Source of the DNA: Pseudomonas sp.
Lineage (GTDB): Bacteria > Pseudomonadota > Gammaproteobacteria > Pseudomonadales > Pseudomonadaceae
NCBI RefSeq assembly: GCF_030698175.1
Contig: NZ_JAUYNT010000011.1
Location: 4,748-68,747, forward strand
DNA length: 64,000 nucleotides
Direction of reading: 5' to 3'
The number at the start of each line of letters is the position of its first letter. Positions within the stretch are counted from its first letter, which is position 1. The notes under the pieces were generated by a model, which was not told where the DNA came from, did not search any database, and saw nothing but the letters and a program-made list of their open reading frames with translations. Positions 1-64,000 of this stretch are shown piece after piece. A program made the position numbers and the translations under genes.

Positions 1-880
1 CTAAACGGCAGACGTTGGCGCCACGCACGCTACGGGTTTCCGGATGGCTGCCGGCCGGCATCACATCAACAAACGGTTCGTTGGCGTAACGCTGCTCGAA
101 CAGCGCTTGCAGATCAATCGAGTGGTCCGCCACTGTCGCGTACAGCGTGGCGTGAATGCCACGAATCATCGGTGTCAGGTGCGGCACGAAAGTCAGGCCA
201 ATCTCGCCACCGGCCGCCCGGCGCAAGCCTTGGCTGATTTCCGGCAGATGCCGATGGCCTTTCACCGCGTAAGCTTTCATGCTTTCGCCGGCCTCACTAA
301 ACAGCGAGCCGACGCTGGCACCACGGCCGGCGCCACTGACGCCGGATTTGCAGTCGGCAATCAGCCGGCTGTTATCGGCGATACCGGCCTCCAGCAACGG
401 CAGAAAACCCAACTGAGTGGCCGTCGGATAGCAACCCGCCACGGCAATCAAGCGCGCTTGCTGGATCTTGGCGCGGTTAACTTCTGGCAGGCCGTAAACG
501 GCCTCGGCCAACAACTCCGGCGCGCCGTGGGGCTGACCGTACCACTGCGCCCATTCGTCCGCGTCTTGCAGGCGAAAATCTGCCGACAGGTCGATCACCT
601 GGGTGCCCGCGGCCAGCAGTTCACCGGCCAGCGCATGGGCAACTCCATGCGGGGTGGCGAAGAACACCACATCACAGGCGCCCAGCGCCGCGCTATCGGG
701 CACGCTAAAGGCCAGCGCATCGTAGTGACCGCGCAGGTTCGGGTACATGTCCGCGACCTTCACGCCGGCTTCCGAGCGCGAGGTAATCACTGCCACTTCT
801 GCCTCCGGGTGCTGCGCCAGCAAACGCAGTAATTCAACCCCGGTGTAGCCCGTGCCGCCGACGATACCAACCTTGACCAT
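1..880 (-). CDS. argC: N-acetyl-gamma-glutamyl-phosphate reductase (3' part runs off the left edge)
   Basis: Manual translation from ATG 880: [39 protein letters not shown], the ArgC N-terminal motif; not in the ORF track because it has no stop in the window. Confidence 0.95.
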
Positions 881-1011
881 GACCCGCCCCTCAAACAAAC
901 CCTGTAGAAAGGCGCGATGATACGGCCGCGCGCCTTGCCAGCCAACTGTTAGGGTGACGCACCGACCCACCAGCCACTACTATTCGCGGACTTTATTACG
1001 GGAAAGACCGC

Positions 1012-1437
1012 ATGTTGTATCTCTGGGTGAAAGCCTTTCACATTATTGCCGTGGTGACTTGGTTCGCCGGACTGTTCTATCTGCCGCGCTTATTCGTTTA
1101 CCACGCCATGAGCAGCGACAGCCTCAGCCATGAGCGTTTCTGCATCATGGAGCGCAAGCTCTATCGCGGCATTATGCAGCCCTCGATGGTCGCCACCCTG
1201 CTGCTCGGCGGCTGGCTGCTATACCTCAACCCGAGTTGGTTGAGCATGGGTTGGCTGCACGTCAAGCTGACCTTGGTGTTGCTTCTGCTCGGTTACCACC
1301 ACCTGTGTGGCGCCCAACTGAAAGCCTTTGCCCGTGGCGAAAACGCTCGCGGCCATGTGTTCTATCGCTGGTTCAATGAAGTGCCGGTGCTGTTTTTGCT
1401 GGCGATTGTGTTGCTGGTGGTAATCAAACCCTTCTGA
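1012..1437 (+). CDS. hemJ: Protoporphyrinogen IX oxidase HemJ
   Basis: WVKAFHIIAVVTWFAGLFYLPRLFVYH and FYRWFNEVP motifs; hydrophobic membrane protein. Confidence 0.92.
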   Translation: MLYLWVKAFHIIAVVTWFAGLFYLPRLFVYHAMSSDSLSHERFCIMERKLYRGIMQPSMVATLLLGGWLLYLNPSWLSMGWLHVKLTLVLLLLGYHHLCGAQLKAFARGENARGHVFYRWFNEVPVLFLLAIVLLVVIKPF

Positions 1438-1467
1438 CCCGCGCCCAACCTGACAAGAGGAAATGCC

Positions 1468-2430
1468 ATGTCCCTGCCTGACCTGCTCGCCCAACGCTTG
1501 CGCCTGCCCCTGGTGGCCGCACCAATGTTTCTGGTCTCCAACCCGCAACTGGTATTGGCCTGCTGCAATAACGGCGTGGTCGGCAGTTTCCCGGCGCTGA
1601 ACCTGCGCGAGAGCAGCGAGTTTCGCGCCTGGCTGGACGAAATCGAAGCGGGGCTGACGGCCGATGCCGCGCCCTATGCGGTCAACCTGATCGTTCACCA
1701 GACCAATCCACGACTGCAGGCGGACCTGGCCATTTGCGTGGAGAAACGCGTGCCCATCGTCATCACCAGCCTGGGCGCGGTGAAGGAAGTGGTCGATGCG
1801 GTGCACAGTTATGGCGGCTTGGTGTTTCACGACGTGACCACCCGCCGGCATGCGGAAAAAGCCGCACAAGCCGGGGTCGATGGCCTGATCGCCGTAGCCG
1901 CCGGCGCGGGCGGGCATGCCGGCACCTGGAGTCCCTTTGCGCTGATTGCCGAGATTCGTCAGTTCTTCGACAAGACCCTGTTGCTGGCCGGTTGCCTCAA
2001 CCAAGGTCACGAGATTCTTGCCGCGCAATTACTCGGGGCGGACCTGGCTTACTTCGGCACCCGCTTTATCGCCACCCAAGAGAGCCATGCCGGCGAGGCC
2101 TACAAACAAATGCTGTTGGACGCCCAAGCCGCCGACATCATTCACACCCCGGCGGTGTCCGGCATCCCGGCCAGCTTTATGCGCCAGAGCCTGCAAGCCG
2201 CCGGTTACGACCTGCAGGCCTTGCAAAACAAAGGCGAAGTTAATTATGGCGAAAAGCTCAAACCAATGAACGAAGAAGCCAAGGCCTGGAAAACCGTGTG
2301 GTCGGCCGGCCAAGGGGCCGGCAGCATCACCGATCTGCCAACGGTTGCCGAGCTGATCGCCCGTCTGGACGCCGAATACCGCGCAGCCAACCAACGTAGC
2401 GCGCAACTGGCGCAGCACTGGGCAAAATAA
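1468..2430 (+). CDS. Nitronate monooxygenase family flavoprotein
   Basis: AAPMFLVS, GAGGHAG and GADLAYFGTRFIAT motifs. Confidence 0.88.
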   Translation: MSLPDLLAQRLRLPLVAAPMFLVSNPQLVLACCNNGVVGSFPALNLRESSEFRAWLDEIEAGLTADAAPYAVNLIVHQTNPRLQADLAICVEKRVPIVITSLGAVKEVVDAVHSYGGLVFHDVTTRRHAEKAAQAGVDGLIAVAAGAGGHAGTWSPFALIAEIRQFFDKTLLLAGCLNQGHEILAAQLLGADLAYFGTRFIATQESHAGEAYKQMLLDAQAADIIHTPAVSGIPASFMRQSLQAAGYDLQALQNKGEVNYGEKLKPMNEEAKAWKTVWSAGQGAGSITDLPTVAELIARLDAEYRAANQRSAQLAQHWAK

Positions 2431-2545
2431 TCCACGCCAAGACCTGAACTACGCCGCCTTTTATTGCCGCTCGCCCTTGTATCCAAGGCCGCGCGGCTAT
2501 TAGGCTGTGCGCACACCCACCCCTACTGCTGACAGGGACGCCCGC

Positions 2546-3712
2546 ATGCCACAAGCCAAATTTAAAATCGTCTTCAATGGCGAGCTAATGCCCGATGCCC
2601 TGCTAGATGAGGTCAAAGACAAGCTCGCGCAACTGTTTAAAAGCGATCGCAGCAAGATCAACGGTCTGTTCGACGGCGGCCCCATTGCTCTGAAGCGCGA
2701 CCTGTCGGAAGACGAAGCCGACAAATACCTGGCCGCGCTACAGCGCACCGGCGCCAAGGTGCGCAAAGAAGCCGATCTGGCCGCCAGCCTGAGCCTGGTC
2801 GAGACCGAGGATCACATCAATCCCAATATGATCAGCACAGCCACAAGCGCCAGCAACGACCTGCGTATGAGCTGCCCCAAGTGTGGCCATGAGCAAGCCA
2901 AGGCCGTGGAGTGCGAAGCCTGCGGCATCATCATCGACAAGTTTCTCGCCCGCCAAGCCGAACTCGGCGACAGCGCACCAGCTCCGCTCGCCAGCCAAAC
3001 AGCAGTCGCGGCCCCAGCCAGCGCGCCGCTAAGTGCAACTCCCTACGCGCCGCCCACGGCCAATGTCGCCGAGGCGCTGCCAGAGTTTGCCGAGCTAAAA
3101 CCCTTTGGCATTGAAGGCCGCATAGGTCGCCTGCGCTATCTGGCCTGGTCACTGGTTATGATGGCTGTCGCCTTAGTGCTTCTCGGTATCGGCGCGTCGG
3201 TCATCTTCATTCTTGATAGCAGCACTTCCTTGCTATCCGTTGCTGCAACCATAGTTGGCCTATTGGCAGTAGTTGCCATGGTAGTTGTCAGCATCCAGAT
3301 TGGCGTCAAACGTTTGCACGATATCGGCTGGTCCGGCTGGCTGCTGCTGGTCAGCTTGATCCCGGCGGTTGGCAGTGTGTTCTCCATCATCATGCTGGTG
3401 GTGCCCGGCAGCACCGGCGCCAACCGCTTCGGTCCACCGCCACCGCCCAATAGCCGTGCCGTGAAGATACTCGCCGGCCTGTGGTTGCTGGTACCGGTGC
3501 TCGGCATTCTCGCGGCCATCGCCATCCCGCAATATCAGGACTATACCGAGCGCGCCCGTGACGCACAGGCCAGCGGCTACGAAGAAACCGACAGCGCCGC
3601 CTACCCAGATGAAGCGGCGGATGCCGCCGATGCCGCGGTCCCAGTCGAGCCGGCAGCTGCCTTTGACGACGCTGAAACCACTGACGACGCCAACACCAGC
3701 GAAAACCAGTAA
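2546..3712 (+). CDS. DUF805 membrane protein with zinc-ribbon (CPKC...CEAC) and acidic tail
   Basis: GRIGRLRYLAW, KRLHDIGWSGW and GANRFGPPP motifs; ATG 2546 preferred over GTG 2507. Confidence 0.8.
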   Translation: MPQAKFKIVFNGELMPDALLDEVKDKLAQLFKSDRSKINGLFDGGPIALKRDLSEDEADKYLAALQRTGAKVRKEADLAASLSLVETEDHINPNMISTATSASNDLRMSCPKCGHEQAKAVECEACGIIIDKFLARQAELGDSAPAPLASQTAVAAPASAPLSATPYAPPTANVAEALPEFAELKPFGIEGRIGRLRYLAWSLVMMAVALVLLGIGASVIFILDSSTSLLSVAATIVGLLAVVAMVVVSIQIGVKRLHDIGWSGWLLLVSLIPAVGSVFSIIMLVVPGSTGANRFGPPPPPNSRAVKILAGLWLLVPVLGILAAIAIPQYQDYTERARDAQASGYEETDSAAYPDEAADAADAAVPVEPAAAFDDAETTDDANTSENQ

Positions 3713-3759
3713 TAGCTTAATACCGCGGCCGCCCGGCCGCGGCTTGATGGAGAACATGC

Positions 3760-4557
3760 ATGTCCCGTTACGCCCTGATTACCGGCGCCTCTAGCGGGAT
3801 CGGCTTAGCCCTCGCCGAAGCCCTGGCCCGCCGTGGCCGTAACCTGATCCTAGTGGCCCGCCAGCGCGACGCACTGGAAAGCATTGCCTGCGAACTGACT
3901 CAGCGCTTCGGCGTTGAGGTGCTGTTCAGCGCCTGCGATTTAAGCGAGCCGTTGCAGGTATCCGGGTTGTTGCAAGAACTGGAGCAAGCTGATCGGCAGA
4001 TCGAACTGCTGGTCAACAATGCCGGTATCGGCACGGCCGGCGCCTTTCTCAAGCAGGACTGGAGCCGCGAGCAACAACTGATCGAGGTCAACATCCTCGC
4101 CCTCACCCGCCTCTGCCATGCGGTGAGCCAGCGCATGCTGCAACAAGGTGGCGGACAGATTCTTAACGTCGCCTCGGTGGCCAGCTTTCAGCCAGGGCCA
4201 TGGATGAGCAACTACTACGCCAGCAAAGCCTTTGTGCTGAGTTTTTCCGAGGGCCTGCGTGAAGAGCTTAAAGAACATGGCATTCAGGTTTCGGTGCTGT
4301 GCCCAGGCCCAACCCGCAGCGCGTTCTTTCGCAACGCGCAGATGAAAAGCACCAAGCTGGAGAGCAGCTCGCTGATGATGAGCTGCGAAGAAGTGGCGCT
4401 GCTGACGGTACAGGCGCTGGAGAAAAACCGCGCCATCATCATCCCCGGCTGGCACAACAAACTCATGGCCTACTGGCCGCGACTGGTTCCACGCGCCCTG
4501 GTGCGGCGCCTGGTCGGCAAGGTCAACCGCTCAAGTTCAGGGCGTAAAGCCGACTAG
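3760..4557 (+). CDS. Short-chain dehydrogenase/reductase
   Basis: TGASSGIG, NNAG and YYASK motifs. Confidence 0.92.
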   Translation: MSRYALITGASSGIGLALAEALARRGRNLILVARQRDALESIACELTQRFGVEVLFSACDLSEPLQVSGLLQELEQADRQIELLVNNAGIGTAGAFLKQDWSREQQLIEVNILALTRLCHAVSQRMLQQGGGQILNVASVASFQPGPWMSNYYASKAFVLSFSEGLREELKEHGIQVSVLCPGPTRSAFFRNAQMKSTKLESSSLMMSCEEVALLTVQALEKNRAIIIPGWHNKLMAYWPRLVPRALVRRLVGKVNRSSSGRKAD

Positions 4558-4608
4558 CCAATGGTTATGGCGCTGTACTAGTTATGTGTTGCGCCAGTCG
4601 CAGCCTCT

Positions 4609-4747
4609 GTAGGATGGGTTGAGCTTGGCGATACCCATCGATCATCCTGCGGCAATCACTCCTGCAATCCCCCGCACGCAGCAGCGGACGTGAGCTGATG
4701 GACTTCGCACGCGGTGATGGGTATCGCTGCGCTCAACCGCATCCTAC
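4609..4747. repeat. REPIN: inverted pair of GTAG-family REP sequences (4609-4639 and 4716-4747)
   Basis: GTAGGATGGGTTGAGCTTGGCGATACCCATC, then reverse-strand GTAGGATGCGGTTGAGCGCAGCGATACCCATC; same unit recurs at 23281 and 25705. Confidence 0.85.
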
Positions 4748-4782
4748 GGTCTGTCTGCACAGCTAACGGGCACATAGCCCGT

Positions 4783-4806
4783 CGCCCGATTGAAGCTGGC
4801 TCCTAC
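4783..4806 (-). repeat. Possible second-family REP remnant
   Basis: Reverse strand reads GTAGGAGCCAGCTTCAATCGGGCG, like GTAGGAGC-type Pseudomonas REPs; single copy in this window. Confidence 0.35.
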
Positions 4807-4852
4807 AAAAGCGCCGAGTACCGGCCGCACTCAGCGGCTGCACACCGGCTGA

Positions 4853-6334
4853 TCAATCCGCACTCACAGTGCGGCCATCGGCCCAGGCACGCAGCTGCGC
4901 CAAATCTTCGGCCATCACCACCGACAGCGGCGAGCTGCCCTGGATCATCTGCACCAACAAGGCCTGGTCGACCGCTTGCTGACGGGCCTGGGCGGCATAC
5001 AGGGCGCTGACCACCGCCTGCTCGATCTCCGCACCGGCAAAACCCTCACTGACGGCAGCCAGTTGCGCCAGATCAAACAGGCCCGGCTCCTGCTCGCGAC
5101 GCAGCAGGTGAATGCGGAAAATCTCGGCGCGCACCTCGGCATCCGGTAAGTCGACAAAAAACAGCTCATCGAAGCGACCCTTGCGGACTAACTCCGGCGG
5201 CAGCCGCTCGATGGCATTGGCGGTCGCCACCATAAATACCGGCGCCTTGCGCTCGGCCATCCAGGTCAGCAAGGTGCCGAGCACCCGCTGACTGACGCCG
5301 CCGTCCTGCTCACCACTGGCCAGACCTTTTTCGATCTCATCCATCCACAGCACGCAGGGCGCCATCTGCTCGGCCAGTTGCAAGGCTTCGCGCAAGTTGC
5401 GCTCGGTTTCGCCGAAGAATTTGTTGTACAGACAGGCAAAATCCAGGCGCAACAACGGCAACCCCCAGAGCCCGGCAATCGCCTTGGCCGCCAGGCTCTT
5501 GCCGCCGCCCTGCACCCCGACCAGCAGCACGCCCTTGGGTAAATCGTCGGCTTTGCCGGCCAGAAACACCTGCTCGCGATCACCCAGCCAGCGCTTGAGA
5601 TTACGCAGCCCACCGACCTCGGCAAACCGTGCCGTGTCGTACTCAAAACTCAGCACGCCATCCAGGTCGAGCAACTGGAACTTGCTCTTATTCAGCTTGG
5701 GCAGGTCGTCCTGGGTGATGGCGCCGTCATCGCAAATCACCCGCCGCGCCAAGGCCCGCGCCTGAGCATGGCCCATGCCACGCAGATTCTTCACCACCTG
5801 CTGCAGGGTACGGTTGTCGGTGCGCACCCGCGCACCGCGATTGCGCTCACTCCAGCGCGTCGCCTCATCGCGCACTATCGCCAGCAACTCGTCCTCGGTC
5901 GGCAAGGCCAGACTGAAACGGGCAGCGTAGCGCTGCACTTCGGCCGGTAATTTCAACGCATGGGAGACCAGCACCAGGGTCGGCCGATGCTGGCCTTCCG
6001 CCTGGGCGATCTCTTTCAGCAAGCGCACCAGCTTGGGGTTGTCGGTCAGGAACGGATGCAAATCGCAGAGCACATAGAGATTGGGCTGCGGGTCGTGCTT
6101 GATCAGCTTGAGCGCCGCCTCCGGCTCCAGACTTTCGCTCTGCTCTCCCGGCTCGCCGGCAAAACCGAGCCGCTGCAAGCCCTCGGTAATCGCCCAGGTG
6201 TAGAGCCCCAGGCCGCGCTTGATCGCCAAACTGGTGAGGGTTTCCAGCACCCGCGGCTCATCCCAGGACTCGATCACCACCAACTTAACCCGCGAGTCGA
6301 GCACCAGCCCCAAATCATGAATATCGTTAATCAC
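4853..6334 (-). CDS. AAA+ ATPase (Ycf46-like)
   Basis: GVQGGGKS Walker A, VLWMDEIEK Walker B, RKGRFDELFF; GTG 6334 follows an AAGGAG RBS. Confidence 0.85.
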   Translation of the reverse strand: MINDIHDLGLVLDSRVKLVVIESWDEPRVLETLTSLAIKRGLGLYTWAITEGLQRLGFAGEPGEQSESLEPEAALKLIKHDPQPNLYVLCDLHPFLTDNPKLVRLLKEIAQAEGQHRPTLVLVSHALKLPAEVQRYAARFSLALPTEDELLAIVRDEATRWSERNRGARVRTDNRTLQQVVKNLRGMGHAQARALARRVICDDGAITQDDLPKLNKSKFQLLDLDGVLSFEYDTARFAEVGGLRNLKRWLGDREQVFLAGKADDLPKGVLLVGVQGGGKSLAAKAIAGLWGLPLLRLDFACLYNKFFGETERNLREALQLAEQMAPCVLWMDEIEKGLASGEQDGGVSQRVLGTLLTWMAERKAPVFMVATANAIERLPPELVRKGRFDELFFVDLPDAEVRAEIFRIHLLRREQEPGLFDLAQLAAVSEGFAGAEIEQAVVSALYAAQARQQAVDQALLVQMIQGSSPLSVVMAEDLAQLRAWADGRTVSAD

Positions 6335-6463
6335 TGCCACTCCTTGTGCGTCGCCTAGCGGGCTGCTGAACAGGTTAGGAGGAGACACAGCCGCTGAACG
6401 CTGGTCGCCCCGAGCGCGCATGGTTACACTCTGGCGCTCAAATAACGAGCCGGGAGACCGTCC

Positions 6464-6802
6464 ATGGACTGTCTATTCTGCAAAATCGTCGCCGGGGACA
6501 TTCCCGCGCGCAAGCTGTATGAAGATGAACATGTGCTCGCCTTTCACGACATCAGCCCGGCCGCGCCGGTGCATTTTCTGGTGATCCCGAAAAAACACAT
6601 CAACACCCTCAACGACCTCACCGAAGACGACAAAGCCCTGGCCGGCCACATCCTCTTCACCGCCCAACGCCTGGCGCTTGAGCAAGGCTGTGAAGCCGGT
6701 TTCCGGGTGGCGATGAACTGCAACCCGCAAGGCGGCCAAACCGTTTACCACATCCATATGCACGTGCTCGGCCAGCGCCAAATGCACTGGCCGCCGGGTT
6801 GA
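6464..6802 (+). CDS. hinT: HIT family nucleotide-binding protein
   Basis: DCLFCKI start and HIHMH histidine triad. Confidence 0.9.
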   Translation: MDCLFCKIVAGDIPARKLYEDEHVLAFHDISPAAPVHFLVIPKKHINTLNDLTEDDKALAGHILFTAQRLALEQGCEAGFRVAMNCNPQGGQTVYHIHMHVLGQRQMHWPPG

Positions 6803-7614
6803 TGCGAGCACTGATCGGCGTCGCCCTGACGCTGCTGCTACCCCTGCCGGCCCTCGCCATCGAGACCGGCAGCGTGTTTCGTGACGCACTGAGCAACGAC
6901 CAGCAAGGCCCGGAGTTAGTCGCTTTGCCGGCCGGCAGCTTGGTGCTGGGCGACAGTCTTAATCGCGGTAACGACAACGAACGGCCGCCGCGCCCGACCC
7001 AGATCCAGCAGGCCTTCGCCCTCGGCCGCTTCGAGGTGACCTTCGCCGACTGGCAGCTGTACGCCGACGCCACCGGCAAACCCATGCCCGACAACGAAGG
7101 CTGGGGCTTGTCGGCGCAGCGCCCGGTAATCAACGTCAGCTGGTTTGCCGCCCAGGGCTATTGCCAATGGCTGAGTAAAGTCAGCGGCCAGCGTTATCGC
7201 CTGCCAACCGAGGCCGAGTGGGAATATGCCGCCCGCGCCGGTAGCCAAAGCTACTACTGGTGGGGAGCGCAACTCGACAGCGACGAACAACAACCGCGCG
7301 CCCATTGCCGTGGCTGCGGCACCGCCAGGCAAATCGCCAGCAAAACCGCACTGGTCGGCCAGTTCGCGCCGAATGCCTTTGGTCTCTACGACACCGCAGG
7401 CAATGTCTGGGAATGGACCGCCTCGACCTTTGCCGCCCCCTATGACGGCCACGAACAAGGCCGCGCCGGCCTGCTCGATAACAGCCCACGAGTCACCCGC
7501 GGTGGCGCCTGGAACAGCGGCCCGGTGTATCTGCGCAGCAGCCTGCGCGACATGAAGCAGCCGCAAGTCAAAGACTATGCCCAGGGTTTGCGGGTGCTGC
7601 GCGAGCTGCCCTGA
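6799..7614 (+). CDS. Exported FGE-sulfatase (SUMF1-fold) domain protein
   Basis: FEVTFADW, RPVINVSW, RLPTEAEWEYAARAG, GNVWEW and RVTRGGAW motifs; N-terminal signal peptide; overlaps hinT stop. Confidence 0.85.
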   Translation: MMRALIGVALTLLLPLPALAIETGSVFRDALSNDQQGPELVALPAGSLVLGDSLNRGNDNERPPRPTQIQQAFALGRFEVTFADWQLYADATGKPMPDNEGWGLSAQRPVINVSWFAAQGYCQWLSKVSGQRYRLPTEAEWEYAARAGSQSYYWWGAQLDSDEQQPRAHCRGCGTARQIASKTALVGQFAPNAFGLYDTAGNVWEWTASTFAAPYDGHEQGRAGLLDNSPRVTRGGAWNSGPVYLRSSLRDMKQPQVKDYAQGLRVLRELP

Positions 7615-7678
7615 CCCGGATCAAGACCCACAGCAACGCTTGGAGTAAACTTGGCCGATGAACTACCCCGGAGCTGCC

Positions 7679-8326
7679 ATGGCTAACCAACGTCATTACT
7701 CGCCAATTGATCGCCTGTTGCTGCAAGCCGACACCGCGTTGCGCACCTTGCTGCCGTTCAGCGGTCAGCCCTATCGGCCGTCACCGGCCATAGTCCAGCA
7801 AGAGGCCCAGCTCGACGCCAATACCACACGTCATGTGGCCGGGCTGATGCGCATCAACCATACCGGCGAGGTGTGCGCCCAAGGCCTGTATCAAGGCCAG
7901 GCCCTGACCGCCAAGTTGCCCCAGGTGCGCAGCGCCATGGAGCATGCCGCCGAGGAAGAAATCGACCATCTGGCCTGGTGCGAACAACGCATCCGCCAGC
8001 TGGGCAGCCATCCCAGCGTATTGAATCCGCTGTTCTACGGCTTGTCCTTTGGGGTGGGCGCGGTGGCCGGGATGATCAGCGACAAGGTCAGCCTGGGTTT
8101 TGTCGCGGCCACCGAAGATCAGGTCTGCAAGCACCTGGATGAACACCTGCAGCAGCTGCCGGCAGAAGACGGAAAGTCCCGGGCGATTCTCGAGCAGATG
8201 CGCAGCGACGAAGCCGAACACGCCGCCGGCGCCATCGAAGCCGGCGGTTTTCGCTTCCCGGCGCCGGTCAAGTTTGGCATGAGCCTGCTGGCCAAGGTGA
8301 TGACCAAGAGCACCTACCGGATCTGA
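7679..8326 (+). CDS. coq7: Demethoxyubiquinone hydroxylase Coq7
   Basis: [24 protein letters not shown] and DEAEH di-iron motifs. Confidence 0.93.
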
Positions 8327-8345
8327 ATTCGCTAACTCGCAGACA

Positions 8346-8379
8346 GAAAAAAGGGCGCTTGAGAGAGCGCCCTTTTTTC
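8346..8379. terminator. Bidirectional intrinsic terminator between coq7 and speD
   Basis: AAAAAAGGGCGC-TTGAGAGA-GCGCCCTTTTTT. Confidence 0.85.
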
Positions 8380-8391
8380 ATGCCAGCAGAC

Positions 8392-9186
8392 TTACTCGGG
8401 CATATTGCGCGCGTAGAAAATCTCCAGCATTTCGTGCTTAACCCGCGCCGTTACCTGCTCACGCTGCTCGCTGGACAGATTCTGGGTGGCGTCGCCAAAC
8501 AGATAGTTATCCAGCTCAAATTCCTTGAGCAGCATCTTGGTGTGGAACAGGTTCTCCTGATAGACGTTGACGTCGGTCATTTGATAGGCCGCACGGGTGT
8601 CTTCCGACAGGTACTTCTGGATCGAGTTAATTTCGTGGTCGATAAAGTGCTTCTTGCCTTCCACGTCACGGGTAAAACCGCGCACCCGATAGTCGACCGT
8701 GACTATGTCCGAGTCGAACTGGTGAATCAGGTAGTTCAGCGCTTTGAGCGGAGAAATCACCCCACAGGTGGACACGTCGATATCCACCCGGAACGTGGCA
8801 ATACCGTCCACCGGATGAATTTCCGGGTAGGTGTGCACGGTGATATGGCTCTTATCCAGGTGCGCCAGAATGGTTTCTGGTAAGGGCCCCGGCGACTCCT
8901 CGATCTGGCTATCGGTCGGGGTGACCGGCTGCTCGGAAATCAGGATGGTCACGCTGGCGCCTTGAGGATCGTAATCCTGGCGGGCGATGTTAAGAATATT
9001 GGCGCCGATAATGTCGACAACATCGGTGAGAATCTGCGTCAGCCGCTCGGCGTCGTACTCAGTATTGATGTACTGAACGTAGGCCTGCTGGTCTTCCGGC
9101 GTTTCCGCGTAGCAGATGTCATAGATGTTGAAGCTCAAGGTCTTGGTCAGGTTATTGAACCCGTGGAGCTTGAGTTTGCTTTTCAC
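8392..9186 (-). CDS. speD: S-adenosylmethionine decarboxylase proenzyme
   Basis: [18 protein letters not shown] and [14 protein letters not shown] (self-cleavage site); GTG start 9186. Confidence 0.95.
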
Positions 9187-9394
9187 CGTAGGTAACTCTC
9201 TATATGAATGCGGCTCTGCCACATGATTGAGCATGCCCGTCAGAGGCGCGGTGCGCTTCTGCGTAGGACGGTTTACACCTCTTCGCAATGGCGATTATGG
9301 TTGTCTTGCTTGGGCTCAAAGCCTTGAAAAGCGGGCGCATTATGCAGAGCCAGGCAGCCCTGCGCCAGCCCATGCGCCCAACTGCGGCGAAACC

Positions 9395-9817
9395 TTAAGC
9401 CAGCTCGATGATTTCGTAGTCGTGAGTGATGACCACGCCGGCGCGACCGAGCATGATCGACGCCGAGCAGTACTTCTCGGCCGACAGCTCCACCGCCCGT
9501 TTAACCTGAGCTTCTTTCAAACCGCGACCTTTGACCACAAAGTGCAGATGAATCTTGGTGAAGACTTTTGGGTCTTCATCGGCGCGCTCGGCCTCAACAA
9601 AAGCCTCACAGCTCTCCACCGCCTGGCGCGATTTTTTCAAGATGCTGACCACATCAAAATTGCTGCAGCCGCCCAAGCCGATCAGCAGCATCTCCATCGG
9701 CCGCACGCCGAGGTTACGACCACCGGCCTCGGGTGGACCGTCCATGACCACGACATGGCCACTGCCCGACTCGCCAAGAAACAGAGCCTCACCGGCCCAT
9801 TGAATGCGTGCTTTCAT
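9395..9817 (-). CDS. OsmC/YhfA family protein
   Basis: RPMEMLLIGLGGCS and AVELSAEKYCSAS motifs; divergent from vfr. Confidence 0.9.
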   Translation of the reverse strand: MKARIQWAGEALFLGESGSGHVVVMDGPPEAGGRNLGVRPMEMLLIGLGGCSNFDVVSILKKSRQAVESCEAFVEAERADEDPKVFTKIHLHFVVKGRGLKEAQVKRAVELSAEKYCSASIMLGRAGVVITHDYEIIELA

Positions 9818-10049
9818 TGCCAAGTCTCCGGTAAAAAAATCCGCGGCAAGCTTAACACAGGGTATTCCCCCCCCCATTGCGACGCATTTGACGAAATCAA
9901 TTACTCTTAGCTGTTAGCTCCGTCGCAAAATCACCGCCAACTATTAAGGCTCTGTTAAGCTGGCGCCGGATAACTGGCACACTTGCCGCATGACTAATAA
10001 GAAAATGTCTGTTTAACAGAGACTTATCTGTTCTTTTCGAGATTCGTGC

Positions 10050-10694
10050 ATGGTCGCTATCACTCTTACACCGAAAATAAAGAATTTCGACAAGCTGCTC
10101 GCGCATGCCCACCGTCGTCGTTACACCGCCAAAAGCACCATCATCTATGCCGGTGATCGGTGCGAGACGCTGTTCTTCATTATTAAAGGTTCGGTCACCA
10201 TCCTGATTGAGGATGATGACGGTCGTGAGATGATCATCGCCTACCTCAATGCCGGCGATTTCTTCGGTGAGATGGGCCTGTTCGAAAAAGAAGGCAGCGA
10301 GAAAGAACGCAGCGCTTGGGTGCGGGCCAAAACCGAGTGCGAAGTGGCAGAACTGAGTTACACCAAGTTCCGCGAACTCACCGTGCAAGACCCGGAAATG
10401 CTGATTGCCCTCGGCAGCCAGATGGCCGAGCGCCTGCGCAACACCACTCGTAAAGTTGGCGACCTGGCCTTTCTGGATGTCACCGGCCGCGTTGCCCGCA
10501 CCCTGCTCGACCTGTGCAAGCAGCCAGATGCCATGACCCACCCAGACGGCATGCAGATCAAAATTACCCGCCAGGAAATCGGCCGTATCGTTGGCTGCTC
10601 GCGGGAGATGGTTGGCCGCGTGCTCAAGGTTCTGCAAGAGCAGGGCCTGGTCAACGTCAAAGGCAAAACCATGGTGGTATTCGGCACCCGCTGA
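10050..10694 (+). CDS. vfr: cAMP receptor protein Vfr/Crp
   Basis: [15 protein letters not shown] cNMP-binding motifs and [24 protein letters not shown]. Confidence 0.96.
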
Positions 10695-10707
10695 ATGCAC
10701 CAGATCT

Positions 10708-10736
10708 AAAAAAACCGGCGCGAGCCGGTTTTTTTA
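10708..10736. terminator. Bidirectional intrinsic terminator between vfr and trpC
   Basis: AAAAAACCGGC-GCGA-GCCGGTTTTTTT. Confidence 0.85.
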
Positions 10737-10750
10737 TGCGCAGCATTTAC

Positions 10751-11587
10751 TCAGTCCGGATCGGCACCCAGTTGCACCGGCGCAGTACCGGGGAAAAACA
10801 AACGCTGCAACTCGGCGCCCGGATCTTGTGCGCGCATAAACGCCTCGCCGACCAGGAAGGCATGCACCTCGCTGATCTGCATCAGTTCGACATCGGCGCG
10901 ATTGAGGATGCCGCTCTCGGTGATCACCAGGCGATCACGGGGGATTTTCGGCAGTAAATCGAGGGTGACATCCAGGCTGACTTCGAAGTTATGCAAGTTG
11001 CGGTTATTGATGCCAATCAGCGGCGTATCCAGGGTCTGCAGCGCCCGCTCCAGCTCATCGCCATCGTGCACTTCAACCAACACATCGAGGCCGACGTCTT
11101 TGGCCACGCTGGCCAGCTCGGCCATTTGCGTGTCCGCCAAGGCCGAGACAATCAGCAGCACGCAGTCGGCGCCCAGGGCACGGGCCTCGACTATCTGGTA
11201 AGGGTCGATCATAAAGTCTTTGCGAATCACCGGCAGGCTGCAGGCCGCACGGGCTTGCTGCAGGTAGGCGTCGGCACCCTGAAAGAAGTCGATATCGGTC
11301 AGCACCGACAAACAAGCGGCGCCGCCACGCTGGTAACTGGCGGCCAGTTCGGCCGGATTGAAATCCTCGCGCAGCACGCCTTTGCTCGGCGAGGCTTTTT
11401 TAATTTCGGCGATCACCGCCGCTTCCTTACGCTTTACCCGTTCCTGCAAGGCATTGGCAAAACCGCGCGGTGCATCCGCGTCACGGGCCAATTGCTCCAG
11501 CGCAGACATGCTGACCAAGGCGCGACGCGCGGCCACCTCCTCGACTTTGCGGGCGAGGATTTGTTCCAAAATAGTGGGCAGGCTCAC
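10751..11587 (-). CDS. trpC: Indole-3-glycerol phosphate synthase
   Basis: [22 protein letters not shown] and GINNRNL motifs. Confidence 0.97.
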
Positions 11588-12633
11588 GCTTGATTCTCCA
11601 GCCGGAATACCGCAGTAAAGGATGCCAACTCGTCGATTTTCTCCAACGCCAGGCCGGTGTGCAGCGCGTCATGGGCCAGCGCTACGCCAGCGGCCAGGCT
11701 ATCGGCCAGGTCGGCGGCGTAGAGTGCGGCGCCGGCATTCAGCACTATCAGGTCGCCGGCTTTGCGGCCAATGTCGGTTTTGCGCCGCCCCAGGGCATCG
11801 CGAATCAACGCCAGGGAGGCTTGCGGGCCGTCGACTTCCAGCCCCAGCAGGGTTTGACTGCTGAGGCCGAAGTCTTCCGGGCGCACCTCGTACTCGGTGA
11901 TCTCACCGTCTTTCAATTCGGCCACATGGGTGGCGGCGGCCAGGCTGAACTCGTCCAGGCCATCGCGCGAATGCACCACCAACACATGCTTGCTGCCCAG
12001 CCGCTTGAGCACCTCGGCCAGCGGCCGGCACAGGGCCTGGCTGAATACGCCGACCACCTGATGACGCACGCCGGCCGGATTGGTCAGCGGCCCGAGCATA
12101 TTGAAAATGGTCCGCAGGCCCAAATCACGCCGTGGCCCGGCGGCGTATTTCATCGCCTGGTGGTGCACCTGGGCGAACATAAAACCGACCCCGACTGTGT
12201 CGATGCAACGCGCCACCTGCACCGGAGTCAGCTGCAGATAAATCCCGGCGGCCTCGAGCAAGTCGGCGCTGCCGCTATTGCCCGATACCGCCCGGTTGCC
12301 ATGTTTGGCCACCTTGCCGCCGGCCGCCGCCACCACAAAAGCGGCGGCGGTGGAGACGTTAAAGATATTGGCGCCATCGCCGCCGGTGCCGACCACATCG
12401 ACCACGTTATCCAGGCTGGGCAACTCGACCTGGCTGGCCAGCTCGCGCATCACCGAGACGGCACCGACTATCTCGTCGATGCTCTCGCTCTTCATGCGCA
12501 TGCCCATCAGAAAGGCGCCGATCTGCGCCTCGCTGCATTGGCCGGTCATGATTTCGCGCATCACGTCCTGCATCTCTTCGGTGGACAGGTCGAGCTGGGC
12601 GACGATTCGATTGAGGGCTTGTTTGATATTCAT
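11584..12633 (-). CDS. trpD: Anthranilate phosphoribosyltransferase
   Basis: [17 protein letters not shown] and KHGNRAVS motifs. Confidence 0.97.
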
Positions 12634-13226
12634 CCGCGCACACCGCCGCTCTGCTTGAGGAAATTGGCAAACAGCTCATGGCCCTGCTCAGTCAAAATCG
12701 ATTCTGGGTGAAACTGCACGCCTTCGACATTCAGGGTCTTGTGCCGCAGGCCCATGATCTCATCGACCGAGCCGTCTTCCAGTTGGGTCCAGCCGGTCAC
12801 TTCCAGGCAATCGGGCAAGGTCTCGCGCTTGACCACCAAGGAGTGATAGCGGGTGACCGTCAGCGGCTGATTGAGGCCGGCGAACACGCCCAGGCCCGCG
12901 TGGAATACCGGACTGATCTTGCCGTGCATCACCTGGCGGGCGCGTACCACCTCGCCGCCAAAGGCCTGGCCGATGCTCTGATGGCCCAGGCACACGCCGA
13001 GAATCGGCAGCTTGCCGGCAAAGTGGCCGATCACCGCCAGGGATACGCCGGCTTCGGTGGGTGTGCAGGGGCCAGGGGAGACCACGATGCGTTCGGGGTT
13101 GAGTGCTTCGATCTCGGCCAGAGTCAGCTCATCGTTGCGGATGACTTTGACCTCGGCGCCCAATTCGGCCAGGTACTGCACCACGTTGTAGGTAAAGGAG
13201 TCGTAGTTATCGATCATTAGCAGCAT
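12630..13226 (-). CDS. trpG: Anthranilate synthase component II
   Basis: [21 protein letters not shown] and QFHPES motifs; start at 13226 rather than 13370. Confidence 0.96.
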
Positions 13227-13373
13227 GTTAAAAACCAACCTTGTGCGCCTAGTGCGCGTGTAGTTAAAGCCTGCGGCTGACACCTGGCGAAATGGCCCTG
13301 TTTGAGCGGGCCTTTGGCGAGCAGGAACAGCTGTAACTTGTCGCGGGCGACGCCGTGGTCGCTCGCACAAAGA

Positions 13374-13418
13374 TCAAGTCCGCCAACGCCAGCAGGCGTG
13401 GCCTTTGATCAGGCGCAT
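13374..13418 (-). CDS. trpGDC leader peptide MRLIKGHACWRWRT (possibly 22 aa from GTG 13442)
   Basis: Trp-Arg-Trp-Arg codons ending about 150 nt upstream of trpG; matches the trpE leader. Confidence 0.75.
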   Translation of the reverse strand: MRLIKGHACWRWRT

Positions 13419-13470
13419 GAGGAGGGTGCTGCTGGTTTTCACTGGAATTTTCTCGTCTAGCAATCCGCTC

Positions 13471-13500
13471 ACAGTAGCCCAGGCGCGGGCTGCGGCGCAA
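13471..13500 (-). promoter_or_regulatory. Putative sigma70 promoter for the trpGDC leader
   Basis: TTGCGC-N18-TACTGT on the minus strand; near-identical boxes upstream of the trpE leader. Confidence 0.55.
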
Positions 13501-13564
13501 TCTTGATCGCCCCGCAGCCAGGCCAGTGCGGCGCCATTCTCCGCACACCACACGCGGCGGCGAA

Positions 13565-16500
13565 TCACTCGGCATCCTCTTGGTAGTCGCCCTTGAGCAG
13601 GTTCAGCAACGCATCGGCGTCCAGCTTGGCGCTGAGTTCACCGCCATCCAGCAGGCTGTCGGCCAGGGCGCGTTTTTTCGCGTGCAGGGCAACAATCTGC
13701 TCCTCGATGGTGTGTTCGGTCACCAGCCGGTAAATGGTCACCGGACGCAGCTGGCCCATGCGATGGGCACGGTCGCTGGCTTGGTCTTCCACCGCCGGGT
13801 TCCACCAGGGGTCGAGGTGGATCACATAGTCGGCGGCGGTCAGGTTCAGTCCGGTGCCGCCGGCTTTCAGGCTGATCAGGAAAATATCACCAGTACCGGC
13901 CTGAAAGGCATCCATCCGCGTCTTGCGGTCTTTTGGCGAGGTGGCGCCGTCCAGATACTGATAGTGGATGCCCTGCTCATCCAACCACTTACGCACGATG
14001 CTCAGGTGGTCAACGAACTGACTGAACACCAGCGCCTTGTGGCGGTTCTCCAGCAGCTCCGCGACTATTTCGGCGAAGGCCGCCAGCTTGCTACCGGCCA
14101 GCCCGGCGCCGGGCATGACCAGATTGGGGTGACAGCAAAAGCGCCGCAACCGGGTAATTTCCGCCAGCACCTGCAAGGATTTGTTCTGCCCTTGCGGGGC
14201 ATTTACCAACGACTGCAAGGCTTGTTGGCGCAGCGCCTCGTAGTAGTGCGCCTCTTCGGCAGACAGCGGCACCTTGTAGGTAATCTCGGTGCGCGGTGGC
14301 AACTCATCGAGCACCTGGCTCTTCAGCCGGCGCAAAATAAACGGCTGGATCAGCGCCTTCAGGGCCTTGCGGGCCGACTGCTCGCCGCGTTCGATCGGCG
14401 TGCTGAAGCGTTCGGCAAAACGCTCCTGGCTGCCGAGCAAGCCCGGATTGATAAAGCGAAACAGATTCCACAGCTCACCCAGGTGATTCTCCAGCGGCGT
14501 GCCGGTGGCGATCAGCTTGAAGTCCGCCTGCAAGCACATCGCCGCTTGCGAGCGTTTGCTGCTGGCGTTCTTGATCGCCTGGGCCTCATCCAGCACCACG
14601 CTGGTCCAGTGCTGGGCGGCAAAGGCCTGATCGTCTTGCTGCAGCAGGCCGTAGCTGGCCACCACCAAATCCAGCGGGCCAAGCCCTTCCAGGCTGCGGG
14701 TCTGCTGATAGTTATGCACTTTTAAGGTCGGGGCAAAACGCGCGGCCTCGGACAGCCAGTTAATCGCCACCGAGGTCGGCGCGATGACCAGTTGCGGCCC
14801 ACGGGGGGCGCGCAGCAGCATCAAGGCCAAGGCCTGCACGGTTTTGCCCAGGCCCATGTCGTCCGCCAGGCAGGCGCCGACGCCCCACTCGGCCAGGCGC
14901 GCCAGCCAGTCGAAGCCTTCGCGCTGGTAGTCACGCAATTCGGCTTGCAGGGTGCTGGGCAATTGCGGTTGAAAATTCTTCAGCGACTCGAGCTTGTCCA
15001 GATGCGCCTGCCAGCTGGCGTCGGCCTGAAACTCGCCGGCCTCCTGGGCCAAGCCGGCCAGCAAGGGCGCGGTGAGCAGATTCAAACGCAGGCCGTCATC
15101 GCCGACGCGGTCGGCCAGGTGCGCCAGTTCATCCAGGTGTTTGCGCAAGCTGCTGCTGAGCGCCAGCCAGTCTTGCTCGCCCAATTTAAGGAAGCGGCCC
15201 TTGTTGGTTTTCAGCAGCTCGAGCAACTGGCGCAGGTGCAATACCCGGCCATCGTCGAGCTGCACTTCGCCGGCCAGCACAAACCAGTCACCTTGCTGCT
15301 TCAAGCCCAGCTTGAGCTGGCCCATGCCCGGCCGCGCCTTGATGCGCATCCGCTCGCCTTCCGGCCACACGCATTGCAGCCGCTCGCCATCCAGCAGTTG
15401 CAGCTCACTGAGCACCTGTAAGGCATCTTGCGGGTCTTCCAGCTGCCACTCCTGGCCGTCGCTGTCGGCCTGGGCCAGCGCCGGGCAGGCCTGCAGCACC
15501 CACTCTAGGGTGGCGGCTTCGGCGTCCAGATCGCGACTGGCTTGCAGGGCCTTGCCGTCTTGCTCGCCGAGCACATTAGCCAGGCCAACGCCCGGTTTAA
15601 ACCAGCTGCTGTGGGCCAGCGGGCGCACCAGCAACTGCAAGCGCAGGCCGCCCTGCAACGGCAATAAATGCGCATACAGCATGGGGTCGGCCACCACGCA
15701 ATCGAGGTGACTGGCTAATTCGGGCAGGTCGGAATGAATCGGCAACAGCGGCGCTATGGCGCTGATTGCCTCGATCAGCTGCGCCTTGCCGGCCTGGGGC
15801 ACGCTCAGGCCGTGGCCGATGATGTCGATAATCTGCCGCAGCTCGCGACTGATCGGATAGGCCAGCAGCCGTGTCGGGGTTTCTTTATAGAGCAGCAGCG
15901 TGCTGTGATTGTGCAGCTCGCGGGGTTCGAGCTTGATATGGATCTGCTCGGCCTCGGATTTCAGCTGCAAGCTGGCGTGGCCCAGAGCCAGATCAATCCG
16001 CACCTCGGGCGCATCGGCCCAAAACAGCGCCGGATGGCCGATCAGGCGCGGCAAGGCCAGCTCCGCCGGCAGCTCGTAACGCACGCCGCCGTAATGATCG
16101 GCGCTGGACTGAATCATGCGGATGGCTTGCTGATCTTGCTCGAGCAAGAAGTCCAGGCTGTCGCCCTCCTCCAGCAAGCGCTTGAGTGCCACCACCCGGC
16201 CCTTGCTCCACTGGCCCTTGACGCTGAGCTTTTGCTCGCGCGGCTCGACATGGGTGGAATAGCCATTGGCGCTGACCAGCCACGCCAGGCGACTGCTGTT
16301 TGGCGTGGCGCTGGCAGTGGCTGCGCGCTTGCCCGGCTTCAGCAGGGTCAGCGCAGCCAGTGCATGTTGCCAAGCTTCTTGGCGCTGGTAGAGACTGACC
16401 AAAGGCTGTAGGCCCTTGTCGCGGTACCAGGCCGGCGGCTGCCACGCCAGGCCGAACTGCTGGGCCAGCAAGGCCTCCACCTCGACGGCCAACCACTGAT

Positions 16501-17671
16501 AACCGTCGCTCTCCAATTGCCCGGCAAAGGCCTCTAACTGCAGTCGCCAAACGGGACGACGCACCACCTCGGCATCCGCCCAGTACAGCGCTAGCGCCAG
16601 CAGCAGACCATCGAAACCATTGAAGGCGATATGGCCGACAAAGTCCTGGGTCAGCCCTTTGCTGCTGCCGAGCAATTGCTCGACCAGCAGCAGCAAGGCC
16701 GGATAGCCACGACCATAGTGCTCACGAACACCAAGGCTCACCGCTTGTTTAAGGGTCGGGTAAGACTGCGGGTCGGCACTGGCCAGCAGGGCCAAACAGT
16801 AGAAGCCATTGAGCACCGGCGGCAGGTCCAGCTTGCGTTTCTTACTCTGCCGTTTGATCGACGCCGTCCACTCATGCAGCGCCGCCAGGGCCGGCGCGTA
16901 ACTGCCGCCGAGCACCGCCGCGATAAACTGCTGCATGGTGGCCAGGGCACTGTTACCCAGCGCGGCAAACTGCGGCCAGTCGCCCCGCCAGAGTGCTTGC
17001 TGCAACAGTTGCAGGGCCAGATCGGTATGCTCAGGATTACGCGCCAGCAGTACCAGGCCGAGCCGATAGGCCTCATCGGCCGGCTGCAAGTGCTGGTTCA
17101 GTTGCTGTAGATAGTCTTCCAGTAGCAAGCATTGCACCGCCGGGAACAGGCTGGCAAACACTTGTTTACCGGCCTCATCGGCGAGCAATTGCTCGGCGGG
17201 CGATTCAACCTGCCAGTCTTCCAGGCGGTCCAGGCACTGCTGCAAATCAAAGGCCTGCCCCTGCAGCAGCGCCAGCCACAGGCTCTGCAACTGGAACTCT
17301 TTGGTCGGCGCATCCCAGGCGGTGCGCGGCGCGACCAGACTGCCACGCAGAATCTCCAGCCACTGGCTCTTGCTGGCGTCGCTACTGAGTTGCTGCAGCA
17401 CCAGATTGCGTCGCCCTGGCAGCAGGCAAATCGGCTGACCAGTACCGCCGCTATGGCTAAGCCACTCGAGGCGCTGCAAAGGCTCGAGAATCTCGCTCAA
17501 GGCGGCGGCGTCAAAGGCGCGGGTGGCCGAAACGCGGGCGCCCATGTCGCGCAGCTGGCGGACCAAGGCGGTTTTGCTCTGCCCTGGGAAAGACAGCGCC
17601 AGCACATACAGCAGCGCTTTGTAGTTCTCCGGCAACACCGCCAAGGCAGAAGGAGTTATGGCAGCAGGCAT
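13565..17671 (-). CDS. Large SNF2/SWI2-family ATPase (1368 aa)
   Basis: LADDMGLGKT, LDEAQAIKN, ATGTPLENH, SLKAGGTGLNL and DPWWNPAVEDQASDRAHRMGQ motifs in the C-terminal ~470 aa. Confidence 0.93.
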   Translation of the reverse strand: MPAAITPSALAVLPENYKALLYVLALSFPGQSKTALVRQLRDMGARVSATRAFDAAALSEILEPLQRLEWLSHSGGTGQPICLLPGRRNLVLQQLSSDASKSQWLEILRGSLVAPRTAWDAPTKEFQLQSLWLALLQGQAFDLQQCLDRLEDWQVESPAEQLLADEAGKQVFASLFPAVQCLLLEDYLQQLNQHLQPADEAYRLGLVLLARNPEHTDLALQLLQQALWRGDWPQFAALGNSALATMQQFIAAVLGGSYAPALAALHEWTASIKRQSKKRKLDLPPVLNGFYCLALLASADPQSYPTLKQAVSLGVREHYGRGYPALLLLVEQLLGSSKGLTQDFVGHIAFNGFDGLLLALALYWADAEVVRRPVWRLQLEAFAGQLESDGYQWLAVEVEALLAQQFGLAWQPPAWYRDKGLQPLVSLYQRQEAWQHALAALTLLKPGKRAATASATPNSSRLAWLVSANGYSTHVEPREQKLSVKGQWSKGRVVALKRLLEEGDSLDFLLEQDQQAIRMIQSSADHYGGVRYELPAELALPRLIGHPALFWADAPEVRIDLALGHASLQLKSEAEQIHIKLEPRELHNHSTLLLYKETPTRLLAYPISRELRQIIDIIGHGLSVPQAGKAQLIEAISAIAPLLPIHSDLPELASHLDCVVADPMLYAHLLPLQGGLRLQLLVRPLAHSSWFKPGVGLANVLGEQDGKALQASRDLDAEAATLEWVLQACPALAQADSDGQEWQLEDPQDALQVLSELQLLDGERLQCVWPEGERMRIKARPGMGQLKLGLKQQGDWFVLAGEVQLDDGRVLHLRQLLELLKTNKGRFLKLGEQDWLALSSSLRKHLDELAHLADRVGDDGLRLNLLTAPLLAGLAQEAGEFQADASWQAHLDKLESLKNFQPQLPSTLQAELRDYQREGFDWLARLAEWGVGACLADDMGLGKTVQALALMLLRAPRGPQLVIAPTSVAINWLSEAARFAPTLKVHNYQQTRSLEGLGPLDLVVASYGLLQQDDQAFAAQHWTSVVLDEAQAIKNASSKRSQAAMCLQADFKLIATGTPLENHLGELWNLFRFINPGLLGSQERFAERFSTPIERGEQSARKALKALIQPFILRRLKSQVLDELPPRTEITYKVPLSAEEAHYYEALRQQALQSLVNAPQGQNKSLQVLAEITRLRRFCCHPNLVMPGAGLAGSKLAAFAEIVAELLENRHKALVFSQFVDHLSIVRKWLDEQGIHYQYLDGATSPKDRKTRMDAFQAGTGDIFLISLKAGGTGLNLTAADYVIHLDPWWNPAVEDQASDRAHRMGQLRPVTIYRLVTEHTIEEQIVALHAKKRALADSLLDGGELSAKLDADALLNLLKGDYQEDAE

Positions 17672-17791
17672 ACAGAGGTTCCAACAACAGAGACAGCGAA
17701 AATTAAAGCGCTAAACCCATGCCCGCGAGCATCGGTCTGAGCAAATACCTAAGCGGGTTGGCGCCACACCGGCGCGAACCCGTTGGGGTGA

Positions 17792-19282
17792 CTAGCCACG
17801 GTTCTTGTGGGTTTGCTCGGCCAAGGCGACCGCGCGAAACATCGCCCGACGCTTGTTCAGGGTTTCTTCCCACTCCAGCGCCGGCACCGAGTCGGCGACT
17901 ATGCCGCCACCGGCCTGCACGTGCAGCTCACCGTTTTTGATCACTGCGGTGCGAATCGCGATGGCGGTGTCCATATTGCCGTTCCAGGCCAGGTAACCGA
18001 CCGCGCCGCCGTAGATGCCGCGCTTGACCGGCTCCAGCTCGTCGATGATTTGCATGGCGCGAATCTTCGGCGCGCCCGACAAGGTGCCGGCCGGCAAAAT
18101 GGCGCGTAACGCATCCATGGCGTTGAGGCCTTTCTTCAGCTGGCCGTTGACGTTGGAGACGATGTGCATGACGTTGGAATAGCGCTCTATCACCATTTTT
18201 TCGGTGACTTTCACCGAGCCGGTCTCCGACACCCGGCCGGCATCGTTGCGACCCAGGTCGATCAGCATCAGGTGCTCGGCGATCTCCTTGGCATCCGAGA
18301 GCAGGTCTTGCTCCAGCGCCAGATCGGCCTCCTCGGTGGCGCCGCGCGGGCGGGTGCCGGCAATCGGCCGTACCGTCACCAGACCATCTTCGACCCGCAC
18401 CAGCACCTCGGGGGAGGAGCCGACCACATGGAAGTCGCCGAAGTTGAAAAAATACATATAGGGCGTTGGATTAAAGCAACGCAGCGCCCGGTACAGATCG
18501 ATAGGCGCTGCGGCAAAGTCGATGCTCATGCGCTGCGATGGCACCACCTGCATGCAGTCGCCGGCTAGGATGTACTCCTTCACGGTATCGACCGCACGCT
18601 CGTAATCTTCGCGGCTAAAGCTGGAGCGAAACAGCGGCTCCGGGGCATCGGTCAAGGCCGACAAATCCAGACCCTGGCGCGGGGTGATTGGCTGGCGCAG
18701 TTGTTCCAGCAACTCATTCAGACGTGCCTGGGCCGACTCATAGGCATCTGCCTCGCGGGGGTCGGCCAGGACGATGGCGTGCAGCTTGCCGGCGAGGTTG
18801 TCGAACACCACCACGGCGTCCGAGACCATCAACAGAATGTCCGGATTACCCAGCGGGTCGGGATTGGGGCACTTGGCCAATTTCTTCTCGACGTAACGCA
18901 CGCAGTCGTAGCCGAAGTAGCCGACCAGGCCGCCATTGAAGCGCGGTAAACCGGCAACCGGCGCCACCTGATAACGCTCTTTGAAGGCTTCGACAAAGGC
19001 CAGCGGGTCTTCACATTCATGGGACTCCACCACCACATCATCAATGCTGACCGTCACGCTGTGCTCGTAGGCGCGCAGCACGGTGCGGCACGGCAGGCCG
19101 ATGATCGAATAACGGCCCCATTTCTCGCCGCCCTGTACCGACTCCAATAAGTAGGTGTAGGGCGCGTCGGCCAGCTTTAAATACAGCGACAGCGGAGTAT
19201 CGAAATCGGCCAGGGTTTCCAAGGCCACAGGTATGCGGTTATAGCCGCCAGCGGCTAACTGCAGGAATTCTTCGCGGGTCAT
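17792..19282 (-). CDS. trpE: Anthranilate synthase component I
   Basis: [28 protein letters not shown] and [12 protein letters not shown] motifs. Confidence 0.97.
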
Positions 19283-19305
19283 AATTCAGCCTCGTGGCTT
19301 GAGGT

Positions 19306-19449
19306 AAAAACCTATCTAATATCTGCTGCGCTTGGTTATGCGGCGTTGAAACCAGGCTCGGACTGCTCATTTACAACTCGTAAACTCCGCGTCCTCGCCT
19401 GATTTCGCCTTGCCTAACCTGCGCTCGCAACGATATTAAATTAGGTTTT
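19306..19449. mobile_element. ERIC-like MITE (~144 bp) between the trpE leader and trpE
   Basis: Imperfect terminal inverted repeats AAAACCTATCTAATATC / AAAACCTAATTTAATATC; nested internal palindrome CAGGC..GGAC..TTTAC-AACTC-GTAAA..GTCC..GCCTG. Confidence 0.65.
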
Positions 19450-19480
19450 GAGCAAATGAGTAAACGTGGTCAGACTTAAA

Positions 19481-19525
19481 TCAGGCGCGCCAACGCCAGC
19501 GGGCCAAAGCCTTGAGGATGTGCAT
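19481..19525 (-). CDS. trpE leader peptide [14 protein letters not shown], in frame with the gph tail
   Basis: ATG 19525 to TGA 19481; WRWR motif shared with the trpG leader. Confidence 0.75.
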   Translation of the reverse strand: MHILKALARWRWRA

Positions 19526-20356
19526 CCCAGACTTGACTAACCCTGATTTTATAAAGCCCTGTTTACTGGTAACCACCACGATCTGATCTCTTCGGCGGGG
19601 GGATGGACTAACGCCCGGCAACGGTAGCGCAGCGGCTGAGGCGGCGCAACCCGAGGCATCCGCCGGCAGCAGGTGACGTAAGTCGTCGAGCACCAGCGCT
19701 GGCGACTCCTCGCAAATCGGCCGGCCGTGGTTATAGCCATAGCTCATGGCCACGCAGAGTATTCCGGCGGCCTTGGCGGCTTGCACATCGCTGCATGAGT
19801 CGCCGACAAACAGCGCTTCGCTGGCCGGTACTTCGGCCAGTTGCAGCACTTGCAGCAGGGCCGCCGGATCGGGTTTCTGCTGCGGCAAGGTATCGCCGCC
19901 AATGATCCAGCGAAAGTAGCGGCCGATGCGCAACTGATCCAGCAAGGGGGCGACAAAGCGCTCCGGCTTGTTGGTGATCAGCGCCATCTCGACGCCTTGC
20001 TGCTTGAGCCACTTGAGGGTTTCGCGTACGCCGGGGTAGAGCACCGTCAGGCTGTGGTTATCGGCATACAGCTGTAAAAACAGTTCCAGCGCAGGCTCGG
20101 CATCCGCCTCGCTGACCGCCGCATGCTGCAGGTCACCGGCCAGGGCGCGGCGCACCAAGACCCGCGCGCCGTTGCCGACCCAGTTGCGCACCCGCTCGCT
20201 ACCAGCAGCCGGCAAGCCACGCGCCAGCAGCATTTGGTCAACAGCGGCGGCCAGGTCCGGCACCGAGTCGATCAGTGTGCCATCCAGATCAAACATCACC
20301 AGGCTGGGTAAACGTCCGGGCAACAGCTGGGCAAAACCGCCCTGCATGCTACTCAT
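19481..20356 (-). CDS. gph: Phosphoglycolate phosphatase (HAD) with a C-terminal extension
   Basis: [24 protein letters not shown] and FVGDS motifs. Confidence 0.93.
19621..19649 (-). promoter_or_regulatory. Putative sigma70 promoter for the trpE leader, inside the gph tail
   Basis: TTGCGC-N17-TACCGT on the minus strand. Confidence 0.55.
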
Positions 20357-21027
20357 CCGCGGGCGAGCGCTAGTTCGCTGCGCATCTGCGCAATCACCGC
20401 GTGGTAGTCCGGGCTATTGAAGATCGCCGAACCGGCGACAAAGGTGTCGGCGCCGGCGGCGGCGATTTCGCGAATATTCTGCACCGTCACCCCGCCATCC
20501 ACTTCCAGGCGAATCTCGCGCCCCGAGGCCTCGATCAAGGCGCGGGCTTCACGCAATTTATCCAAGGTACCGGGGATAAATTTCTGTCCGCCAAAGCCTG
20601 GGTTAACGCTCATTAACAAGATCATGTCGACCTTGTCCATCACGTACTTGAGGCTCGAAAGCGAGGTGGCCGGATTGAACACCAAGCCGGCCTTGCAGCC
20701 GCCATCGCGGATCAGTTGCAAGGAGCGGTCGATATGCCCGGACGCTTCTGGGTGGAAGGTGATGTACGTGGCGCCGGCTTCGATAAAGTCGCCGATGATG
20801 CGATCGACCGGCGAGACCATCAGGTGCACGTCGATAGGTGCGGTGATGCCGTATTTGCGCAGCGCCGTGCAGACCATCGGGCCGATGGTCAGGTTGGGCA
20901 CGTAGTGGTTATCCATCACATCGAAGTGCACGATGTCGGCGCCAGCCGCCAGCACGTTGTCGACTTCGGCGCCGAGGCGGGCGAAGTCTGCGGAAAGAAT
21001 CGACGGAGCAATGGCGAACGGCTGCAT
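20353..21027 (-). CDS. rpe: Ribulose-phosphate 3-epimerase
   Basis: [22 protein letters not shown] and [13 protein letters not shown] motifs. Confidence 0.97.
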
Positions 21028-21141
21028 GGCGCACCTAGATGACAAAATCACGATGGTGCGCATTGTAGCCTGAGTCACCCGCCCGCGCGGTTGTCTTGTG
21101 TCAGTGCCGGGTAGACCCGTGTGATCTACCCGCCGGCAAAC

Positions 21142-21972
21142 TCAGCCCTGATTGGCCGCGGTACGCAGTTTCTCGCTGCGCCCGCGCAACCATTCCAGGG
21201 TCAGCAGCAGGACGATGGAGAAGCCGATCAGCAGGGTCGCGGCGGCGGCGATGGTCGGGCTGAGGTTCTCGCGGATGCCGCTGAACATCTGCCGGGGCAA
21301 GGTGGTTTGCTCAGGGCCGGCGAGAAACAGGGTCACCACCACTTCATCGAAGGAGGTGGCAAAGGCGAACAAGGCACCACTGATTACACCAGGCGCAATC
21401 AACGGCAGGGTGATCCGAAAGAACGCCGTCAGTGGCGAGGCACCGAGGCTGGCGGCGGCGCGCACCAGGTTCTGGTTAAAGCCCTGCAAGGTCGCCGACA
21501 CCGTGATGATCACAAACGGCACGCCGAGCACCGCGTGCACCAGAATCAGCGACAGGTAGCTATTGCCCAAGCCCAACGGGGCGAAGAACAGGTAGCTGGC
21601 CACCCCGACAATCACCACCGGCACCACCATCGGCGAGATCACCAGACTCATCACCAACGCCTTGCCGCGAAACTCGCCGCGGGTCAGGCCAATCGCCGCC
21701 AGGGTGCCAAACACCATGGCCAGCACCGTGGCCGCCGGGGCGACGATCAGGCTGTTTTTCAGCGAGCGCATCCAGTCGGCGGAGCCGAACAGATCCTGGT
21801 ACCACTGCAGGGAAAAGCCTTGCAGCGGATAGACCAGAAAACTGCCGGAATTGAACGACAAGGGAATGATCACCAACACCGGCAAGATCAGAAACAGCAG
21901 CACCAGACCGCAGAGGCCACGCAATGTGTAGAACCAGAGTTTCTCTACCGGCGACATATAGGGACTTAGCAT
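21142..21972 (-). CDS. agtD: Polyamine-type ABC permease (PotC-like)
   Basis: RAAASLGASPLTAFFRITLPLIAPG and FATSFDE motifs; symbol from recalled synteny with PA0606. Confidence 0.8.
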   Translation of the reverse strand: MLSPYMSPVEKLWFYTLRGLCGLVLLFLILPVLVIIPLSFNSGSFLVYPLQGFSLQWYQDLFGSADWMRSLKNSLIVAPAATVLAMVFGTLAAIGLTRGEFRGKALVMSLVISPMVVPVVIVGVASYLFFAPLGLGNSYLSLILVHAVLGVPFVIITVSATLQGFNQNLVRAAASLGASPLTAFFRITLPLIAPGVISGALFAFATSFDEVVVTLFLAGPEQTTLPRQMFSGIRENLSPTIAAAATLLIGFSIVLLLTLEWLRGRSEKLRTAANQG

Positions 21973-21985
21973 CAGTATTTGCTCC

Positions 21986-23233
21986 TTAGCTCAGACGCAG
22001 GCGGTTGGCGCCCACCAGCCAGCTGTAAACCACATAGAGCACCAGCGTGGCGAACAGCAGCAGGCCGCCAAGCGCCGTGGCCATACCCCAGTTGATGCTG
22101 GTGTTGGTGTAGAAGGCGACGAAGTAGCTGACCATCTGATCGCTCGGGCTGCCGAGCAGCGCCGGGGTGATGTAGTAACCAATCGCCAGGATAAACACCA
22201 GCAAGCAACCGGCGCCGACACCGGCCATGGTCTGCGGAAAGTACACCCGCCAGAAACTGGCGAACGGATGGCAACCGAGGGAAATTGCCGCGCGCATATA
22301 GGTCGGCGAGATGCCTTTCATCACGCTGTAGATCGGCAAAATCATAAAGGGCAGCATGATGTGCACCATCGAGATGTACACCCCGGTGCGGTTGAACACC
22401 AACTCCAGCGGCTGGTCGATCAGCCCCAGTTTGAGCAGCGCGCCGTTGATCAAACCACCCGATTGCAACAGCACTATCCAGGCCGCCACCCGCACCAGAA
22501 TCGAGGTCCAGAACGGCAACAGCACCAGAATCATCAGCAGGTTGCTCTGCCGCGACGGCAGGTTGGCCAGCAGATAAGCCAGCGGATAGGCCAGCACCAG
22601 ACAGATGGCGGTAATCACCAGGCCCATCCAGAAGGTGCGGGCGAAGATGTCGATATAGATCGCCTGATCCGGGGTAGCCGACGCCAACTCACCGAGGTCG
22701 TCGATTCTATGGTCGAGGGCCGCCAGCAGGTAAAACGGTGTGACGCTGTTGGTGTTGCGGCGGATCACCTGCCAGTAAGCCGGGTCGCCCCAGCGCTCAT
22801 CCAGGCCTTCTAGGGCCGTTTTGTAAGACCCCGGCTCGCTCTTGAGCGGCAGCGCCCGCGAGGTTTTCATTAGCAAGCTGCGATAACCGGCCAGCTCCAT
22901 ATTCAGCCGCTTGGACAGATCACCCAGGCTCTGATTTTTACGGGCATCAACCAGGTCCAGGCTCAGCGCCTGGTACACCGGCTCACCGGGCAGCGCCTTG
23001 CCATCCCAGCTGGCAATCGCCTCGACGGTGCGCGGCATGGAGCCGAGTACTTCCGGGTTGCCGACGCTTTTGAACAGCAGGGCGACAATCGGCAGCAGGA
23101 AAATCAGTAATAAAAACAGCACCAGCGGCAGAATCAGCGCCTGGGCTTTCCAGCGATTCATCCGCTCGGCTCGCGCCAGTCGTTGTTTCAGACTGGGACC
23201 GGCGGGCACGCTCAAGGACTCTGCGTAGGCCAT
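21986..23233 (-). CDS. agtC: Polyamine-type ABC permease (PotB-like)
   Basis: LLPFWTSILVR and AAISLGCHPFASFWRVYFP motifs; symbol from recalled synteny. Confidence 0.8.
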   Translation of the reverse strand: MAYAESLSVPAGPSLKQRLARAERMNRWKAQALILPLVLFLLLIFLLPIVALLFKSVGNPEVLGSMPRTVEAIASWDGKALPGEPVYQALSLDLVDARKNQSLGDLSKRLNMELAGYRSLLMKTSRALPLKSEPGSYKTALEGLDERWGDPAYWQVIRRNTNSVTPFYLLAALDHRIDDLGELASATPDQAIYIDIFARTFWMGLVITAICLVLAYPLAYLLANLPSRQSNLLMILVLLPFWTSILVRVAAWIVLLQSGGLINGALLKLGLIDQPLELVFNRTGVYISMVHIMLPFMILPIYSVMKGISPTYMRAAISLGCHPFASFWRVYFPQTMAGVGAGCLLVFILAIGYYITPALLGSPSDQMVSYFVAFYTNTSINWGMATALGGLLLFATLVLYVVYSWLVGANRLRLS

Positions 23234-23280
23234 CATAAACTCCAGAAAAAAGACCGCGCGGACGCGGCCAAAAAAGCACC

Positions 23281-23351
23281 GTAGGATGGGTTGAGCTTGC
23301 GATACCCAGCAACCGACCAGCATGGGTATCGCTGCGCTCAGCCCTTCCTAC
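23281..23351. repeat. Compact REPIN between the binding-protein and permease genes
   Basis: GTAGGATGGGTTGAGCTTGCGATACCCAG and inverted ATGGGTATCGCTGCGCTCAGCCCTTCCTAC. Confidence 0.85.
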
Positions 23352-24379
23352 TTGGCGGCCCAGGCGTTGAAACGCTGCTCCAGCTGCTCGCCATAATCGG
23401 CCCAGAAGGTCACGTCCATGGCCACTTGATTGGCGATGTTTTCCGGGGTGGTCGGCATGTCTTTCAGCACCTCTTTATTCAGCAGCGGCACCGCCAGTTT
23501 GTTGGCCGGGCCGTAGGCGATGTTTTCCGAGTAGCCCTTTTGCTGCTGCGGCTGCACCGAGAAGGCGATGAATTTCTGCGCCGCTGCCAGATCCTTGGCG
23601 CCCTTAGGGATGGCCCAAGAGTCGAAGTCGTAGATGCCGCCGTTCCACACCACTTTCAAATTGCTTTCTTTCTGCACGGCGGCGATCCGGCCGTTGTACG
23701 CCGAGCTCATCACCACATCACCGGAGACCAGATACTGCGGCGGCTGCGCGCCGGCTTCCCACCACTGGATGCTCGGTTTCAACTGATCGAGTTTCTTGAA
23801 GGCGCGATCGACCCCGGCCGGGGTCGCCAGCACCTTGTAGACCTCTTTGGGTGCCACGCCATCGGCCATCAGGGCAAATTCCAGGGTGTACTTAGCGCCT
23901 TTGCGCAGGCCACGTTTGCCGGGGAATTTCTCGGTATCCCAGAAATCCGCCCAGCCGGCGGGTGCGCTTTTCAGCTTGTCGGCGTTGTACGCCAGTACCG
24001 TCGACCAGACGAAGAAACCCACACCACAGGGCTGGATAGCGCCGGGAATAAAGTCATCGGGATTACCGAACTGGGCCGGATCGAGGCTTTCAAACAGACC
24101 CTCATCGCAGCCACGGGACAGCTCTGGCGACTCCACTTCCACCAGGTTCCAGGACACACTCTGGGTGTCGACCATGGCTTTGACCTTGGCCATCTCGCCG
24201 TTGTATTCGCCGGCCAGGATCTTGCCGTTGCCGGCGGCTTCCCAAGGCGCATAAAAGCCTTTGACCTGGGCGTTCTTGTTGGCACCACCAAAGGACACCA
24301 CGGTTAGATCGGCGGCCAAGCTGGGCAGCGCAAAGGCGAGTCCGAGGGCCATGGCGCTGAGTTTGAGAGAGTTATTCAT
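23348..24379 (-). CDS. agtB: ABC periplasmic substrate-binding protein
   Basis: Signal peptide; LTVVSFGG, FWDTEKFPGKRGL and WWEAGAQPPQ motifs; symbol from recalled synteny. Confidence 0.8.
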   Translation of the reverse strand: MNNSLKLSAMALGLAFALPSLAADLTVVSFGGANKNAQVKGFYAPWEAAGNGKILAGEYNGEMAKVKAMVDTQSVSWNLVEVESPELSRGCDEGLFESLDPAQFGNPDDFIPGAIQPCGVGFFVWSTVLAYNADKLKSAPAGWADFWDTEKFPGKRGLRKGAKYTLEFALMADGVAPKEVYKVLATPAGVDRAFKKLDQLKPSIQWWEAGAQPPQYLVSGDVVMSSAYNGRIAAVQKESNLKVVWNGGIYDFDSWAIPKGAKDLAAAQKFIAFSVQPQQQKGYSENIAYGPANKLAVPLLNKEVLKDMPTTPENIANQVAMDVTFWADYGEQLEQRFNAWAAK

Positions 24380-24417
24380 TGTTGTTGTCTCCACAGTGCA
24401 GGTTGATAGAAATGCGA

Positions 24418-25533
24418 TCAAACAGCTTCCAGTAAGGGGTCCAGCGCGCGTACGTGTTCGACCTGCCAGCCGAGCGGCACCACGTCACCCACCGCGAGGG
24501 CCGGGTCGAGCTCGGCGATCGGTTGTTTGACGAAGAAGTCGGCCTTGCCACACACCTCTAGACGCACACGTACGTGGTCGCCTAGATAGATAAATTCCTC
24601 GACGCGGCCGCTGAAGCGGTTGGCGCAGGTTTCGCTGGCAGCGTTCAAGCGGATGCGCTCGGGGCGAATCGACAGGGTCACCGGCTCGCCGAGTTGACCG
24701 ACATTCACCGCCAGCGCCTCGACTTTTTCGCCACGCCCCAGCTCGACCACGCAACGCTCGCCATCACGGCTGTGCAGGCGGCCATTGATGCGGTTGTTTT
24801 CGCCGATAAAGTTGGCCACGAAGGTGTTTTTCGGTTCTTCATAGAGGGTGCGCGGCGGGGCGATTTGCTGGATTTCACCCTGGTGAAACACCGCCACCCG
24901 ATCCGACATGGTCAGGGCTTCACCCTGATCGTGAGTCACGTAAACCACGGTCACGCCGAGGCGCTTGTGCAGGTGCTTGATCTCCATCTGCATATGCTCG
25001 CGCAGCTGTTTGTCCAGGGCGCCGAGGGGCTCATCCATCAGCACCAACTGCGGCTCGAACACCAGCGCTCGGGCCAGGGCCACCCGCTGTTGCTGGCCAC
25101 CGGACAGTTGGCCGGGGTAGCGGTTGCGGAATTTATCCAGCTGCACCATCGACAGCGCGCGTTTGACCCGCTCGCTGCAGTCGGTCTTGTTCATGCCGCG
25201 CACGGTCAGCGGAAACGCCAGGTTTTCCGAGACGGTCATGTGCGGGAACAGCGCGTAGTTCTGAAATACCATGCCGATGTCGCGCTCGTGCGGCGGCACG
25301 TTATTAATCGAGCGGCCGGCCAGCAGAATCTCGCCAGCGGTAGGGGTTTCGAAGCCGGCCAGCATCATCAGGCTGGTGGTTTTGCCCGAGCCGGACGGCC
25401 CCAACAGGGTGAGAAATTCGCCTTTGCGAATCTCCACGTTGAGGTCTTTGACGATCAAGTTCTCGCCGTCGTAGCTCTTTTGTACGCCACGAAAGCTGAC
25501 CAGCACATCGTTCGCTTGCGTCTCGAGCATCAC
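24418..25533 (-). CDS. agtA: ABC ATP-binding subunit (PotA-like)
   Basis: [22 protein letters not shown] and [10 protein letters not shown] motifs. Confidence 0.85.
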
Positions 25534-25639
25534 CGCACCTTTTATGTTGTTGTCTGTCGTGGAGTAAGACTAGAACGACAGACCCGCAGGGCAAATCGGC
25601 GGTGAGGAGAGATTGTTATAAGCACAACGGACGACTGCC

Positions 25640-25657
25640 TGTAGGGATTGCCCTACA
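25640..25657. promoter_or_regulatory. Candidate response-regulator operator upstream of the ABC operon
   Basis: Perfect palindrome TGTAGGG-ATTG-CCCTACA, about 20 bp upstream of a minus-strand TATAAC (25620-25615). Confidence 0.55.
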
Positions 25658-25704
25658 AGATCGATGGAGCGAGAGCAGCGCCGGACGGCATACTCGGGGG
25701 AACC

Positions 25705-25739
25705 GTAGGATGGGTTGAGCGCAGCGATACCCATCCTAC
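25705..25739. repeat. Single REP forming an 11-bp hairpin
   Basis: GTAGGATGGGT-TGAGCGCAGCGAT-ACCCATCCTAC. Confidence 0.8.
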
Positions 25740-25776
25740 CCAGCGGCGCACAGGGGTGCAGTTGCTGCAACGCAGA

Positions 25777-26406
25777 TCAAAGCAGCTTGTGCTCCATGGC
25801 GTAGCGCATCAGATCGGCCATCGAGTTGGCATTCATCTTCTGCATCAGTCGCGCCTTGTGGGTGCTGATGGTTTTGTTGCTGAGGGCCAATTGCTGGGCA
25901 ATCTCATTGACGCTGGCGCCTTGCACCAGCCGCTCGAACACCGAGAACTCGCGCTCCGACAGCAGGGCATGGGCGGGCCGCGAATCGGTCAGGCCGACCT
26001 CGAAGACCATCCGGTCGGCCAGGTCCGGGTCGATATAACGGCCACCGCCGGCGACCTTGCGAATCGCCGTCAACAGCAGGGCCGGATCGCTGTCTTTGGT
26101 GGCGTAACCGGCGGCGCCAATCTTCAGGGCGCGGGCGGCCATTTGCGCCTCGTCGTGCATGGACAACACCAGAATCGCCGGAGGATTGCTCAGGGCGCGA
26201 ATCCGTGGAATCGCCTCCAAGCCATTTACTCCGGGCATCGAGATGTCCAACAACACCACATCGCAGGGCACTTGGCGCAAGGTCTCCAGCAACTGCTCGC
26301 CATTACTGGCCTCACCGACCACTTGCAGGTCTTTGGCCAGGCCGATCAGTTGCTTGATGCCCTCGCGGACGATGGTGTGATCTTCTGCCACCAATACTCG
26401 AATCAC
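25777..26406 (-). CDS. agtR: NarL/LuxR family response regulator
   Basis: AEDH, LLDISMPG receiver motifs and LSEREFSVF...KTISTHK HTH; symbol from recalled synteny with PA0601. Confidence 0.82.
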   Translation of the reverse strand: MIRVLVAEDHTIVREGIKQLIGLAKDLQVVGEASNGEQLLETLRQVPCDVVLLDISMPGVNGLEAIPRIRALSNPPAILVLSMHDEAQMAARALKIGAAGYATKDSDPALLLTAIRKVAGGGRYIDPDLADRMVFEVGLTDSRPAHALLSEREFSVFERLVQGASVNEIAQQLALSNKTISTHKARLMQKMNANSMADLMRYAMEHKLL

Positions 26407-26442
26407 GCCGCTGCCTCCTCAGGCCAAAGTCTTATTCCAAGC

Positions 26443-28845
26443 TTATTGCAGGGGGATGTGCACACTCAGGCTGGTGCCCTCGCCCAGTCGGCTGTCCAGT
26501 TGCAAACTGCCGCCGAGCATCAGCACCCGCTCACGCATGCCGACCAAACCGAAGGAGCTGGGTCGCCCGCTGGGCGCGACAAAACCGCAACCATCATCAA
26601 CGATGCTCAGGCACAGCATGCCGGCCTCCAGCGTCAGCCGTACCTCGACAGTATGCGCCTGGGCATGGCGGATGACGTTGGTCAGCGCCTCCTGCAGGAT
26701 GCGAAACAAACCGATGGCCTTGGCGTCCGCCAGTGTCGGCAGGTTGTCGGGCACCTGCACCAGACAAGGAATCTGCGTGCGCGCCTCAAAGCGTTGCGCC
26801 TGCCATTCAATCGCCGAACTGATGCCGGCATCGAGGATCGGCGGACGCAAGGCGGTGGCCACATCGCGGACCAGTTGGAACAGGCTGGCGATCAGCCGTT
26901 TCATGCTGTTCAGCCGCTCCTGCAAGCCCACATCCAGCTCGCCATAGGCGAGCTCACACATGGCGGTTTCCAGTTTGAGCACGGTCAGCACCTGGCCCAG
27001 CTCGTCGTGTACTTCACGGGCGATGCGGGCTTTTTCTTCTTCGCGCACGCTCTCCAAGTGCGCCGACAGCTCGCGCAATTGCCCGCGCGACTCGCTCAGC
27101 GCCAGCTCGATGCGCTTGCTCTCACTGATGTCCCAGACGATGCCGTCCCAGACCACCAGACCATCTTCGAGGCGGCGGGCAATCGCCTTGATATCGGCCC
27201 AGCGCTGCTCGCCTTCGCGGGTCAAGATGCGCCCCTGCCAGTGCCAGTCGCGATCCGCCTCCAGCGCCGCTAGCTGGCTTTGATGGTAATCGGCAAGGTC
27301 ATCGCCATGCACCAGGCTGCGAATCCCGCGCCCAGGTTGCAGCAAGGTGGCCGCCGGATAGCCGACCAATTTCTCACTGCCATCGCTGATAAAGGCAAAG
27401 TCCACCGGCGCTTCCGGCTGCGGCCGTTCGAGGCGAAACACCAGGCCCGGCACATTGGCGGCGATGCCCTGCAGCTGCGCCTGACTTTCCTGCAGGGCGG
27501 CCAGGGCGCGGCGCCGCTCGGTCACATCGGTGATATACACGACCAAATACTCGGCCTGGCGAAAACGCAGAAAACTCAGCGACACATCGGTCGGCAGCGC
27601 GCTGCCATCGGCGCGCAAGCAGTTGCTCTCGAAGCTCAAGGGCTCGCCATCACTGGCGCGAGCGCGTTTCCACAGCGCCAGCCAGCGATCCATCTGCAGG
27701 CTCGGCTCCAGCTCGATCAGCGGCCGTTCCAGCAAGCCGCCCAGGGGATAACCGAGCATCTGCTCGACCGCCCGATTGGCATAGCGCACGTGACTGTCCC
27801 AGTTGACCCAAAGAATGCCGACGGTGCTTTGGTCGATGGAAAACTGCGACAACCGCAGCGCCTCCTCGCTGGCCGCCTGCAACTCAAGCTCCTGGCGCGC
27901 CTCCAGCACGCGCCGCTCCAGGCCATGCCGCTGGCGGCGCAGGGAAAACACGATGGCCAGCGCGGCCAATAGCAAGACGGCCAGCAGCCCACTGAGGTTC
28001 TGCCAGAAGCCCGGCGAGTCGCCCAGGCGTGGGTATTTGAGCTGCAACCAGCGCTCGCGCAACTGATCCAACTGCTTGGCCGGGATCGAGCGTAGCGCGC
28101 TGTCCAGCAAGGCCGACAGCTCGGGCCAATCGCGCCGCGAGGCGACCCGCAATAGCTGCGGCAAACCGATATCGCCGACCACCGCCAACTCGGCAAATTC
28201 GCTCTCGCGGGCCAGGCGACTGAACTGCGCCGCGTCGATCACCGCATAGCGCACCCGCTGGCTGAGCAGCTGCTGCAAGGCCTCGCGGTCGCTGCCGACG
28301 GTCTGCAAATTGAGGCTCACATAGGTGCCGCGCAGGTAGTCGGCCACCACGCTGGGCATCCGCACGGCCACCGGTTCAGTGGCGCCGAGCTGCTCCAGAT
28401 CGACCGCCGCGCCGCCATTGCGCGCGCCCACCAACAAGTGCGGCACGCGCATATAGGGGTCGGAAAACAGCCACAGGCGCAGCCCGGCCGGGGTTTGACT
28501 GAGGCCCGGAGCCACATCGACCTTGCCGCCGCGCAGGGCCGCCTCCAGCGCAGCTTGGTCGGCATATTGCTGCCAGAGCAACTCCACCTGCAGCGCCGCC
28601 GCCAACCACTGCATCAGCTCCACATTGAGCCCGGAGAGTTGCTGCAAGCGCCGATCATATTGCGCATAGGGCGCCTGCAAGACCACGCCGACCCGCAGTT
28701 GCCGGTGCTCGGCCAGCCAGGCGTGCTGCGCCGCATCTAGGGGCAGCGCCTCGACTCCAGCCGCCTGGGCCAGCACCGGCCAGCCGCCGCAGCCGAGCAG
28801 GGCCACCAGCATCAGTAAGCGCAAAACACCCAGCACAGTCAGCAC
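26443..28845 (-). CDS. agtS: Sensor histidine kinase (periplasmic binding domain, PAS, HisKA_3); start approximate
   Basis: RIAREVHDELGQ, QEALTNVIRHA, DDGCGF and FGLVGMRER motifs. Confidence 0.8.
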   Translation of the reverse strand: MLTVLGVLRLLMLVALLGCGGWPVLAQAAGVEALPLDAAQHAWLAEHRQLRVGVVLQAPYAQYDRRLQQLSGLNVELMQWLAAALQVELLWQQYADQAALEAALRGGKVDVAPGLSQTPAGLRLWLFSDPYMRVPHLLVGARNGGAAVDLEQLGATEPVAVRMPSVVADYLRGTYVSLNLQTVGSDREALQQLLSQRVRYAVIDAAQFSRLARESEFAELAVVGDIGLPQLLRVASRRDWPELSALLDSALRSIPAKQLDQLRERWLQLKYPRLGDSPGFWQNLSGLLAVLLLAALAIVFSLRRQRHGLERRVLEARQELELQAASEEALRLSQFSIDQSTVGILWVNWDSHVRYANRAVEQMLGYPLGGLLERPLIELEPSLQMDRWLALWKRARASDGEPLSFESNCLRADGSALPTDVSLSFLRFRQAEYLVVYITDVTERRRALAALQESQAQLQGIAANVPGLVFRLERPQPEAPVDFAFISDGSEKLVGYPAATLLQPGRGIRSLVHGDDLADYHQSQLAALEADRDWHWQGRILTREGEQRWADIKAIARRLEDGLVVWDGIVWDISESKRIELALSESRGQLRELSAHLESVREEEKARIAREVHDELGQVLTVLKLETAMCELAYGELDVGLQERLNSMKRLIASLFQLVRDVATALRPPILDAGISSAIEWQAQRFEARTQIPCLVQVPDNLPTLADAKAIGLFRILQEALTNVIRHAQAHTVEVRLTLEAGMLCLSIVDDGCGFVAPSGRPSSFGLVGMRERVLMLGGSLQLDSRLGEGTSLSVHIPLQ

Positions 28846-28879
28846 CTCAGATAGGTAAAACCAAGCAGTCCAGACCGCG

Positions 28880-28912
28880 GCATAACCGAGCGCAGTAGTT
28901 TTCACACAGTCT
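28880..28912. repeat. Truncated MITE end
   Basis: Reverse strand AGACTGTGTGAAAACTACTGCGCTCGGTTATGC shares its core with 19321 (CTGCTGCGCTTGGTTATGC) and 52441. Confidence 0.45.
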
Positions 28913-29037
28913 GAGTCCTGCCACCTTACTCCAGCCCGCCACGCTTTGAGTGCCGCGCAAACCAAACACAAGCACGGCCTGACAAACCACGGCAGAGCTA
29001 TTAGGCTTCCAATACCTTCCCCGGCCGGACTGCTCTG

Positions 29038-30072
29038 ATGCCACGCACCCTCGCGACGACACTTTCATGCTGTTGCCTAGCGCTGTTACTGCCTTACGCC
29101 GCCACGTTGCCGGCCGAGACCGCCGCACCCGATGCTGCGGCCACAACACCTGATGCCGCCGCAGCACCGGCGCCTGCCGCCGACACGCAGCGGCCGGAGG
29201 TGGCCGAACGCAGCCAGGACGAAGCCCTGGCCCTGCAAGAACAGCTACCGGCCGGCGAGCAACAGCAGCTCAAAGCCGGCGAGGAAAGCTTTCTGGCACT
29301 CTGGCAACCGGCCAATAAAGGCGATGCCCAAGGCCTGGTGATTTTACTGCCGGGCGCCGGAGAAAGCGCCGATTGGCCCCAGGCGATTGGCCCGCTACGG
29401 AGCAAATTACCCGATGCCGGCTGGCACACTCTGAGCCTGACGCTGCCCGATCCACAGCCGGTGGCCACTGCTGCAGCCAATACCGAGCCCGGCAGCGCCG
29501 AAGCGTCCGCACTCGCAGAGCCCACCGCGACACCAGAAGCCAGCGCTGCGGTCGCCAGCCCTGCCAACAGTGCGCCAGCCAGCGATAGCAGCGCAGCTGC
29601 GGCAACGCCTGGGCAAACCCCGGAGCAGCACGCCGAGCGCGTCTTGGCGCGGATTCAAGCCGGCATCGAGTTTGCCCAACAGCAAAAACCCAAGAGTATT
29701 GTCCTGCTGGGTCACGGCACTGGCGGCTATTGGGCGGCCCGCTACCTGAGCGAGCATAAAACCGCGCCGATCCAGAATTTACTGCTGGTGGCGCCACTGT
29801 TGCCCGAGCAGTTCAGCCCGCCTCTGGACGAGCTGGTGCCGAAGCTGCAACTGGCGGTGGGCGATTTTTACTACAAGAACCAACAGCTCGAACGCACCGC
29901 AGCGCTCAAGCGCATGCAAGCCAGCAAGCGGCAAAAAAGCCCGGCCTATATTCAGGTTGCCATGTCGGCGCTGCCGGGCAATCCCACCACCGAGCAGGAG
30001 CAACTGTACCGGCGCATTCGTGGCTGGCTGAGCCTGCATCTGCAAGCCCAGGCCGCCGCGCCCGCCCCTTAG
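29038..30072 (+). CDS. DUF3530-like alpha/beta-fold exported protein
   Basis: Signal peptide; LPDAGWHTLSLTLP and GHGTGGYWAARYL motifs. Confidence 0.7.
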   Translation: MPRTLATTLSCCCLALLLPYAATLPAETAAPDAAATTPDAAAAPAPAADTQRPEVAERSQDEALALQEQLPAGEQQQLKAGEESFLALWQPANKGDAQGLVILLPGAGESADWPQAIGPLRSKLPDAGWHTLSLTLPDPQPVATAAANTEPGSAEASALAEPTATPEASAAVASPANSAPASDSSAAAATPGQTPEQHAERVLARIQAGIEFAQQQKPKSIVLLGHGTGGYWAARYLSEHKTAPIQNLLLVAPLLPEQFSPPLDELVPKLQLAVGDFYYKNQQLERTAALKRMQASKRQKSPAYIQVAMSALPGNPTTEQEQLYRRIRGWLSLHLQAQAAAPAP

Positions 30073-30840
30073 TTAGGGAAAATCGCGGCGGTTGCGCAAC
30101 AGCTCAAACGCCCGATGCAACTCGCAGGTTTTGTCGGTGGCGGCACGCACCTGCGCAGGGCTGGCGCCAGCACCGGCGACTTTGTCGGGATGGTGGCGAC
30201 TGAGCAGCCGCCGATAGGCTTGTTTGATCTGCGCCGGCGCGGCCTCGGCGCTTAAGCCCAGCACGCGCAAGGCCTCTTGTTCGGCGGCGGCACTGGCCAT
30301 CAGCGGCACATTACTGCGCGCATAGGCCGCGCCCAGCGCCAGCACGGCGTCGCGCTGCAGGCCCAGATGCTCACCGCAATCCAAAATCAGCTGATATTGC
30401 GCCGGCGCCACCTGACCGCCGGCCCAGGCCATGCGCCAACAGGCACGCAGCAGCTCCTCAGCCAAGGCACGATTGGCCCGCCGCTGCCGCAATGGCCGGC
30501 GCAAACTCTGCTCGGCACTCTTGCCACGGGTGAAGGCGGCAATCGCCAGCTGCTCGGCCGCCTCATCCAACTGCAAACGGCGCATCTCATTGCGGGCTTG
30601 CTGGATATGCGCAGCCGTCACTGCCCCGGCGCTTTTGGCCAAGCGCCCGAGCAGGCCAAACAGCAACTGCTGCTCCCGCGGCCCAGTCGCCCCCTGCATG
30701 CGCCGGCGTAAATCGGCCCAGGACCGTAAATCCAGGCGCCGATCCAGCACCTGCCCGAGCAAGCCGCCCAGCAGCGCACCGGGAATACTGGCCAGCAACA
30801 TGCCGGCCAAGGCGCCCAGGGCGGTAATCGGCCAATACAC
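30073..30840 (-). CDS. djlA: DjlA-like co-chaperone (TerB-like plus J domain)
   Basis: IKQAYRRLLSRHHPDK J-domain motif; N-terminal TM helix; GTG start. Confidence 0.8.
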   Translation of the reverse strand: MYWPITALGALAGMLLASIPGALLGGLLGQVLDRRLDLRSWADLRRRMQGATGPREQQLLFGLLGRLAKSAGAVTAAHIQQARNEMRRLQLDEAAEQLAIAAFTRGKSAEQSLRRPLRQRRANRALAEELLRACWRMAWAGGQVAPAQYQLILDCGEHLGLQRDAVLALGAAYARSNVPLMASAAAEQEALRVLGLSAEAAPAQIKQAYRRLLSRHHPDKVAGAGASPAQVRAATDKTCELHRAFELLRNRRDFP

Positions 30841-30841
30841 G

Positions 30842-32532
<1,691 letters not shown>

Positions 32533-32658
32533 TACAAGGGTCTCCGACGGCGCTAGCCGTTATGCGGGTCATGCTTTATTATCCAGCATCTTTTTCAACC
32601 CATCGAGAGGCATGCGGCCCCCGCAGCCCGATGGCGTGCAGGAAGCCCGGATAACAAG

Positions 32659-35427
32659 ATGGCAGTAAAGTCCCCAGTATTCCGCAAAAAATTTCCCCTG
32701 TTAATGACCGGCAGCTTGCTGGTCGTGCAGCCTTTGGTCTTGCAACCGGTGTTGGCTGGCGAGCAATTTGACTGCCAGGCCTCGGCCTCCGGCGGTTGGG
32801 CCTGCGCGCCGAAAGCCAGCCAGGCGGTCTTGCCGCCACGGCCGGTGCATAGCGATACGGCGATTAGCGCCGTGGCGCCGGGCACCGCGGTCAGTGCCGA
32901 AGGTGCCGCGAGCAGCGCGCAGCCGACAGCCAAGCTGGTGACCGAGAGCAATGGCAAAGGCCTGAGTTCACGCAGCGCCGACTATAGCCATCTCGACTGG
33001 GTACCGCGCGACAAGCTCACCGCCGCCCAGCTGGCTGAAGCCGGCCCGTACTGCGCCGGCGCTTACATTGAGCCGTTGCGTCCGGGCATCAACGACGAAA
33101 CGCCACTCAACGACGCACCTATGTTCGTCTCGGCCAAAGCCTCGCGCTATGAGCAAGAGCAACAGGTCGCCACTTTGGCTGGCAACGTGGTGCTACGCCA
33201 AGCCGGCCTGCAAATCGAAGCCGACGAAGCCAGTTTGCATCAGGCAGAAAACCGCGGTGAATTGGTCGGCAATGTTCGTTTGCGCGACAAAGGTGCCCTG
33301 GTGGTCGGCGACCGCGCCGAACTGCAACTGGACAACGGCGAAGCGAAAATCGATAACGCCGAATACGTCCTGCATAAAGGCCACATCCGCGGCAGTGCCT
33401 TGCATGCCAAGCGTCAAGAAGACGCGGTGATCCGCCTGAAAGACGGCACCTATACCCGCTGCGAACCGGGCAGCAATGCTTGGCAGCTGAAGGGCAATAA
33501 CGTCAAGCTCGACCCCAATACCGGTTTCGGCAGCGCCACTAACGCTACCTTGCGGATCAAAGACATACCGGTGTTCTACACCCCGTATATCTACTTCCCC
33601 ATCGACGATCGCCGCCAGTCAGGCTTCCTCGCGCCGAGCATCAGCTCGTCCAGCGATAACGGCATGACCCTGCTAACGCCGTACTACTTCAACTTGGCGC
33701 CCAACTACGACGCCACGCTCTATCCGACCTATATGGCCGATCGCGGCTTGCTGATGGAAGGCGAAGGTCGCTACCTGACCAAGAGCAGCGAAGGTCAGAT
33801 CGGCGCCGCCTACCTCAACGATGAAAACGACGACCGCAAACTGCAGTCCGAGTACAAAGAACAACGCTGGCTGTACAGCTGGCAACACAAGGGCGGGCTG
33901 GATTCGCGCCTGCTGGCTGAGGTCGATTACACCGACATCAGCGACCCGTACTACTTCCAGGACCTCAGCACCGGCTTGGGGATTAACACCCCAAGCTTCG
34001 TCAACCAACAGGGTGCACTGACCTGGCGCGGCGACGACTTCACCGCACGCCTGAACGCCCAGACTTACGCCCTGGCGACCATTACCGACATCACCCCCTA
34101 CAGCCGTCTGCCGCAGATCAGCCTGGATGGCATCGTACCGGTCGAGGCTGGCGGCCTGCAGCTGACCTATGCCACTGAGCTCGCGCGCTTTGATCGCGAC
34201 CTGCGCAAAGGCAACTACACCGACGAGAATGGCGTTTCAACCACGCCTTGGCCGGACCAAAACATCAGTGGCATTGCCCGCGCCAATGGCGACCGGACTT
34301 ATCTACAACCGGGCGTCAGCCTGCCAATGGATTGGACCCAAGGCTTTATCAAGCCGTCCGTCAAGTACAGCTACACCGATTACGACCTGAGTCTGGACAG
34401 CATTGGCAAGAGCCAGGTGGCCTCATTCAATGACGCACCGGATCGCGCTGTACCTATTTACAGCGTCGACAGCGGCCTGTATTTCGACCGCGACACCCAG
34501 CTGTTCGGCAAAGACTATCGCCAGACCCTGGAGCCACGGCTGTACTACCTTTATGTACCAGAGAAAGACCAGACCGACATCCCGATCTTCGACAGTGGCG
34601 AGAGTCGCTTCAATTACTCCTCGCTGTTTCGCGACAACCGCTTCAGCGGCCGTGATCGCATCGGCGACGAAAATAAACTGTCCCTAGGCGTAACCAACCG
34701 CTGGATAGAGCCGAACGGCTTCGAGCGGCAAACCTTTAGCGCCGGCAAAGCCGCTTACTTTGCCGACCGCAAAGTGCAGATGCCAGGCATCGACTACCAG
34801 ACCCGTGAAGACGCGCAGTCATCGACCTCACCCTATGCACTGGAATACCTCTATCGCTTTAACCGCGACTGGCGCCTGTCGTCTGACCTCAACTACGACG
34901 ACAACACCCACAGCACCCGCTCCGGCAGCGCCATGTTCCACTACCAGCCAGAAAACAACCCCAACAAGGTGGTTAACCTCGGCTACCGCTACAGCAATGA
35001 CACCGTGGTCTACAACTCCGACACTGGCCAATGGCAGCAGGGCGGCAACTACACCGACCCGGTGACCGGCGAGGTAATCAAGGATTACTACAAGATCAGT
35101 CAACATGATTTTTCCACCATCTGGCCGCTGGTGCCGCAGTGGAATGCCATTGCCCGCTGGCAGTTCGACTACAACCAGAACCGCACCCTCGAAGCCTTCG
35201 GTGGCTTTGAATACGACAGTTGCTGCTGGAAGTTGCGCCTGATCAACCGTTACTGGGTCGCCAATGACGAGGTCAGCCTCTCGCCAAGCCAGAACGAACA
35301 AGCCGATCACGGGATCTTCCTGCAAATAATCCTCAAAGGTCTTGGCGGCGTTGTCGGCAACAAGACAGAGTCTTTCCTCGACCAAGGCATTCAAGGTTAT
35401 CGTGAACGTGAAGATCAAGCTTTCTGA
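32659..35427 (+). CDS. lptD: LPS assembly protein LptD
   Basis: [23 protein letters not shown] and YDSCCWK motifs. Confidence 0.96.
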
Positions 35428-36700
35428 TTGTCTGCGCCCACTACTGCTGGGCGCAGTGTTTCTCGGCACTACGGCGCAGGCCGAAGTACAGCAAATCAAC
35501 CGCGTAGTGGCGATCGTCGATACTGACGTGGTGATGCAAAGCCAGCTCGATCAGCGCGTGCGCGAGGTTCAGCAAACTATCGCTAAACGTGGCGACACCC
35601 TGCCGCCTGAGCATGTGCTCGATCAACAGGTGCTGGAGCGCCTGATCATCGAGAACATCCAGCTGCAAATGGGTGATCGCTCGGGCATCCGCATCACCGA
35701 CGAAGAACTCAACCAAGCCGTCGGCACCATTGCCCAGCGCAACAATATGACCCTCGAGCAGTTCCGTACCGCCCTTGAGCGCGACGGCCTGTCCTATGAG
35801 GACGCGCGCGAACAGATCCGCCGCGAGATGGTCATCAGCCGGGTGCGCCAACGCCGCGTGGCCGAACGCATCCAGGTCAGCGATCAGGAAATCGCCAACT
35901 TTCTCACCTCTGAAAACGGCAAGTTGCAGCTGTCGGTCGAGTATCACCTGGCCAATATTCAGGTGCGCGTAACCGATGGCGCCTCGTCCAGCGAGATTCA
36001 GGCCGCCGAGCGTCGCGCCAAAGAGCTTTACCAACAACTGCAACAAGGCGCCGATTTTGCCCAGCTGGCGATTGCCAGCTCGGCCAGTGACACCGCCCTC
36101 GAAGGTGGCGACATGGGCTGGCGTAAAGCCGCACAATTGCCTGCCCCCTTCGACGCCATGATTGGCGCCATGACAGCCGGCGAAGTCAGCCAGCCGATCC
36201 GCACCCCCGGCGGTTTTGTACTGGTTAAGTTGCTAGCAAAACGCGGCGGCGACAATCAGGTGCGCGACGAAGTCCATGTGCGGCACATCCTGATCAAACC
36301 CAGCGAAATTCGCAGCGAAGAAGAAACCAAGCGCCTGGCCGAACGCATTTATGATCGCGTAATTGCCAGTGAAGACTTCAGCGAATTGGCGAAAGACTTC
36401 TCCGAAGATCCAGGCACCGCACTGAATGGCGGCGACCTCAACTGGATCGATCCGAGCGCCTTGGTGCCGGAGTTCCGCGCGGTGATGGCCAAGACCGAAA
36501 GCGGCGAGACTTCCAAACCGTTCAAAACCAGCTACGGCTGGCACGTACTGCAGGTGATCGGCCGCCGTGCCACTGACGGCAGTGAGGAGTTTCGCAAACA
36601 GCAGGCCCTCAACGTACTGCGCAACCGCAAGTACGAAGAGGAGCTGCAAAGCTGGTTACGGCAAATCCGTGACGAGGCTTACGTAGAAACCAAGCTGTGA
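35408..36700 (+). CDS. surA: Periplasmic chaperone/PPIase SurA
   Basis: Two parvulin domains (GGDMGW; [14 protein letters not shown]); GTG start. Confidence 0.95.
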
Positions 36701-37692
36701 AGCCAGTGCTTTTCGCCCTGACTCCAGGCGAGCCCGCCGGTATAGGTCCAGACCTGTGCCTGCTGCTCGCCGCACAGCCACAACCGCAACCGCAACCCCT
36801 GATTGCCATTGCCAGCCTCGAACTACTGGCAGCCCGCGCCAGCCAGCTCAAGCTTAGCGTGCAGTTATTACCGGTCAGCCCGGACGCTTGGCCCACCCTG
36901 CCAGCGCCCGCCGGCAGCCTGTATGTCTGGGATACGCCGTTGCAGGCACCGGTAACCGCCGGCCAACTCGATCCAGCCAACGCTGCCTACGTGCTCGAAA
37001 CCCTGGAGCGCGCCGCCCACGGCTGCGTCAACGGCGACTTTGCCGCCATGATCACCGCTCCGGTACACAAGGGCGTGATCAATCAAGCCGGTATTGCCTT
37101 CTCTGGACACACCGAGTTTCTGGCCGACCTGACCCACACCGAGCAAGTGGTAATGATGCTCGCCACCCACGGCCTGCGTGTGGCCTTGGTGACTACACAC
37201 CTGCCGCTGCGTGCAGTGGCGGATGCCATCACGGATGAGCGCCTGGCGCGGGTTAGCCGGATTCTGCATGCAGATCTGATCAACAAATTCGGCATAGCCC
37301 AGCCACGCATTTTGGTTTGCGGCCTTAATCCCCACGCCGGTGAAGGCGGTCATATGGGCCGCGAAGAACTGGATATCATCGAGCCCTGCCTGGCCCGCCT
37401 GCGCAGCGAAGGCCTCAATCTGATCGGCCCGCTGCCGGCCGACACCCTGTTCACCCCCAAATACCTCGAACACTGCGATGCGGTGCTGGCGATGTACCAC
37501 GACCAAGGTCTGCCAGTCCTTAAATACAAGGGTTTCGGCGCGGCGGTGAACATCACCCTGGGTCTGCCAATCATCCGCACCTCGGTCGACCACGGCACAG
37601 CGCTGGACTTGGCCGGCTCCGGCAAGATCGACACCGGCAGCCTGCGCGTCGCCCTCGAAACGGCCTATCAGATGGCCAGCAGCCGCGCGTAA
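36697..37692 (+). CDS. pdxA: 4-hydroxythreonine-4-phosphate dehydrogenase
   Basis: [23 protein letters not shown] and RTSVDHGTA motifs. Confidence 0.96.
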
Positions 37693-37809
37693 CGCGCACA
37701 AGCGACAGCAATTGCGCGGACAAATTTAGCCGCGCCGGCTTTCGCTGTTAAACTCCCCGGTCTTTGCATTGCGCTTTAAGCTGGTCGCTTGAAGCTTGGA
37801 GCTGTTGTC

Positions 37810-38628
37810 ATGTCCGAGAACAACCAACACCGGGCGCGCAAGCGTTTCGGCCAGAATTTCCTGCATGACGCCGGCGTGATTCATCGCATCATGCGCGCCA
37901 TCCACGCCCTGCCCGGCGAGCGTTTGCTGGAGATCGGTCCAGGCCAAGGCGCGCTCACCGGCGACTTGCTCAGCAGCGGCGCGCAACTGGATGTGATCGA
38001 GATCGACCGCGATCTGGTGGCAATGTTGAACCATCAGTTTGCCAGCAACCCGGCGTTTCACATGAATCAGGGTGATGCGCTGAAGTTCGACTTCAACAGC
38101 CTCAACCCAGCGCCACGCAGTCTGCGGGTGGTCGGCAACCTGCCGTACAACATCTCCACCCCGCTGATTTTTCACCTGCTGGCCAACGCCGGTGTAATCC
38201 GCGACATGCACTTTATGCTGCAAAAAGAAGTGGTCGAACGCCTGGCTGCCACCCCAGGTGGCGGCGATTGGGGGCGCCTATCGATCATGGTGCAGTACCA
38301 CTGCCGGGTGGAGCACTTGTTCAATGTCGGCCCAGGCTCGTTTAACCCGCCGCCGAAAGTCGATTCGGCCATAGTGCGGTTAACCCCGCATGACGTACTG
38401 CCCTGCCCGGCCAAGGATCATCGCCTGCTTGAGCGCGTGGTGCGCGAGGCCTTTAACCAACGCCGAAAAACCCTGCGCAATACCCTCAAAGCCCTGCTCA
38501 GCAGCACCGAGATTGAAGCCTGCGGCGTCGACGGCAGCCTGCGCCCGGAGCAGCTCGACCTGGCCGCCTTCGTGCGCCTGGCCGACCAGCTGAGCCAACA
38601 AGCCAGTCAGCAGACAAGCGCCAGCTAA
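37810..38628 (+). CDS. rsmA: 16S rRNA dimethyladenosine transferase
   Basis: RKRFGQNFL, EIGPGQG and GNLPYNIS motifs. Confidence 0.96.
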   Translation: MSENNQHRARKRFGQNFLHDAGVIHRIMRAIHALPGERLLEIGPGQGALTGDLLSSGAQLDVIEIDRDLVAMLNHQFASNPAFHMNQGDALKFDFNSLNPAPRSLRVVGNLPYNISTPLIFHLLANAGVIRDMHFMLQKEVVERLAATPGGGDWGRLSIMVQYHCRVEHLFNVGPGSFNPPPKVDSAIVRLTPHDVLPCPAKDHRLLERVVREAFNQRRKTLRNTLKALLSSTEIEACGVDGSLRPEQLDLAAFVRLADQLSQQASQQTSAS

Positions 38629-38756
38629 GCCCCTAGACTGAAACACTGGCCACCGCCAAATCGCAGCAAACCAGTCAGCTTAAGTGCTGGCTGAGTTGCG
38701 CCGGTAATGGCGCGGCGCGCTGTCGGTTACGGCCAACCCCAGAAGAGCGATTGCCC

Positions 38757-39137
38757 ATGTCCGACCCTCGTTATCAAGTAGATGTCAGTGTCACTACCCA
38801 GTTTCTGGCCGAGCAATCGTTACCAGAGCAAAACCGCTTTGCCTTTTCCTACACAGTCACCATCCGCAATAACGGCCAATTGCCGGCCAAGTTAGTCAGT
38901 CGGCACTGGGTGATTACCGATGGTGATGGACGCGTGCAAGAGGTGCGCGGGCCGGGGGTAATAGGTCAACAGCCACTGATCGCCGCTGGCCAACAGCACA
39001 CTTACAGCAGCGGCACCGTGCTGACCACCCGAGTCGGTAATATGCAGGGCAGCTTTCAAATGCTGGCCGATGACGGCAAACGCTTCGACGCCATGATCGC
39101 GCCCTTTCGCCTGGCCATGCCGGGCGCGTTGCACTAA
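38757..39137 (+). CDS. apaG: ApaG protein
   Basis: RHWVITDG and VRGPGVIG motifs; between rsmA and apaH. Confidence 0.93.
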
Positions 39138-40015
39138 TGACTGCTTATGCCGTCGGCGACCTGCAAGGTTGCCTGCAGCCGCTGCAATGCCTGCTGCAAG
39201 AAGTCGCGTTTGACCCCGCTAAAGATCAGCTGTGGCTGGTCGGTGATCTGGTCAACCGTGGCCCACAGTCACTGGAAACCCTGCGTTTTCTGTATGCCAT
39301 GCGCGACTCGCTGGTCTGTGTCTTGGGCAATCACGACCTGCATCTGCTGGCCGTGGCGCAGAACATCGAGCGGCTGAAAAAAGCCGACACCCTGCAAGAA
39401 ATCCTCGACGCTCCTGATCGCGACGATTTGCTCGATTGGCTACGCCGGCAAAAGTTGCTGCACTACGACGCCGAGCGCGACTGCGTACTGGTGCATGCCG
39501 GCATCCCGCCGCAATGGACATTGGCCAAAGCCCTCAAGCGCGCCGCCGAAGTCGAGGCCGCCCTGCAAGATGATCTGCGCCTGCCACTGTTTCTCGACGG
39601 TATGTATGGCAATCAGCCGACCCTCTGGGATAAAGACCTGCAGGGGGTTACGCGCCTGCGGGTGATCACCAACTATTTCACCCGCATGCGCTTTTGCACC
39701 GCCGAGGGCGACCTTGACCTGAAAAGCAAAGAAGGGCTCGGCAGCGCCCCGCCGGGTTTTGCCCCCTGGTTTAGCTATGGCGCGCGCAAAACCCGGCAGC
39801 ATAAAATCGTCTTTGGTCATTGGGCTGCGCTCGAAGGCCAGTGCAGCGAGCCAAACTTATTTGCCCTCGACACCGGCTGCGTCTGGGGCGGCAGCATGAC
39901 CCTGCTCAACCTCGACAGCGGCGCGAAGCATCAGTGCCAGTGCGCCGCCGCACTGCCAATCGAGGCCGCATTTACACCCATTGCAGCGCCCGCAGACAAC
40001 GCCCGCCCAGATTAA
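39137..40015 (+). CDS. apaH: Symmetrical diadenosine tetraphosphatase
   Basis: GDLQGC, GDLVNRG, GNHD and DTGCVWGG motifs. Confidence 0.95.
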
Positions 40016-40026
40016 GAGGACCCGCC

Positions 40027-40356
40027 ATGAGCGAATTCAAACGTATTGCCGCCGCCCAAGCGCAAACCTTGCGCGAACAGGGCGCGGCCGTGGTCGACAT
40101 CCGTGACCCCGACAGTTTTGCCCGCGTGCACATCAGCGGCTCGCAGCACCTGGACAACCACTCACTGCACGATTTTATCCGCGCCGCCGATCTCGATCAG
40201 CCCTTGCTGGTGGTCTGTTACCACGGCAACTCCAGCCAGAGCGCCGCCGCTTACCTGGTCAGCCAGGGATTTGCCGAGGTGTACAGCCTCGATGGCGGCA
40301 TCGAAGCCTGGCAAGCCAGCTTCCCGGCTGAAGTCAGTCAAAACCTGCCGACATAA
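40027..40356 (+). CDS. glpE: Thiosulfate sulfurtransferase
   Basis: Rhodanese loop [12 protein letters not shown]. Confidence 0.93.
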
Positions 40357-40622
40357 AAAAACTTATTCGCCTTAACCCGCGCCAGCCCTAGGCTGGCGCG
40401 GCCGCTTGTGGCTTGCCGAGCCCAGCGCAGCCATCCGCGACCTTGACCTTGCCGATTCCGAACTATCCTTAAGCACAAGCCGTGCGCAACTTGCTTGCAG
40501 CGCCATTCGCTGCGCGGCCATTGCTAAGAATCTTTTGGTGTCTCGGGGGATTTTCGTCAGGTGCGTGCCTGTCACTGCACGACTGATCCCATGCCGACTC
40601 CGAGCAACAGCGAGGTGACGTC

Positions 40623-42545
40623 ATGACAATTTTCAGCCACTTTCAACAACGCTTCGAAGCGACCCGCCAAGAAGAGTATTCGCTGCAAGAGTATCTCGAG
40701 CTGTGCAAGCAGGATCGCAGCACCTATGCCACCGCCGCCGAGCGCTTATTGCTGGCAATTGGCGAGCCGCAACTGGTGGACACCTCGCACAACTCGCGAC
40801 TGTCGCGGATCTTCTCCAACCGAGTGATTCGCCGCTACCCAGCCTTTGTTGATTTCCATGGCATGGAGGAGTGCATCGACCAGATCGTCTCCTACTTTCG
40901 CCATGCGGCCCAAGGTCTAGAAGAAAAGAAACAAATTCTCTACCTCCTCGGCCCGGTCGGCGGCGGCAAGTCATCGCTGGCAGAAAAACTCAAACAACTG
41001 ATGGAGAAGGTGCCCTTCTACGCCATCAAGGGCTCGCCAGTATTCGAGTCGCCGTTAGGGCTGTTCAACCCCACCGAAGACGGCGCCATTTTAGAAGAAG
41101 ACTTCGGCATCCCGCGGCGCTACCTGAGCACGGTGATCTCACCTTGGGCCACCAAGCGTCTGAGCGAATTCGGCGGCGACATCAGTCAGTTCCGGGTGGT
41201 CAAACTCTACCCCTCGATCCTCAATCAAATCGCCATCGCCAAGACCGAGCCAGGCGATGAGAACAATCAAGACATCTCGGCGCTGGTCGGCAAGGTCGAT
41301 ATTCGCAAGCTCGAAGAGTTTCCGCAAAACGACGCCGATGCCTACAGTTACTCTGGCGCTCTGTGCCGGGCCAACCAAGGATTGATGGAATTTGTTGAGA
41401 TGTTCAAGGCACCGATCAAGGTGCTGCATCCGCTACTGACCGCCACCCAGGAAGGCAACTACAACAGCACCGAGGGCTTGGGCGGCTTGCCCTTTAGCGG
41501 CATCCTGCTGGCCCACTCCAACGAGTCGGAGTGGCACACCTTTCGTAACAACAAGAACAACGAAGCCTTTATCGACCGTATCTACATCGTCAAGGTGCCC
41601 TACTGCCTGCGCGTCAGCGACGAGATCAAAATCTACGACAAACTGCTGGTTAACAGCTCCCTGGCCAAGGCCCACTGCGCGCCCGACACCTTAAAAATGC
41701 TCGCCCAGTTCACCGTCTTGTCACGGCTGAAAGAGCCAGAAAACTCCAACGTATTCTCGAAAATGCGCGTCTACGACGGCGAAAACCTGAAAGACACCGA
41801 CCCCAAAGCCAAGTCGATGCAGGAGTACCGCGATAGCGCCGGCGTCGATGAAGGCATGAACGGCCTGTCGACTCGCTTCGCCTTCAAGATTTTGTCGAAA
41901 GTGTTCAACTTCGACCCCCAAGAGATCGCCGCCAACCCGGTGCACCTGCTCTACGTGCTGGAGCAGCAGATCGAGCAAGAACAGTTCCCCGCCGAAACCC
42001 GCGAACGTTACCTGCGCTACCTGAAGGAATATCTGGCGCCGCGCTATATCGAGTTTATTGGCAAGGAAATCCAGACTGCGTACCTCGAGTCCTACAGCGA
42101 GTACGGCCAGAACATCTTTGATCGCTACGTGCTGTACGCCGACTTCTGGATTCAGGACCAGGAATACCGAGACCCGGAAACCGGCGAAATCCTCAACCGG
42201 GTAGCCCTTAACGAGGAGCTGGAAAAGATCGAGAAACCGGCCGGCATCAGCAACCCAAAAGATTTCCGCAACGAGATCGTCAACTTCGTGCTGCGCGCCC
42301 GTTCCAACAACAACGGCAAGAATCCAACCTGGCTGAGCTACGAAAAACTGCGGGTGGTGATCGAGAAGAAAATGTTCTCCAACACCGAAGACCTGCTACC
42401 GGTCATCAGCTTCAACGCCAAAGCCAGCAAAGAGGACCAACAGAAACACAACGACTTTGTCACCCGCATGGTCGAGCGTGGTTATACCGACAAGCAGGTG
42501 CGGCTGCTGTCTGAGTGGTATTTGCGGGTCAGAAAATCGCAGTAA
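40623..42545 (+). CDS. prkA: PrkA/YeaG AAA+ serine kinase
   Basis: LLGPVGGGKSS and ANQGLMEFVEMFK motifs. Confidence 0.95.
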   Translation: MTIFSHFQQRFEATRQEEYSLQEYLELCKQDRSTYATAAERLLLAIGEPQLVDTSHNSRLSRIFSNRVIRRYPAFVDFHGMEECIDQIVSYFRHAAQGLEEKKQILYLLGPVGGGKSSLAEKLKQLMEKVPFYAIKGSPVFESPLGLFNPTEDGAILEEDFGIPRRYLSTVISPWATKRLSEFGGDISQFRVVKLYPSILNQIAIAKTEPGDENNQDISALVGKVDIRKLEEFPQNDADAYSYSGALCRANQGLMEFVEMFKAPIKVLHPLLTATQEGNYNSTEGLGGLPFSGILLAHSNESEWHTFRNNKNNEAFIDRIYIVKVPYCLRVSDEIKIYDKLLVNSSLAKAHCAPDTLKMLAQFTVLSRLKEPENSNVFSKMRVYDGENLKDTDPKAKSMQEYRDSAGVDEGMNGLSTRFAFKILSKVFNFDPQEIAANPVHLLYVLEQQIEQEQFPAETRERYLRYLKEYLAPRYIEFIGKEIQTAYLESYSEYGQNIFDRYVLYADFWIQDQEYRDPETGEILNRVALNEELEKIEKPAGISNPKDFRNEIVNFVLRARSNNNGKNPTWLSYEKLRVVIEKKMFSNTEDLLPVISFNAKASKEDQQKHNDFVTRMVERGYTDKQVRLLSEWYLRVRKSQ

Positions 42546-42661
42546 GCCGCGCCCCGTGCGCAGCTTACTGCGCGTGTCGCATGGCCTTGGCCGCAGCCTG
42601 TAGCCATGCCCACTGACTCGAGGCCGTTGCGCAGCTGTTGCAGCGGTTCTAAGGAGCGCCC

Positions 42662-43933
42662 ATGAGCCAAGTGATCGACCGCCGTTTAAACGGCAAGAAC
42701 AAGAGCACGGTGAACCGCCAGCGATTTTTGCGGCGCTACCGTGAGCACATCAAAAAAGCCGTGGAAGACGCCGTCAGTCGCCGCTCCATTACCGATATGG
42801 AGCACGGCGAACAAATCAGTATTCCCGGTCGCGACATCGGCGAACCGACCCTGCATCACGGCTCCGGTGGGCGGCAGAGCACCGTACATCCGGGTAACAA
42901 ACAGTTCACCACTGGCGAACATATCCCCCGGCCCAGTGGTGGCGGCGCCGGCAAAGGCGCCGGCAAGGCCAGTAACACCGGCGAAGGCATGGATGAGTTC
43001 GTGTTTCAGATCACTCAAGAGGAATTCCTTAACTTTATGTTTGAGGACCTCGAGCTGCCCAACCTGGTCAAGCGCCACCTGACCGGCAGTGAAACCTTCA
43101 AAGTGGTGCGCGCCGGCATCAGCAACGATGGCAATCCGTCACGCATTAATATCGTCCGCACCCTGCGCTCCGCCCACGCCCGGCGCATCGCCCTGTCGGG
43201 CAGCAGCCGCGCCAAGCTACGCGAGGCCCAAACCGAACTGGAGCGGCTGTTACGGGAAGAGCCAGACAATTTCACTGATATTAAAGCCGCTGAAATCGCC
43301 ATCGCCGCGCTACAGGCGCGAATCAAACGCGTGCCCTTCCTGGACACCTTCGACCTCAAATACAACCTGCTGACCAAGCAGCCCAATCCCAGCTCAAAAG
43401 CGGTGATGTTCTGCCTGATGGACGTGTCCGGCTCCATGACCCAGGCCACCAAGGACATCGCCAAACGCTTCTTCATCCTCCTGTACCTGTTTCTCAAGCG
43501 CAATTACGACAAGATCGAGGTGGTGTTTATCCGCCATCACACCAGCGCCCGCGAGGTCGACGAGGAGGAGTTTTTCTATTCCCGCGAAACTGGCGGCACC
43601 ATTGTGTCCAGCGCCCTCAAGCTGATGCAGGAAATCATGGCCGCGCGCTACGCGGTCAACGAATGGAATATTTACGCCGCCCAGGCCTCGGATGGTGATA
43701 ACTGGAACGACGATTCGCCGCTGTGTCGCGAGATTCTGCTCAAGCAGATCATGCCGTTTATGCAGTACTTCACCTACGTCGAGATCACCCCGCGCGAGCA
43801 TCAAGCCCTGTGGGTTGAATACGAGCAGGTGCGTGAGGCCTTTGCCGACTCCTTTGCGCAACAACAGCTGGGTTCGGCCGGCGATATTTACCCGGTATTT
43901 CGTGAACTGTTTCAACGCAGGCTAAGCACATGA
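42662..43933 (+). CDS. yeaH: YeaH/YhbH family protein
   Basis: [16 protein letters not shown] and SRETGGT motifs. Confidence 0.92.
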
Positions 43934-45504
43934 GCACACACCCTCGCGCCCACGGCGACAAAAAACGCCAGCCCCTGTCCACCAGCTCCGAATGGACCTT
44001 TGAGCTGATCCGCAGCTATGACCACGAGATTGCCCGCCTCGCCGCACGCTATGCGCTAGACACCTACCCCAACCAGATCGAGGTGATTACCGCCGAACAA
44101 ATGATGGACGCCTACGCCTCGGTGGGCATGCCGCTGAACTACCAGCACTGGTCCTATGGCAAGCACTTCCTCAGCACCGAGCGCTCGTACAGCCGCGGTC
44201 AAATGGGCCTGGCCTACGAAATAGTGATCAACTCCGACCCCTGCATCGCCTATTTGATGGAGGAAAACACCATGTGCATGCAGGCCCTGGTGATTGCCCA
44301 TGCCTGCTATGGCCACAACAGTTTTTTTAAGGGCAACTACCTGTTTCGCACCTGGACCGACGCCAGTTCGATCATCGACTACCTGCTATTCGCCAAGCAG
44401 TACATCAGCCAATGCGAGGAGCGCCACGGCATCGATGCTGTCGAGGAGCTGCTCGACTCCTGCCACGCGCTGATGAACTACGGCGTTGACCGCTACAAGC
44501 GCCCCAGCCCGATTTCCGCCGAAGAGGAGCGGCGCCGGCAAACCGAGCGCGAAGACCATCTGCAAAAGCAGATCAATGACCTGTGGCGCACCATTCCCAA
44601 AGGCACCGGCAAAGGCGACGACAAAAACAGCGGGCGCTTCCCCAGCGAACCGCAGGAAAACATCCTGTACTTTCTGGAAAAACACGCACCGCTGTTGGAG
44701 CCGTGGCAGCGCGAGGTGGTGCGCATCGTGCGCAAAGTCTCGCAATATTTCTATCCGCAGCGCCAAACCCAAGTGATGAACGAGGGCTGGGCCTGTTTCT
44801 GGCACTACACCCTAATGAACGACCTGTATGACGAGGGGCTGGTCACCGATGGTTTTATGATCGAATTCCTGCAATACCACACCAGCGTGATTTTTCAGCC
44901 AAGCTTTGACAGCCCGCACTACAGCGGCATCAACCCCTACACCCTGGGCTTTGCCATGTACCGCGACATCCGCCGCATCTGCGAGGCACCGACCGAGGAG
45001 GACAAACACTGGTTCCCGGATATCGCCGGCAGTGATTGGCTGGCCACCTTAAAATTCGCCATGCAAAGCTTTAAAGATGAAAGTTTTATCCTGCAGTACC
45101 TGTCGCCCAAGCTGATCCGCGATCTACGGCTGTTCAGCATCCTCGATGACGACCAACAGGACAGCCTGCTGGTGCCTTCGATTCACGACGAACCAGGTTA
45201 TCGCCAGATCCGCGAGACCCTGGCCGCGCAGTACAACCTCGGTGATCGTGAGCCGAACATCCAGATCTGGAGCGTTGACCGCCGTGGCGACCGCTCCATG
45301 ACCCTGCGCCACCAGCAGCACCAGCGCAAACCCTTGGGCGACTCCACCGAGGAGGTGCTCAAACACCTGCACCGGCTCTGGGGTTTTGACCTGCACCTGG
45401 AAAGCCGCCAAGGCGAGCTGCTGGTCAGCACCTTGCATATCCCGGCGCACAGCGACGATGACAGCGAGCAGTCGCGGCTTGAGCTAAGCATGCCGCCCAT
45501 TTGA
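43930..45504 (+). CDS. ycgB: SpoVR family protein
   Basis: [18 protein letters not shown] and TQVMNEGWA motifs. Confidence 0.92.
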
Positions 45505-45559
45505 TCGGTAGACCACTGAGCGTGGCGCGACGAGCATAAGCGCAGCCACCGAGAGTTTT

Positions 45560-46075
45560 ATGTGTATGCGCGTGTTTCCCGTATTACTGATTTGCCTGGC
45601 ACTGGCGACCTGCTCAAGCAACATCCTGCGACCTGAAATTACCACCCTGGCCTCAGCCGAGCTGCAAGGCCACCGGCGCGTGCAGTTGCACCCATTGCCG
45701 GCGCCAAGCCCTGATGAATCAGGGGCCGTGCCAAATATCGCCAGGCTCACCCCCATGCTGCGCGAGGGCCTGAGCCTGCGCGGCTACAGCGAGGACGCCA
45801 GTGCCGAGTTACGCGCTTACTACTGGCTCGACCTGCATGTCATCCCGATTGACGTCGAGGTCGACCAAGCCCCACCCGCGCCGCTTGGCCCCTATCAAAG
45901 CGTGCACCGCCTGCGCGATGAAAACGCCACCCTGCACCTGCGCCTGAGCAATGCCCAGAGCCGTGTGCTCTGGGAAGGCCAGATCGACAGCAGCCTAAGC
46001 CCCTCCTGGGACAGCGACCAGCAACTGCAAAAAGCCTGGGACGCGCTACTGCAACAACTGCCCATGGCCCACTAA
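45560..46075 (+). CDS. Putative lipoprotein (DUF4136-like architecture)
   Basis: Hydrophobic N-terminus ending LALATC; same-strand ORF filling the ycgB-cca gap. Confidence 0.55.
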
Positions 46076-46122
46076 CTAGGCCACAGGCGTTATGCTGTGG
46101 CCTAGTTAGTGGAGGGTTTTGC

Positions 46123-47373
46123 ATGCAAATTTATAAAGTAGGCGGCGCGGTGCGTGACCGCCTGCTCGGCCGCCCGGTGAGCGATATTGACTGGCTAGTG
46201 GTCGGCGCCACGGTAGAGCAAATGCTCGAACTGGGCTATCGCCCGGTCGGCGATGACTTTCCGGTGTTTCTGCATCCACACACCGGCGAGGAATACGCCC
46301 TCGCCCGCACCGAACGCAAATCCGGGCAGGGCTATGGCGGCTTTACCTTCCATGCCAGCCCAGAGGTCAGCATTGAGGAGGATCTCATCCGCCGTGACCT
46401 GACCATCAACGCCATGGCCGAAGACACCCTGGGACAGCTGTTTGACCCCTACGGCGGACAACACGACCTGGCCGCCCGGCTGCTTCGACATATATCCCCA
46501 GCCTTTGCCGAAGATCCGCTGCGGGTCTTGCGCGTCGCCCGTTTCGCCGCCCGCTATGCACCGTTGGGCTTTAGCGTCGCCGCCGAAACCCTGGCATTGA
46601 TGCGCCAACTGAGCGATTCCGGCGAGCTGCAGGCACTCACCGCCGAACGCAGCTGGAAGGAAATCTCCCGCGCCTTGCTCGAGCCGCGCCCCGACATTTT
46701 TATCCAGGTGCTGCGCGACTGCGGCGCCTTGGCCAGTTTGCTGCCCGAGGTCAACGCACTGTTCGGCGTGCCGCAAACCGCCACTCACCACCCCGAAATC
46801 GACACCGGCGTACACCTGCTGATGGTGCTGCAACAGTGCGCCCTGCATGACCAACCCTTAACCGTGCGCTGGGCCTGCTTGCTGCATGATCTGGGCAAGG
46901 GCACCACCTTGGCCTGCGAATGGCCACGGCATATTGCCCATGAAGTACGCGGTTTAAAGCTGATTCGCGCGGTCAACGCCCGCTGCAAAGCGCCGAAAGA
47001 TTGCCAAGAACTGGCGCTACTGGTCGGCGAGTACCACACCCACGGCCACCGCGCCCTCGAACTCAAAGCCAGCACCCTGTTTGAGTTGCTGCAGCGTTTT
47101 GACGTCTACCGCCGGCCACAACGTTTCGAAGAGTTCCTCCAGGCCTGCGAGATGGACGCCCGTGGCCGCCTCGGGTTCGAACAGCGCGACTACCCGCAAG
47201 CCGCCTACCTGCGGGCCGCCATGCACGCAGCCCGCGCGGTGGCCGTACAGCCACTGCTGGAGCAGGGGCTAACCGGCGCAGAGTTGGGCGAGGCGCTGAA
47301 TCGAGCGCGCTTGCAAGCACTCACGCAGTTCCGTCAGAGTCAACGTCAGGCCCAAGCTAACGCCACCCACTAG
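46123..47373 (+). CDS. cca: Multifunctional CCA tRNA nucleotidyltransferase
   Basis: [29 protein letters not shown] and LHDLGKG motifs. Confidence 0.97.
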
Positions 47374-47638
47374 GGTCTGTTGCCATTTCATTCACGGCCG
47401 CGCCGGAGCCTGCTTTTGCGCGAGGCAAGGCACGAGGAGCGCGATTTGGTTGTTCCAAATGAGCGACGAGAAACGCCGCCTCGCGCAAAAACAGGCCCGG
47501 CCCTTCGGGTTGCGCGAGAAATGGCCCCCGCTGTTGTTGCAGGACTTGGCAAGGGAATACCATTACCTACGTCCTGCGCCTAACCGGGGGCCATTTCTCG
47601 CGGCAACGCGGCTCGCGATGAAACGGCAACAGACCCTA
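47371..47638. mobile_element. 268-bp MITE with TA ends
   Basis: TIRs TAGGGTCTGTTGCCATTTCAT / TAGGGTCTGTTGCCGTTTCAT (20/21); internal stems 47408-47426 with 47478-47496 (18/19) and 47513-47529 with 47586-47602 (17/17); no transposase. Confidence 0.88.
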
Positions 47639-47652
47639 ATACACACGGACTC

Positions 47653-50385
47653 TTGATGACTGCCGAGACGCGCATCCCTAATCGCCCACTGCTGACCGAG
47701 CTTGAGGGGCTAACCCCGAGTCTGGTGCTCAAGCTCACCCCGCCGCGCCTGCGCAAGAGCCTGCTAACCCGGGAGCGTTTGAGCAAGCTGCGCGCCAGCG
47801 CCGAGGATGCGGCCGTGATCTTGCTCGAAGCCCCGGCCGGCTACGGCAAGACCTCGCTATTGGCGCAGTGGCGACTCGACTGGTTGCACGCCGGCGCCGT
47901 GGTCACCTGGTTTGATCTGGACAGCAACGACAGCATCACCAGCCTTGGCAGCGGCATAGTCGAGGGACTGCGCCGCGCCAGCGGCCAAGCCAACTTCGGT
48001 CACGATGCCCGCGAGGCACTGCTGCGCGGCAGTGGTTTGGCGCAGGCGGCGACCACTTTGCTGGCCGAGATTGCCGAAACCGCCCACCCGACAGTGATCA
48101 TCCTCGACAACGGTGAACGCATCAACGATCCCGCCCTGATCGAACTGTGCGACTACCTGCTGCACAATCTGCCGGCCAATTTGCAGATCGTGATCGGCTC
48201 GCGCAGTCGTCTGCCACTGGCCATTAACGATTTAGTCGCGCACGGCAATTTACGCCGGGTCAGCGCCAAACAACTGCAGTTCGACCTCAACGAAACCCAC
48301 AGTTTGCTCAACCAGCGGTTCGCCGAAAAAGCCAGCCTCGGCCTGGCGGCGCGCCTGCATGAACTCACCGAGGGCTGGCCGCTGGGCCTGCAACTGGCGG
48401 TGACAGCCATGGAGCAGGCCAGCGACCCCGAGCAGGCCTTGCAACATTTCTCGCACTCCGGCGATGAAACCACCCAGCAATTGCTGGCCGGCTTCCTCGC
48501 TCATTTAGCCCCTGGCCTGGCCGATTTCCTGCTGCGCTGCGCCCTGCTCGATGCGCTTCACCCCGAGCTGTGCGCGGCCATCAGCGAGCAGCCCAATGCG
48601 GCCGCGCTACTCGAACAACTGCGCAGCGAAAGCGCCCTGCTCAGCAGCGTCGACAACAGCCAATGGCTACGCCTGCACCCGCTGATTCGCGAATACCTGC
48701 GCAGCCAGGCGGCCCAGCAATTACCAGTCGCCGAGCAGCAGGCCATTCACCGCCGCGCCTGGCAGTGGCTGGCGGCCCACGACAATCCCGAAGAAGCCGC
48801 CCGCCATGCGCTGGCAGCGGGCCACAAACACGAAGCCTTCGCGCTGATTGCCGACAACCTCTACGACAGCTGCATGAAAGAGGGCCACTACGGCACAGTA
48901 GCGGACTGGCTGGCACGCCTGCCGGCCGCAGAGATCTTCCAGCACCCGGCGCTGCGTCTAACCGCCGGTTGGCAAGCGGCACTGAGCGGCGACTGGCAGC
49001 GCGCCGAGCACTTTGTCGGCAGCCTGGTCGAACCACCGTGCACGCCCCCTGAGTTGTATTGCGAGGCGCTGGCGATTCTGGCCGTGGCCAACTCCCGCGC
49101 CGAACGCCTCGACGCCGCGCGGCGCTATAGCGAGGCCTTCCCCGGCGACGCGCCAGACTCCCTGGCCGCCCGCAGCATGGTGCATATCAAGGCGTTTACC
49201 GCGCTATTTCGCGGCGCCAGCGAAGAGGCCCGACACTTGCTGCTGAGCATCCAGGGCGAGCACGGTTACTTCGCCCAAAGCGTTTTCCATGACCGCAGCC
49301 TCGGTCATATCTACCTCTGGGAAGGCCGCCCAGTGCTGGCCGAAGCCGCCGTGCGGCGCCGCTATAGCGAATGTGAAGCCCGCGCCGGACGGCGCAACGA
49401 GCTGACCATGACCCTCGCGGCGGTGCTCGCCAGTGCCTGCTGGGAACGTGACCAGCGCAGCGAGGCGCGCACCTTACTGGCCGCGCGCTTTGACCTGAGC
49501 GGGCGCAGCGGCGAGCTGATGTGGAGCGAGCGCAGTTACCTGACCCAAGCCCGCATCGCCGCCGCCGACGGTTGCGAGCCGCGGGCCTTTGCCCTGCTGG
49601 AAGCCTTGACCGCTGTCGGCGCCAGCCAAGGGATTCTCAGCACCCATTTACTCGGCCTGCTGGAGCGCATTCGCCTGCATGCCACCCGCCAACGCAGCGG
49701 CCAATGTGCGGCCCTGCTCGCCGACCTGGAAGCGCTGTTCGACCAGGCCGCGCCGCTCACCGCGCAGAGCCTGCATCCGCTGCTGCAGCTGTACCGCGCC
49801 CTGGCCCACAGCTACACGGCGCTGAGCGCCGAGCAGAACCCCGAGGCCAGTCGCTGGCTGAGCGAGGCCTGGCCGTTGGCGCAGCAGCTTAATCGCGGGC
49901 GGGAGATGGTGCAGATCCTGGCCTTGCAGGCACTGGTCAGTGAACGGGCGGGCGAGTCGCCCAACTCCTTATTGAATACCGCTCTCGGCCACGCCGAATC
50001 CGGTGGTCAGGTGCGGGTATTTGCCGACACCCTGCCGGCCATTGTCGAACTGATCGCCCGCAGCGCCGCTGCCGGCGGGCTTAACGCCAGCATCAGCCCA
50101 GGCTTTGTGCAGCGGGTGCTCGCGGCGGCTCAAACCTCCTTGGCCGAACCCGCCAACCCCGCCAGCCTTGCACCCGCAACGGCAGCCAGCGCGTTTCTGA
50201 CCCCCAAAGAAACTGAGGTCTTGCAACTGCTGGCCGCCGGGCTACCGAACAAGCGAATAGCCTCAACTCTGGGACTCAGCAACGAAACCATCAAATGGCA
50301 CATGAAAAAGCTGTTTACCAAGCTGAATGCCGGTAACCGCCAGCATGCGGTCGATCGCGCCCGACTGCTCGGCCTGCTCAATTGA
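47653..50385 (+). CDS. MalT-like LuxR family regulator (STAND ATPase, helical domain, LuxR HTH)
   Basis: APAGYGKTSLL Walker A, LTEGWPLGLQL, RLHPLIREYL and C-terminal LTPKETEVL..TIKWHMKKLFTKL. Confidence 0.92.
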   Translation: MMTAETRIPNRPLLTELEGLTPSLVLKLTPPRLRKSLLTRERLSKLRASAEDAAVILLEAPAGYGKTSLLAQWRLDWLHAGAVVTWFDLDSNDSITSLGSGIVEGLRRASGQANFGHDAREALLRGSGLAQAATTLLAEIAETAHPTVIILDNGERINDPALIELCDYLLHNLPANLQIVIGSRSRLPLAINDLVAHGNLRRVSAKQLQFDLNETHSLLNQRFAEKASLGLAARLHELTEGWPLGLQLAVTAMEQASDPEQALQHFSHSGDETTQQLLAGFLAHLAPGLADFLLRCALLDALHPELCAAISEQPNAAALLEQLRSESALLSSVDNSQWLRLHPLIREYLRSQAAQQLPVAEQQAIHRRAWQWLAAHDNPEEAARHALAAGHKHEAFALIADNLYDSCMKEGHYGTVADWLARLPAAEIFQHPALRLTAGWQAALSGDWQRAEHFVGSLVEPPCTPPELYCEALAILAVANSRAERLDAARRYSEAFPGDAPDSLAARSMVHIKAFTALFRGASEEARHLLLSIQGEHGYFAQSVFHDRSLGHIYLWEGRPVLAEAAVRRRYSECEARAGRRNELTMTLAAVLASACWERDQRSEARTLLAARFDLSGRSGELMWSERSYLTQARIAAADGCEPRAFALLEALTAVGASQGILSTHLLGLLERIRLHATRQRSGQCAALLADLEALFDQAAPLTAQSLHPLLQLYRALAHSYTALSAEQNPEASRWLSEAWPLAQQLNRGREMVQILALQALVSERAGESPNSLLNTALGHAESGGQVRVFADTLPAIVELIARSAAAGGLNASISPGFVQRVLAAAQTSLAEPANPASLAPATAASAFLTPKETEVLQLLAAGLPNKRIASTLGLSNETIKWHMKKLFTKLNAGNRQHAVDRARLLGLLN

Positions 50386-50503
50386 ACAGCAACCCCACAC
50401 CCCACCCACCCCTGCCCACCCCTTGCGGGTGATGGCCGCCGGCAGCGCCAGCCCATAACCTTCTCCCATCGCCTCGACACTCCAAGAGGCAAGGAGAAAT
50501 ATC

Positions 50504-50821
50504 ATGCGTGCACCCCGTAACTTACACATTCTGGCCATCTCTTCCGGCCTCACCGACCACCAGGTCGTAGAGCTTTGGGCGCAAGCCCGCGAGCAAGCCG
50601 GCAACCGCAGCCACCCACGCTACGACCGCCAGACACACAAAGTGATGATGCAGCTGATCGAAGCCAAGGCCACCGAGGACGTGCCTTTCAACTTAGTGCC
50701 CTGGGTGTTGTTTGATCTGCATGTGGGCCTATTGATTGTCCGCGCCCGCCTGGCGATTGAAAGCATCGGCGAGCAGGTACGGCATTTTGCGACCGAGTTG
50801 CGCAGCAAGCACACGGCCTGA
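50504..50821 (+). CDS. Small hypothetical protein (105 aa)
   Basis: Strong RBS AAGGAG-N7-ATG; fills the gap before convergent folK. Confidence 0.7.
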   Translation: MRAPRNLHILAISSGLTDHQVVELWAQAREQAGNRSHPRYDRQTHKVMMQLIEAKATEDVPFNLVPWVLFDLHVGLLIVRARLAIESIGEQVRHFATELRSKHTA

Positions 50822-50853
50822 GCCGAAACTGAGCGGCCAACTCGTCGCATGAT

Positions 50854-51393
50854 TTAACTTGCTGGCGTAAAGGCGTCCAGCAGCGGCGCGGGGGTCAGTT
50901 GCTGACCCCGCCAGACAAATGCCACCGGCCACAACTGCTGCGCAATCTGCGCCGTCTGCCAGAGTTCGGCGAAACTGCGCTGCACGCCGGGATGCAACAG
51001 TTGCGGCGCGTGCAGCGCCAGCGGCCAGAGCACGAAGGCGTTTTTAAGGATCTCGCCGCGCGGCAAGATCAACCCATCAAAGTTACCGACTTGCTGGCCA
51101 TACAGCAGCACATCGATATCCAGCGGCAAGCCTTGGCGATTCGGCGCATAGCGGCCATTGTCGGCCTCGATACACTTCAAGCGGTGATCCAGCTCGGCCA
51201 GAGGCAGGCCGGTATAGGCCGACACCACCAGATTGAAAAACCGGCCGCTTTTGATCCCCACCGGCAGGCTCTCAAACACCGGCGAGCACTCCAGCGGCCC
51301 GAGCAACTCGGCCAGCGCGTCGAGCCCCGCGCACAGGTGCGCCTCGCGCTCGATATTGCTACCGAGGCCTAGAAACACCTGGGTCAGAGACAT
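50854..51393 (-). CDS. folK: Dihydropteridine pyrophosphokinase
   Basis: FLGLGSNI and LDIDVLLYG motifs. Confidence 0.93.
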   Translation of the reverse strand: MSLTQVFLGLGSNIEREAHLCAGLDALAELLGPLECSPVFESLPVGIKSGRFFNLVVSAYTGLPLAELDHRLKCIEADNGRYAPNRQGLPLDIDVLLYGQQVGNFDGLILPRGEILKNAFVLWPLALHAPQLLHPGVQRSFAELWQTAQIAQQLWPVAFVWRGQQLTPAPLLDAFTPAS

Positions 51394-51737
51394 CCGCGCT
51401 CAATCTCCACGCCCACACCGGTGGCCGCAGACACGGCGCCGGGCTTGGTCAATTTCAGTCGCAGCCAGGGGATTTGGAACTCACTCATCAACAGCGCGGC
51501 GAGGCGCTCGGCAAAGGTCTCAACCAAGATGAACGTCGACGCGCTGGCAAACGCCTGAATCCGCGCCGACACCTGTGCGTAGTCCAGTGCCTTGGTCAAA
51601 TCATCGGTGGCGGCGGCCGGGCGATTATCCCAACCAAAACTCAGGTCGAGCCGCAGGCATTGGCGAATTTCCCGCTCCCAGTCATAGGCACCGATCACCG
51701 TATCGACCTCTAAGCCTTCAATAAACACTCTGTCCAA
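51384..51737 (-). CDS. folB: Dihydroneopterin aldolase
   Basis: [18 protein letters not shown] and KPGAV motifs; TTG start. Confidence 0.93.
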
Positions 51738-51860
51738 ACTCGCTTCTCCAGCGCGACCCACAGTCAGCGCAACAGTTTGCCTGTGCACCTGCGCCACTGC
51801 ACAGGACAAGGACGCAATGCGCCGTTAGAATCGAGGCTCAACCGCCCCGGAATGGAAACC

Positions 51861-52430
51861 ATGTTTTGGCTACTGGCGATCCTCGCCTACCTGCTTGGCT
51901 CATTGTCCTTCGCCATCCTGCTCAGCCGTTCGGCCGGAGGTCCAGACCCGCGTGCCAGCGGCTCCGGCAACCCCGGCGCGACTAACATGCTGCGCGTCGC
52001 CGGGAAAAAACTCGCCATCCTCACCCTGCTCGGCGACCTGCTCAAAGGCCTGCTGCCGGTACTGGTGGCGGCTGCCTGGCAGTTCAACATCCAACAACAA
52101 GCCTGGATAGGTTTAGCCGCGGTGATCGGGCATATGTACCCACTGTACTTTCGTTTTCACGGCGGTAAAGGCGTAGCCACTGCCGCCGGCATGTTACTCG
52201 GGCTCTATCCGCCCGCCGCCTTACTGGCTGTCGCCGCCTGGCTGCTCAGTTTCAAATTGACCCGTATCAGTTCGCTCGCCGCCCTGATCGCCACGCCGCT
52301 GACGCTACCCTTGCTGGCTTGGCAACAACCCGGCGCCTTACTGCCCATGAGCGCCCTGTGCGGCCTGGTGGTGTGGCGCCACAGAAGCAATTTACGCGAC
52401 CTGTTCGCCGGGCGCGAACGGCAATTTTAA
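51861..52430 (+). CDS. plsY: Glycerol-3-phosphate acyltransferase
   Basis: [15 protein letters not shown] and [10 protein letters not shown] motifs. Confidence 0.95.
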
Positions 52431-52461
52431 CCGGCCGTTGAAAAACTACTGCGCTCGGCCA
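52428..52461. repeat. Truncated MITE end starting at the plsY stop codon
   Basis: TAACCGGCCGTTGAAAAACTACTGCGCTCGGCCA; shares AAAACTACTGCGCTCGG with 28880-28912. Confidence 0.45.
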
Positions 52462-52494
52462 GGCGACACGCTACCCATCCAATTTGAATCCGCT

Positions 52495-53520
52495 TCACAG
52501 CGGCAATAATTGCTCCATCGGCCAGCGTGCCTGCACACCTATTGCCGGGCCATCATGCTGCCCAGCCAACAGCCGCTGACAGCCGGCATAGGCAATCATG
52601 GCGCCGTTATCGGTGCAAAAGCGTGGCCGCGCATAGAACACCTGACCATTAAATTCGCCGAGCATTTTCTCCAAGCCTTGGCGCAGCGCCGTGTTGGCGC
52701 TCACCCCGCCGGCAATCACCAAGTTCTTTAAGCCGGTTAATTTCAGCGCCCGCCGACACTTGATGGTCAGCGTATCCACCACCGCCTGCTGAAAGGCCAG
52801 GCAGATATCGCGGCGGGTCTGCTCATCGCTGGCATCGCCTTTTTGCTCCTGCTGCCAGGTATTCAAGGCAAAGGTTTTCAGCCCGCTAAAGCTAAATTCC
52901 AAACCCGGCCGGGTGGTCATCGGCCGCGGGAACACAAAGCGGTTCGGCTGGCCATGCTCGGCCAAACGGGCGATCTCCGGGCCACCGGGATAGACCAAAC
53001 CGAGCATTTTCGCGGTCTTATCGAAGGCTTCGCCGGCGGCGTCATCCAGCGACTCGCCAAGCAACTGGTAACGGCCGATGCCATCGACACGCACCAACTG
53101 GGTATGGCCACCGGAAACCAGCAAGGCCACGAACGGAAACTGCGGCGGCTGCTCTTCCAGCATCGGCGCCAACAGATGGCCTTCCATGTGGTGCACGCCG
53201 AGCGCCGGGATATCCCAGGCAAACGCCAGTGCCTGGGCACAGGAGGCGCCAACCAGCAAGGCACCGACCAAGCCGGGGCCTGCGGTATAGGCGATGGCAT
53301 CGATCTGCTTAGCGGTGCACTGCGCCTCGCTCAGCACCTCGCGGATCAACGGCAGCATGCGCTTAACGTGATCACGCGAGGCCAACTCGGGCACCACGCC
53401 ACCGTAAGCACGGTGTAAATCGATCTGGCTAAATAACGCATCCGCCAGCAAGCCACGCTCGCTGTCGTACAGGGCTACGCCGGTTTCATCGCAGGAAGTC
53501 TCTAAGCCCAGCACGAGCAT
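52495..53520 (-). CDS. tsaD: tRNA t6A biosynthesis protein
   Basis: [21 protein letters not shown] and CTDNGAMIA motifs. Confidence 0.97.
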
Positions 53521-53641
53521 GGGTTTGCGCCTTATCAGATGGGCAAATTTGCAGGCGCGCATAATAAGCGCCGTCTGGGAGCCTGTCGAACTTAGAGCGC
53601 CAGGCACCTGCGCACCGACCAGCGCTTTTCGATCAGAGGCT

Positions 53642-53670
53642 TTGCATTCCTAACGCCGAGGGGTTACCAT
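53642..53670 (+). promoter_or_regulatory. sigma70 promoter of rpsU-dnaG-rpoD
   Basis: TTGCAT-N17-TACCAT followed by a GC-rich discriminator. Confidence 0.6.
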
Positions 53671-53753
53671 CCGCAGCCCTTAAAAACCGCGTTCTTCAGT
53701 GCTTACTGCCAGGAGAGCGTTCACCACCGGTAAATAGTGAAGGTAAGCCCTCG

Positions 53754-53969
53754 ATGCCAGCCGTCAAAGTTAAAGAGAATGAACCCTTCGACGTAGCTCT
53801 GCGTCGTTTCAAGCGTACCTGCGAAAAAGCCGGCGTTATGGCCGAAGTTCGTAGCCGTGAGTTCTACGAGAAACCAACTTCCGAGCGCAAGCGTAAAGCT
53901 GCCGCGGCAGTTAAGCGTCACGCGAAGAAAGTGCAGCGCGAACAGCGCCGTCACGAACGTCTGTACTGA
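53754..53969 (+). CDS. rpsU: 30S ribosomal protein S21
   Basis: [21 protein letters not shown]...EFYEKPT. Confidence 0.98.
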
Positions 53970-54043
53970 GTTCACTGCTACGCCGCTAACGCTACTGCGG
54001 TAATGCCCAGCCTCGGCTGAGCACTACCGCAGTGTCACACCAC

Positions 54044-54082
54044 ACTCCGCTTCGCGACTCAGCGAATGGCCGGAGTTTTTTT
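54044..54082 (+). terminator. Intrinsic terminator/attenuator between rpsU and dnaG
   Basis: ACTCCG..TTCGC-loop-GCGAA..CGGAGT followed by a T run. Confidence 0.6.
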
Positions 54083-54125
54083 GTTTTTGACGGCCCAAAC
54101 CGCCTCACGCAGTAACCTGAATCCT

Positions 54126-56108
54126 ATGGCCGGCCTGATTCCACAATCTTTTATCGACGACCTCCTGAACCGCACCGACATCGTCGACGTGGTGAGTTCG
54201 CGCATCAGCTTAAAAAAATCCGGCAAGAACCACAGCGCCTGCTGCCCCTTCCATAAAGAGAAGACCCCATCTTTTAGCGTCAGCCCAGACAAGCAGTTCT
54301 ACTACTGCTTCGGCTGCGGCGCCGGCGGCAACGCCCTGGGCTTTATCATGGACCACGACCACCTGGACTTTATCCAGGCCGTGGAAGAGCTGGCCAAACG
54401 CGCCGGCATGGAAGTGCCCCGCGAGGAAGGCGGCCGCCTGCAAGCGCCGCGCCAACCCAGCGATTCGCCGATTTACGCACTGCTAACTGCCGCCAGCGAG
54501 TTTTATCGCCAAGCCCTGAAAAGCCATCCAACCCGCAAAGCCGCCGTCGACTACCTCAAGGGCCGCGGCCTGTCGGGCGAGATCGCCCGCGACTTCAGCT
54601 TAGGCTTCGCCCCGCCCGGCTGGGACAATCTGGCCAAACACCTGGGCGGCGACACGCTGGCGCAAAAGAACCTGATCGACGCCGGCCTGCTGGTGGAAAA
54701 CGCCGACAACCCCGAGAAAGTTAAGCGCTACGACCGCTTCCGCGACCGGGTGATCTTCCCGATTCGCGATAGCCGCGGCCGCGTCATCGCCTTTGGTGGT
54801 CGCGTACTGGGCGACGACAAACCGAAATACCTGAACTCGCCGGAGACTTCGGTATTTCATAAAGGCCAAGAGCTTTATGGCCTTTATGAAGCACGCCAAA
54901 GCAATCGCCATCTCGACGAGATCATGGTGGTCGAAGGCTATATGGACGTCATTGCCCTGGCCCAACAAGGCCTGCGCAACGCCGTGGCCACGCTCGGCAC
55001 CGCCACCAGCGAAGAACACCTCAAGCGCCTGTTTCGTATAGTGCCCAGCGTACTGTTTTGCTTCGACGGCGACCAAGCCGGGCGCAAAGCCGCCTGGCGC
55101 GCCCTGGAAGCCACCCTGTCGAGCCTGCAAGATGGCCGCCGCGCGCGCTTTTTGTTTTTGCCCGAAGGCGAAGACCCCGACACCCTGGTCCGCAGCGAGG
55201 GCACCGAGGCGTTTCGCGCGCGCATCAACCAGCAAGCCCAGCCACTGGCCGATTATTTTTTCCAGCAGCTTTGCCAAGAAGCCGACCCGCGCTCCATGGA
55301 AGGCAAGGCGCACCTCGCCACCCTCGCCGCCCCGCTGATCGACAAGGTCCCCGGCGCCAATCTGCGCACCCTGATGCGCCAACGCCTGAGCGAAATCACC
55401 GGCCTCAACAGCAATAACAGCGACCCGATCAGCCACAACCCAGCACCGCCTGCACCCGCCGACTATCCGCCACAGATCAATTACGACGCACCGCCCGACT
55501 ACGGCGACATGGCCGATATTGCCGACTACGCCGACTACATCGAAATGCCGGCCGCCATCGGCTACGGCCAGCAAAACAGCTGGAAGAAGACTGAAGGCAA
55601 GGCCTGGAACAAAGACAAAAACTGGAAAAAAGGCGGCAATGACGACGCCCCACGCGGACCGCGCAAAGCCGTCAACGTCGAATCACCGACCCTGACCGCC
55701 CTGCGCACCTTGCTGCATCACCCACAATTGGCGCAGAAAGTCGAAGACGCCAGCCACTTCGCCGCCGAAGACGACACCTACGCCCAGTTGCTGGTCGCCC
55801 TACTGGAAGCGCTGCAAAAGAATCCAAAGCTGCGCAGCCTGCAGTTGATTGCCCGCTGGCACGGCACCGACCAGGGCCGCCTGCTGCGCGCACTGGCGGA
55901 AAAGGAATGGCTGATTTCAGCCGACAACCTTGAACAACAGTTTTTCGACACTATAACTAGTCTTGCAGCCCGTCAGCGCGAACACAGCCTTGAGCGCCTG
56001 CTGCGCAAAGCGCGCGAAGGCGAACTCAGCACTGAAGATAAAGAGCAGTTACGCGACCTACTAAGCCGCAATACGCCAGTAATAGCCCCAACTACAACTG
56101 GCGCATAA
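54126..56108 (+). CDS. dnaG: DNA primase
   Basis: CPFHKEKTPSF zinc motif, KYLNSPET, VEGYMDV and FDGDQAG motifs. Confidence 0.97.
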   Translation: MAGLIPQSFIDDLLNRTDIVDVVSSRISLKKSGKNHSACCPFHKEKTPSFSVSPDKQFYYCFGCGAGGNALGFIMDHDHLDFIQAVEELAKRAGMEVPREEGGRLQAPRQPSDSPIYALLTAASEFYRQALKSHPTRKAAVDYLKGRGLSGEIARDFSLGFAPPGWDNLAKHLGGDTLAQKNLIDAGLLVENADNPEKVKRYDRFRDRVIFPIRDSRGRVIAFGGRVLGDDKPKYLNSPETSVFHKGQELYGLYEARQSNRHLDEIMVVEGYMDVIALAQQGLRNAVATLGTATSEEHLKRLFRIVPSVLFCFDGDQAGRKAAWRALEATLSSLQDGRRARFLFLPEGEDPDTLVRSEGTEAFRARINQQAQPLADYFFQQLCQEADPRSMEGKAHLATLAAPLIDKVPGANLRTLMRQRLSEITGLNSNNSDPISHNPAPPAPADYPPQINYDAPPDYGDMADIADYADYIEMPAAIGYGQQNSWKKTEGKAWNKDKNWKKGGNDDAPRGPRKAVNVESPTLTALRTLLHHPQLAQKVEDASHFAAEDDTYAQLLVALLEALQKNPKLRSLQLIARWHGTDQGRLLRALAEKEWLISADNLEQQFFDTITSLAARQREHSLERLLRKAREGELSTEDKEQLRDLLSRNTPVIAPTTTGA

Positions 56109-56175
56109 GGCCGTTTCACGGGTATAATCCGCGGCTTGTTTTTTGCCCGCCAAGACCTTCAATGGATAGGGTGTT

Positions 56176-58023
<1,848 letters not shown>

Positions 58024-58027
58024 CAAC

Positions 58028-58054
58028 AAAACCCCAGCCCCGGCTGGGGTTTTT
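58028..58054 (+). terminator. rpoD intrinsic terminator
   Basis: AAAACCCCAGCC-CC-GGCTGGGGTTTTT. Confidence 0.9.
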
Positions 58055-58134
58055 GTTTTAGCTCCCGCACCGCACCGGCTAAAACAAAAACCTGCGCAAC
58101 TACCCGATCATTTCGCCGCCAACGCACCGTTAAG

Positions 58135-58164
58135 TTGGCGCTAACCGCACCACCTCGTTATAAT
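58135..58164 (+). promoter_or_regulatory. tRNA promoter
   Basis: TTGGCG-N18-TATAAT followed by GC-rich CCGCCGGC. Confidence 0.6.
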
Positions 58165-58178
58165 CCGCCGGCTTTCTG

Positions 58179-58255
58179 GGGCCCATAGCTCAGTTGGTTA
58201 GAGCAGAGGACTCATAATCCTTTGGTCCACGGTTCGAGTCCGTGTGGGCCCACCA
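58179..58255 (+). tRNA. tRNA with CAT anticodon, most likely tRNA-Ile2
   Basis: 77 nt; GGGCCCA/TGGGCCC acceptor stem, CTCATAA loop, GTTCGAG T-loop, encoded CCA; C4/C5 and position after rpoD favour Ile2 over Met. Confidence 0.93.
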
Positions 58256-58260
58256 GCTTC

Positions 58261-58286
58261 AAAGCCCCGCAATGCGGGGCTTTTTT
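58261..58286 (+). terminator. tRNA intrinsic terminator
   Basis: AAAGCCCCGC-AAT-GCGGGGCTTTTTT. Confidence 0.88.
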
Positions 58287-58383
58287 ATGCACGCTAGAAA
58301 AGCAGCTAGAGCAGTCCTATAGTCCAAAGGTACAAATTCAGTACAGTGCCGGTACAGCAGCACACCTTTGGAGCAGAAAAAAG

Positions 58384-59457
58384 ATGGCCACCATCGTCAA
58401 AACGGAAGCCGGCACATGGAAAGCCCTAGTGCGCAAAACAGGCTGGCCGACCAATACCAAAACCTTCCGCACCAAGCGCGACGCCGAAGACTGGGCACGC
58501 CGCACCGAGGACGAAATGGTCAGGGGCGTGTACATCCAGCGCAGCGGCTCCGAACGCTTGACCTTGGAAATGGCCCTGAAGCGCTACCTCAGCGAGGTCA
58601 GCCCAACCAAGAAGCCGACCACCCAGCGCGCAGAAGCCACCAAAGCCCAGCAGCTGATCAGCCACCTGGGCAAATACTCCATGGCCGCCCTCTCCGCTGA
58701 AATCATCGCCGGCTACCGCGATGCCCGCCTGGCCTCGATCACCAATCGCGACAAACCCACCAGCAACAACACCGTGCGCCTAGAGCTGGCCCTACTCAGC
58801 CACCTGTTCACCGTAGCCATTCAGGAATGGGGCCTGGGCCTCAGCTTCAACCCAGTGCTAAACATACGCAAACCAAGCCCCGGCGAAGGCCGTGACCGCC
58901 GTTTATCCGCAGAAGAAGAACGCCGCCTGCTGACAGCCGTAAACAATCACAGCAACCCCATGCTCGGCTGGATCGTCCGCATCGCGCTGGAAACAGGCAT
59001 GCGCTCATCCGAAATCACATCCCTGCGCAGACATCAGGTTGATATGAAAAAGCGCGTGGTGCGCCTCTCAGACACCAAGAACGATAGCGCACGCACCGTC
59101 CCACTCAGCAAGTGGGCCACAGAAACATTCCAGACAGCGCTGAACAACCCGATACGGCCGACTGACTGTGACCTGGTGTTCTTTGGCGAGCCAGGCAAAA
59201 ACGGCAAGCGCAGCCCCTACGCCTTCACCAAGACATGGGGACTACTGAAAACCAAACTCGGCATGCCGGATCTGCGCTTCCACGACCTGCGGCATGAGGC
59301 GGTAAGCCGATTGGTCGAAGGCGGCCTATCCGACCAGGAGGTGTCCGCCATCAGCGGGCACAAGTCGATGCAGATGCTGAAGCGCTACACGCACCTGCGG
59401 GCAGAGGACTTGGTAGGGAAACTAGATAGAATTACGAGCAGCGGGCTAGCCGATTGA
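58384..59457 (+). CDS. Tyrosine recombinase/integrase
   Basis: Catalytic set TGMR, TKN, FHDLRHE, SGHKS and KRYTH intact. Confidence 0.96.
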   Translation: MATIVKTEAGTWKALVRKTGWPTNTKTFRTKRDAEDWARRTEDEMVRGVYIQRSGSERLTLEMALKRYLSEVSPTKKPTTQRAEATKAQQLISHLGKYSMAALSAEIIAGYRDARLASITNRDKPTSNNTVRLELALLSHLFTVAIQEWGLGLSFNPVLNIRKPSPGEGRDRRLSAEEERRLLTAVNNHSNPMLGWIVRIALETGMRSSEITSLRRHQVDMKKRVVRLSDTKNDSARTVPLSKWATETFQTALNNPIRPTDCDLVFFGEPGKNGKRSPYAFTKTWGLLKTKLGMPDLRFHDLRHEAVSRLVEGGLSDQEVSAISGHKSMQMLKRYTHLRAEDLVGKLDRITSSGLAD

Positions 59458-59581
59458 CTGAAATCTCGTTGGTCTGTGCTGCAACTGAAAGCCCTCAGGT
59501 GTTTGCTCATCAGTACTGCTCCCCCAAAAAGGATGGACAAGTCCGTACTTTTTGGGGGAGCCCAGCTTAAATCTTTCAAGC

Positions 59582-60880
59582 TCAAGACAGCCCATATAGC
59601 TGCTGCTTCAGCAGACTCGTTGAGATTTCATCAGCATCACGACGAACCAGTACTGCAACCTCGCGCTCCAGCAACCCCATGTGCTGTGCAATTTCCGGGA
59701 TTGGCATGCCCTGCGCGTACAGTGATTTCAGCTCAGTAAATACAGCATCACTCACTGGCGACTCGCCGGTCGTAGGGTCGATACATGCTCTTGCCCGACG
59801 CAGCCTGACTAAATCATCAAGCCCCTTCCAAGCCTTAGATACTGCCTGGCGAGAAATCCCAAGCCGCCTGGCAATTTCCGCCTGATGAAGCCCTTCCTTA
59901 TGAAGAACCCAAATCTTTTCACGAAGGCCTGGATTGGTTGCCGGCGATGCCGTCACGGGACGTAACTTGGAGTGCACTTGGTCATAAGCAGTCTTGCGCA
60001 GCTCCTGTGTATCGGCACCATTAGGCAACGGAAACCGAAACAAAAAGCCGGAACGCCCTCGCCCCCTCAAAGCCTCTAGCTCACGTCGGAAAGCCTGCTT
60101 GTATGGAAGATCACGGCGGTATCGTGATTTGGGCTCACCAGGATCGTGGACTTCACAATATCGGTTACTCAGCTTTCTCCACTTAGCTTCTGGCGAATAC
60201 TTGCTAGGGCCTTCCTCTGTGCAAACCAACGAACTCCACCTCTTCGTCATACGCCAGCAGAGCTCACAATACGAGGCCGCCTGCGGCCGAGTGCGATCAT
60301 CACTCAACCAATTGCCGAAGTAGATGGAGCGACCTGGACGCAGCGCAGCAAGAACCGAGAGCAGCCGCATTGCAGTATCCAACGTACTGCAAAAGTGGTG
60401 ACAGGCAGGCTCATATGGATCGCTCACAGCGTCCTGAGCACTTCGAATCACATACCGTAGATTTGTATACCAAAGCCGAAGATTAGAAACCTGCCAGTCC
60501 ACATCCATGGTGTCTGGTGGCTTCATCTCAAACTGATCTATCTTGCTGATTCTTAGCTCTGTCCGGTCATACCCACTCGGGCACTCAATTATCACGGGAT
60601 CAGCTCGCCATTCAGGTGGACTCTTCCCCATGCCAGATAGCTTCATGTTGCCCAACAGCTGATTGGGCCAGCCCCCTGAATAACTTTCGACAGCATGCGT
60701 AAAGGCTTCATCTAGAATCGACCTGACCCCTGCCCAAACAGAATACCTACGGGATGTCAGGCTATACGAAGAGGTCAGTTTTGCCGAAAACAATGCAATG
60801 CACTCAGCAAAGCCCGGATCACACTGATCAAATGCTGTGAGCTGCTGCAAGTGGACAGCGAAGTTTTCAGCTCGTCTCAT
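59582..60880 (-). CDS. Hypothetical DNA-binding protein (CxxC..CxxH motif plus two C-terminal HTH-like segments)
   Basis: YCELCWR..YCEVHDP; GLHQAEIARRLGISRQAVSK; GMPIPEIAQHMGL. Confidence 0.75.
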   Translation of the reverse strand: MRRAENFAVHLQQLTAFDQCDPGFAECIALFSAKLTSSYSLTSRRYSVWAGVRSILDEAFTHAVESYSGGWPNQLLGNMKLSGMGKSPPEWRADPVIIECPSGYDRTELRISKIDQFEMKPPDTMDVDWQVSNLRLWYTNLRYVIRSAQDAVSDPYEPACHHFCSTLDTAMRLLSVLAALRPGRSIYFGNWLSDDRTRPQAASYCELCWRMTKRWSSLVCTEEGPSKYSPEAKWRKLSNRYCEVHDPGEPKSRYRRDLPYKQAFRRELEALRGRGRSGFLFRFPLPNGADTQELRKTAYDQVHSKLRPVTASPATNPGLREKIWVLHKEGLHQAEIARRLGISRQAVSKAWKGLDDLVRLRRARACIDPTTGESPVSDAVFTELKSLYAQGMPIPEIAQHMGLLEREVAVLVRRDADEISTSLLKQQLYGLS

Positions 60881-60970
60881 GTCAACCTAAAACCATAACT
60901 CTATGTCTCCATCCTAGGCGTATTCATGCGTAACGTTCAACCTACATTCCACATGTAGGCGTAACCACCA

Positions 60971-61189
60971 ATGACCACCGAAGAACTAATCTTGAGCAGC
61001 AACGGCGGCTCGCCCCTGCTATCCCTCGGGCAGGTTGCTGAAATTCTCCATCGCAGCCCGGAAGGGCTCCGCATAACGCTCTCCGGGGACAATGAGATTG
61101 CCCGGAAGCTAAAGCCCGCACGGATAAAGATCGGTCGGCGCGTCTACTTTCGAGTGGGTTCTATCGCTCAATTCATTGATGAGGCCTGA
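60971..61189 (+). CDS. Small excisionase/AlpA-like DNA-binding protein
   Basis: LLSLGQVAEILHRSPEGLR...IKIGRRVYFR pattern; 72 aa; directly upstream of rep. Confidence 0.75.
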   Translation: MTTEELILSSNGGSPLLSLGQVAEILHRSPEGLRITLSGDNEIARKLKPARIKIGRRVYFRVGSIAQFIDEA

Positions 61190-61199
61190 GCGAGTCCCG

Positions 61200-62093
61200 A
61201 TGTACCTGACTGACAAAATTGCTCGGATGCAACAGGTCGCATTAGAGCGCCCAAAACCGTGCGTAGAGCCTGCGCTGTCAGTCGCAGCAATGCCTGTTTA
61301 TCAGATGCCATTTTGGCCTGAAGAGACCCGCGGCGTGCCCAATGCGCTGCTCCGCTCAGCCTTATTTTCCGCAACGACTAAAAGTACACGCCGCTACGTA
61401 GACCGAGAGCTGCTGCACGCTCAGGGAGACATGCGAATTCGTTATAGCGGCCCCGGCTTGGGACAGGGTGATTTAGACGTTTGGGAAACAGTGCTGCACC
61501 TTGCCCGCTCTTACACCCAGAGCTTCGAGATACGAACGACCAGTTACCAACTCCTGAAGCTACAGAGCAAAGCCGATGCCGGTACAAATCGTAAAGCGCT
61601 GCACAGCTGCATCGTCCGCCTAAAGGCTTCCGCTGTGGAGATCGAACACGGCCCCTACAGTTATGTGGGTAGCCTGATTGACGAAGCTTTCCGAGATATG
61701 GCCACGAATGAATACGTCATACGTTTGAACCCAAGGCTCTGCGGCCTCTTCGTGCATGGCTCATTCACACGAGTAGACTGGGATGTCAGGCGCTCGCTTT
61801 CTGGTAAACCACTGGCGCAATGGCTGCATGGCTATTTCTCCAGCCACGCCAAGCCATTCCCGATCGGTATCGAAACACTTTTGCGCCTCTCAGGCAGTAA
61901 CGATCAATCAGTACATAGCGGCGTGCAAAATGTGCGCAGAGCACTGGATGCGCTGGCCCGCTCCAGTAATGAGCATGCTCAACTCTTCAGTTACACGATC
62001 CACAATAAAACGGTGCATGTCGTTCGGCAGCCAACCAAAGCGCAGCGTAAACACCTGGGAAACCGGTCGCTGCGCAGTCAAAAAAAGCAATAG
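61200..62093 (+). CDS. trfA: TrfA-family replication initiator (297 aa)
   Basis: QMPFWPEETRGVPNALLRSALF, YSGPGLGQGDLDVW, YVGSLID and LAQWLHGYFSSH motifs. Confidence 0.85.
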   Translation: MYLTDKIARMQQVALERPKPCVEPALSVAAMPVYQMPFWPEETRGVPNALLRSALFSATTKSTRRYVDRELLHAQGDMRIRYSGPGLGQGDLDVWETVLHLARSYTQSFEIRTTSYQLLKLQSKADAGTNRKALHSCIVRLKASAVEIEHGPYSYVGSLIDEAFRDMATNEYVIRLNPRLCGLFVHGSFTRVDWDVRRSLSGKPLAQWLHGYFSSHAKPFPIGIETLLRLSGSNDQSVHSGVQNVRRALDALARSSNEHAQLFSYTIHNKTVHVVRQPTKAQRKHLGNRSLRSQKKQ

Positions 62094-62178
62094 AAGATAC
62101 CGTAGCAGTGGCTAGAAAATACCGAAGCGCTGGCTAGGACATACCGAAGCACTGGCTAGAGAACCCCGAAGCATTGGC
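62091..62178 (+). repeat. Four tandem 22-bp iterons (putative oriV)
   Basis: TAGAAGATACCGTAGCAGTGGC, TAGAAAATACCGAAGCGCTGGC, TAGGACATACCGAAGCACTGGC, TAGAGAACCCCGAAGCATTGGC. Confidence 0.88.
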
Positions 62179-62397
62179 TAATTTTATGGCCGGCAAACTG
62201 CCCTGCGGCCCCCGAAACCATTGGCCTCCGTCACCAAAGGCAGAAGCCTCTAATCCTTTCTAATCTATTTAGAATCAAGAACATCTACCGCACATCACCA
62301 CCGGCAGGAACAGGGTAAACAGCTCTGCAACAGCGTGGACGGGGTATCACCCGTCGCCATAGCCATTACCATCTAGAGCCCCCCGAGAACATTCGCC

Positions 62398-62714
62398 ATG
62401 CTTCCTATGCACAATCCACCACACTCAGGCGAAGCCCTACGTGCAGACGTGCTCCCAGCGCTGGGGCTAACAGCTGTGAGCCTGACTAAGCGCCTAGGCT
62501 GCCGCCCAGCCTACTTTCAGCAGTCATGCTATGCGTTACCCCCATAAGCCACGAACTCGCTATACAGCTCGAATTTGCAGGCTTGGGCAGAGCCGGCCAT
62601 TGGCTAGCCCAGCAAGCCGCCTATGACCGCTGGCAAGCGCAACAAAAAGCCCTCATAAATGAGGGCTTTCCGAATAGATCACGGTCAGCGCTGTTCGTAG
62701 TCAGATCGGCGTAG
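62398..62714 (+). pseudogene. higA: HigA-like Xre antitoxin split by a 1-nt frameshift near 62515
   Basis: Frame 1 MLPMHNPPHSGEALRADVLPALGL..KRLG stops at 62547; the -1 frame continues SAVMLCVTPISHELAIQLEFAGLGRAGHWLAQQAAYDRWQA. Confidence 0.7.
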
Positions 62715-63015
62715 CCTCCTGGGAACGTCGAAGCTTGTTAAACAAGAGTGCTGCCAACCCGGCATAAAATACAACGACACTAAAAAATCCGCTCAGGGAC
62801 GTCCCTTTAGCCACGTCAACACAATCCTGTAAAACAACTATCCAAGTTACAAGCAAGCACAAATTCAGCAGAGTACAATTTGCCGTTTGTGCAGCTATGT
62901 TTTCAACGTTCAAAGCAGCACGAACACATCTAACATTCTTTTGCGTCAGAGTAGCCACTATGAAAGTTGCTACCACAGCAATAGAGCCCACCAATAATAA
63001 TAGATACAGATTCAT
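62701..63015 (-). CDS. Small membrane protein (about three hydrophobic segments)
   Basis: 104-aa ORF starting 2 nt after the virB6 stop; AT-rich. Confidence 0.6.
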   Translation of the reverse strand: MNLYLLLLVGSIAVVATFIVATLTQKNVRCVRAALNVENIAAQTANCTLLNLCLLVTWIVVLQDCVDVAKGTSLSGFFSVVVFYAGLAALLFNKLRRSQEATPI

Positions 63016-63016
63016 T

Positions 63017-64000
63017 TTAACCTCGCGAAACATTATTAAAGCGCGATGCAGTTAGCTGCCTATACGCCGCCATAGGAATACCAGCCACTCTTGCTGTACT
63101 ACCTGGATTCTGGCTAGCCCATCTTGCATTACTATCTTTTTGGCGACGAGCCGCACGCATATCAGACAGCGTTTTACCTGTAGCAATGTTTTTTGCTCCA
63201 ACCACTCCACCTTTCGCCTTGTTGTATACCGCCCCTGCAGCGCCCAACGTGCTGATCGCGACTCCACCACCTAATGCAGACGCGACAGAGTTAACCTGCG
63301 CAAGCAGTAGCGAACCGATAACACAAATAGCCGCAGCGGGAACAATATCACTCACTTGCGGATCAAGCTTTATGCCTGCACCACTCTCCGTGAGATACAT
63401 TTCAAGAACCGCCATCACCAATTTTATACATGCGCCGGCAAGTACAACGGTAAAACCATAGTTTAGAGCCTGACCTAACCAGCCCTCAAAAAAACGCTTT
63501 GTCGAATCGAACATCAGCAACACTATAAATATCGGTCCAAGGGCAAGCAGAATAGCCAGCATGAATTTAGAAAGGCATAGAAGAAACGCGGCATAAGCCG
63601 TCAAAGCCAAACCAACAGTCCAAACGGCAACAGCGCAAAGAATCAATCCAATGTGCGGAATAGTCGATGCGGTGCCCTTGACCCAAAAAGATGCGCCTAG
63701 CGAATACATCTGTGACATCAGACCATCGAGATATGCTGCCGAACCTGAGCCGGGCGCACCTTGCACAACAAGCGCCGCCAGCGCCTCTGGAAAACGCCAA
63801 ATAAAATCGACTACAGAATCATTGTAATAACCAACGTTCAGGGCTAACCCCGCGATCAGGGAGAGTCGCATCACACGCCACGCAAAATCCGTAATAAGCT
63901 CATCAATCACACCTCGCATCATCATCAATCCGTGAATGATGAAATACAGCACTAAAAGTTGTGAGGTGACCGGTCCGATTGAATCCATTACCCTGACCAC
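63017..64000 (-). CDS. virB6: VirB6/TrbL type IV secretion protein (5' end beyond the window)
   Basis: Multi-TM; LAILLALGPIFIVLLMFDSTKRFFEGWLGQALNY and VASALGGG motifs. Confidence 0.88.
   Translation of the reverse strand: MVRVMDSIGPVTSQLLVLYFIIHGLMMMRGVIDELITDFAWRVMRLSLIAGLALNVGYYNDSVVDFIWRFPEALAALVVQGAPGSGSAAYLDGLMSQMYSLGASFWVKGTASTIPHIGLILCAVAVWTVGLALTAYAAFLLCLSKFMLAILLALGPIFIVLLMFDSTKRFFEGWLGQALNYGFTVVLAGACIKLVMAVLEMYLTESGAGIKLDPQVSDIVPAAAICVIGSLLLAQVNSVASALGGGVAISTLGAAGAVYNKAKGGVVGAKNIATGKTLSDMRAARRQKDSNARWASQNPGSTARVAGIPMAAYRQLTASRFNNVSRG

What the first reader, a model, noticed from the sequence alone, without database searches (positions are those of the whole stretch)
58179..64000. 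tRNA(CAT)-integrated element with its own TrfA replicon and a VirB6 gene: candidate replicative mobilizable island
Seen: intact integrase, a Zn-finger/HTH gene divergent from xis-like and trfA genes, iterons, AT-rich tract, decayed higA, and virB6 on the opposite strand. Established: TrfA plus iterons is the IncP-type replication module, and integrative mobilizable elements excise, replicate transiently and use a helper's T4SS. Inference: a compact island pairing a TrfA-like rep with a non-IncP iteron sequence that replicates after excision. The 297-aa TrfA is close in size to the short TrfA-33 form lacking the N-terminal extension. I cannot assign it to a named island family.
Basis: partly seen in the sequence, partly recalled or inferred. 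Interest (0 to 1): 0.8.

Follow-up and report, generated by a model that had tools for sequence, protein, structure and literature searches.

The report
Mobilizable defence island with own replicon
This is a 19-kb genomic island in a tRNA gene that carries phage-defence genes, can probably cut itself out and copy itself, and appears built to ride on one kind of conjugative plasmid; the kind of element is already known, but this helper type and this replication gene are new for it.

Summary
The window holds only the left third of a 19,231-bp island, bounded by a 47-bp exact direct repeat of the tRNA(CAT) 3' half. The right copy lies 13.4 kb past the window end.

- **Backbone:** tyrosine integrase; a 432-aa regulator with tandem HTHs and an invariant CxxC..CxxH motif; a 72-aa HTH_17 protein; a TrfA-family initiator with four 22-bp iterons; frameshifted higA; virB6, a lipoprotein gene and virB5; and an oriT-like region. 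No relaxase was found.
- **Cargo:** a type II restriction-modification system, an HTH regulator with a NERD protein, and a Lamassu system.
- **Predicted helper:** four features point to pXF51/pMBUI6-type (PromA-like) plasmids, not IncP-1. These are VirB5/lipoprotein/VirB6 (61/31/53% identity to pMBUI6), a 15-nt nick-site core, four copies of the plasmids' dispersed palindrome, and 11-bp repeat arrays. The host genome has none of the helper genes searched for.
- **Function:** dN/dS of 0.05-0.16 shows the orphan transfer and replication genes are under selection.

The design matches published integrative mobilizable elements (GIsul2, PIMEs, SGI1). I rate it a new variant of a known kind. The scan's only earlier notes on this element are on this same window.

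The parts
58179..58255 (+). tRNA with anticodon CAT, the integration target. ARAGORN calls it Met; it is probably tRNA-Ile2 (lysidine).
   Evidence: ARAGORN and Rfam tRNA at 73.6 bits. The genome has four CAT tRNAs: two identical initiators, one that resembles E. coli elongator Met (comparison from my memory), and this one. The Ile2 reading is therefore by elimination.
58210..58256 (+). attL core: 47-bp exact direct repeat running from the anticodon loop to one base past the CCA end. Its partner, attR, lies beyond the window at L007 19389-19435 = C27:82188-82234.
   Evidence: It is the longest exact repeat shared with the attR region. Islands in three other genomes have partial tRNA repeats starting at the same position.
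58384..59457 (+). Tyrosine integrase, 357 aa.
   Evidence: Pfam Phage_integrase 4.1e-30. It is 91-97% identical in islands at the same tRNA in other species, with dN/dS 0.03-0.04.
59518..59561 (.). Inverted repeat (21-nt arms) between the convergent int and regulator genes; a likely two-way terminator.
   Evidence: the repeat finder pair I3, L007 1466-1509, 90% complementary. The terminator role is inferred.
59582..60880 (-). 432-aa regulator with a CxxC...CxxH motif and two C-terminal HTHs, divergent from the xis-like/trfA operon.
   Evidence: Pfam HTH_23 and related families at residues 320-357, and Terminase_5-like HTH at 386-422. C205, C208, C242 and H245 are invariant in 16 homologues. 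About 110 homologue clusters exist, mostly on Pseudomonas chromosomes.
60971..61189 (+). 72-aa HTH_17 DNA-binding protein. It occupies the AlpA/Xis slot and overlaps the trfA start by 14 nt.
   Evidence: Pfam HTH_17 3.8e-5, below the cut-off. Sources name homologues 'DNA-binding' or 'plasmid-related' protein. An excisionase role is inferred from position and from the PIME alpA precedent.
61176..62093 (+). TrfA-family replication initiator (305 aa from TTG, 297 aa from ATG).
   Evidence: Pfam TrfA 6.8e-17. 23% identity to R751 TrfA, E 2e-16. 48-49% identity to the trfA genes of small plasmids pAcX50a and pBR1.1. dN/dS 0.12-0.14.
62091..62178 (+). Four 22-bp iterons (consensus TAGAAAATACCGAAGCACTGGC); the putative oriV.
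   Evidence: TRF score 110 and the repeat finder family D2. 22-bp arrays sit just after trfA in 10 of 15 related loci, 9 of them with an ACCG core, and after trfA of plasmid pAcX50a as 5 perfect copies.
62245..62285 (.). Short AT-rich stretch after the iterons; a possible unwinding element.
   Evidence: Read directly from the sequence. It is weak: not visible at 300-bp resolution, and no DnaA box lies nearby.
62398..62714 (+). Frameshifted higA antitoxin remnant; no higB partner was seen.
   Evidence: The two ORF pieces hit TIGR02607 positions 1-35 and 45-80 and are 75-76% identical to an intact HigA (72.8 bits) in the Aquipseudomonas guryensis island.
62701..63033 (-). 110-aa predicted membrane ORF downstream of virB6; function unknown.
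   Evidence: It is conserved in position in four sister islands, but dN/dS is 0.36-0.77. No family hit.
63017..64000 (-). VirB6/TrbL-family mating-pore protein. The full gene is 354 aa (L007 4965-6029), and its first 27 codons lie past the window end. The rest of the island also lies beyond the window and is listed with L007 coordinates in section 2 of the full report: lipoprotein gene, virB5, 11-bp repeats, nick-site core, four palindromes, orf142, cargo and attR.
   Evidence: Pfam TrbL 1.3e-46. The best plasmid match is pMBUI6 VirB6 at 53%. There is no BLASTP similarity to IncP-1 R751 TrbL. dN/dS 0.05-0.10. It is the only VirB6 in the genome.

Best explanation
This is an integrative mobilizable element (IME) of 19,231 bp in the 3' half of a tRNA(CAT) gene. 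It has no relaxase, coupling protein or full type IV secretion system of its own. I read it as a parasite of pXF51/pMBUI6-type (PromA-like, MOBP/MPF_T) conjugative plasmids.

Proposed cycle:
1. When such a plasmid enters the cell, the divergent regulatory pair (the 432-aa Zn/HTH protein and the 72-aa HTH_17 protein) turns on excision and replication.
2. The integrase recombines the 47-bp attL and attR cores, giving a circle.
3. TrfA fires the four-iteron origin, so the circle is not lost.
4. The helper's relaxase nicks the island's copy of the plasmid nick-site core, and the helper's coupling protein and pore export the strand.
5. The island's own VirB5, lipoprotein and VirB6 replace or join the helper's subunits in the pore, probably altering entry exclusion in the island's favour.
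6. The four plasmid-type palindromes, and perhaps the 11-bp repeat arrays, bind the helper's ParB/KorB-like and StbA-like proteins, tying the island to the helper's partition or control circuit.
7. In the recipient the island integrates into the same tRNA and delivers its restriction-modification, NERD and Lamassu defence genes.

Shown here: the boundaries, the gene families, the sequence ties to the plasmid group, selection on the genes, and no hit in this genome to any of the helper genes searched for. Inferred: every dynamic step.
For: - **Boundaries:** a 47-bp exact repeat, with GC of 50.4% in the island against 59.7% in the genome. The same attB position is used by islands of about 10-25 kb in three other species.
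- **No self-transfer genes:** no relaxase domain in any ORF scanned. The genome has no VirB4, only this one VirB6, and no homologue of the pMBUI6 relaxase, NikA-like protein, StbA/B, VirD4 or VirB4.
- **Ties to the plasmid group:**
  - VirB5 61%, VirB6 53% and lipoprotein 31% identical to pMBUI6, the best of 72,556 plasmids for VirB5 and VirB6.
  - The nick-site core is identical to that in the pMBUI6 oriT gap and invariant in 5 islands. It also lies next to relaxosome genes in pXF51, in a Pseudomonas plasmid contig and in the P. carbonaria island.
  - The palindrome occurs 4 times in the island, 12 in pMBUI6, 8 in pXF51 and never in R751, and it co-occurs with one ParB lineage.
- **Replicon:** TrfA family. 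The same trfA-then-22-bp-iteron layout occurs in plasmid pAcX50a and in 10 of 15 related loci, with a shared ACCG core in pAcX50a and 9 of those loci. Sister islands carry a different initiator in the same slot.
- **Selection:** dN/dS is 0.05-0.16 for VirB5, VirB6 and TrfA.
- **Precedents:**
  - PIMEs excise, replicate about 8-fold and transfer with IncP helpers, and have four iterons after the rep gene (10.64898/2026.01.12.698999).
  - GIsul2's TrbJ-K-L genes are proposed to reshape the pore (PMC5704250).
  - SGI1 carries mimics of its helper's parS sites (PMC10954446).
Against:
- The small HTH protein is not demonstrably an excisionase.
- No DnaA box lies near the iterons, and the AT-rich tract is short.
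- No significant hairpin flanks the nick-site core (z = -1.2), whereas the R751 oriT gap has a palindrome just upstream of its ATCCTGC motif.
- The closest sequenced plasmid is only 53-61% identical in VirB5 and VirB6, so the true helper is not identified.
- The protein that binds the palindromes is not identified; the ParB link is co-occurrence only.
- An empty site in a close relative could not be shown.
Confidence: 0.7

Rival explanations
1. It is a PIME in the strict sense: an IncP-1-dependent island like GIsul2 or PIME1, induced and mobilised by IncP-1 plasmids such as pB10 or RP4.
For: It has the same module order and content as PIMEs, and by the published rule its gene orientation is PIME3-like. 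The nick-site core contains the ATCCTGC motif also present in the R751 oriT gap. It carries defence cargo including Lamassu, as PIME1 of E. coli RHB23-C07 does.
Against: VirB6 has no BLASTP similarity to R751 TrbL, and VirB5 matches TrbJ only over 51 N-terminal residues. The flanks of the nick-site core match pMBUI6, not R751. The palindrome is absent from the 50 kb of R751 searched. The rep gene is TrfA, not the RSF1010-like repA of PIMEs. The attB is a tRNA, not guaA.
Confidence: 0.1
2. It is a decayed integrative conjugative element or integrated plasmid: virB5, virB6 and trfA are leftovers with no present role, and the island is now just a fixed defence island.
For: higA is frameshifted. 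No helper is present in the genome. orf110 evolves almost neutrally. The P. carbonaria relative has a truncated integrase.
Against: The same reduced set (virB5, lipoprotein, virB6, oriT core, palindromes, orf142) recurs intact in at least 5 genomes. dN/dS is 0.05-0.16 for VirB5, VirB6 and TrfA. No pseudogene fragments of other virB genes were seen between the modules. Integrase, att sites and iterons are intact.
Confidence: 0.1
3. The TrfA-iteron unit does not drive post-excision replication. It acts instead as an incompatibility or plasmid-exclusion device against TrfA-type plasmids, or it is silent, and the island spreads without replicating or by another route such as transduction.
For: No DnaA box and only a short AT-rich tract lie next to the iterons. 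Chromosomal iterons could titrate a plasmid's TrfA. The roughly 20-kb size is also compatible with packaging, as the PIME authors speculate.
Against: A replication initiator occupies the same slot in every sister island even when its family differs, which fits a need for replication rather than targeting of one plasmid group. The rep gene of a PIME was needed for amplification and efficient transfer. No capsid- or packaging-related genes are present.
Confidence: 0.08

Closest known systems
PIME family (Pseudomonadota Integrative Mobilizable Elements; Perta et al., bioRxiv 10.64898/2026.01.12.698999)
   Same: Integrase, a small HTH regulator next to a divergent large regulator (the PIME1 hallmark), a rep gene followed directly by four iterons, VirB5/VirB6-family genes without the rest of the T4SS, an oriT that copies the helper's, a size of about 20 kb, and more than half the element given to defence cargo including Lamassu. 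By the paper's orientation rule this island is PIME3-like.
   Different: The replicase is TrfA, not the RSF1010-like RepA. The transfer proteins are VirB-type from pXF51/pMBUI6-like plasmids, with no detectable similarity of VirB6 to IncP-1 TrbL. The attB is tRNA(CAT), not guaA. The island also has helper-type palindromes and 11-bp repeat arrays that the paper does not describe. Whether it is among the 1,136 listed PIMEs could not be checked, because the supplement is not held.
GIsul2 and the 'IncP islands' (Harmer 2017; Guedon et al. 2017, PMC5704250)
   Same: These are IMEs with a tyrosine integrase, replication genes and just the three adjacent TrbJ(VirB5)-TrbK(exclusion lipoprotein)-TrbL(VirB6) genes. 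GIsul2 also lacks a relaxase. They are proposed to reshape the helper's pore and evade exclusion.
   Different: Their transfer genes are related to IncP-1 alpha, they integrate at guaA, and they carry RepA/RepC. GIsul2 carries sul2 and ars cargo rather than defence systems.
SGI1 and SGI1-like islands (PMC5389848, PMC7433901, PMC10954446, PMC8409611)
   Same: SGI1 has no relaxase, carries its own mating-pore subunits and a replicon activated by the helper, and holds two mimics of the helper's parS sites that bind the helper's ParB. The yicC-specific relatives encode a TrfA homologue.
   Different: SGI1 depends on IncA/IncC helpers with an MPF_F pore and supplies TraN/TraH/TraG subunits. There is no sequence relationship, and the integration sites (trmE, dusA, yicC) differ.
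pMBUI6 (KC170282) and pXF51 (NC_002490): PromA-like MOBP/MPF_T plasmids
   Same: Closest relatives of the island's VirB5, lipoprotein and VirB6. They share the nick-site core next to their relaxosome genes and the dispersed palindrome TTTTCGCGnnCGCGAAAA (12 and 8 copies).
   Different: They are complete conjugative plasmids with a relaxase, VirD4, VirB1-11, ParAB/KorA and their own RepA. They have no integrase, TrfA or orf142 homologue.
TrfA replicons of small plasmids pAcX50a (Azotobacter chroococcum) and pBR1.1 (Delftia lacustris)
   Same: TrfA is 48-49% identical. In pAcX50a, five 22-bp iterons with the same ATACCG core follow trfA directly. In pBR1.1 a small gene overlaps the trfA start, as here.
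   Different: They are free plasmids of 6.5-10 kb without an integrase. pBR1.1's upstream gene ('repression protein F') is not homologous to the island's HTH_17 protein.

Membership tests
PIME (as defined in 10.64898/2026.01.12.698999: co-occurrence of int, alpA, repA, trbJ, trbL) | Integrase at one end | tested here: met
   Pfam Phage_integrase 4.1e-30, next to attL.
PIME | alpA-type small regulator | tested here: inconclusive
   A 72-aa protein hits HTH_17 at 24.3 bits, below the 27-bit cut-off, and does not hit Phage_AlpA. Homologues are named only 'DNA-binding' or 'plasmid-related'. The authors' own HMM was not available.
PIME | repA replicase, with homologues in RSF1010 | tested here: not met
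   The only replication gene is TrfA family (PF07042, 6.8e-17), with a sub-threshold RepC hit. No RepA-type gene was found in any ORF scanned.
PIME | trbJ and trbL homologues without the rest of the T4SS | tested here: inconclusive
   Met at family level (PF07996 2e-31; PF04610 1e-46), and VirB4 is absent from the genome. However, VirB6 has no BLASTP similarity to R751 TrbL, and the NCBIfam TrbJ model scores 23.8 against a cut-off of 286. Whether the authors' HMMs would reach these proteins is unknown.
PIME | oriT resembling that of the helper plasmid | tested here: met
   The nick-site core is identical to that of pMBUI6 and contains the ATCCTGC motif also found in R751. The helper type differs from IncP-1.
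PIME | Helper-induced excision, replication and mobilisation | not testable with these tools
   This needs mating and qPCR experiments. Read-level evidence was unavailable.
GIsul2-type relaxase-less IME with TrbJ-TrbK-TrbL | Three adjacent genes (VirB5, small exclusion-type lipoprotein, VirB6) and no relaxase, coupling protein or other pore genes | tested here: met
   The lipoprotein's exclusion function is not tested.
GIsul2-type relaxase-less IME with TrbJ-TrbK-TrbL | Transfer genes related to IncP-1 alpha; integration at guaA; RepA/RepC | tested here: not met
   The best relatives are pMBUI6 and pXF51. The attB is tRNA(CAT). The rep gene is TrfA.
TrfA-type iteron replicon | TrfA-family initiator | tested here: met
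   PF07042 at 61.9 bits against a cut-off of 22. 23% identity to R751 TrfA over 282 residues, E 2e-16.
TrfA-type iteron replicon | Array of directly repeated initiator-binding sites next to the gene | tested here: met
   Four 22-bp repeats, with comparative support from 10 of 15 relatives and from plasmid pAcX50a. By my recollection, the sequence differs from the 17-bp RK2 iterons.
TrfA-type iteron replicon | DnaA boxes and an AT-rich unwinding region | tested here: not met
   No TTATCCACA within one mismatch near the iterons. Only a roughly 40-nt AT-rich stretch is present.
TrfA-type iteron replicon | Autonomous replication | not testable with these tools
   This needs cloning of trfA and the iterons into a non-replicating vector.
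Integrative conjugative element (self-transmissible) | Own relaxase, coupling protein and complete T4SS | tested here: not met
   No such domains in the island. No VirB4, VirD4 or relaxase homologue in the genome.

The most novel reading that the evidence does not exclude
This island and its sisters form a separate lineage of hijacker elements specialised on PromA-like (pXF51/pMBUI6-type) broad-host-range plasmids, a helper class for which I found no described IME. They copy four layers of the helper at once: the nick site, the VirB5/exclusion-lipoprotein/VirB6 trio, the ParB/KorB-type operator palindrome, and StbA-type repeat arrays. The replication initiator sits in a freely exchangeable cassette (TrfA here, a phage-type initiator in sister islands). 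That would make a natural, convergent counterpart to SGI1/IncC and PIME/IncP in environmental Pseudomonas, spreading defence systems.
Probability: 0.4. Interest if true: 0.55.

Novelty: new variant of a known kind. Interest (0 to 1): 0.4.

Why it matters
If the model holds, the 'island that pirates a conjugative plasmid' strategy has arisen on a third, unrelated helper family besides SGI1/IncC and GIsul2-PIME/IncP. It would combine the same tricks: oriT mimicry, pore-subunit substitution, a private replicon and mimicry of the helper's partition sites. That would argue these tricks are a general solution and not a peculiarity of one system.

It also gives a concrete, testable pairing between environmental Pseudomonas islands and PromA-like plasmids, which are often called cryptic. 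And it identifies a vehicle that moves restriction-modification and Lamassu defence systems between species at a conserved tRNA site.

It does not open a new category, and nothing here is surprising to specialists in mobile elements.

Tried and rejected
- **The genome search closed:** the VirB5 and VirB6 of the pMBUI6-like plasmid contig of Pseudomonas sp. 286 (L063) could not be compared with the island's.
- **Empty-site search in relatives, using the right flank:** the nearest genomes are only 65-69% identical there and not syntenic, so no empty attB was obtained.
- **orf142:**
  - No Pfam, NCBIfam, PHROG or PADLOC hit.
  - No plasmid homologue.
  - A confident helical model with no PDB fold match.
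  - I considered a TraJ-like or NikA-like relaxosome role and dropped it for lack of any similarity.
- **DnaA box near the iterons:** none found.
- **Hairpin next to the nick-site core:** not better than shuffles.
- **Promoter and terminator scan of the backbone:** fewer hits than in shuffles, uninformative.
- **Rfam:** only the tRNA.
- **PIME supplementary tables:** not held, so membership in the published list is unchecked.
- **IncP-1 as helper:** rejected as the leading idea after direct comparison with R751.
- **Phage-satellite reading:** rejected because there are no packaging or capsid-related genes while conjugation parts are present.
- **Literature search for a PromA-dependent IME:** found none in the held library. 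This is not proof that none exists.
- **First submission of this report:** They are listed in section 2 of the full report instead.

Full report
**1. What is there**

The window is contig C27:4748-68747 of a 4.55-Mb, 42-contig genome. dnaG and rpoD are followed by a tRNA with anticodon CAT at 58179-58255.

A search of the whole genome with the finding's DNA found a second, partial copy of the tRNA 19 kb downstream, outside the window. Alignment and an exact-match scan show a 47-bp perfect direct repeat, ACTCATAATCC...GGGCCCACCAG. It runs from the anticodon loop to one base past the CCA end, at window 58210-58256 and at C27:82188-82234.

The element between the repeats is 19,231 bp, with 50.4% GC against 59.7% for the genome. 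The finding's 5.8 kb is therefore its left third.

In Aquipseudomonas guryensis, Pseudomonas congelans and Ectopseudomonas oleovorans, the same tRNA is followed about 19, 25 and 10 kb away by a partial repeat that starts at the same nucleotide. In the first two the adjacent integrase is 97% and 91% identical to this one. This is recurrent site-specific integration, not a chance repeat.

**2. Gene content, including the parts beyond the window**

Locus L007 is C27:62800-82799. An L007 position plus 58052 gives the window-equivalent coordinate.

Inside the window:
- Tyrosine integrase.
- A convergent 432-aa protein with two C-terminal HTHs.
- Divergent from it, a 72-aa HTH_17 protein whose end overlaps the start of a TrfA-family gene.
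- Four 22-bp iterons starting at the trfA stop codon.
- A frameshifted higA.
- On the minus strand, a 110-aa membrane ORF and virB6.

Beyond the window:

| Feature | L007 coordinates | Notes |
|---|---|---|
| virB6 (whole gene) | 4965-6029 (-) | runs 81 nt past the window end |
| 78-aa lipoprotein gene | 6034-6270 (-) | lipobox LLAGC; TrbK/Eex slot |
| virB5 | 6264-6977 (-) | |
| AT-rich 11-bp-period repeats | 7103-7295 | GC 0.38-0.40 |
| Nick-site core CTAGTGCAGGATAGG | 7327-7341 | |
| Four palindromes TTTTCGCGnnCGCGAAAA | start 7428, 7464, 8027, 8071 | flank orf142 |
| orf142 | 7548-7976 (+) | |
| orf264 | 8255-9049 (+) | |
| PstI/BsuBI-type endonuclease and methylase | 9722-12627 (-) | |
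| HTH gene and NERD/Zn-ribbon gene | 13360-14673 (+) | |
| Lamassu LmuA(Cap4)-LmuC-LmuB | 14841-19084 (+) | GC about 0.40 |
| attR | 19389-19435 | |

No relaxase, coupling protein or other T4SS gene was found in the island. The genome has no VirB4 and no second VirB6. It also has no homologue of the relaxase, NikA-like protein, StbA/B, VirD4 or VirB4 of the closest plasmid.

**3.

- *Zn-finger/HTH:* C205, C208, C242 and H245 are invariant in 16 homologues down to 31% identity.
- *Decayed higA:* the two ORF pieces match the two halves of TIGR02607 and an intact HigA in the A. guryensis island.
- *Iterons:* confirmed, with comparative support. 22-bp arrays follow the trfA homologue in 10 of 15 related loci, and 9 of them share an ACCG core (mostly ATACCG) while the remainder of the unit varies with the protein. 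The 10-kb plasmid pAcX50a, whose TrfA is 49% identical, has five perfect 22-bp repeats, GATACCGTCGCAGCAGGTAGGC, 22 nt after trfA.
- *TrfA:* it is only 23% identical to R751 TrfA, so this is a distant, non-IncP branch of the family.
- *Weak points:* the AT-rich tract is about 40 nt, there is no DnaA box, and the 'xis' label rests on a sub-threshold HTH_17 hit and on position.

**4. Which plasmid the transfer parts come from**

VirB6 and VirB5 find their best match among 72,556 plasmids in one record, pMBUI6 (KC170282), at 53% and 61% identity. The next matches are Xylella pXF51-type plasmids.

The lipoprotein is 31% identical (E 2e-11) to an unannotated ORF in the same virB5-virB6 gap of pMBUI6. 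Against IncP-1 R751, VirB6 has no detectable similarity to TrbL, and VirB5 matches TrbJ only at the N-terminus.

pMBUI6 is described as a PromA-like broad-host-range plasmid with a backbone close to pXF51 (PMC4290620).

**5. oriT**

A DNA search with the non-coding region hit pMBUI6 at 89% identity over 47 nt. The hit lies in the gap between a stbA-like/stbB operon and a nikA-like gene plus relaxase, which is where oriT lies in such plasmids.

- The 15-nt core CTAGTGCAGGATAGG is invariant in five islands and pMBUI6 while the flanks diverge.
- On the other strand it reads CCTATCCTGCAC. pXF51 has CCTATCCTGC next to mobC-relaxase.
- R751 has CACATCCTGCCC in its traJ-traK gap. That the nick falls after ATCCTG in IncP plasmids is my recollection of the literature, not something tested here.
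- A scan of one genome for each of 185,579 species with the core plus conserved flank bases returned only 10 loci. Among them are a pMBUI6-like plasmid contig in Pseudomonas sp. 286, with the core between the nikA-relaxase genes and stbA-stbB, and the P. carbonaria island, with the core next to a nikA-like gene.
- No significant hairpin flanks the core in the island.

**6. Two further plasmid-type signals**

*The palindrome.* The 18-bp palindrome TTTTCGCGnnCGCGAAAA occurs four times around orf142 and only once elsewhere in the 4.55-Mb genome. It occurs 12 times in pMBUI6, 8 times in pXF51 and never in the 50 kb of R751 searched.

The three plasmids recovered through this palindrome (P. hydrolytica, P. 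mendocina, Massilia putida) are among only 23 plasmids in the collection that encode a homologue of the pMBUI6 ParB-like protein.

PromA plasmids have a korA-incC-korB control region. I therefore infer that the palindrome is the ParB/KorB-type site of this plasmid group. SGI1's mimics of the IncC parS sites are a direct precedent (PMC10954446).

*The repeat arrays.* The AT-rich stretch between virB5 and the nick-site core is built of 11-bp-period repeats. These recall the StbA-binding stbDRs beside R388 oriT. One sister island has ATGCATCATCA repeats there. This is resemblance only.

**7. Function rather than decay**

The block orf110 / virB6 / lipoprotein gene / virB5 / nick-site core / palindromes / orf142 recurs intact in four other genomes.

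| Gene | dN/dS |
|---|---|
| Integrase | 0.03-0.04 |
| VirB6 | 0.05-0.10 |
| VirB5 | 0.07-0.16 |
| TrfA | 0.12-0.14 |

The modules are exchangeable:
- Two islands with the same integrase and transfer block carry a phage-type replication initiator instead of TrfA, and lack the 432-aa regulator.
- One island has a very distant TrfA/RPA-like gene.
- P. carbonaria and P. congelans have the regulator / HTH_17 / TrfA module without virB5 and virB6.

A replication initiator after the small HTH gene is thus a constant slot, which fits a need to replicate once excised.

**8. Comparison with what is known**

The design is that of published IMEs:
- GIsul2 and the IncP islands carry just TrbJ-TrbK-TrbL and rep genes. 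They are proposed to reshape the IncP pore and evade exclusion (PMC5704250).
- The PIME preprint shows experimentally that such elements excise, amplify about 8-fold and transfer only with IncP helpers. It also shows they need int, both regulators and the rep gene, have four iterons just after the rep gene, copy the helper's oriT and carry defence cargo.
- SGI1 adds pore-subunit substitution, helper-triggered replication and parS mimicry.
- TrfA homologues are reported in yicC-specific SGI1-like islands.

Against the PIME definition, this island lacks the RSF1010-like repA, and its VirB6 shows no BLASTP similarity to IncP-1 R751 TrbL. It also integrates at a tRNA instead of guaA. The authors themselves foresee variants with non-homologous analogues of a core part.

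I therefore file it as working like a PIME, GIsul2 or SGI1, but as a new variant tied to another helper lineage and not as a demonstrated member.

**9. Limits**

No dynamic step is shown.
- The genome search closed.
- The true helper, the inducing signal, the role of orf142 and the protein that binds the palindromes are all unknown. orf142 is helical, with no fold match.
- The scan's only earlier notes on this element are on this same window.

Noticed in passing
window 58179-58255: ARAGORN labels the target tRNA Met(CAT). The genome's other CAT tRNAs are two identical initiators and one that resembles E. coli elongator Met, so by elimination this single-copy gene is probably tRNA-Ile2 (lysidine-modified CAU). 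Integration rebuilds it from the island's own copy of the 3' half.
   Followed up: partly
window 58257-58290 and L007 19436-19470: The terminator hairpins after attL and attR differ by compensatory changes (CCCCGCAATGCGGGG versus CCGCGCACTGCGCGG). The island therefore brings its own tRNA 3' end plus a working terminator. Similarity between the two ends extends 108 nt at 87% identity, well beyond the 47-bp core.
   Followed up: partly
L007 6036-6066 and 6266-6296: A 31-nt direct repeat (87% identity) covers the 3' ends of the lipoprotein gene and of virB5. Both proteins end in ...FVKR(K/E)GW. The reason is unknown; it may reflect past recombination or a shared C-terminal signal.
   Followed up: no
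L065 (P. helleri NZ_WIWC01000077.1, 3,360-bp contig, assembler coverage 3932x): A tiny, very high-coverage contig carries the same nick-site core. It is probably a small high-copy plasmid that uses the same relaxase class as the island.
   Followed up: no
L009/L040 (CAZKMS010000113.1): A 19.8-kb contig binned as 'uncultured Verrucomicrobiaceae' carries the same tRNA and an 80-100% identical island backbone with different cargo. It is most likely a mis-binned Pseudomonas-type contig.
   Followed up: partly
L010/L066 (Pseudomonas carbonaria NZ_CAJFCI010000056.1): A sister island has the regulator / HTH_17 / TrfA / iteron module, the nick-site core, the palindromes and orf142. In place of virB5 and virB6 it has a nikA-like relaxosome accessory gene (47% identical to pMBUI6's), and its integrase is truncated.
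   Followed up: partly
G028 C1:5347481-5357967 and L042 (E. oleovorans CP152345): This genome has a roughly 10-kb element at the tRNA(CAT) site. Separately, the virB6 / lipoprotein / virB5 / oriT / orf142 block sits 1.2 Mb away, next to a different integrase (37% identical) and a very distant TrfA/RPA-like gene.
   Followed up: no
window 62701-63033: orf110, downstream of virB6, is conserved in position but evolves almost neutrally (dN/dS 0.36-0.77). It may be a fast-evolving membrane partner of VirB6 or not a real gene. pMBUI6 has a VirB7-like lipoprotein ORF in that place instead.
   Followed up: partly
L055 (Delftia lacustris pBR1.1) 3308-4388: In this 6.5-kb MobQ plasmid the trfA homologue is preceded by a small 'repression protein F' gene that overlaps its start. 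This is the same overlap geometry as the island's HTH_17 gene and trfA, although the small proteins are unrelated.
   Followed up: partly

What the first reader, a model, noticed from the sequence alone, without database searches (positions are those of the whole stretch)
62091..62290. Iteron array fused to the trfA stop codon plus AT-rich unwinding tract (oriV)
Seen: four head-to-tail 22-bp repeats (consensus TAGRRNAYMCCGWAGCRNTGGC), the first starting at the trfA TAG; a degenerate fifth core CCCCGAAACCATTGGC at 62210-62225; an AT-rich tract with CTAATC twice at about 62245-62285. A 22-bp period is two helical turns, as in iteron origins such as RK2 oriV. No perfect DnaA box is visible. Inference: cis origin for the adjacent TrfA, with a specificity distinct from RK2.
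Basis: partly seen in the sequence, partly recalled or inferred. Interest (0 to 1): 0.72.

Follow-up and report, generated by a model that had tools for sequence, protein, structure and literature searches.

The report
Replication origin of a mobilizable island
The four 22-bp repeats are real and are most likely the replication origin of a small chromosomal island that hitch-hikes on conjugative plasmids; the layout is already known from related islands and plasmids, so this is a well-supported but ordinary finding.

Summary
Four in-phase 22-bp repeats (62091-62178) start at the TAG stop of a 297-aa TrfA-family gene. About 70 nt further on lies the most AT-rich 40-mer in this part of the island, with TAATC repeats.

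The interpretation, a cis origin for the adjacent initiator, is supported by comparison:
- 59 of 74 homologous loci have a 21-23-bp array at the stop codon.
- 63 of 72 have TAATC repeats at a fixed distance downstream, against 1 of 302 control stretches.
- Many have a DnaA box directly after the last iteron.
- A natural 10.4-kb Azotobacter plasmid (pAcX50a) has this module, and its trfA is its only gene annotated as a replication gene.

It lies in a 19.2-kb island at a tRNA-Met gene next to rpoD. The island has int, alpA, a divergent HTH regulator, trbJ-trbK-trbL without the rest of a type IV secretion system, an IncP-type nic core and defence cargo. That is a PIME/GIsul2-type integrative mobilizable element. 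A 2026 preprint maps such an oriV, with four iterons just downstream of repA, by experiment.

In this copy the DnaA-box position is degenerate, so present-day function is not certain.

Verdict: new member of a known kind. The scan has met PIME-type islands on other genomes; those carried RK2-type iterons without an initiator gene of their own.

The parts
58179..58256 (+). tRNA-Met (CAT). Its 3' 47 nt (58210-58256) are the left attachment repeat (attL) of the island.
   Evidence: ARAGORN. An exact direct repeat of at least 47 nt lies at C27:82188-82235, which would be 77441-77488 in window numbering, beyond the window's end.
58222..59457 (+). Tyrosine integrase. The listed ORF start overlaps the tRNA; the true start is probably further downstream.
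   Evidence: PF00589, E 5.6e-30. About 90% nt identity to integrases of sister islands in other Pseudomonas.
59582..60880 (-). 432-aa regulator with C-terminal HTH motifs, divergent from alpA-trfA.
   Evidence: HTH_23/HTH_28/Sigma70_r4-type hits only. Homologs hold the same position in 7 sister loci.
60941..60959 (.). Inverted repeat CCTACAT-N5-ATGTAGG, 12 nt upstream of the alpA start. Candidate operator.
   Evidence: Read directly from the sequence. Not tested.
60971..61189 (+). AlpA-like small HTH protein (72 aa). Its stop is 10 nt before the trfA start, so the two are probably co-transcribed.
   Evidence: PF12728 HTH_17, E 3.8e-5, 24.3 bits, below the cut-off of 27. 78-100% identical in sister islands.
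61200..62093 (+). TrfA-family replication initiator, 297 aa, intact.
   Evidence: PF07042 61.9 bits. More than 2,400 homologs. BLASTP to RP4 TrfA E 5e-24, with the DNA-contacting motif (M/V)PN..RSALF conserved (PMC8034659).
62091..62178 (+). Four 22-bp iterons, the first including the TAG stop. The last one carries ACCCCG instead of ATACCG, as in relatives L004 and L005.
   Evidence: An array is present at the same place in 59 of 74 homologous loci.
62179..62200 (+). The position where relatives carry a DnaA box (YTATCCACA) directly after the last iteron. Here it reads TAATTTTATGGCC..., a degenerate sequence.
   Evidence: The conserved GGCAAAC that follows the box in relatives is retained.
62210..62225 (+). 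Iteron-like core out of register. Possible solitary fifth site.
   Evidence: Shared only with the closest relative. Status open.
62248..62287 (.). AT-rich tract with TAATC (62251), TAATC (62261) and TAGAATC (62270) at 9-10-bp spacing. Candidate DNA unwinding element.
   Evidence: Tied for the lowest-G+C 40-mer in the island part of the window. TAATC pairs occur in 63 of 72 relatives and 1 of 302 control stretches, at a fixed distance of about 69 nt after the DnaA-box position.
62398..62714 (+). Frameshifted higA-type antitoxin gene, split over two frames.
   Evidence: TIGR02607 profile positions 1-35 match the first ORF and 45-80 the second.
62701..63033 (-). 110-aa ORF of unknown function, last gene of the trbJ-trbK-trbL operon.
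   Evidence: No family hit. 86% identical in L004.
63017..64000 (-). trbL/virB6, running off the window's end. The full gene is L002:4965-6029.
   Evidence: PF04610, E 1e-46.

Best explanation
**What it is.** The array is the iteron set of the vegetative origin (oriV) of a 19.2-kb integrative mobilizable element inserted at tRNA-Met next to rpoD.

**Inferred mechanism.**
1. The alpA-trfA unit is switched on, by analogy after a helper conjugative plasmid arrives and the island excises as a circle.
2. The island's own TrfA-family initiator binds the four 22-bp iterons that start at its stop codon.
3. This opens the AT-rich TAATC-repeat tract about 70 nt downstream.
4. The host helicase and replisome load, and the excised circle replicates in theta mode.
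5. The copies then leave through the IncP-type oriT, using a helper's mating pore in which the island's TrbJ/TrbK/TrbL replace the helper's own proteins.

**Shown here.** The repeats. The TrfA-family identity of the gene. The family-wide conservation of the order iterons, DnaA-box position, TAATC element. The island's borders and gene content.

**Inferred only.** Binding, unwinding, helper dependence, and whether this copy still fires. It has lost the DnaA box that relatives carry.
For: - The repeats are real and non-random.
- The adjacent gene is TrfA-family, with the DNA-contacting motif and the residue equivalent to RK2 P151 conserved (PMC8034659).
- 59 of 74 homologous loci have a 21-23-bp array, median 4.4 copies. 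In 35 of them it starts within 5 nt of the stop codon.
- TAATC pairs occur in 63 of 72 loci against 1 of 302 controls. A DnaA box with 1 mismatch or fewer occurs in 36 of 72 against 18 of 302, typically directly after the last iteron and 69 nt before the first TAATC.
- Iteron divergence tracks TrfA divergence: Spearman rho 0.62, reached by 0 of 1000 label permutations.
- The complete 10.4-kb plasmid pAcX50a has this trfA as its only gene annotated as a replication gene, followed by six such iterons and TAATC repeats.
- Arrays accompany trfA in loci that lack the island's other DNA-binding proteins.
- Island context: att repeats; int, alpA, trbJ and trbL with no other T4SS gene; the 11-nt RP4 nic core.
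- Precedents: in PIME1-MmNCTC12028 the oriV lies immediately downstream of repA, with four iterons, a DnaA box and an AT-rich region, and cloned repA-oriV replicates (bioRxiv 10.64898/2026.01.12.698999). SGI1 has the same arrangement (PMC7433901).
Against: - There is no experimental evidence for this copy.
- The position that holds a DnaA box in relatives is degenerate here (5 of 9 matches by my count from the sequence; no box with 1 mismatch or fewer within 330 nt).
- The third TAATC repeat is imperfect.
- The neighbouring higA is broken, so some local decay has occurred.
- The protein has no counterpart of the N-terminal 97 residues of RK2 TrfA-44. From memory, that extension is what allows DnaA-independent helicase loading in Pseudomonas aeruginosa.
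- The rho value partly reflects simple linkage, because adjacent DNA diverges together.
- I could not check whether the PIME RepA proteins are TrfA-family.
Confidence: 0.82

Rival explanations
1. Inactive relic. The module evolved as an origin, but this copy no longer fires because the DnaA box and part of the unwinding element have decayed. The island would then be maintained only by integration.
For: - The DnaA-box position is degenerate, and 7 of its 22 bases differ from the closest relative L004, 5 of them inside the box core.
- The third TAATC is imperfect.
- The adjacent higA is frameshifted.
- There are four iterons against five in L004.
Against: - trfA is intact and keeps every invariant family residue.
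- Half of the family (36 of 72 loci) has no DnaA box with 1 mismatch or fewer, 16 of the 22 Pseudomonas-group loci among them (with hosts). A strict box may therefore be dispensable.
- The unusual last iteron (ACCCCG) is conserved in L004 and L005, which argues for constraint.
- The spacing from the iterons to the TAATC element is kept at 72 nt, as in L004.
Confidence: 0.12
2. The repeats serve mainly as a control or incompatibility element: TrfA titration, handcuffing, or autoregulation of read-through transcription. The true start site would lie elsewhere.
For: Iterons in known plasmids also mediate handcuffing and incompatibility (discussed for SGI1 in PMC7433901). No terminator separates trfA from the array.
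Against: The array sits in a fixed geometry with a DnaA box and an AT-rich repeat element in most relatives, which is origin anatomy. No second array was found in the island's genome-wide core search. Control and origin roles are not exclusive.
Confidence: 0.04
3. The repeats are binding sites for another island protein, either the 432-aa HTH regulator or AlpA, or they form a partition centromere.
For: The HTH regulator also diverges among sister islands, roughly in parallel with the iterons.
Against: The arrays follow trfA in dozens of loci, and in plasmid pAcX50a, where no homolog of the HTH regulator or of AlpA was detected within the sequence held (up to 6 kb on each side; the whole of pAcX50a). 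No parA or parB gene lies between the att sites.
Confidence: 0.02

Closest known systems
PIME family of integrative mobilizable elements (Perta et al., bioRxiv 10.64898/2026.01.12.698999). oriV was mapped in PIME1-MmNCTC12028.
   Same: - Core set of int, alpA, a replicase, and trbJ/trbL without a full T4SS.
- IncP-like oriT and large defence cargo.
- oriV immediately downstream of the replicase gene, with four iterons and an AT-rich region.
- By the preprint's orientation rule (int, alpA and rep one way, trbJ/trbL the other), this island is PIME3-type.
   Different: - The mapped example is PIME1 from Morganella. No PIME3 origin is described in the text I could read.
- The preprint never uses the name TrfA, so the replicase family may differ.
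- This copy lacks the DnaA box.
- The divergent regulator here has no LuxR/GerE Pfam hit.
- No traJ or traI was found here.
RK2/RP4 (IncP-1) TrfA-oriV
   Same: Initiator of the same Pfam family, with the DNA-contacting motif conserved. Directly repeated sites with a 22-23-bp period in about 4-5 copies. An AT-rich unwinding element beside the iterons.
   Different: - Only 27% protein identity.
- The iteron sequences are unrelated: ATACCGAAGCACTGGCTAG here, against TGACAGTTGAGGGGC in RP4 (reverse complement of the strand shown).
- The origin abuts the initiator's stop codon, whereas in RP4 it lies about 4 kb from trfA.
- The protein is of TrfA-33 size and has no TrfA-44 extension.
SGI1 rep-oriV (Huguet et al. 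2020, PMC7433901)
   Same: A mobilizable island with its own iteron origin immediately downstream of rep (four iterons, a DnaA box, AT-rich flanks). It replicates only after excision and also replaces subunits of the helper's mating pore.
   Different: The initiator belongs to a different family (the review lists SGI1's initiator under the Rep_3 superfamily). The iterons are 17 bp. The helper is IncA/IncC and the replaced pore proteins are TraN/G/H.
GIsul2 / IncP island / BcenGI2 (Guedon et al. 2017, PMC5704250)
   Same: Islands with int, alpA and trbJ-trbK-trbL that are proposed to exploit IncP plasmids and that encode replication proteins.
   Different: Their replicases are given as RepA+RepC, RepA or Rep_3, and they insert at guaA. 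tblastn with this TrfA against 72,556 plasmid records, a collection I expect (from the review) to include GIsul2-carrying IncC plasmids, listed nothing closer than about 49%; I did not check any hit for GIsul2.
Plasmid pAcX50a of Azotobacter chroococcum NCIMB 8003 (NZ_CP010416.1)
   Same: TrfA homolog at 49% identity, followed at its stop codon by six 22-bp iterons (GATACCGTCGCAGCAGGTAGGC) and TAATC repeats.
   Different: A free 10.4-kb circular plasmid with no integrase, alpA or trb genes. Its replication has not been studied as far as I could find.

Membership tests
TrfA family of replication initiators (PF07042) | Profile match above the curated threshold | tested here: met
   61.9 bits against a cut-off of 22, E 6.8e-17, covering 39-269 of 305 aa.
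TrfA family of replication initiators (PF07042) | Pairwise homology to RK2/RP4 TrfA across the DNA-binding domain and both winged-helix domains | tested here: met
   27% identity over 249 aa, E 5e-24. The RK2 peptide AMPNDTARSALF, which crosslinks to iteron DNA, and residue P151 (PMC8034659) align with GVPNALLRSALF. P47, N48, R52, S53 and F56 are invariant in the family alignment.
TrfA family of replication initiators (PF07042) | Sequence-specific binding to its iterons and initiation at oriV | not testable with these tools
   Needs EMSA or footprinting and a replication assay.
Iteron-type theta origin | Three or more direct repeats of about 17-22 bp in helical phase next to the cognate rep gene | tested here: met
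   Four repeats of 22 bp at 62091-62178, beginning at the trfA stop codon.
Iteron-type theta origin | DnaA box beside the iterons | tested here: not met
   No box with 1 mismatch or fewer in 62080-62420. Relatives carry YTATCCACA directly after the last iteron. A box with 1 mismatch or fewer occurs within 400 nt of the stop codon in 36 of 72 loci.
Iteron-type theta origin | AT-rich unwinding element with short repeats | tested here: met
   27.5% G+C 40-mer at 62248 with TAATC, TAATC and TAGAATC. Conserved in 63 of 72 relatives against 1 of 302 controls.
Iteron-type theta origin | Supports autonomous replication when Rep is supplied | not testable with these tools
   Indirect support only: pAcX50a, a natural plasmid with the same module.
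PIME (Pseudomonadota integrative mobilizable elements) | Co-occurrence of int, alpA, a replicase, trbJ and trbL within one integrated element | tested here: met
   int PF00589; alpA-like HTH_17 (weak, 24.3 bits against 27); TrfA; TrbJ/VirB5 PF07996; TrbL PF04610. All lie between 47-nt att repeats 19.2 kb apart.
PIME (Pseudomonadota integrative mobilizable elements) | No complete T4SS, coupling protein or (in some members) relaxase | tested here: met
   None of the ORFs of 80 aa or more that I scanned, which cover the non-overlapping ORFs of that size in the island, matches VirB4, VirB9-11, VirD4 or a relaxase.
PIME (Pseudomonadota integrative mobilizable elements) | oriT with an IncP-type nic site | tested here: met
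   ACCTATCCTGC at L002:7329-7339 (-) is identical to the single such site in RP4, which lies between traJ and traK. About 0.01 expected by chance in the island, by my calculation (38,400 positions / 4^11).
PIME (Pseudomonadota integrative mobilizable elements) | Replicase of the same family as the PIME RepA profile | tested here: inconclusive
   The preprint does not name the family, and its supplements are not held. blastn of this region against E. coli genomes found nothing.
PIME (Pseudomonadota integrative mobilizable elements) | Helper-induced excision, replication and transfer | not testable with these tools

The most novel reading that the evidence does not exclude
The TrfA-plus-iteron cassette may be an exchangeable specificity module. 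Sister islands in Pseudomonas keep a nearly identical integrase and attachment site (about 90% nt identity) but carry initiators only 46-53% identical, each with its own iterons. This could allow several such islands, or an island and its helper, to coexist without incompatibility. The frequent absence of a DnaA box in Pseudomonas-hosted members, this one included, could then mark a DnaA-independent way of loading the helicase by a short TrfA that lacks the RK2 TrfA-44 extension.
Probability: 0.2. Interest if true: 0.5.

Novelty: new member of a known kind. Interest (0 to 1): 0.3.

Why it matters
It shows that this defence-gene island probably carries its own replicon rather than borrowing the helper's, unlike the E. 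coli islands this scan met earlier, which have RK2-type iterons but no initiator gene. It also gives a clear, conserved origin layout for a large and little-studied TrfA clade of more than 2,400 proteins: iterons fused to the stop codon, then the DnaA-box position, then about 69 nt, then three TAATC repeats. That layout can be used to annotate origins in islands and small plasmids, to predict incompatibility groups from iteron sequence, and to choose fragments for building vectors. Conceptually it adds little beyond the SGI1 and PIME work.

Tried and rejected
- **Sequencing runs.** I could not look for excess read depth over the island or for attP/attB junction reads.
- **E. coli genomes.** blastn of 60971-62300 gave no match, so no direct comparison with PIME1-EcRHB23-C07 was possible.
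- **Preprint supplements.** They are not held. I could not check whether this island or its replicase family is listed.
- **Solved structures.** phmmer against PDB sequences gave only chance-level hits, E 0.55.
- **Promoters and terminators.** The scan of 60700-62800 found none.
- **Secondary structure.** Folding 62170-62300 as single-stranded DNA gave z = -1.38, not significant. No hairpin-based function is proposed.
- **oriT alignment.** MAFFT alignment of the island's oriT-like region with RP4 oriT was uninformative beyond the 11-nt nic core.
- **Literature lead.** PMC7765201 mentions trfA only for IncP-1 plasmids.
- **Partition site.** Rejected, because there are no par genes.
- **Binding site of the HTH regulator or AlpA.** Rejected, because the arrays follow trfA where no homolog of those proteins was detected.
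- **Self-transmissible ICE.** Rejected, because only trbJ, trbK and trbL are present.

Full report
**1. The observation**

The region reads as four head-to-tail 22-mers: TAGAAGATACCGTAGCAGTGGC, TAGAAAATACCGAAGCGCTGGC, TAGGACATACCGAAGCACTGGC and TAGAGAACCCCGAAGCATTGGC, at 62091-62178.

- Tandem Repeats Finder gives period 22, 4.1 copies, no indels and score 110, the best array in the window.
- A tight core pattern occurs in tandem nowhere else in the 4.55-Mb genome.
- The first repeat starts with the TAG that closes the ORF 61200-62093.
The 40-mer at 62248 has 27.5% G+C, tied for the lowest in 58257-64000.
- No DnaA box with 1 mismatch or fewer lies within 330 nt.

**2. The gene**

The ORF matches Pfam TrfA (PF07042) at 61.9 bits against a cut-off of 22. 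It has more than 2,400 homologs, many of them named 'plasmid replication initiator TrfA' by NCBI.

Against RP4 TrfA it is 27% identical over 249 residues, E 5e-24. The RK2 peptide AMPNDTARSALF was shown to contact iteron DNA, and P151 in it is needed for binding (PMC8034659). That peptide aligns with GVPNALLRSALF here, and those residues are invariant in the family alignment.

The protein is of TrfA-33 size. It has no counterpart of the TrfA-44 N-terminal extension.

**3. The surroundings**

Upstream lie dnaG, rpoD and a tRNA-Met(CAT) gene. The last 47 nt of the tRNA recur 19.2 kb downstream on the same contig, beyond the window's end. These two repeats bound an integrated element.

Its genes, in order:
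- a tyrosine integrase;
- a 432-aa HTH regulator on the opposite strand;
- a 72-aa AlpA-like protein whose stop is 10 nt before trfA;
- trfA and the repeats;
- a higA gene split by a frameshift;
- on the opposite strand, trbJ/virB5, a 78-aa lipoprotein in the trbK position, trbL/virB6 and a 110-aa ORF;
- cargo: a PstI-like restriction-modification pair, a NERD protein and a three-gene ABC-3C system.

No other type IV secretion gene, coupling protein or relaxase is present.

In the repeat-rich spacer beside trbJ lies ACCTATCCTGC. It is identical to the only such 11-mer in RP4, which sits in oriT between traJ and traK.

This is the gene set of the GIsul2 / IncP-island / PIME kind of integrative mobilizable element (PMC5704250; bioRxiv 10.64898/2026.01.12.698999). 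By the preprint's orientation rule it falls in subfamily PIME3.

**4. Comparative test of the origin reading**

I fetched 80 loci that encode relatives of the protein (38-97% identity) from Gamma- and Betaproteobacteria.

- **Arrays.** Of the loci with enough downstream sequence, 59 of 74 carry an array of 21-23-bp period, median 4.4 copies. In 35 of them it begins within 5 nt of the stop codon.
- **Shared core.** The left half of the repeat, (G)ATACCGT, is widely shared. The right half varies.
- **Layout.** Lined up on the downstream sequence, the loci share one architecture. After the last iteron comes a DnaA box (YTATCCACA), then GGC..AAC, then a spacer, then three TAATC repeats at 10-11-bp spacing. 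The first TAATC is typically 69 nt after the box.
- **Controls.** TAATC pairs occur in 63 of 72 downstream regions against 1 of 302 control stretches from the same loci. A DnaA box with 1 mismatch or fewer occurs in 36 of 72 against 18 of 302.
- **Co-divergence.** Iteron divergence rises with TrfA divergence: rho 0.62, reached by 0 of 1000 label permutations. Linkage alone would give some of this.
- **Independence from other proteins.** The arrays accompany trfA in loci where no homolog of the island's other DNA-binding proteins was detected.
- **A natural plasmid.** The complete 10.4-kb plasmid pAcX50a has this trfA as its only gene annotated as a replication gene. Six iterons follow its stop codon, then TAATC repeats.

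Together this is strong comparative evidence that the array and the AT-rich tract form the origin that the adjacent initiator uses.

**5. What is particular to this copy**

The window keeps the geometry: four iterons, then 72 nt to the first TAATC, as in its 97%-identical relative L004, which has five iterons.

The DnaA-box position, however, reads TAATTTTATGGCC. L004 still has GTCCACA there, and more distant Pseudomonas relatives have a perfect TTATCCACA. The third TAATC is TAGAATC.

Against a simple decay reading:
- trfA is intact;
- the odd last iteron (ACCCCG) is shared with L004 and L005;
- only 6 of 22 Pseudomonas-group loci have a good box.

From memory, RK2 replication in Pseudomonas aeruginosa does not need DnaA boxes, but that route uses the TrfA-44 extension, which this protein lacks. 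I therefore leave present-day function at roughly 60-70%.

**6. Specificity**

RP4's own oriV array has period 23, 4.8 copies and unit GCCCCTCAACTGTCAATAGATGC. It has no resemblance to these repeats. The window's iteron pattern has only chance-level, scattered hits in RP4.

**7. Mechanism proposed**

By analogy with PIME1 and SGI1, replication needs prior excision and is induced by a helper plasmid.

1. The alpA-trfA unit is switched on.
2. Int excises the circle.
3. TrfA binds the iterons.
4. The TAATC tract melts.
5. The host replisome copies the circle.
6. The copies leave through the IncP-type oriT, via a helper pore altered by the island's TrbJ/K/L.

Only the anatomy is shown here. Every functional step is inferred.

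**8. Novelty**

- An iteron origin directly downstream of rep in a mobilizable island was shown for SGI1 in 2020 and for PIME1 in 2026.
- TrfA homologs in such islands were noted in 2021 (PMC8409611).
- Earlier reports of this scan described PIME-type islands in other genomes. Those carried RK2-type iterons without an initiator of their own. This island is the self-sufficient counterpart.

It is a new member of a known kind. The conserved layout of this TrfA clade is a useful annotation rule rather than a new principle.

**9. Distribution**

In the host's genus, 9 of 150 other sampled genomes have a family member (E 1e-20 or better), none more than 48% identical. This fits a sporadically acquired mobile module.

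Sister islands in Pseudomonas share an integrase with about 90% nt identity but have swapped regulator and trfA-iteron modules.

Noticed in passing
window 58210-58256 and G000:C27:82188-82235 (L003:6189-6236): Exact direct repeat of at least 47 nt of the tRNA-Met 3' end. It bounds a 19.2-kb island that runs past the window's end. The core genome resumes with a DUF1329 gene.
   Followed up: yes
L002:6978-7547 (C27:69777-70346, beyond the window): Repeat-dense spacer beside trbJ. It holds three copies of GCATCTGGAAT (7104-7136), several GCTCTAA(T/C) motifs, TGCTCACAAAC repeats (about 7266-7298), the RP4-identical nic core ACCTATCCTGC on the minus strand (7329-7339), and two 20-nt palindromes, ATTTTCGCGTCCGCGAAAAT and ATTTTCGCGGACGCGAAAAA (about 7426-7481). 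Candidate oriT. No traJ or relaxase gene was found in the island.
   Followed up: partly
L002:4649-6977 (minus strand): trbJ, a 78-aa lipoprotein with an LAGC lipobox in the trbK position (weak EexN-family hit, E 0.1), trbL and a 110-aa ORF, with no other T4SS gene. This looks like a kit for altering a helper's mating pore and entry exclusion.
   Followed up: partly
window 62398-62714: higA antitoxin gene split by a frameshift into two ORFs (HigA profile positions 1-35 and 45-80). No higB is seen next to it.
   Followed up: yes
L002:9722-19084: Defence cargo: a PstI/BsuBI-like endonuclease with an Eco57I-type methylase, a NERD-topoisomerase zinc-ribbon protein, and a three-gene ABC-3C system (Cap4-nuclease/CTD1, MComp1, SMC-like ATPase).
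   Followed up: partly
window 58156-59430 against L007, L015, L028, L043: Mosaic islands. The tRNA and integrase are about 90% identical in nt among Pseudomonas islands, while alpA is 68-75% and the trfA-iteron module is only 46-53% identical at protein level. The replicon has been exchanged as a cassette.
   Followed up: partly
L078:6798-7179 (Pseudomonas sp. GM84): A relative with a greatly expanded array: 16.8 copies of a 23-bp iteron over about 380 nt. Unexplained.
   Followed up: no
L015, L035, L059, L060, L066 (array starts 33-46 nt before the stop codon): In several relatives the first one or two iterons lie inside the 3' end of trfA, so the protein's C-terminal tail is encoded by its own binding sites.
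   Followed up: no
window 60941-60959: Perfect 7-bp inverted repeat CCTACAT-N5-ATGTAGG, 12 nt upstream of the alpA start codon, in the divergent regulatory region. Candidate operator.
   Followed up: no
L004 (contig labelled as an uncultured Verrucomicrobiaceae MAG): The closest relative of the island (89% nt identity over 5.9 kb, including the Pseudomonas-type tRNA and integrase) sits in a bin labelled Verrucomicrobiaceae. This is probably a binning error.
   Followed up: no
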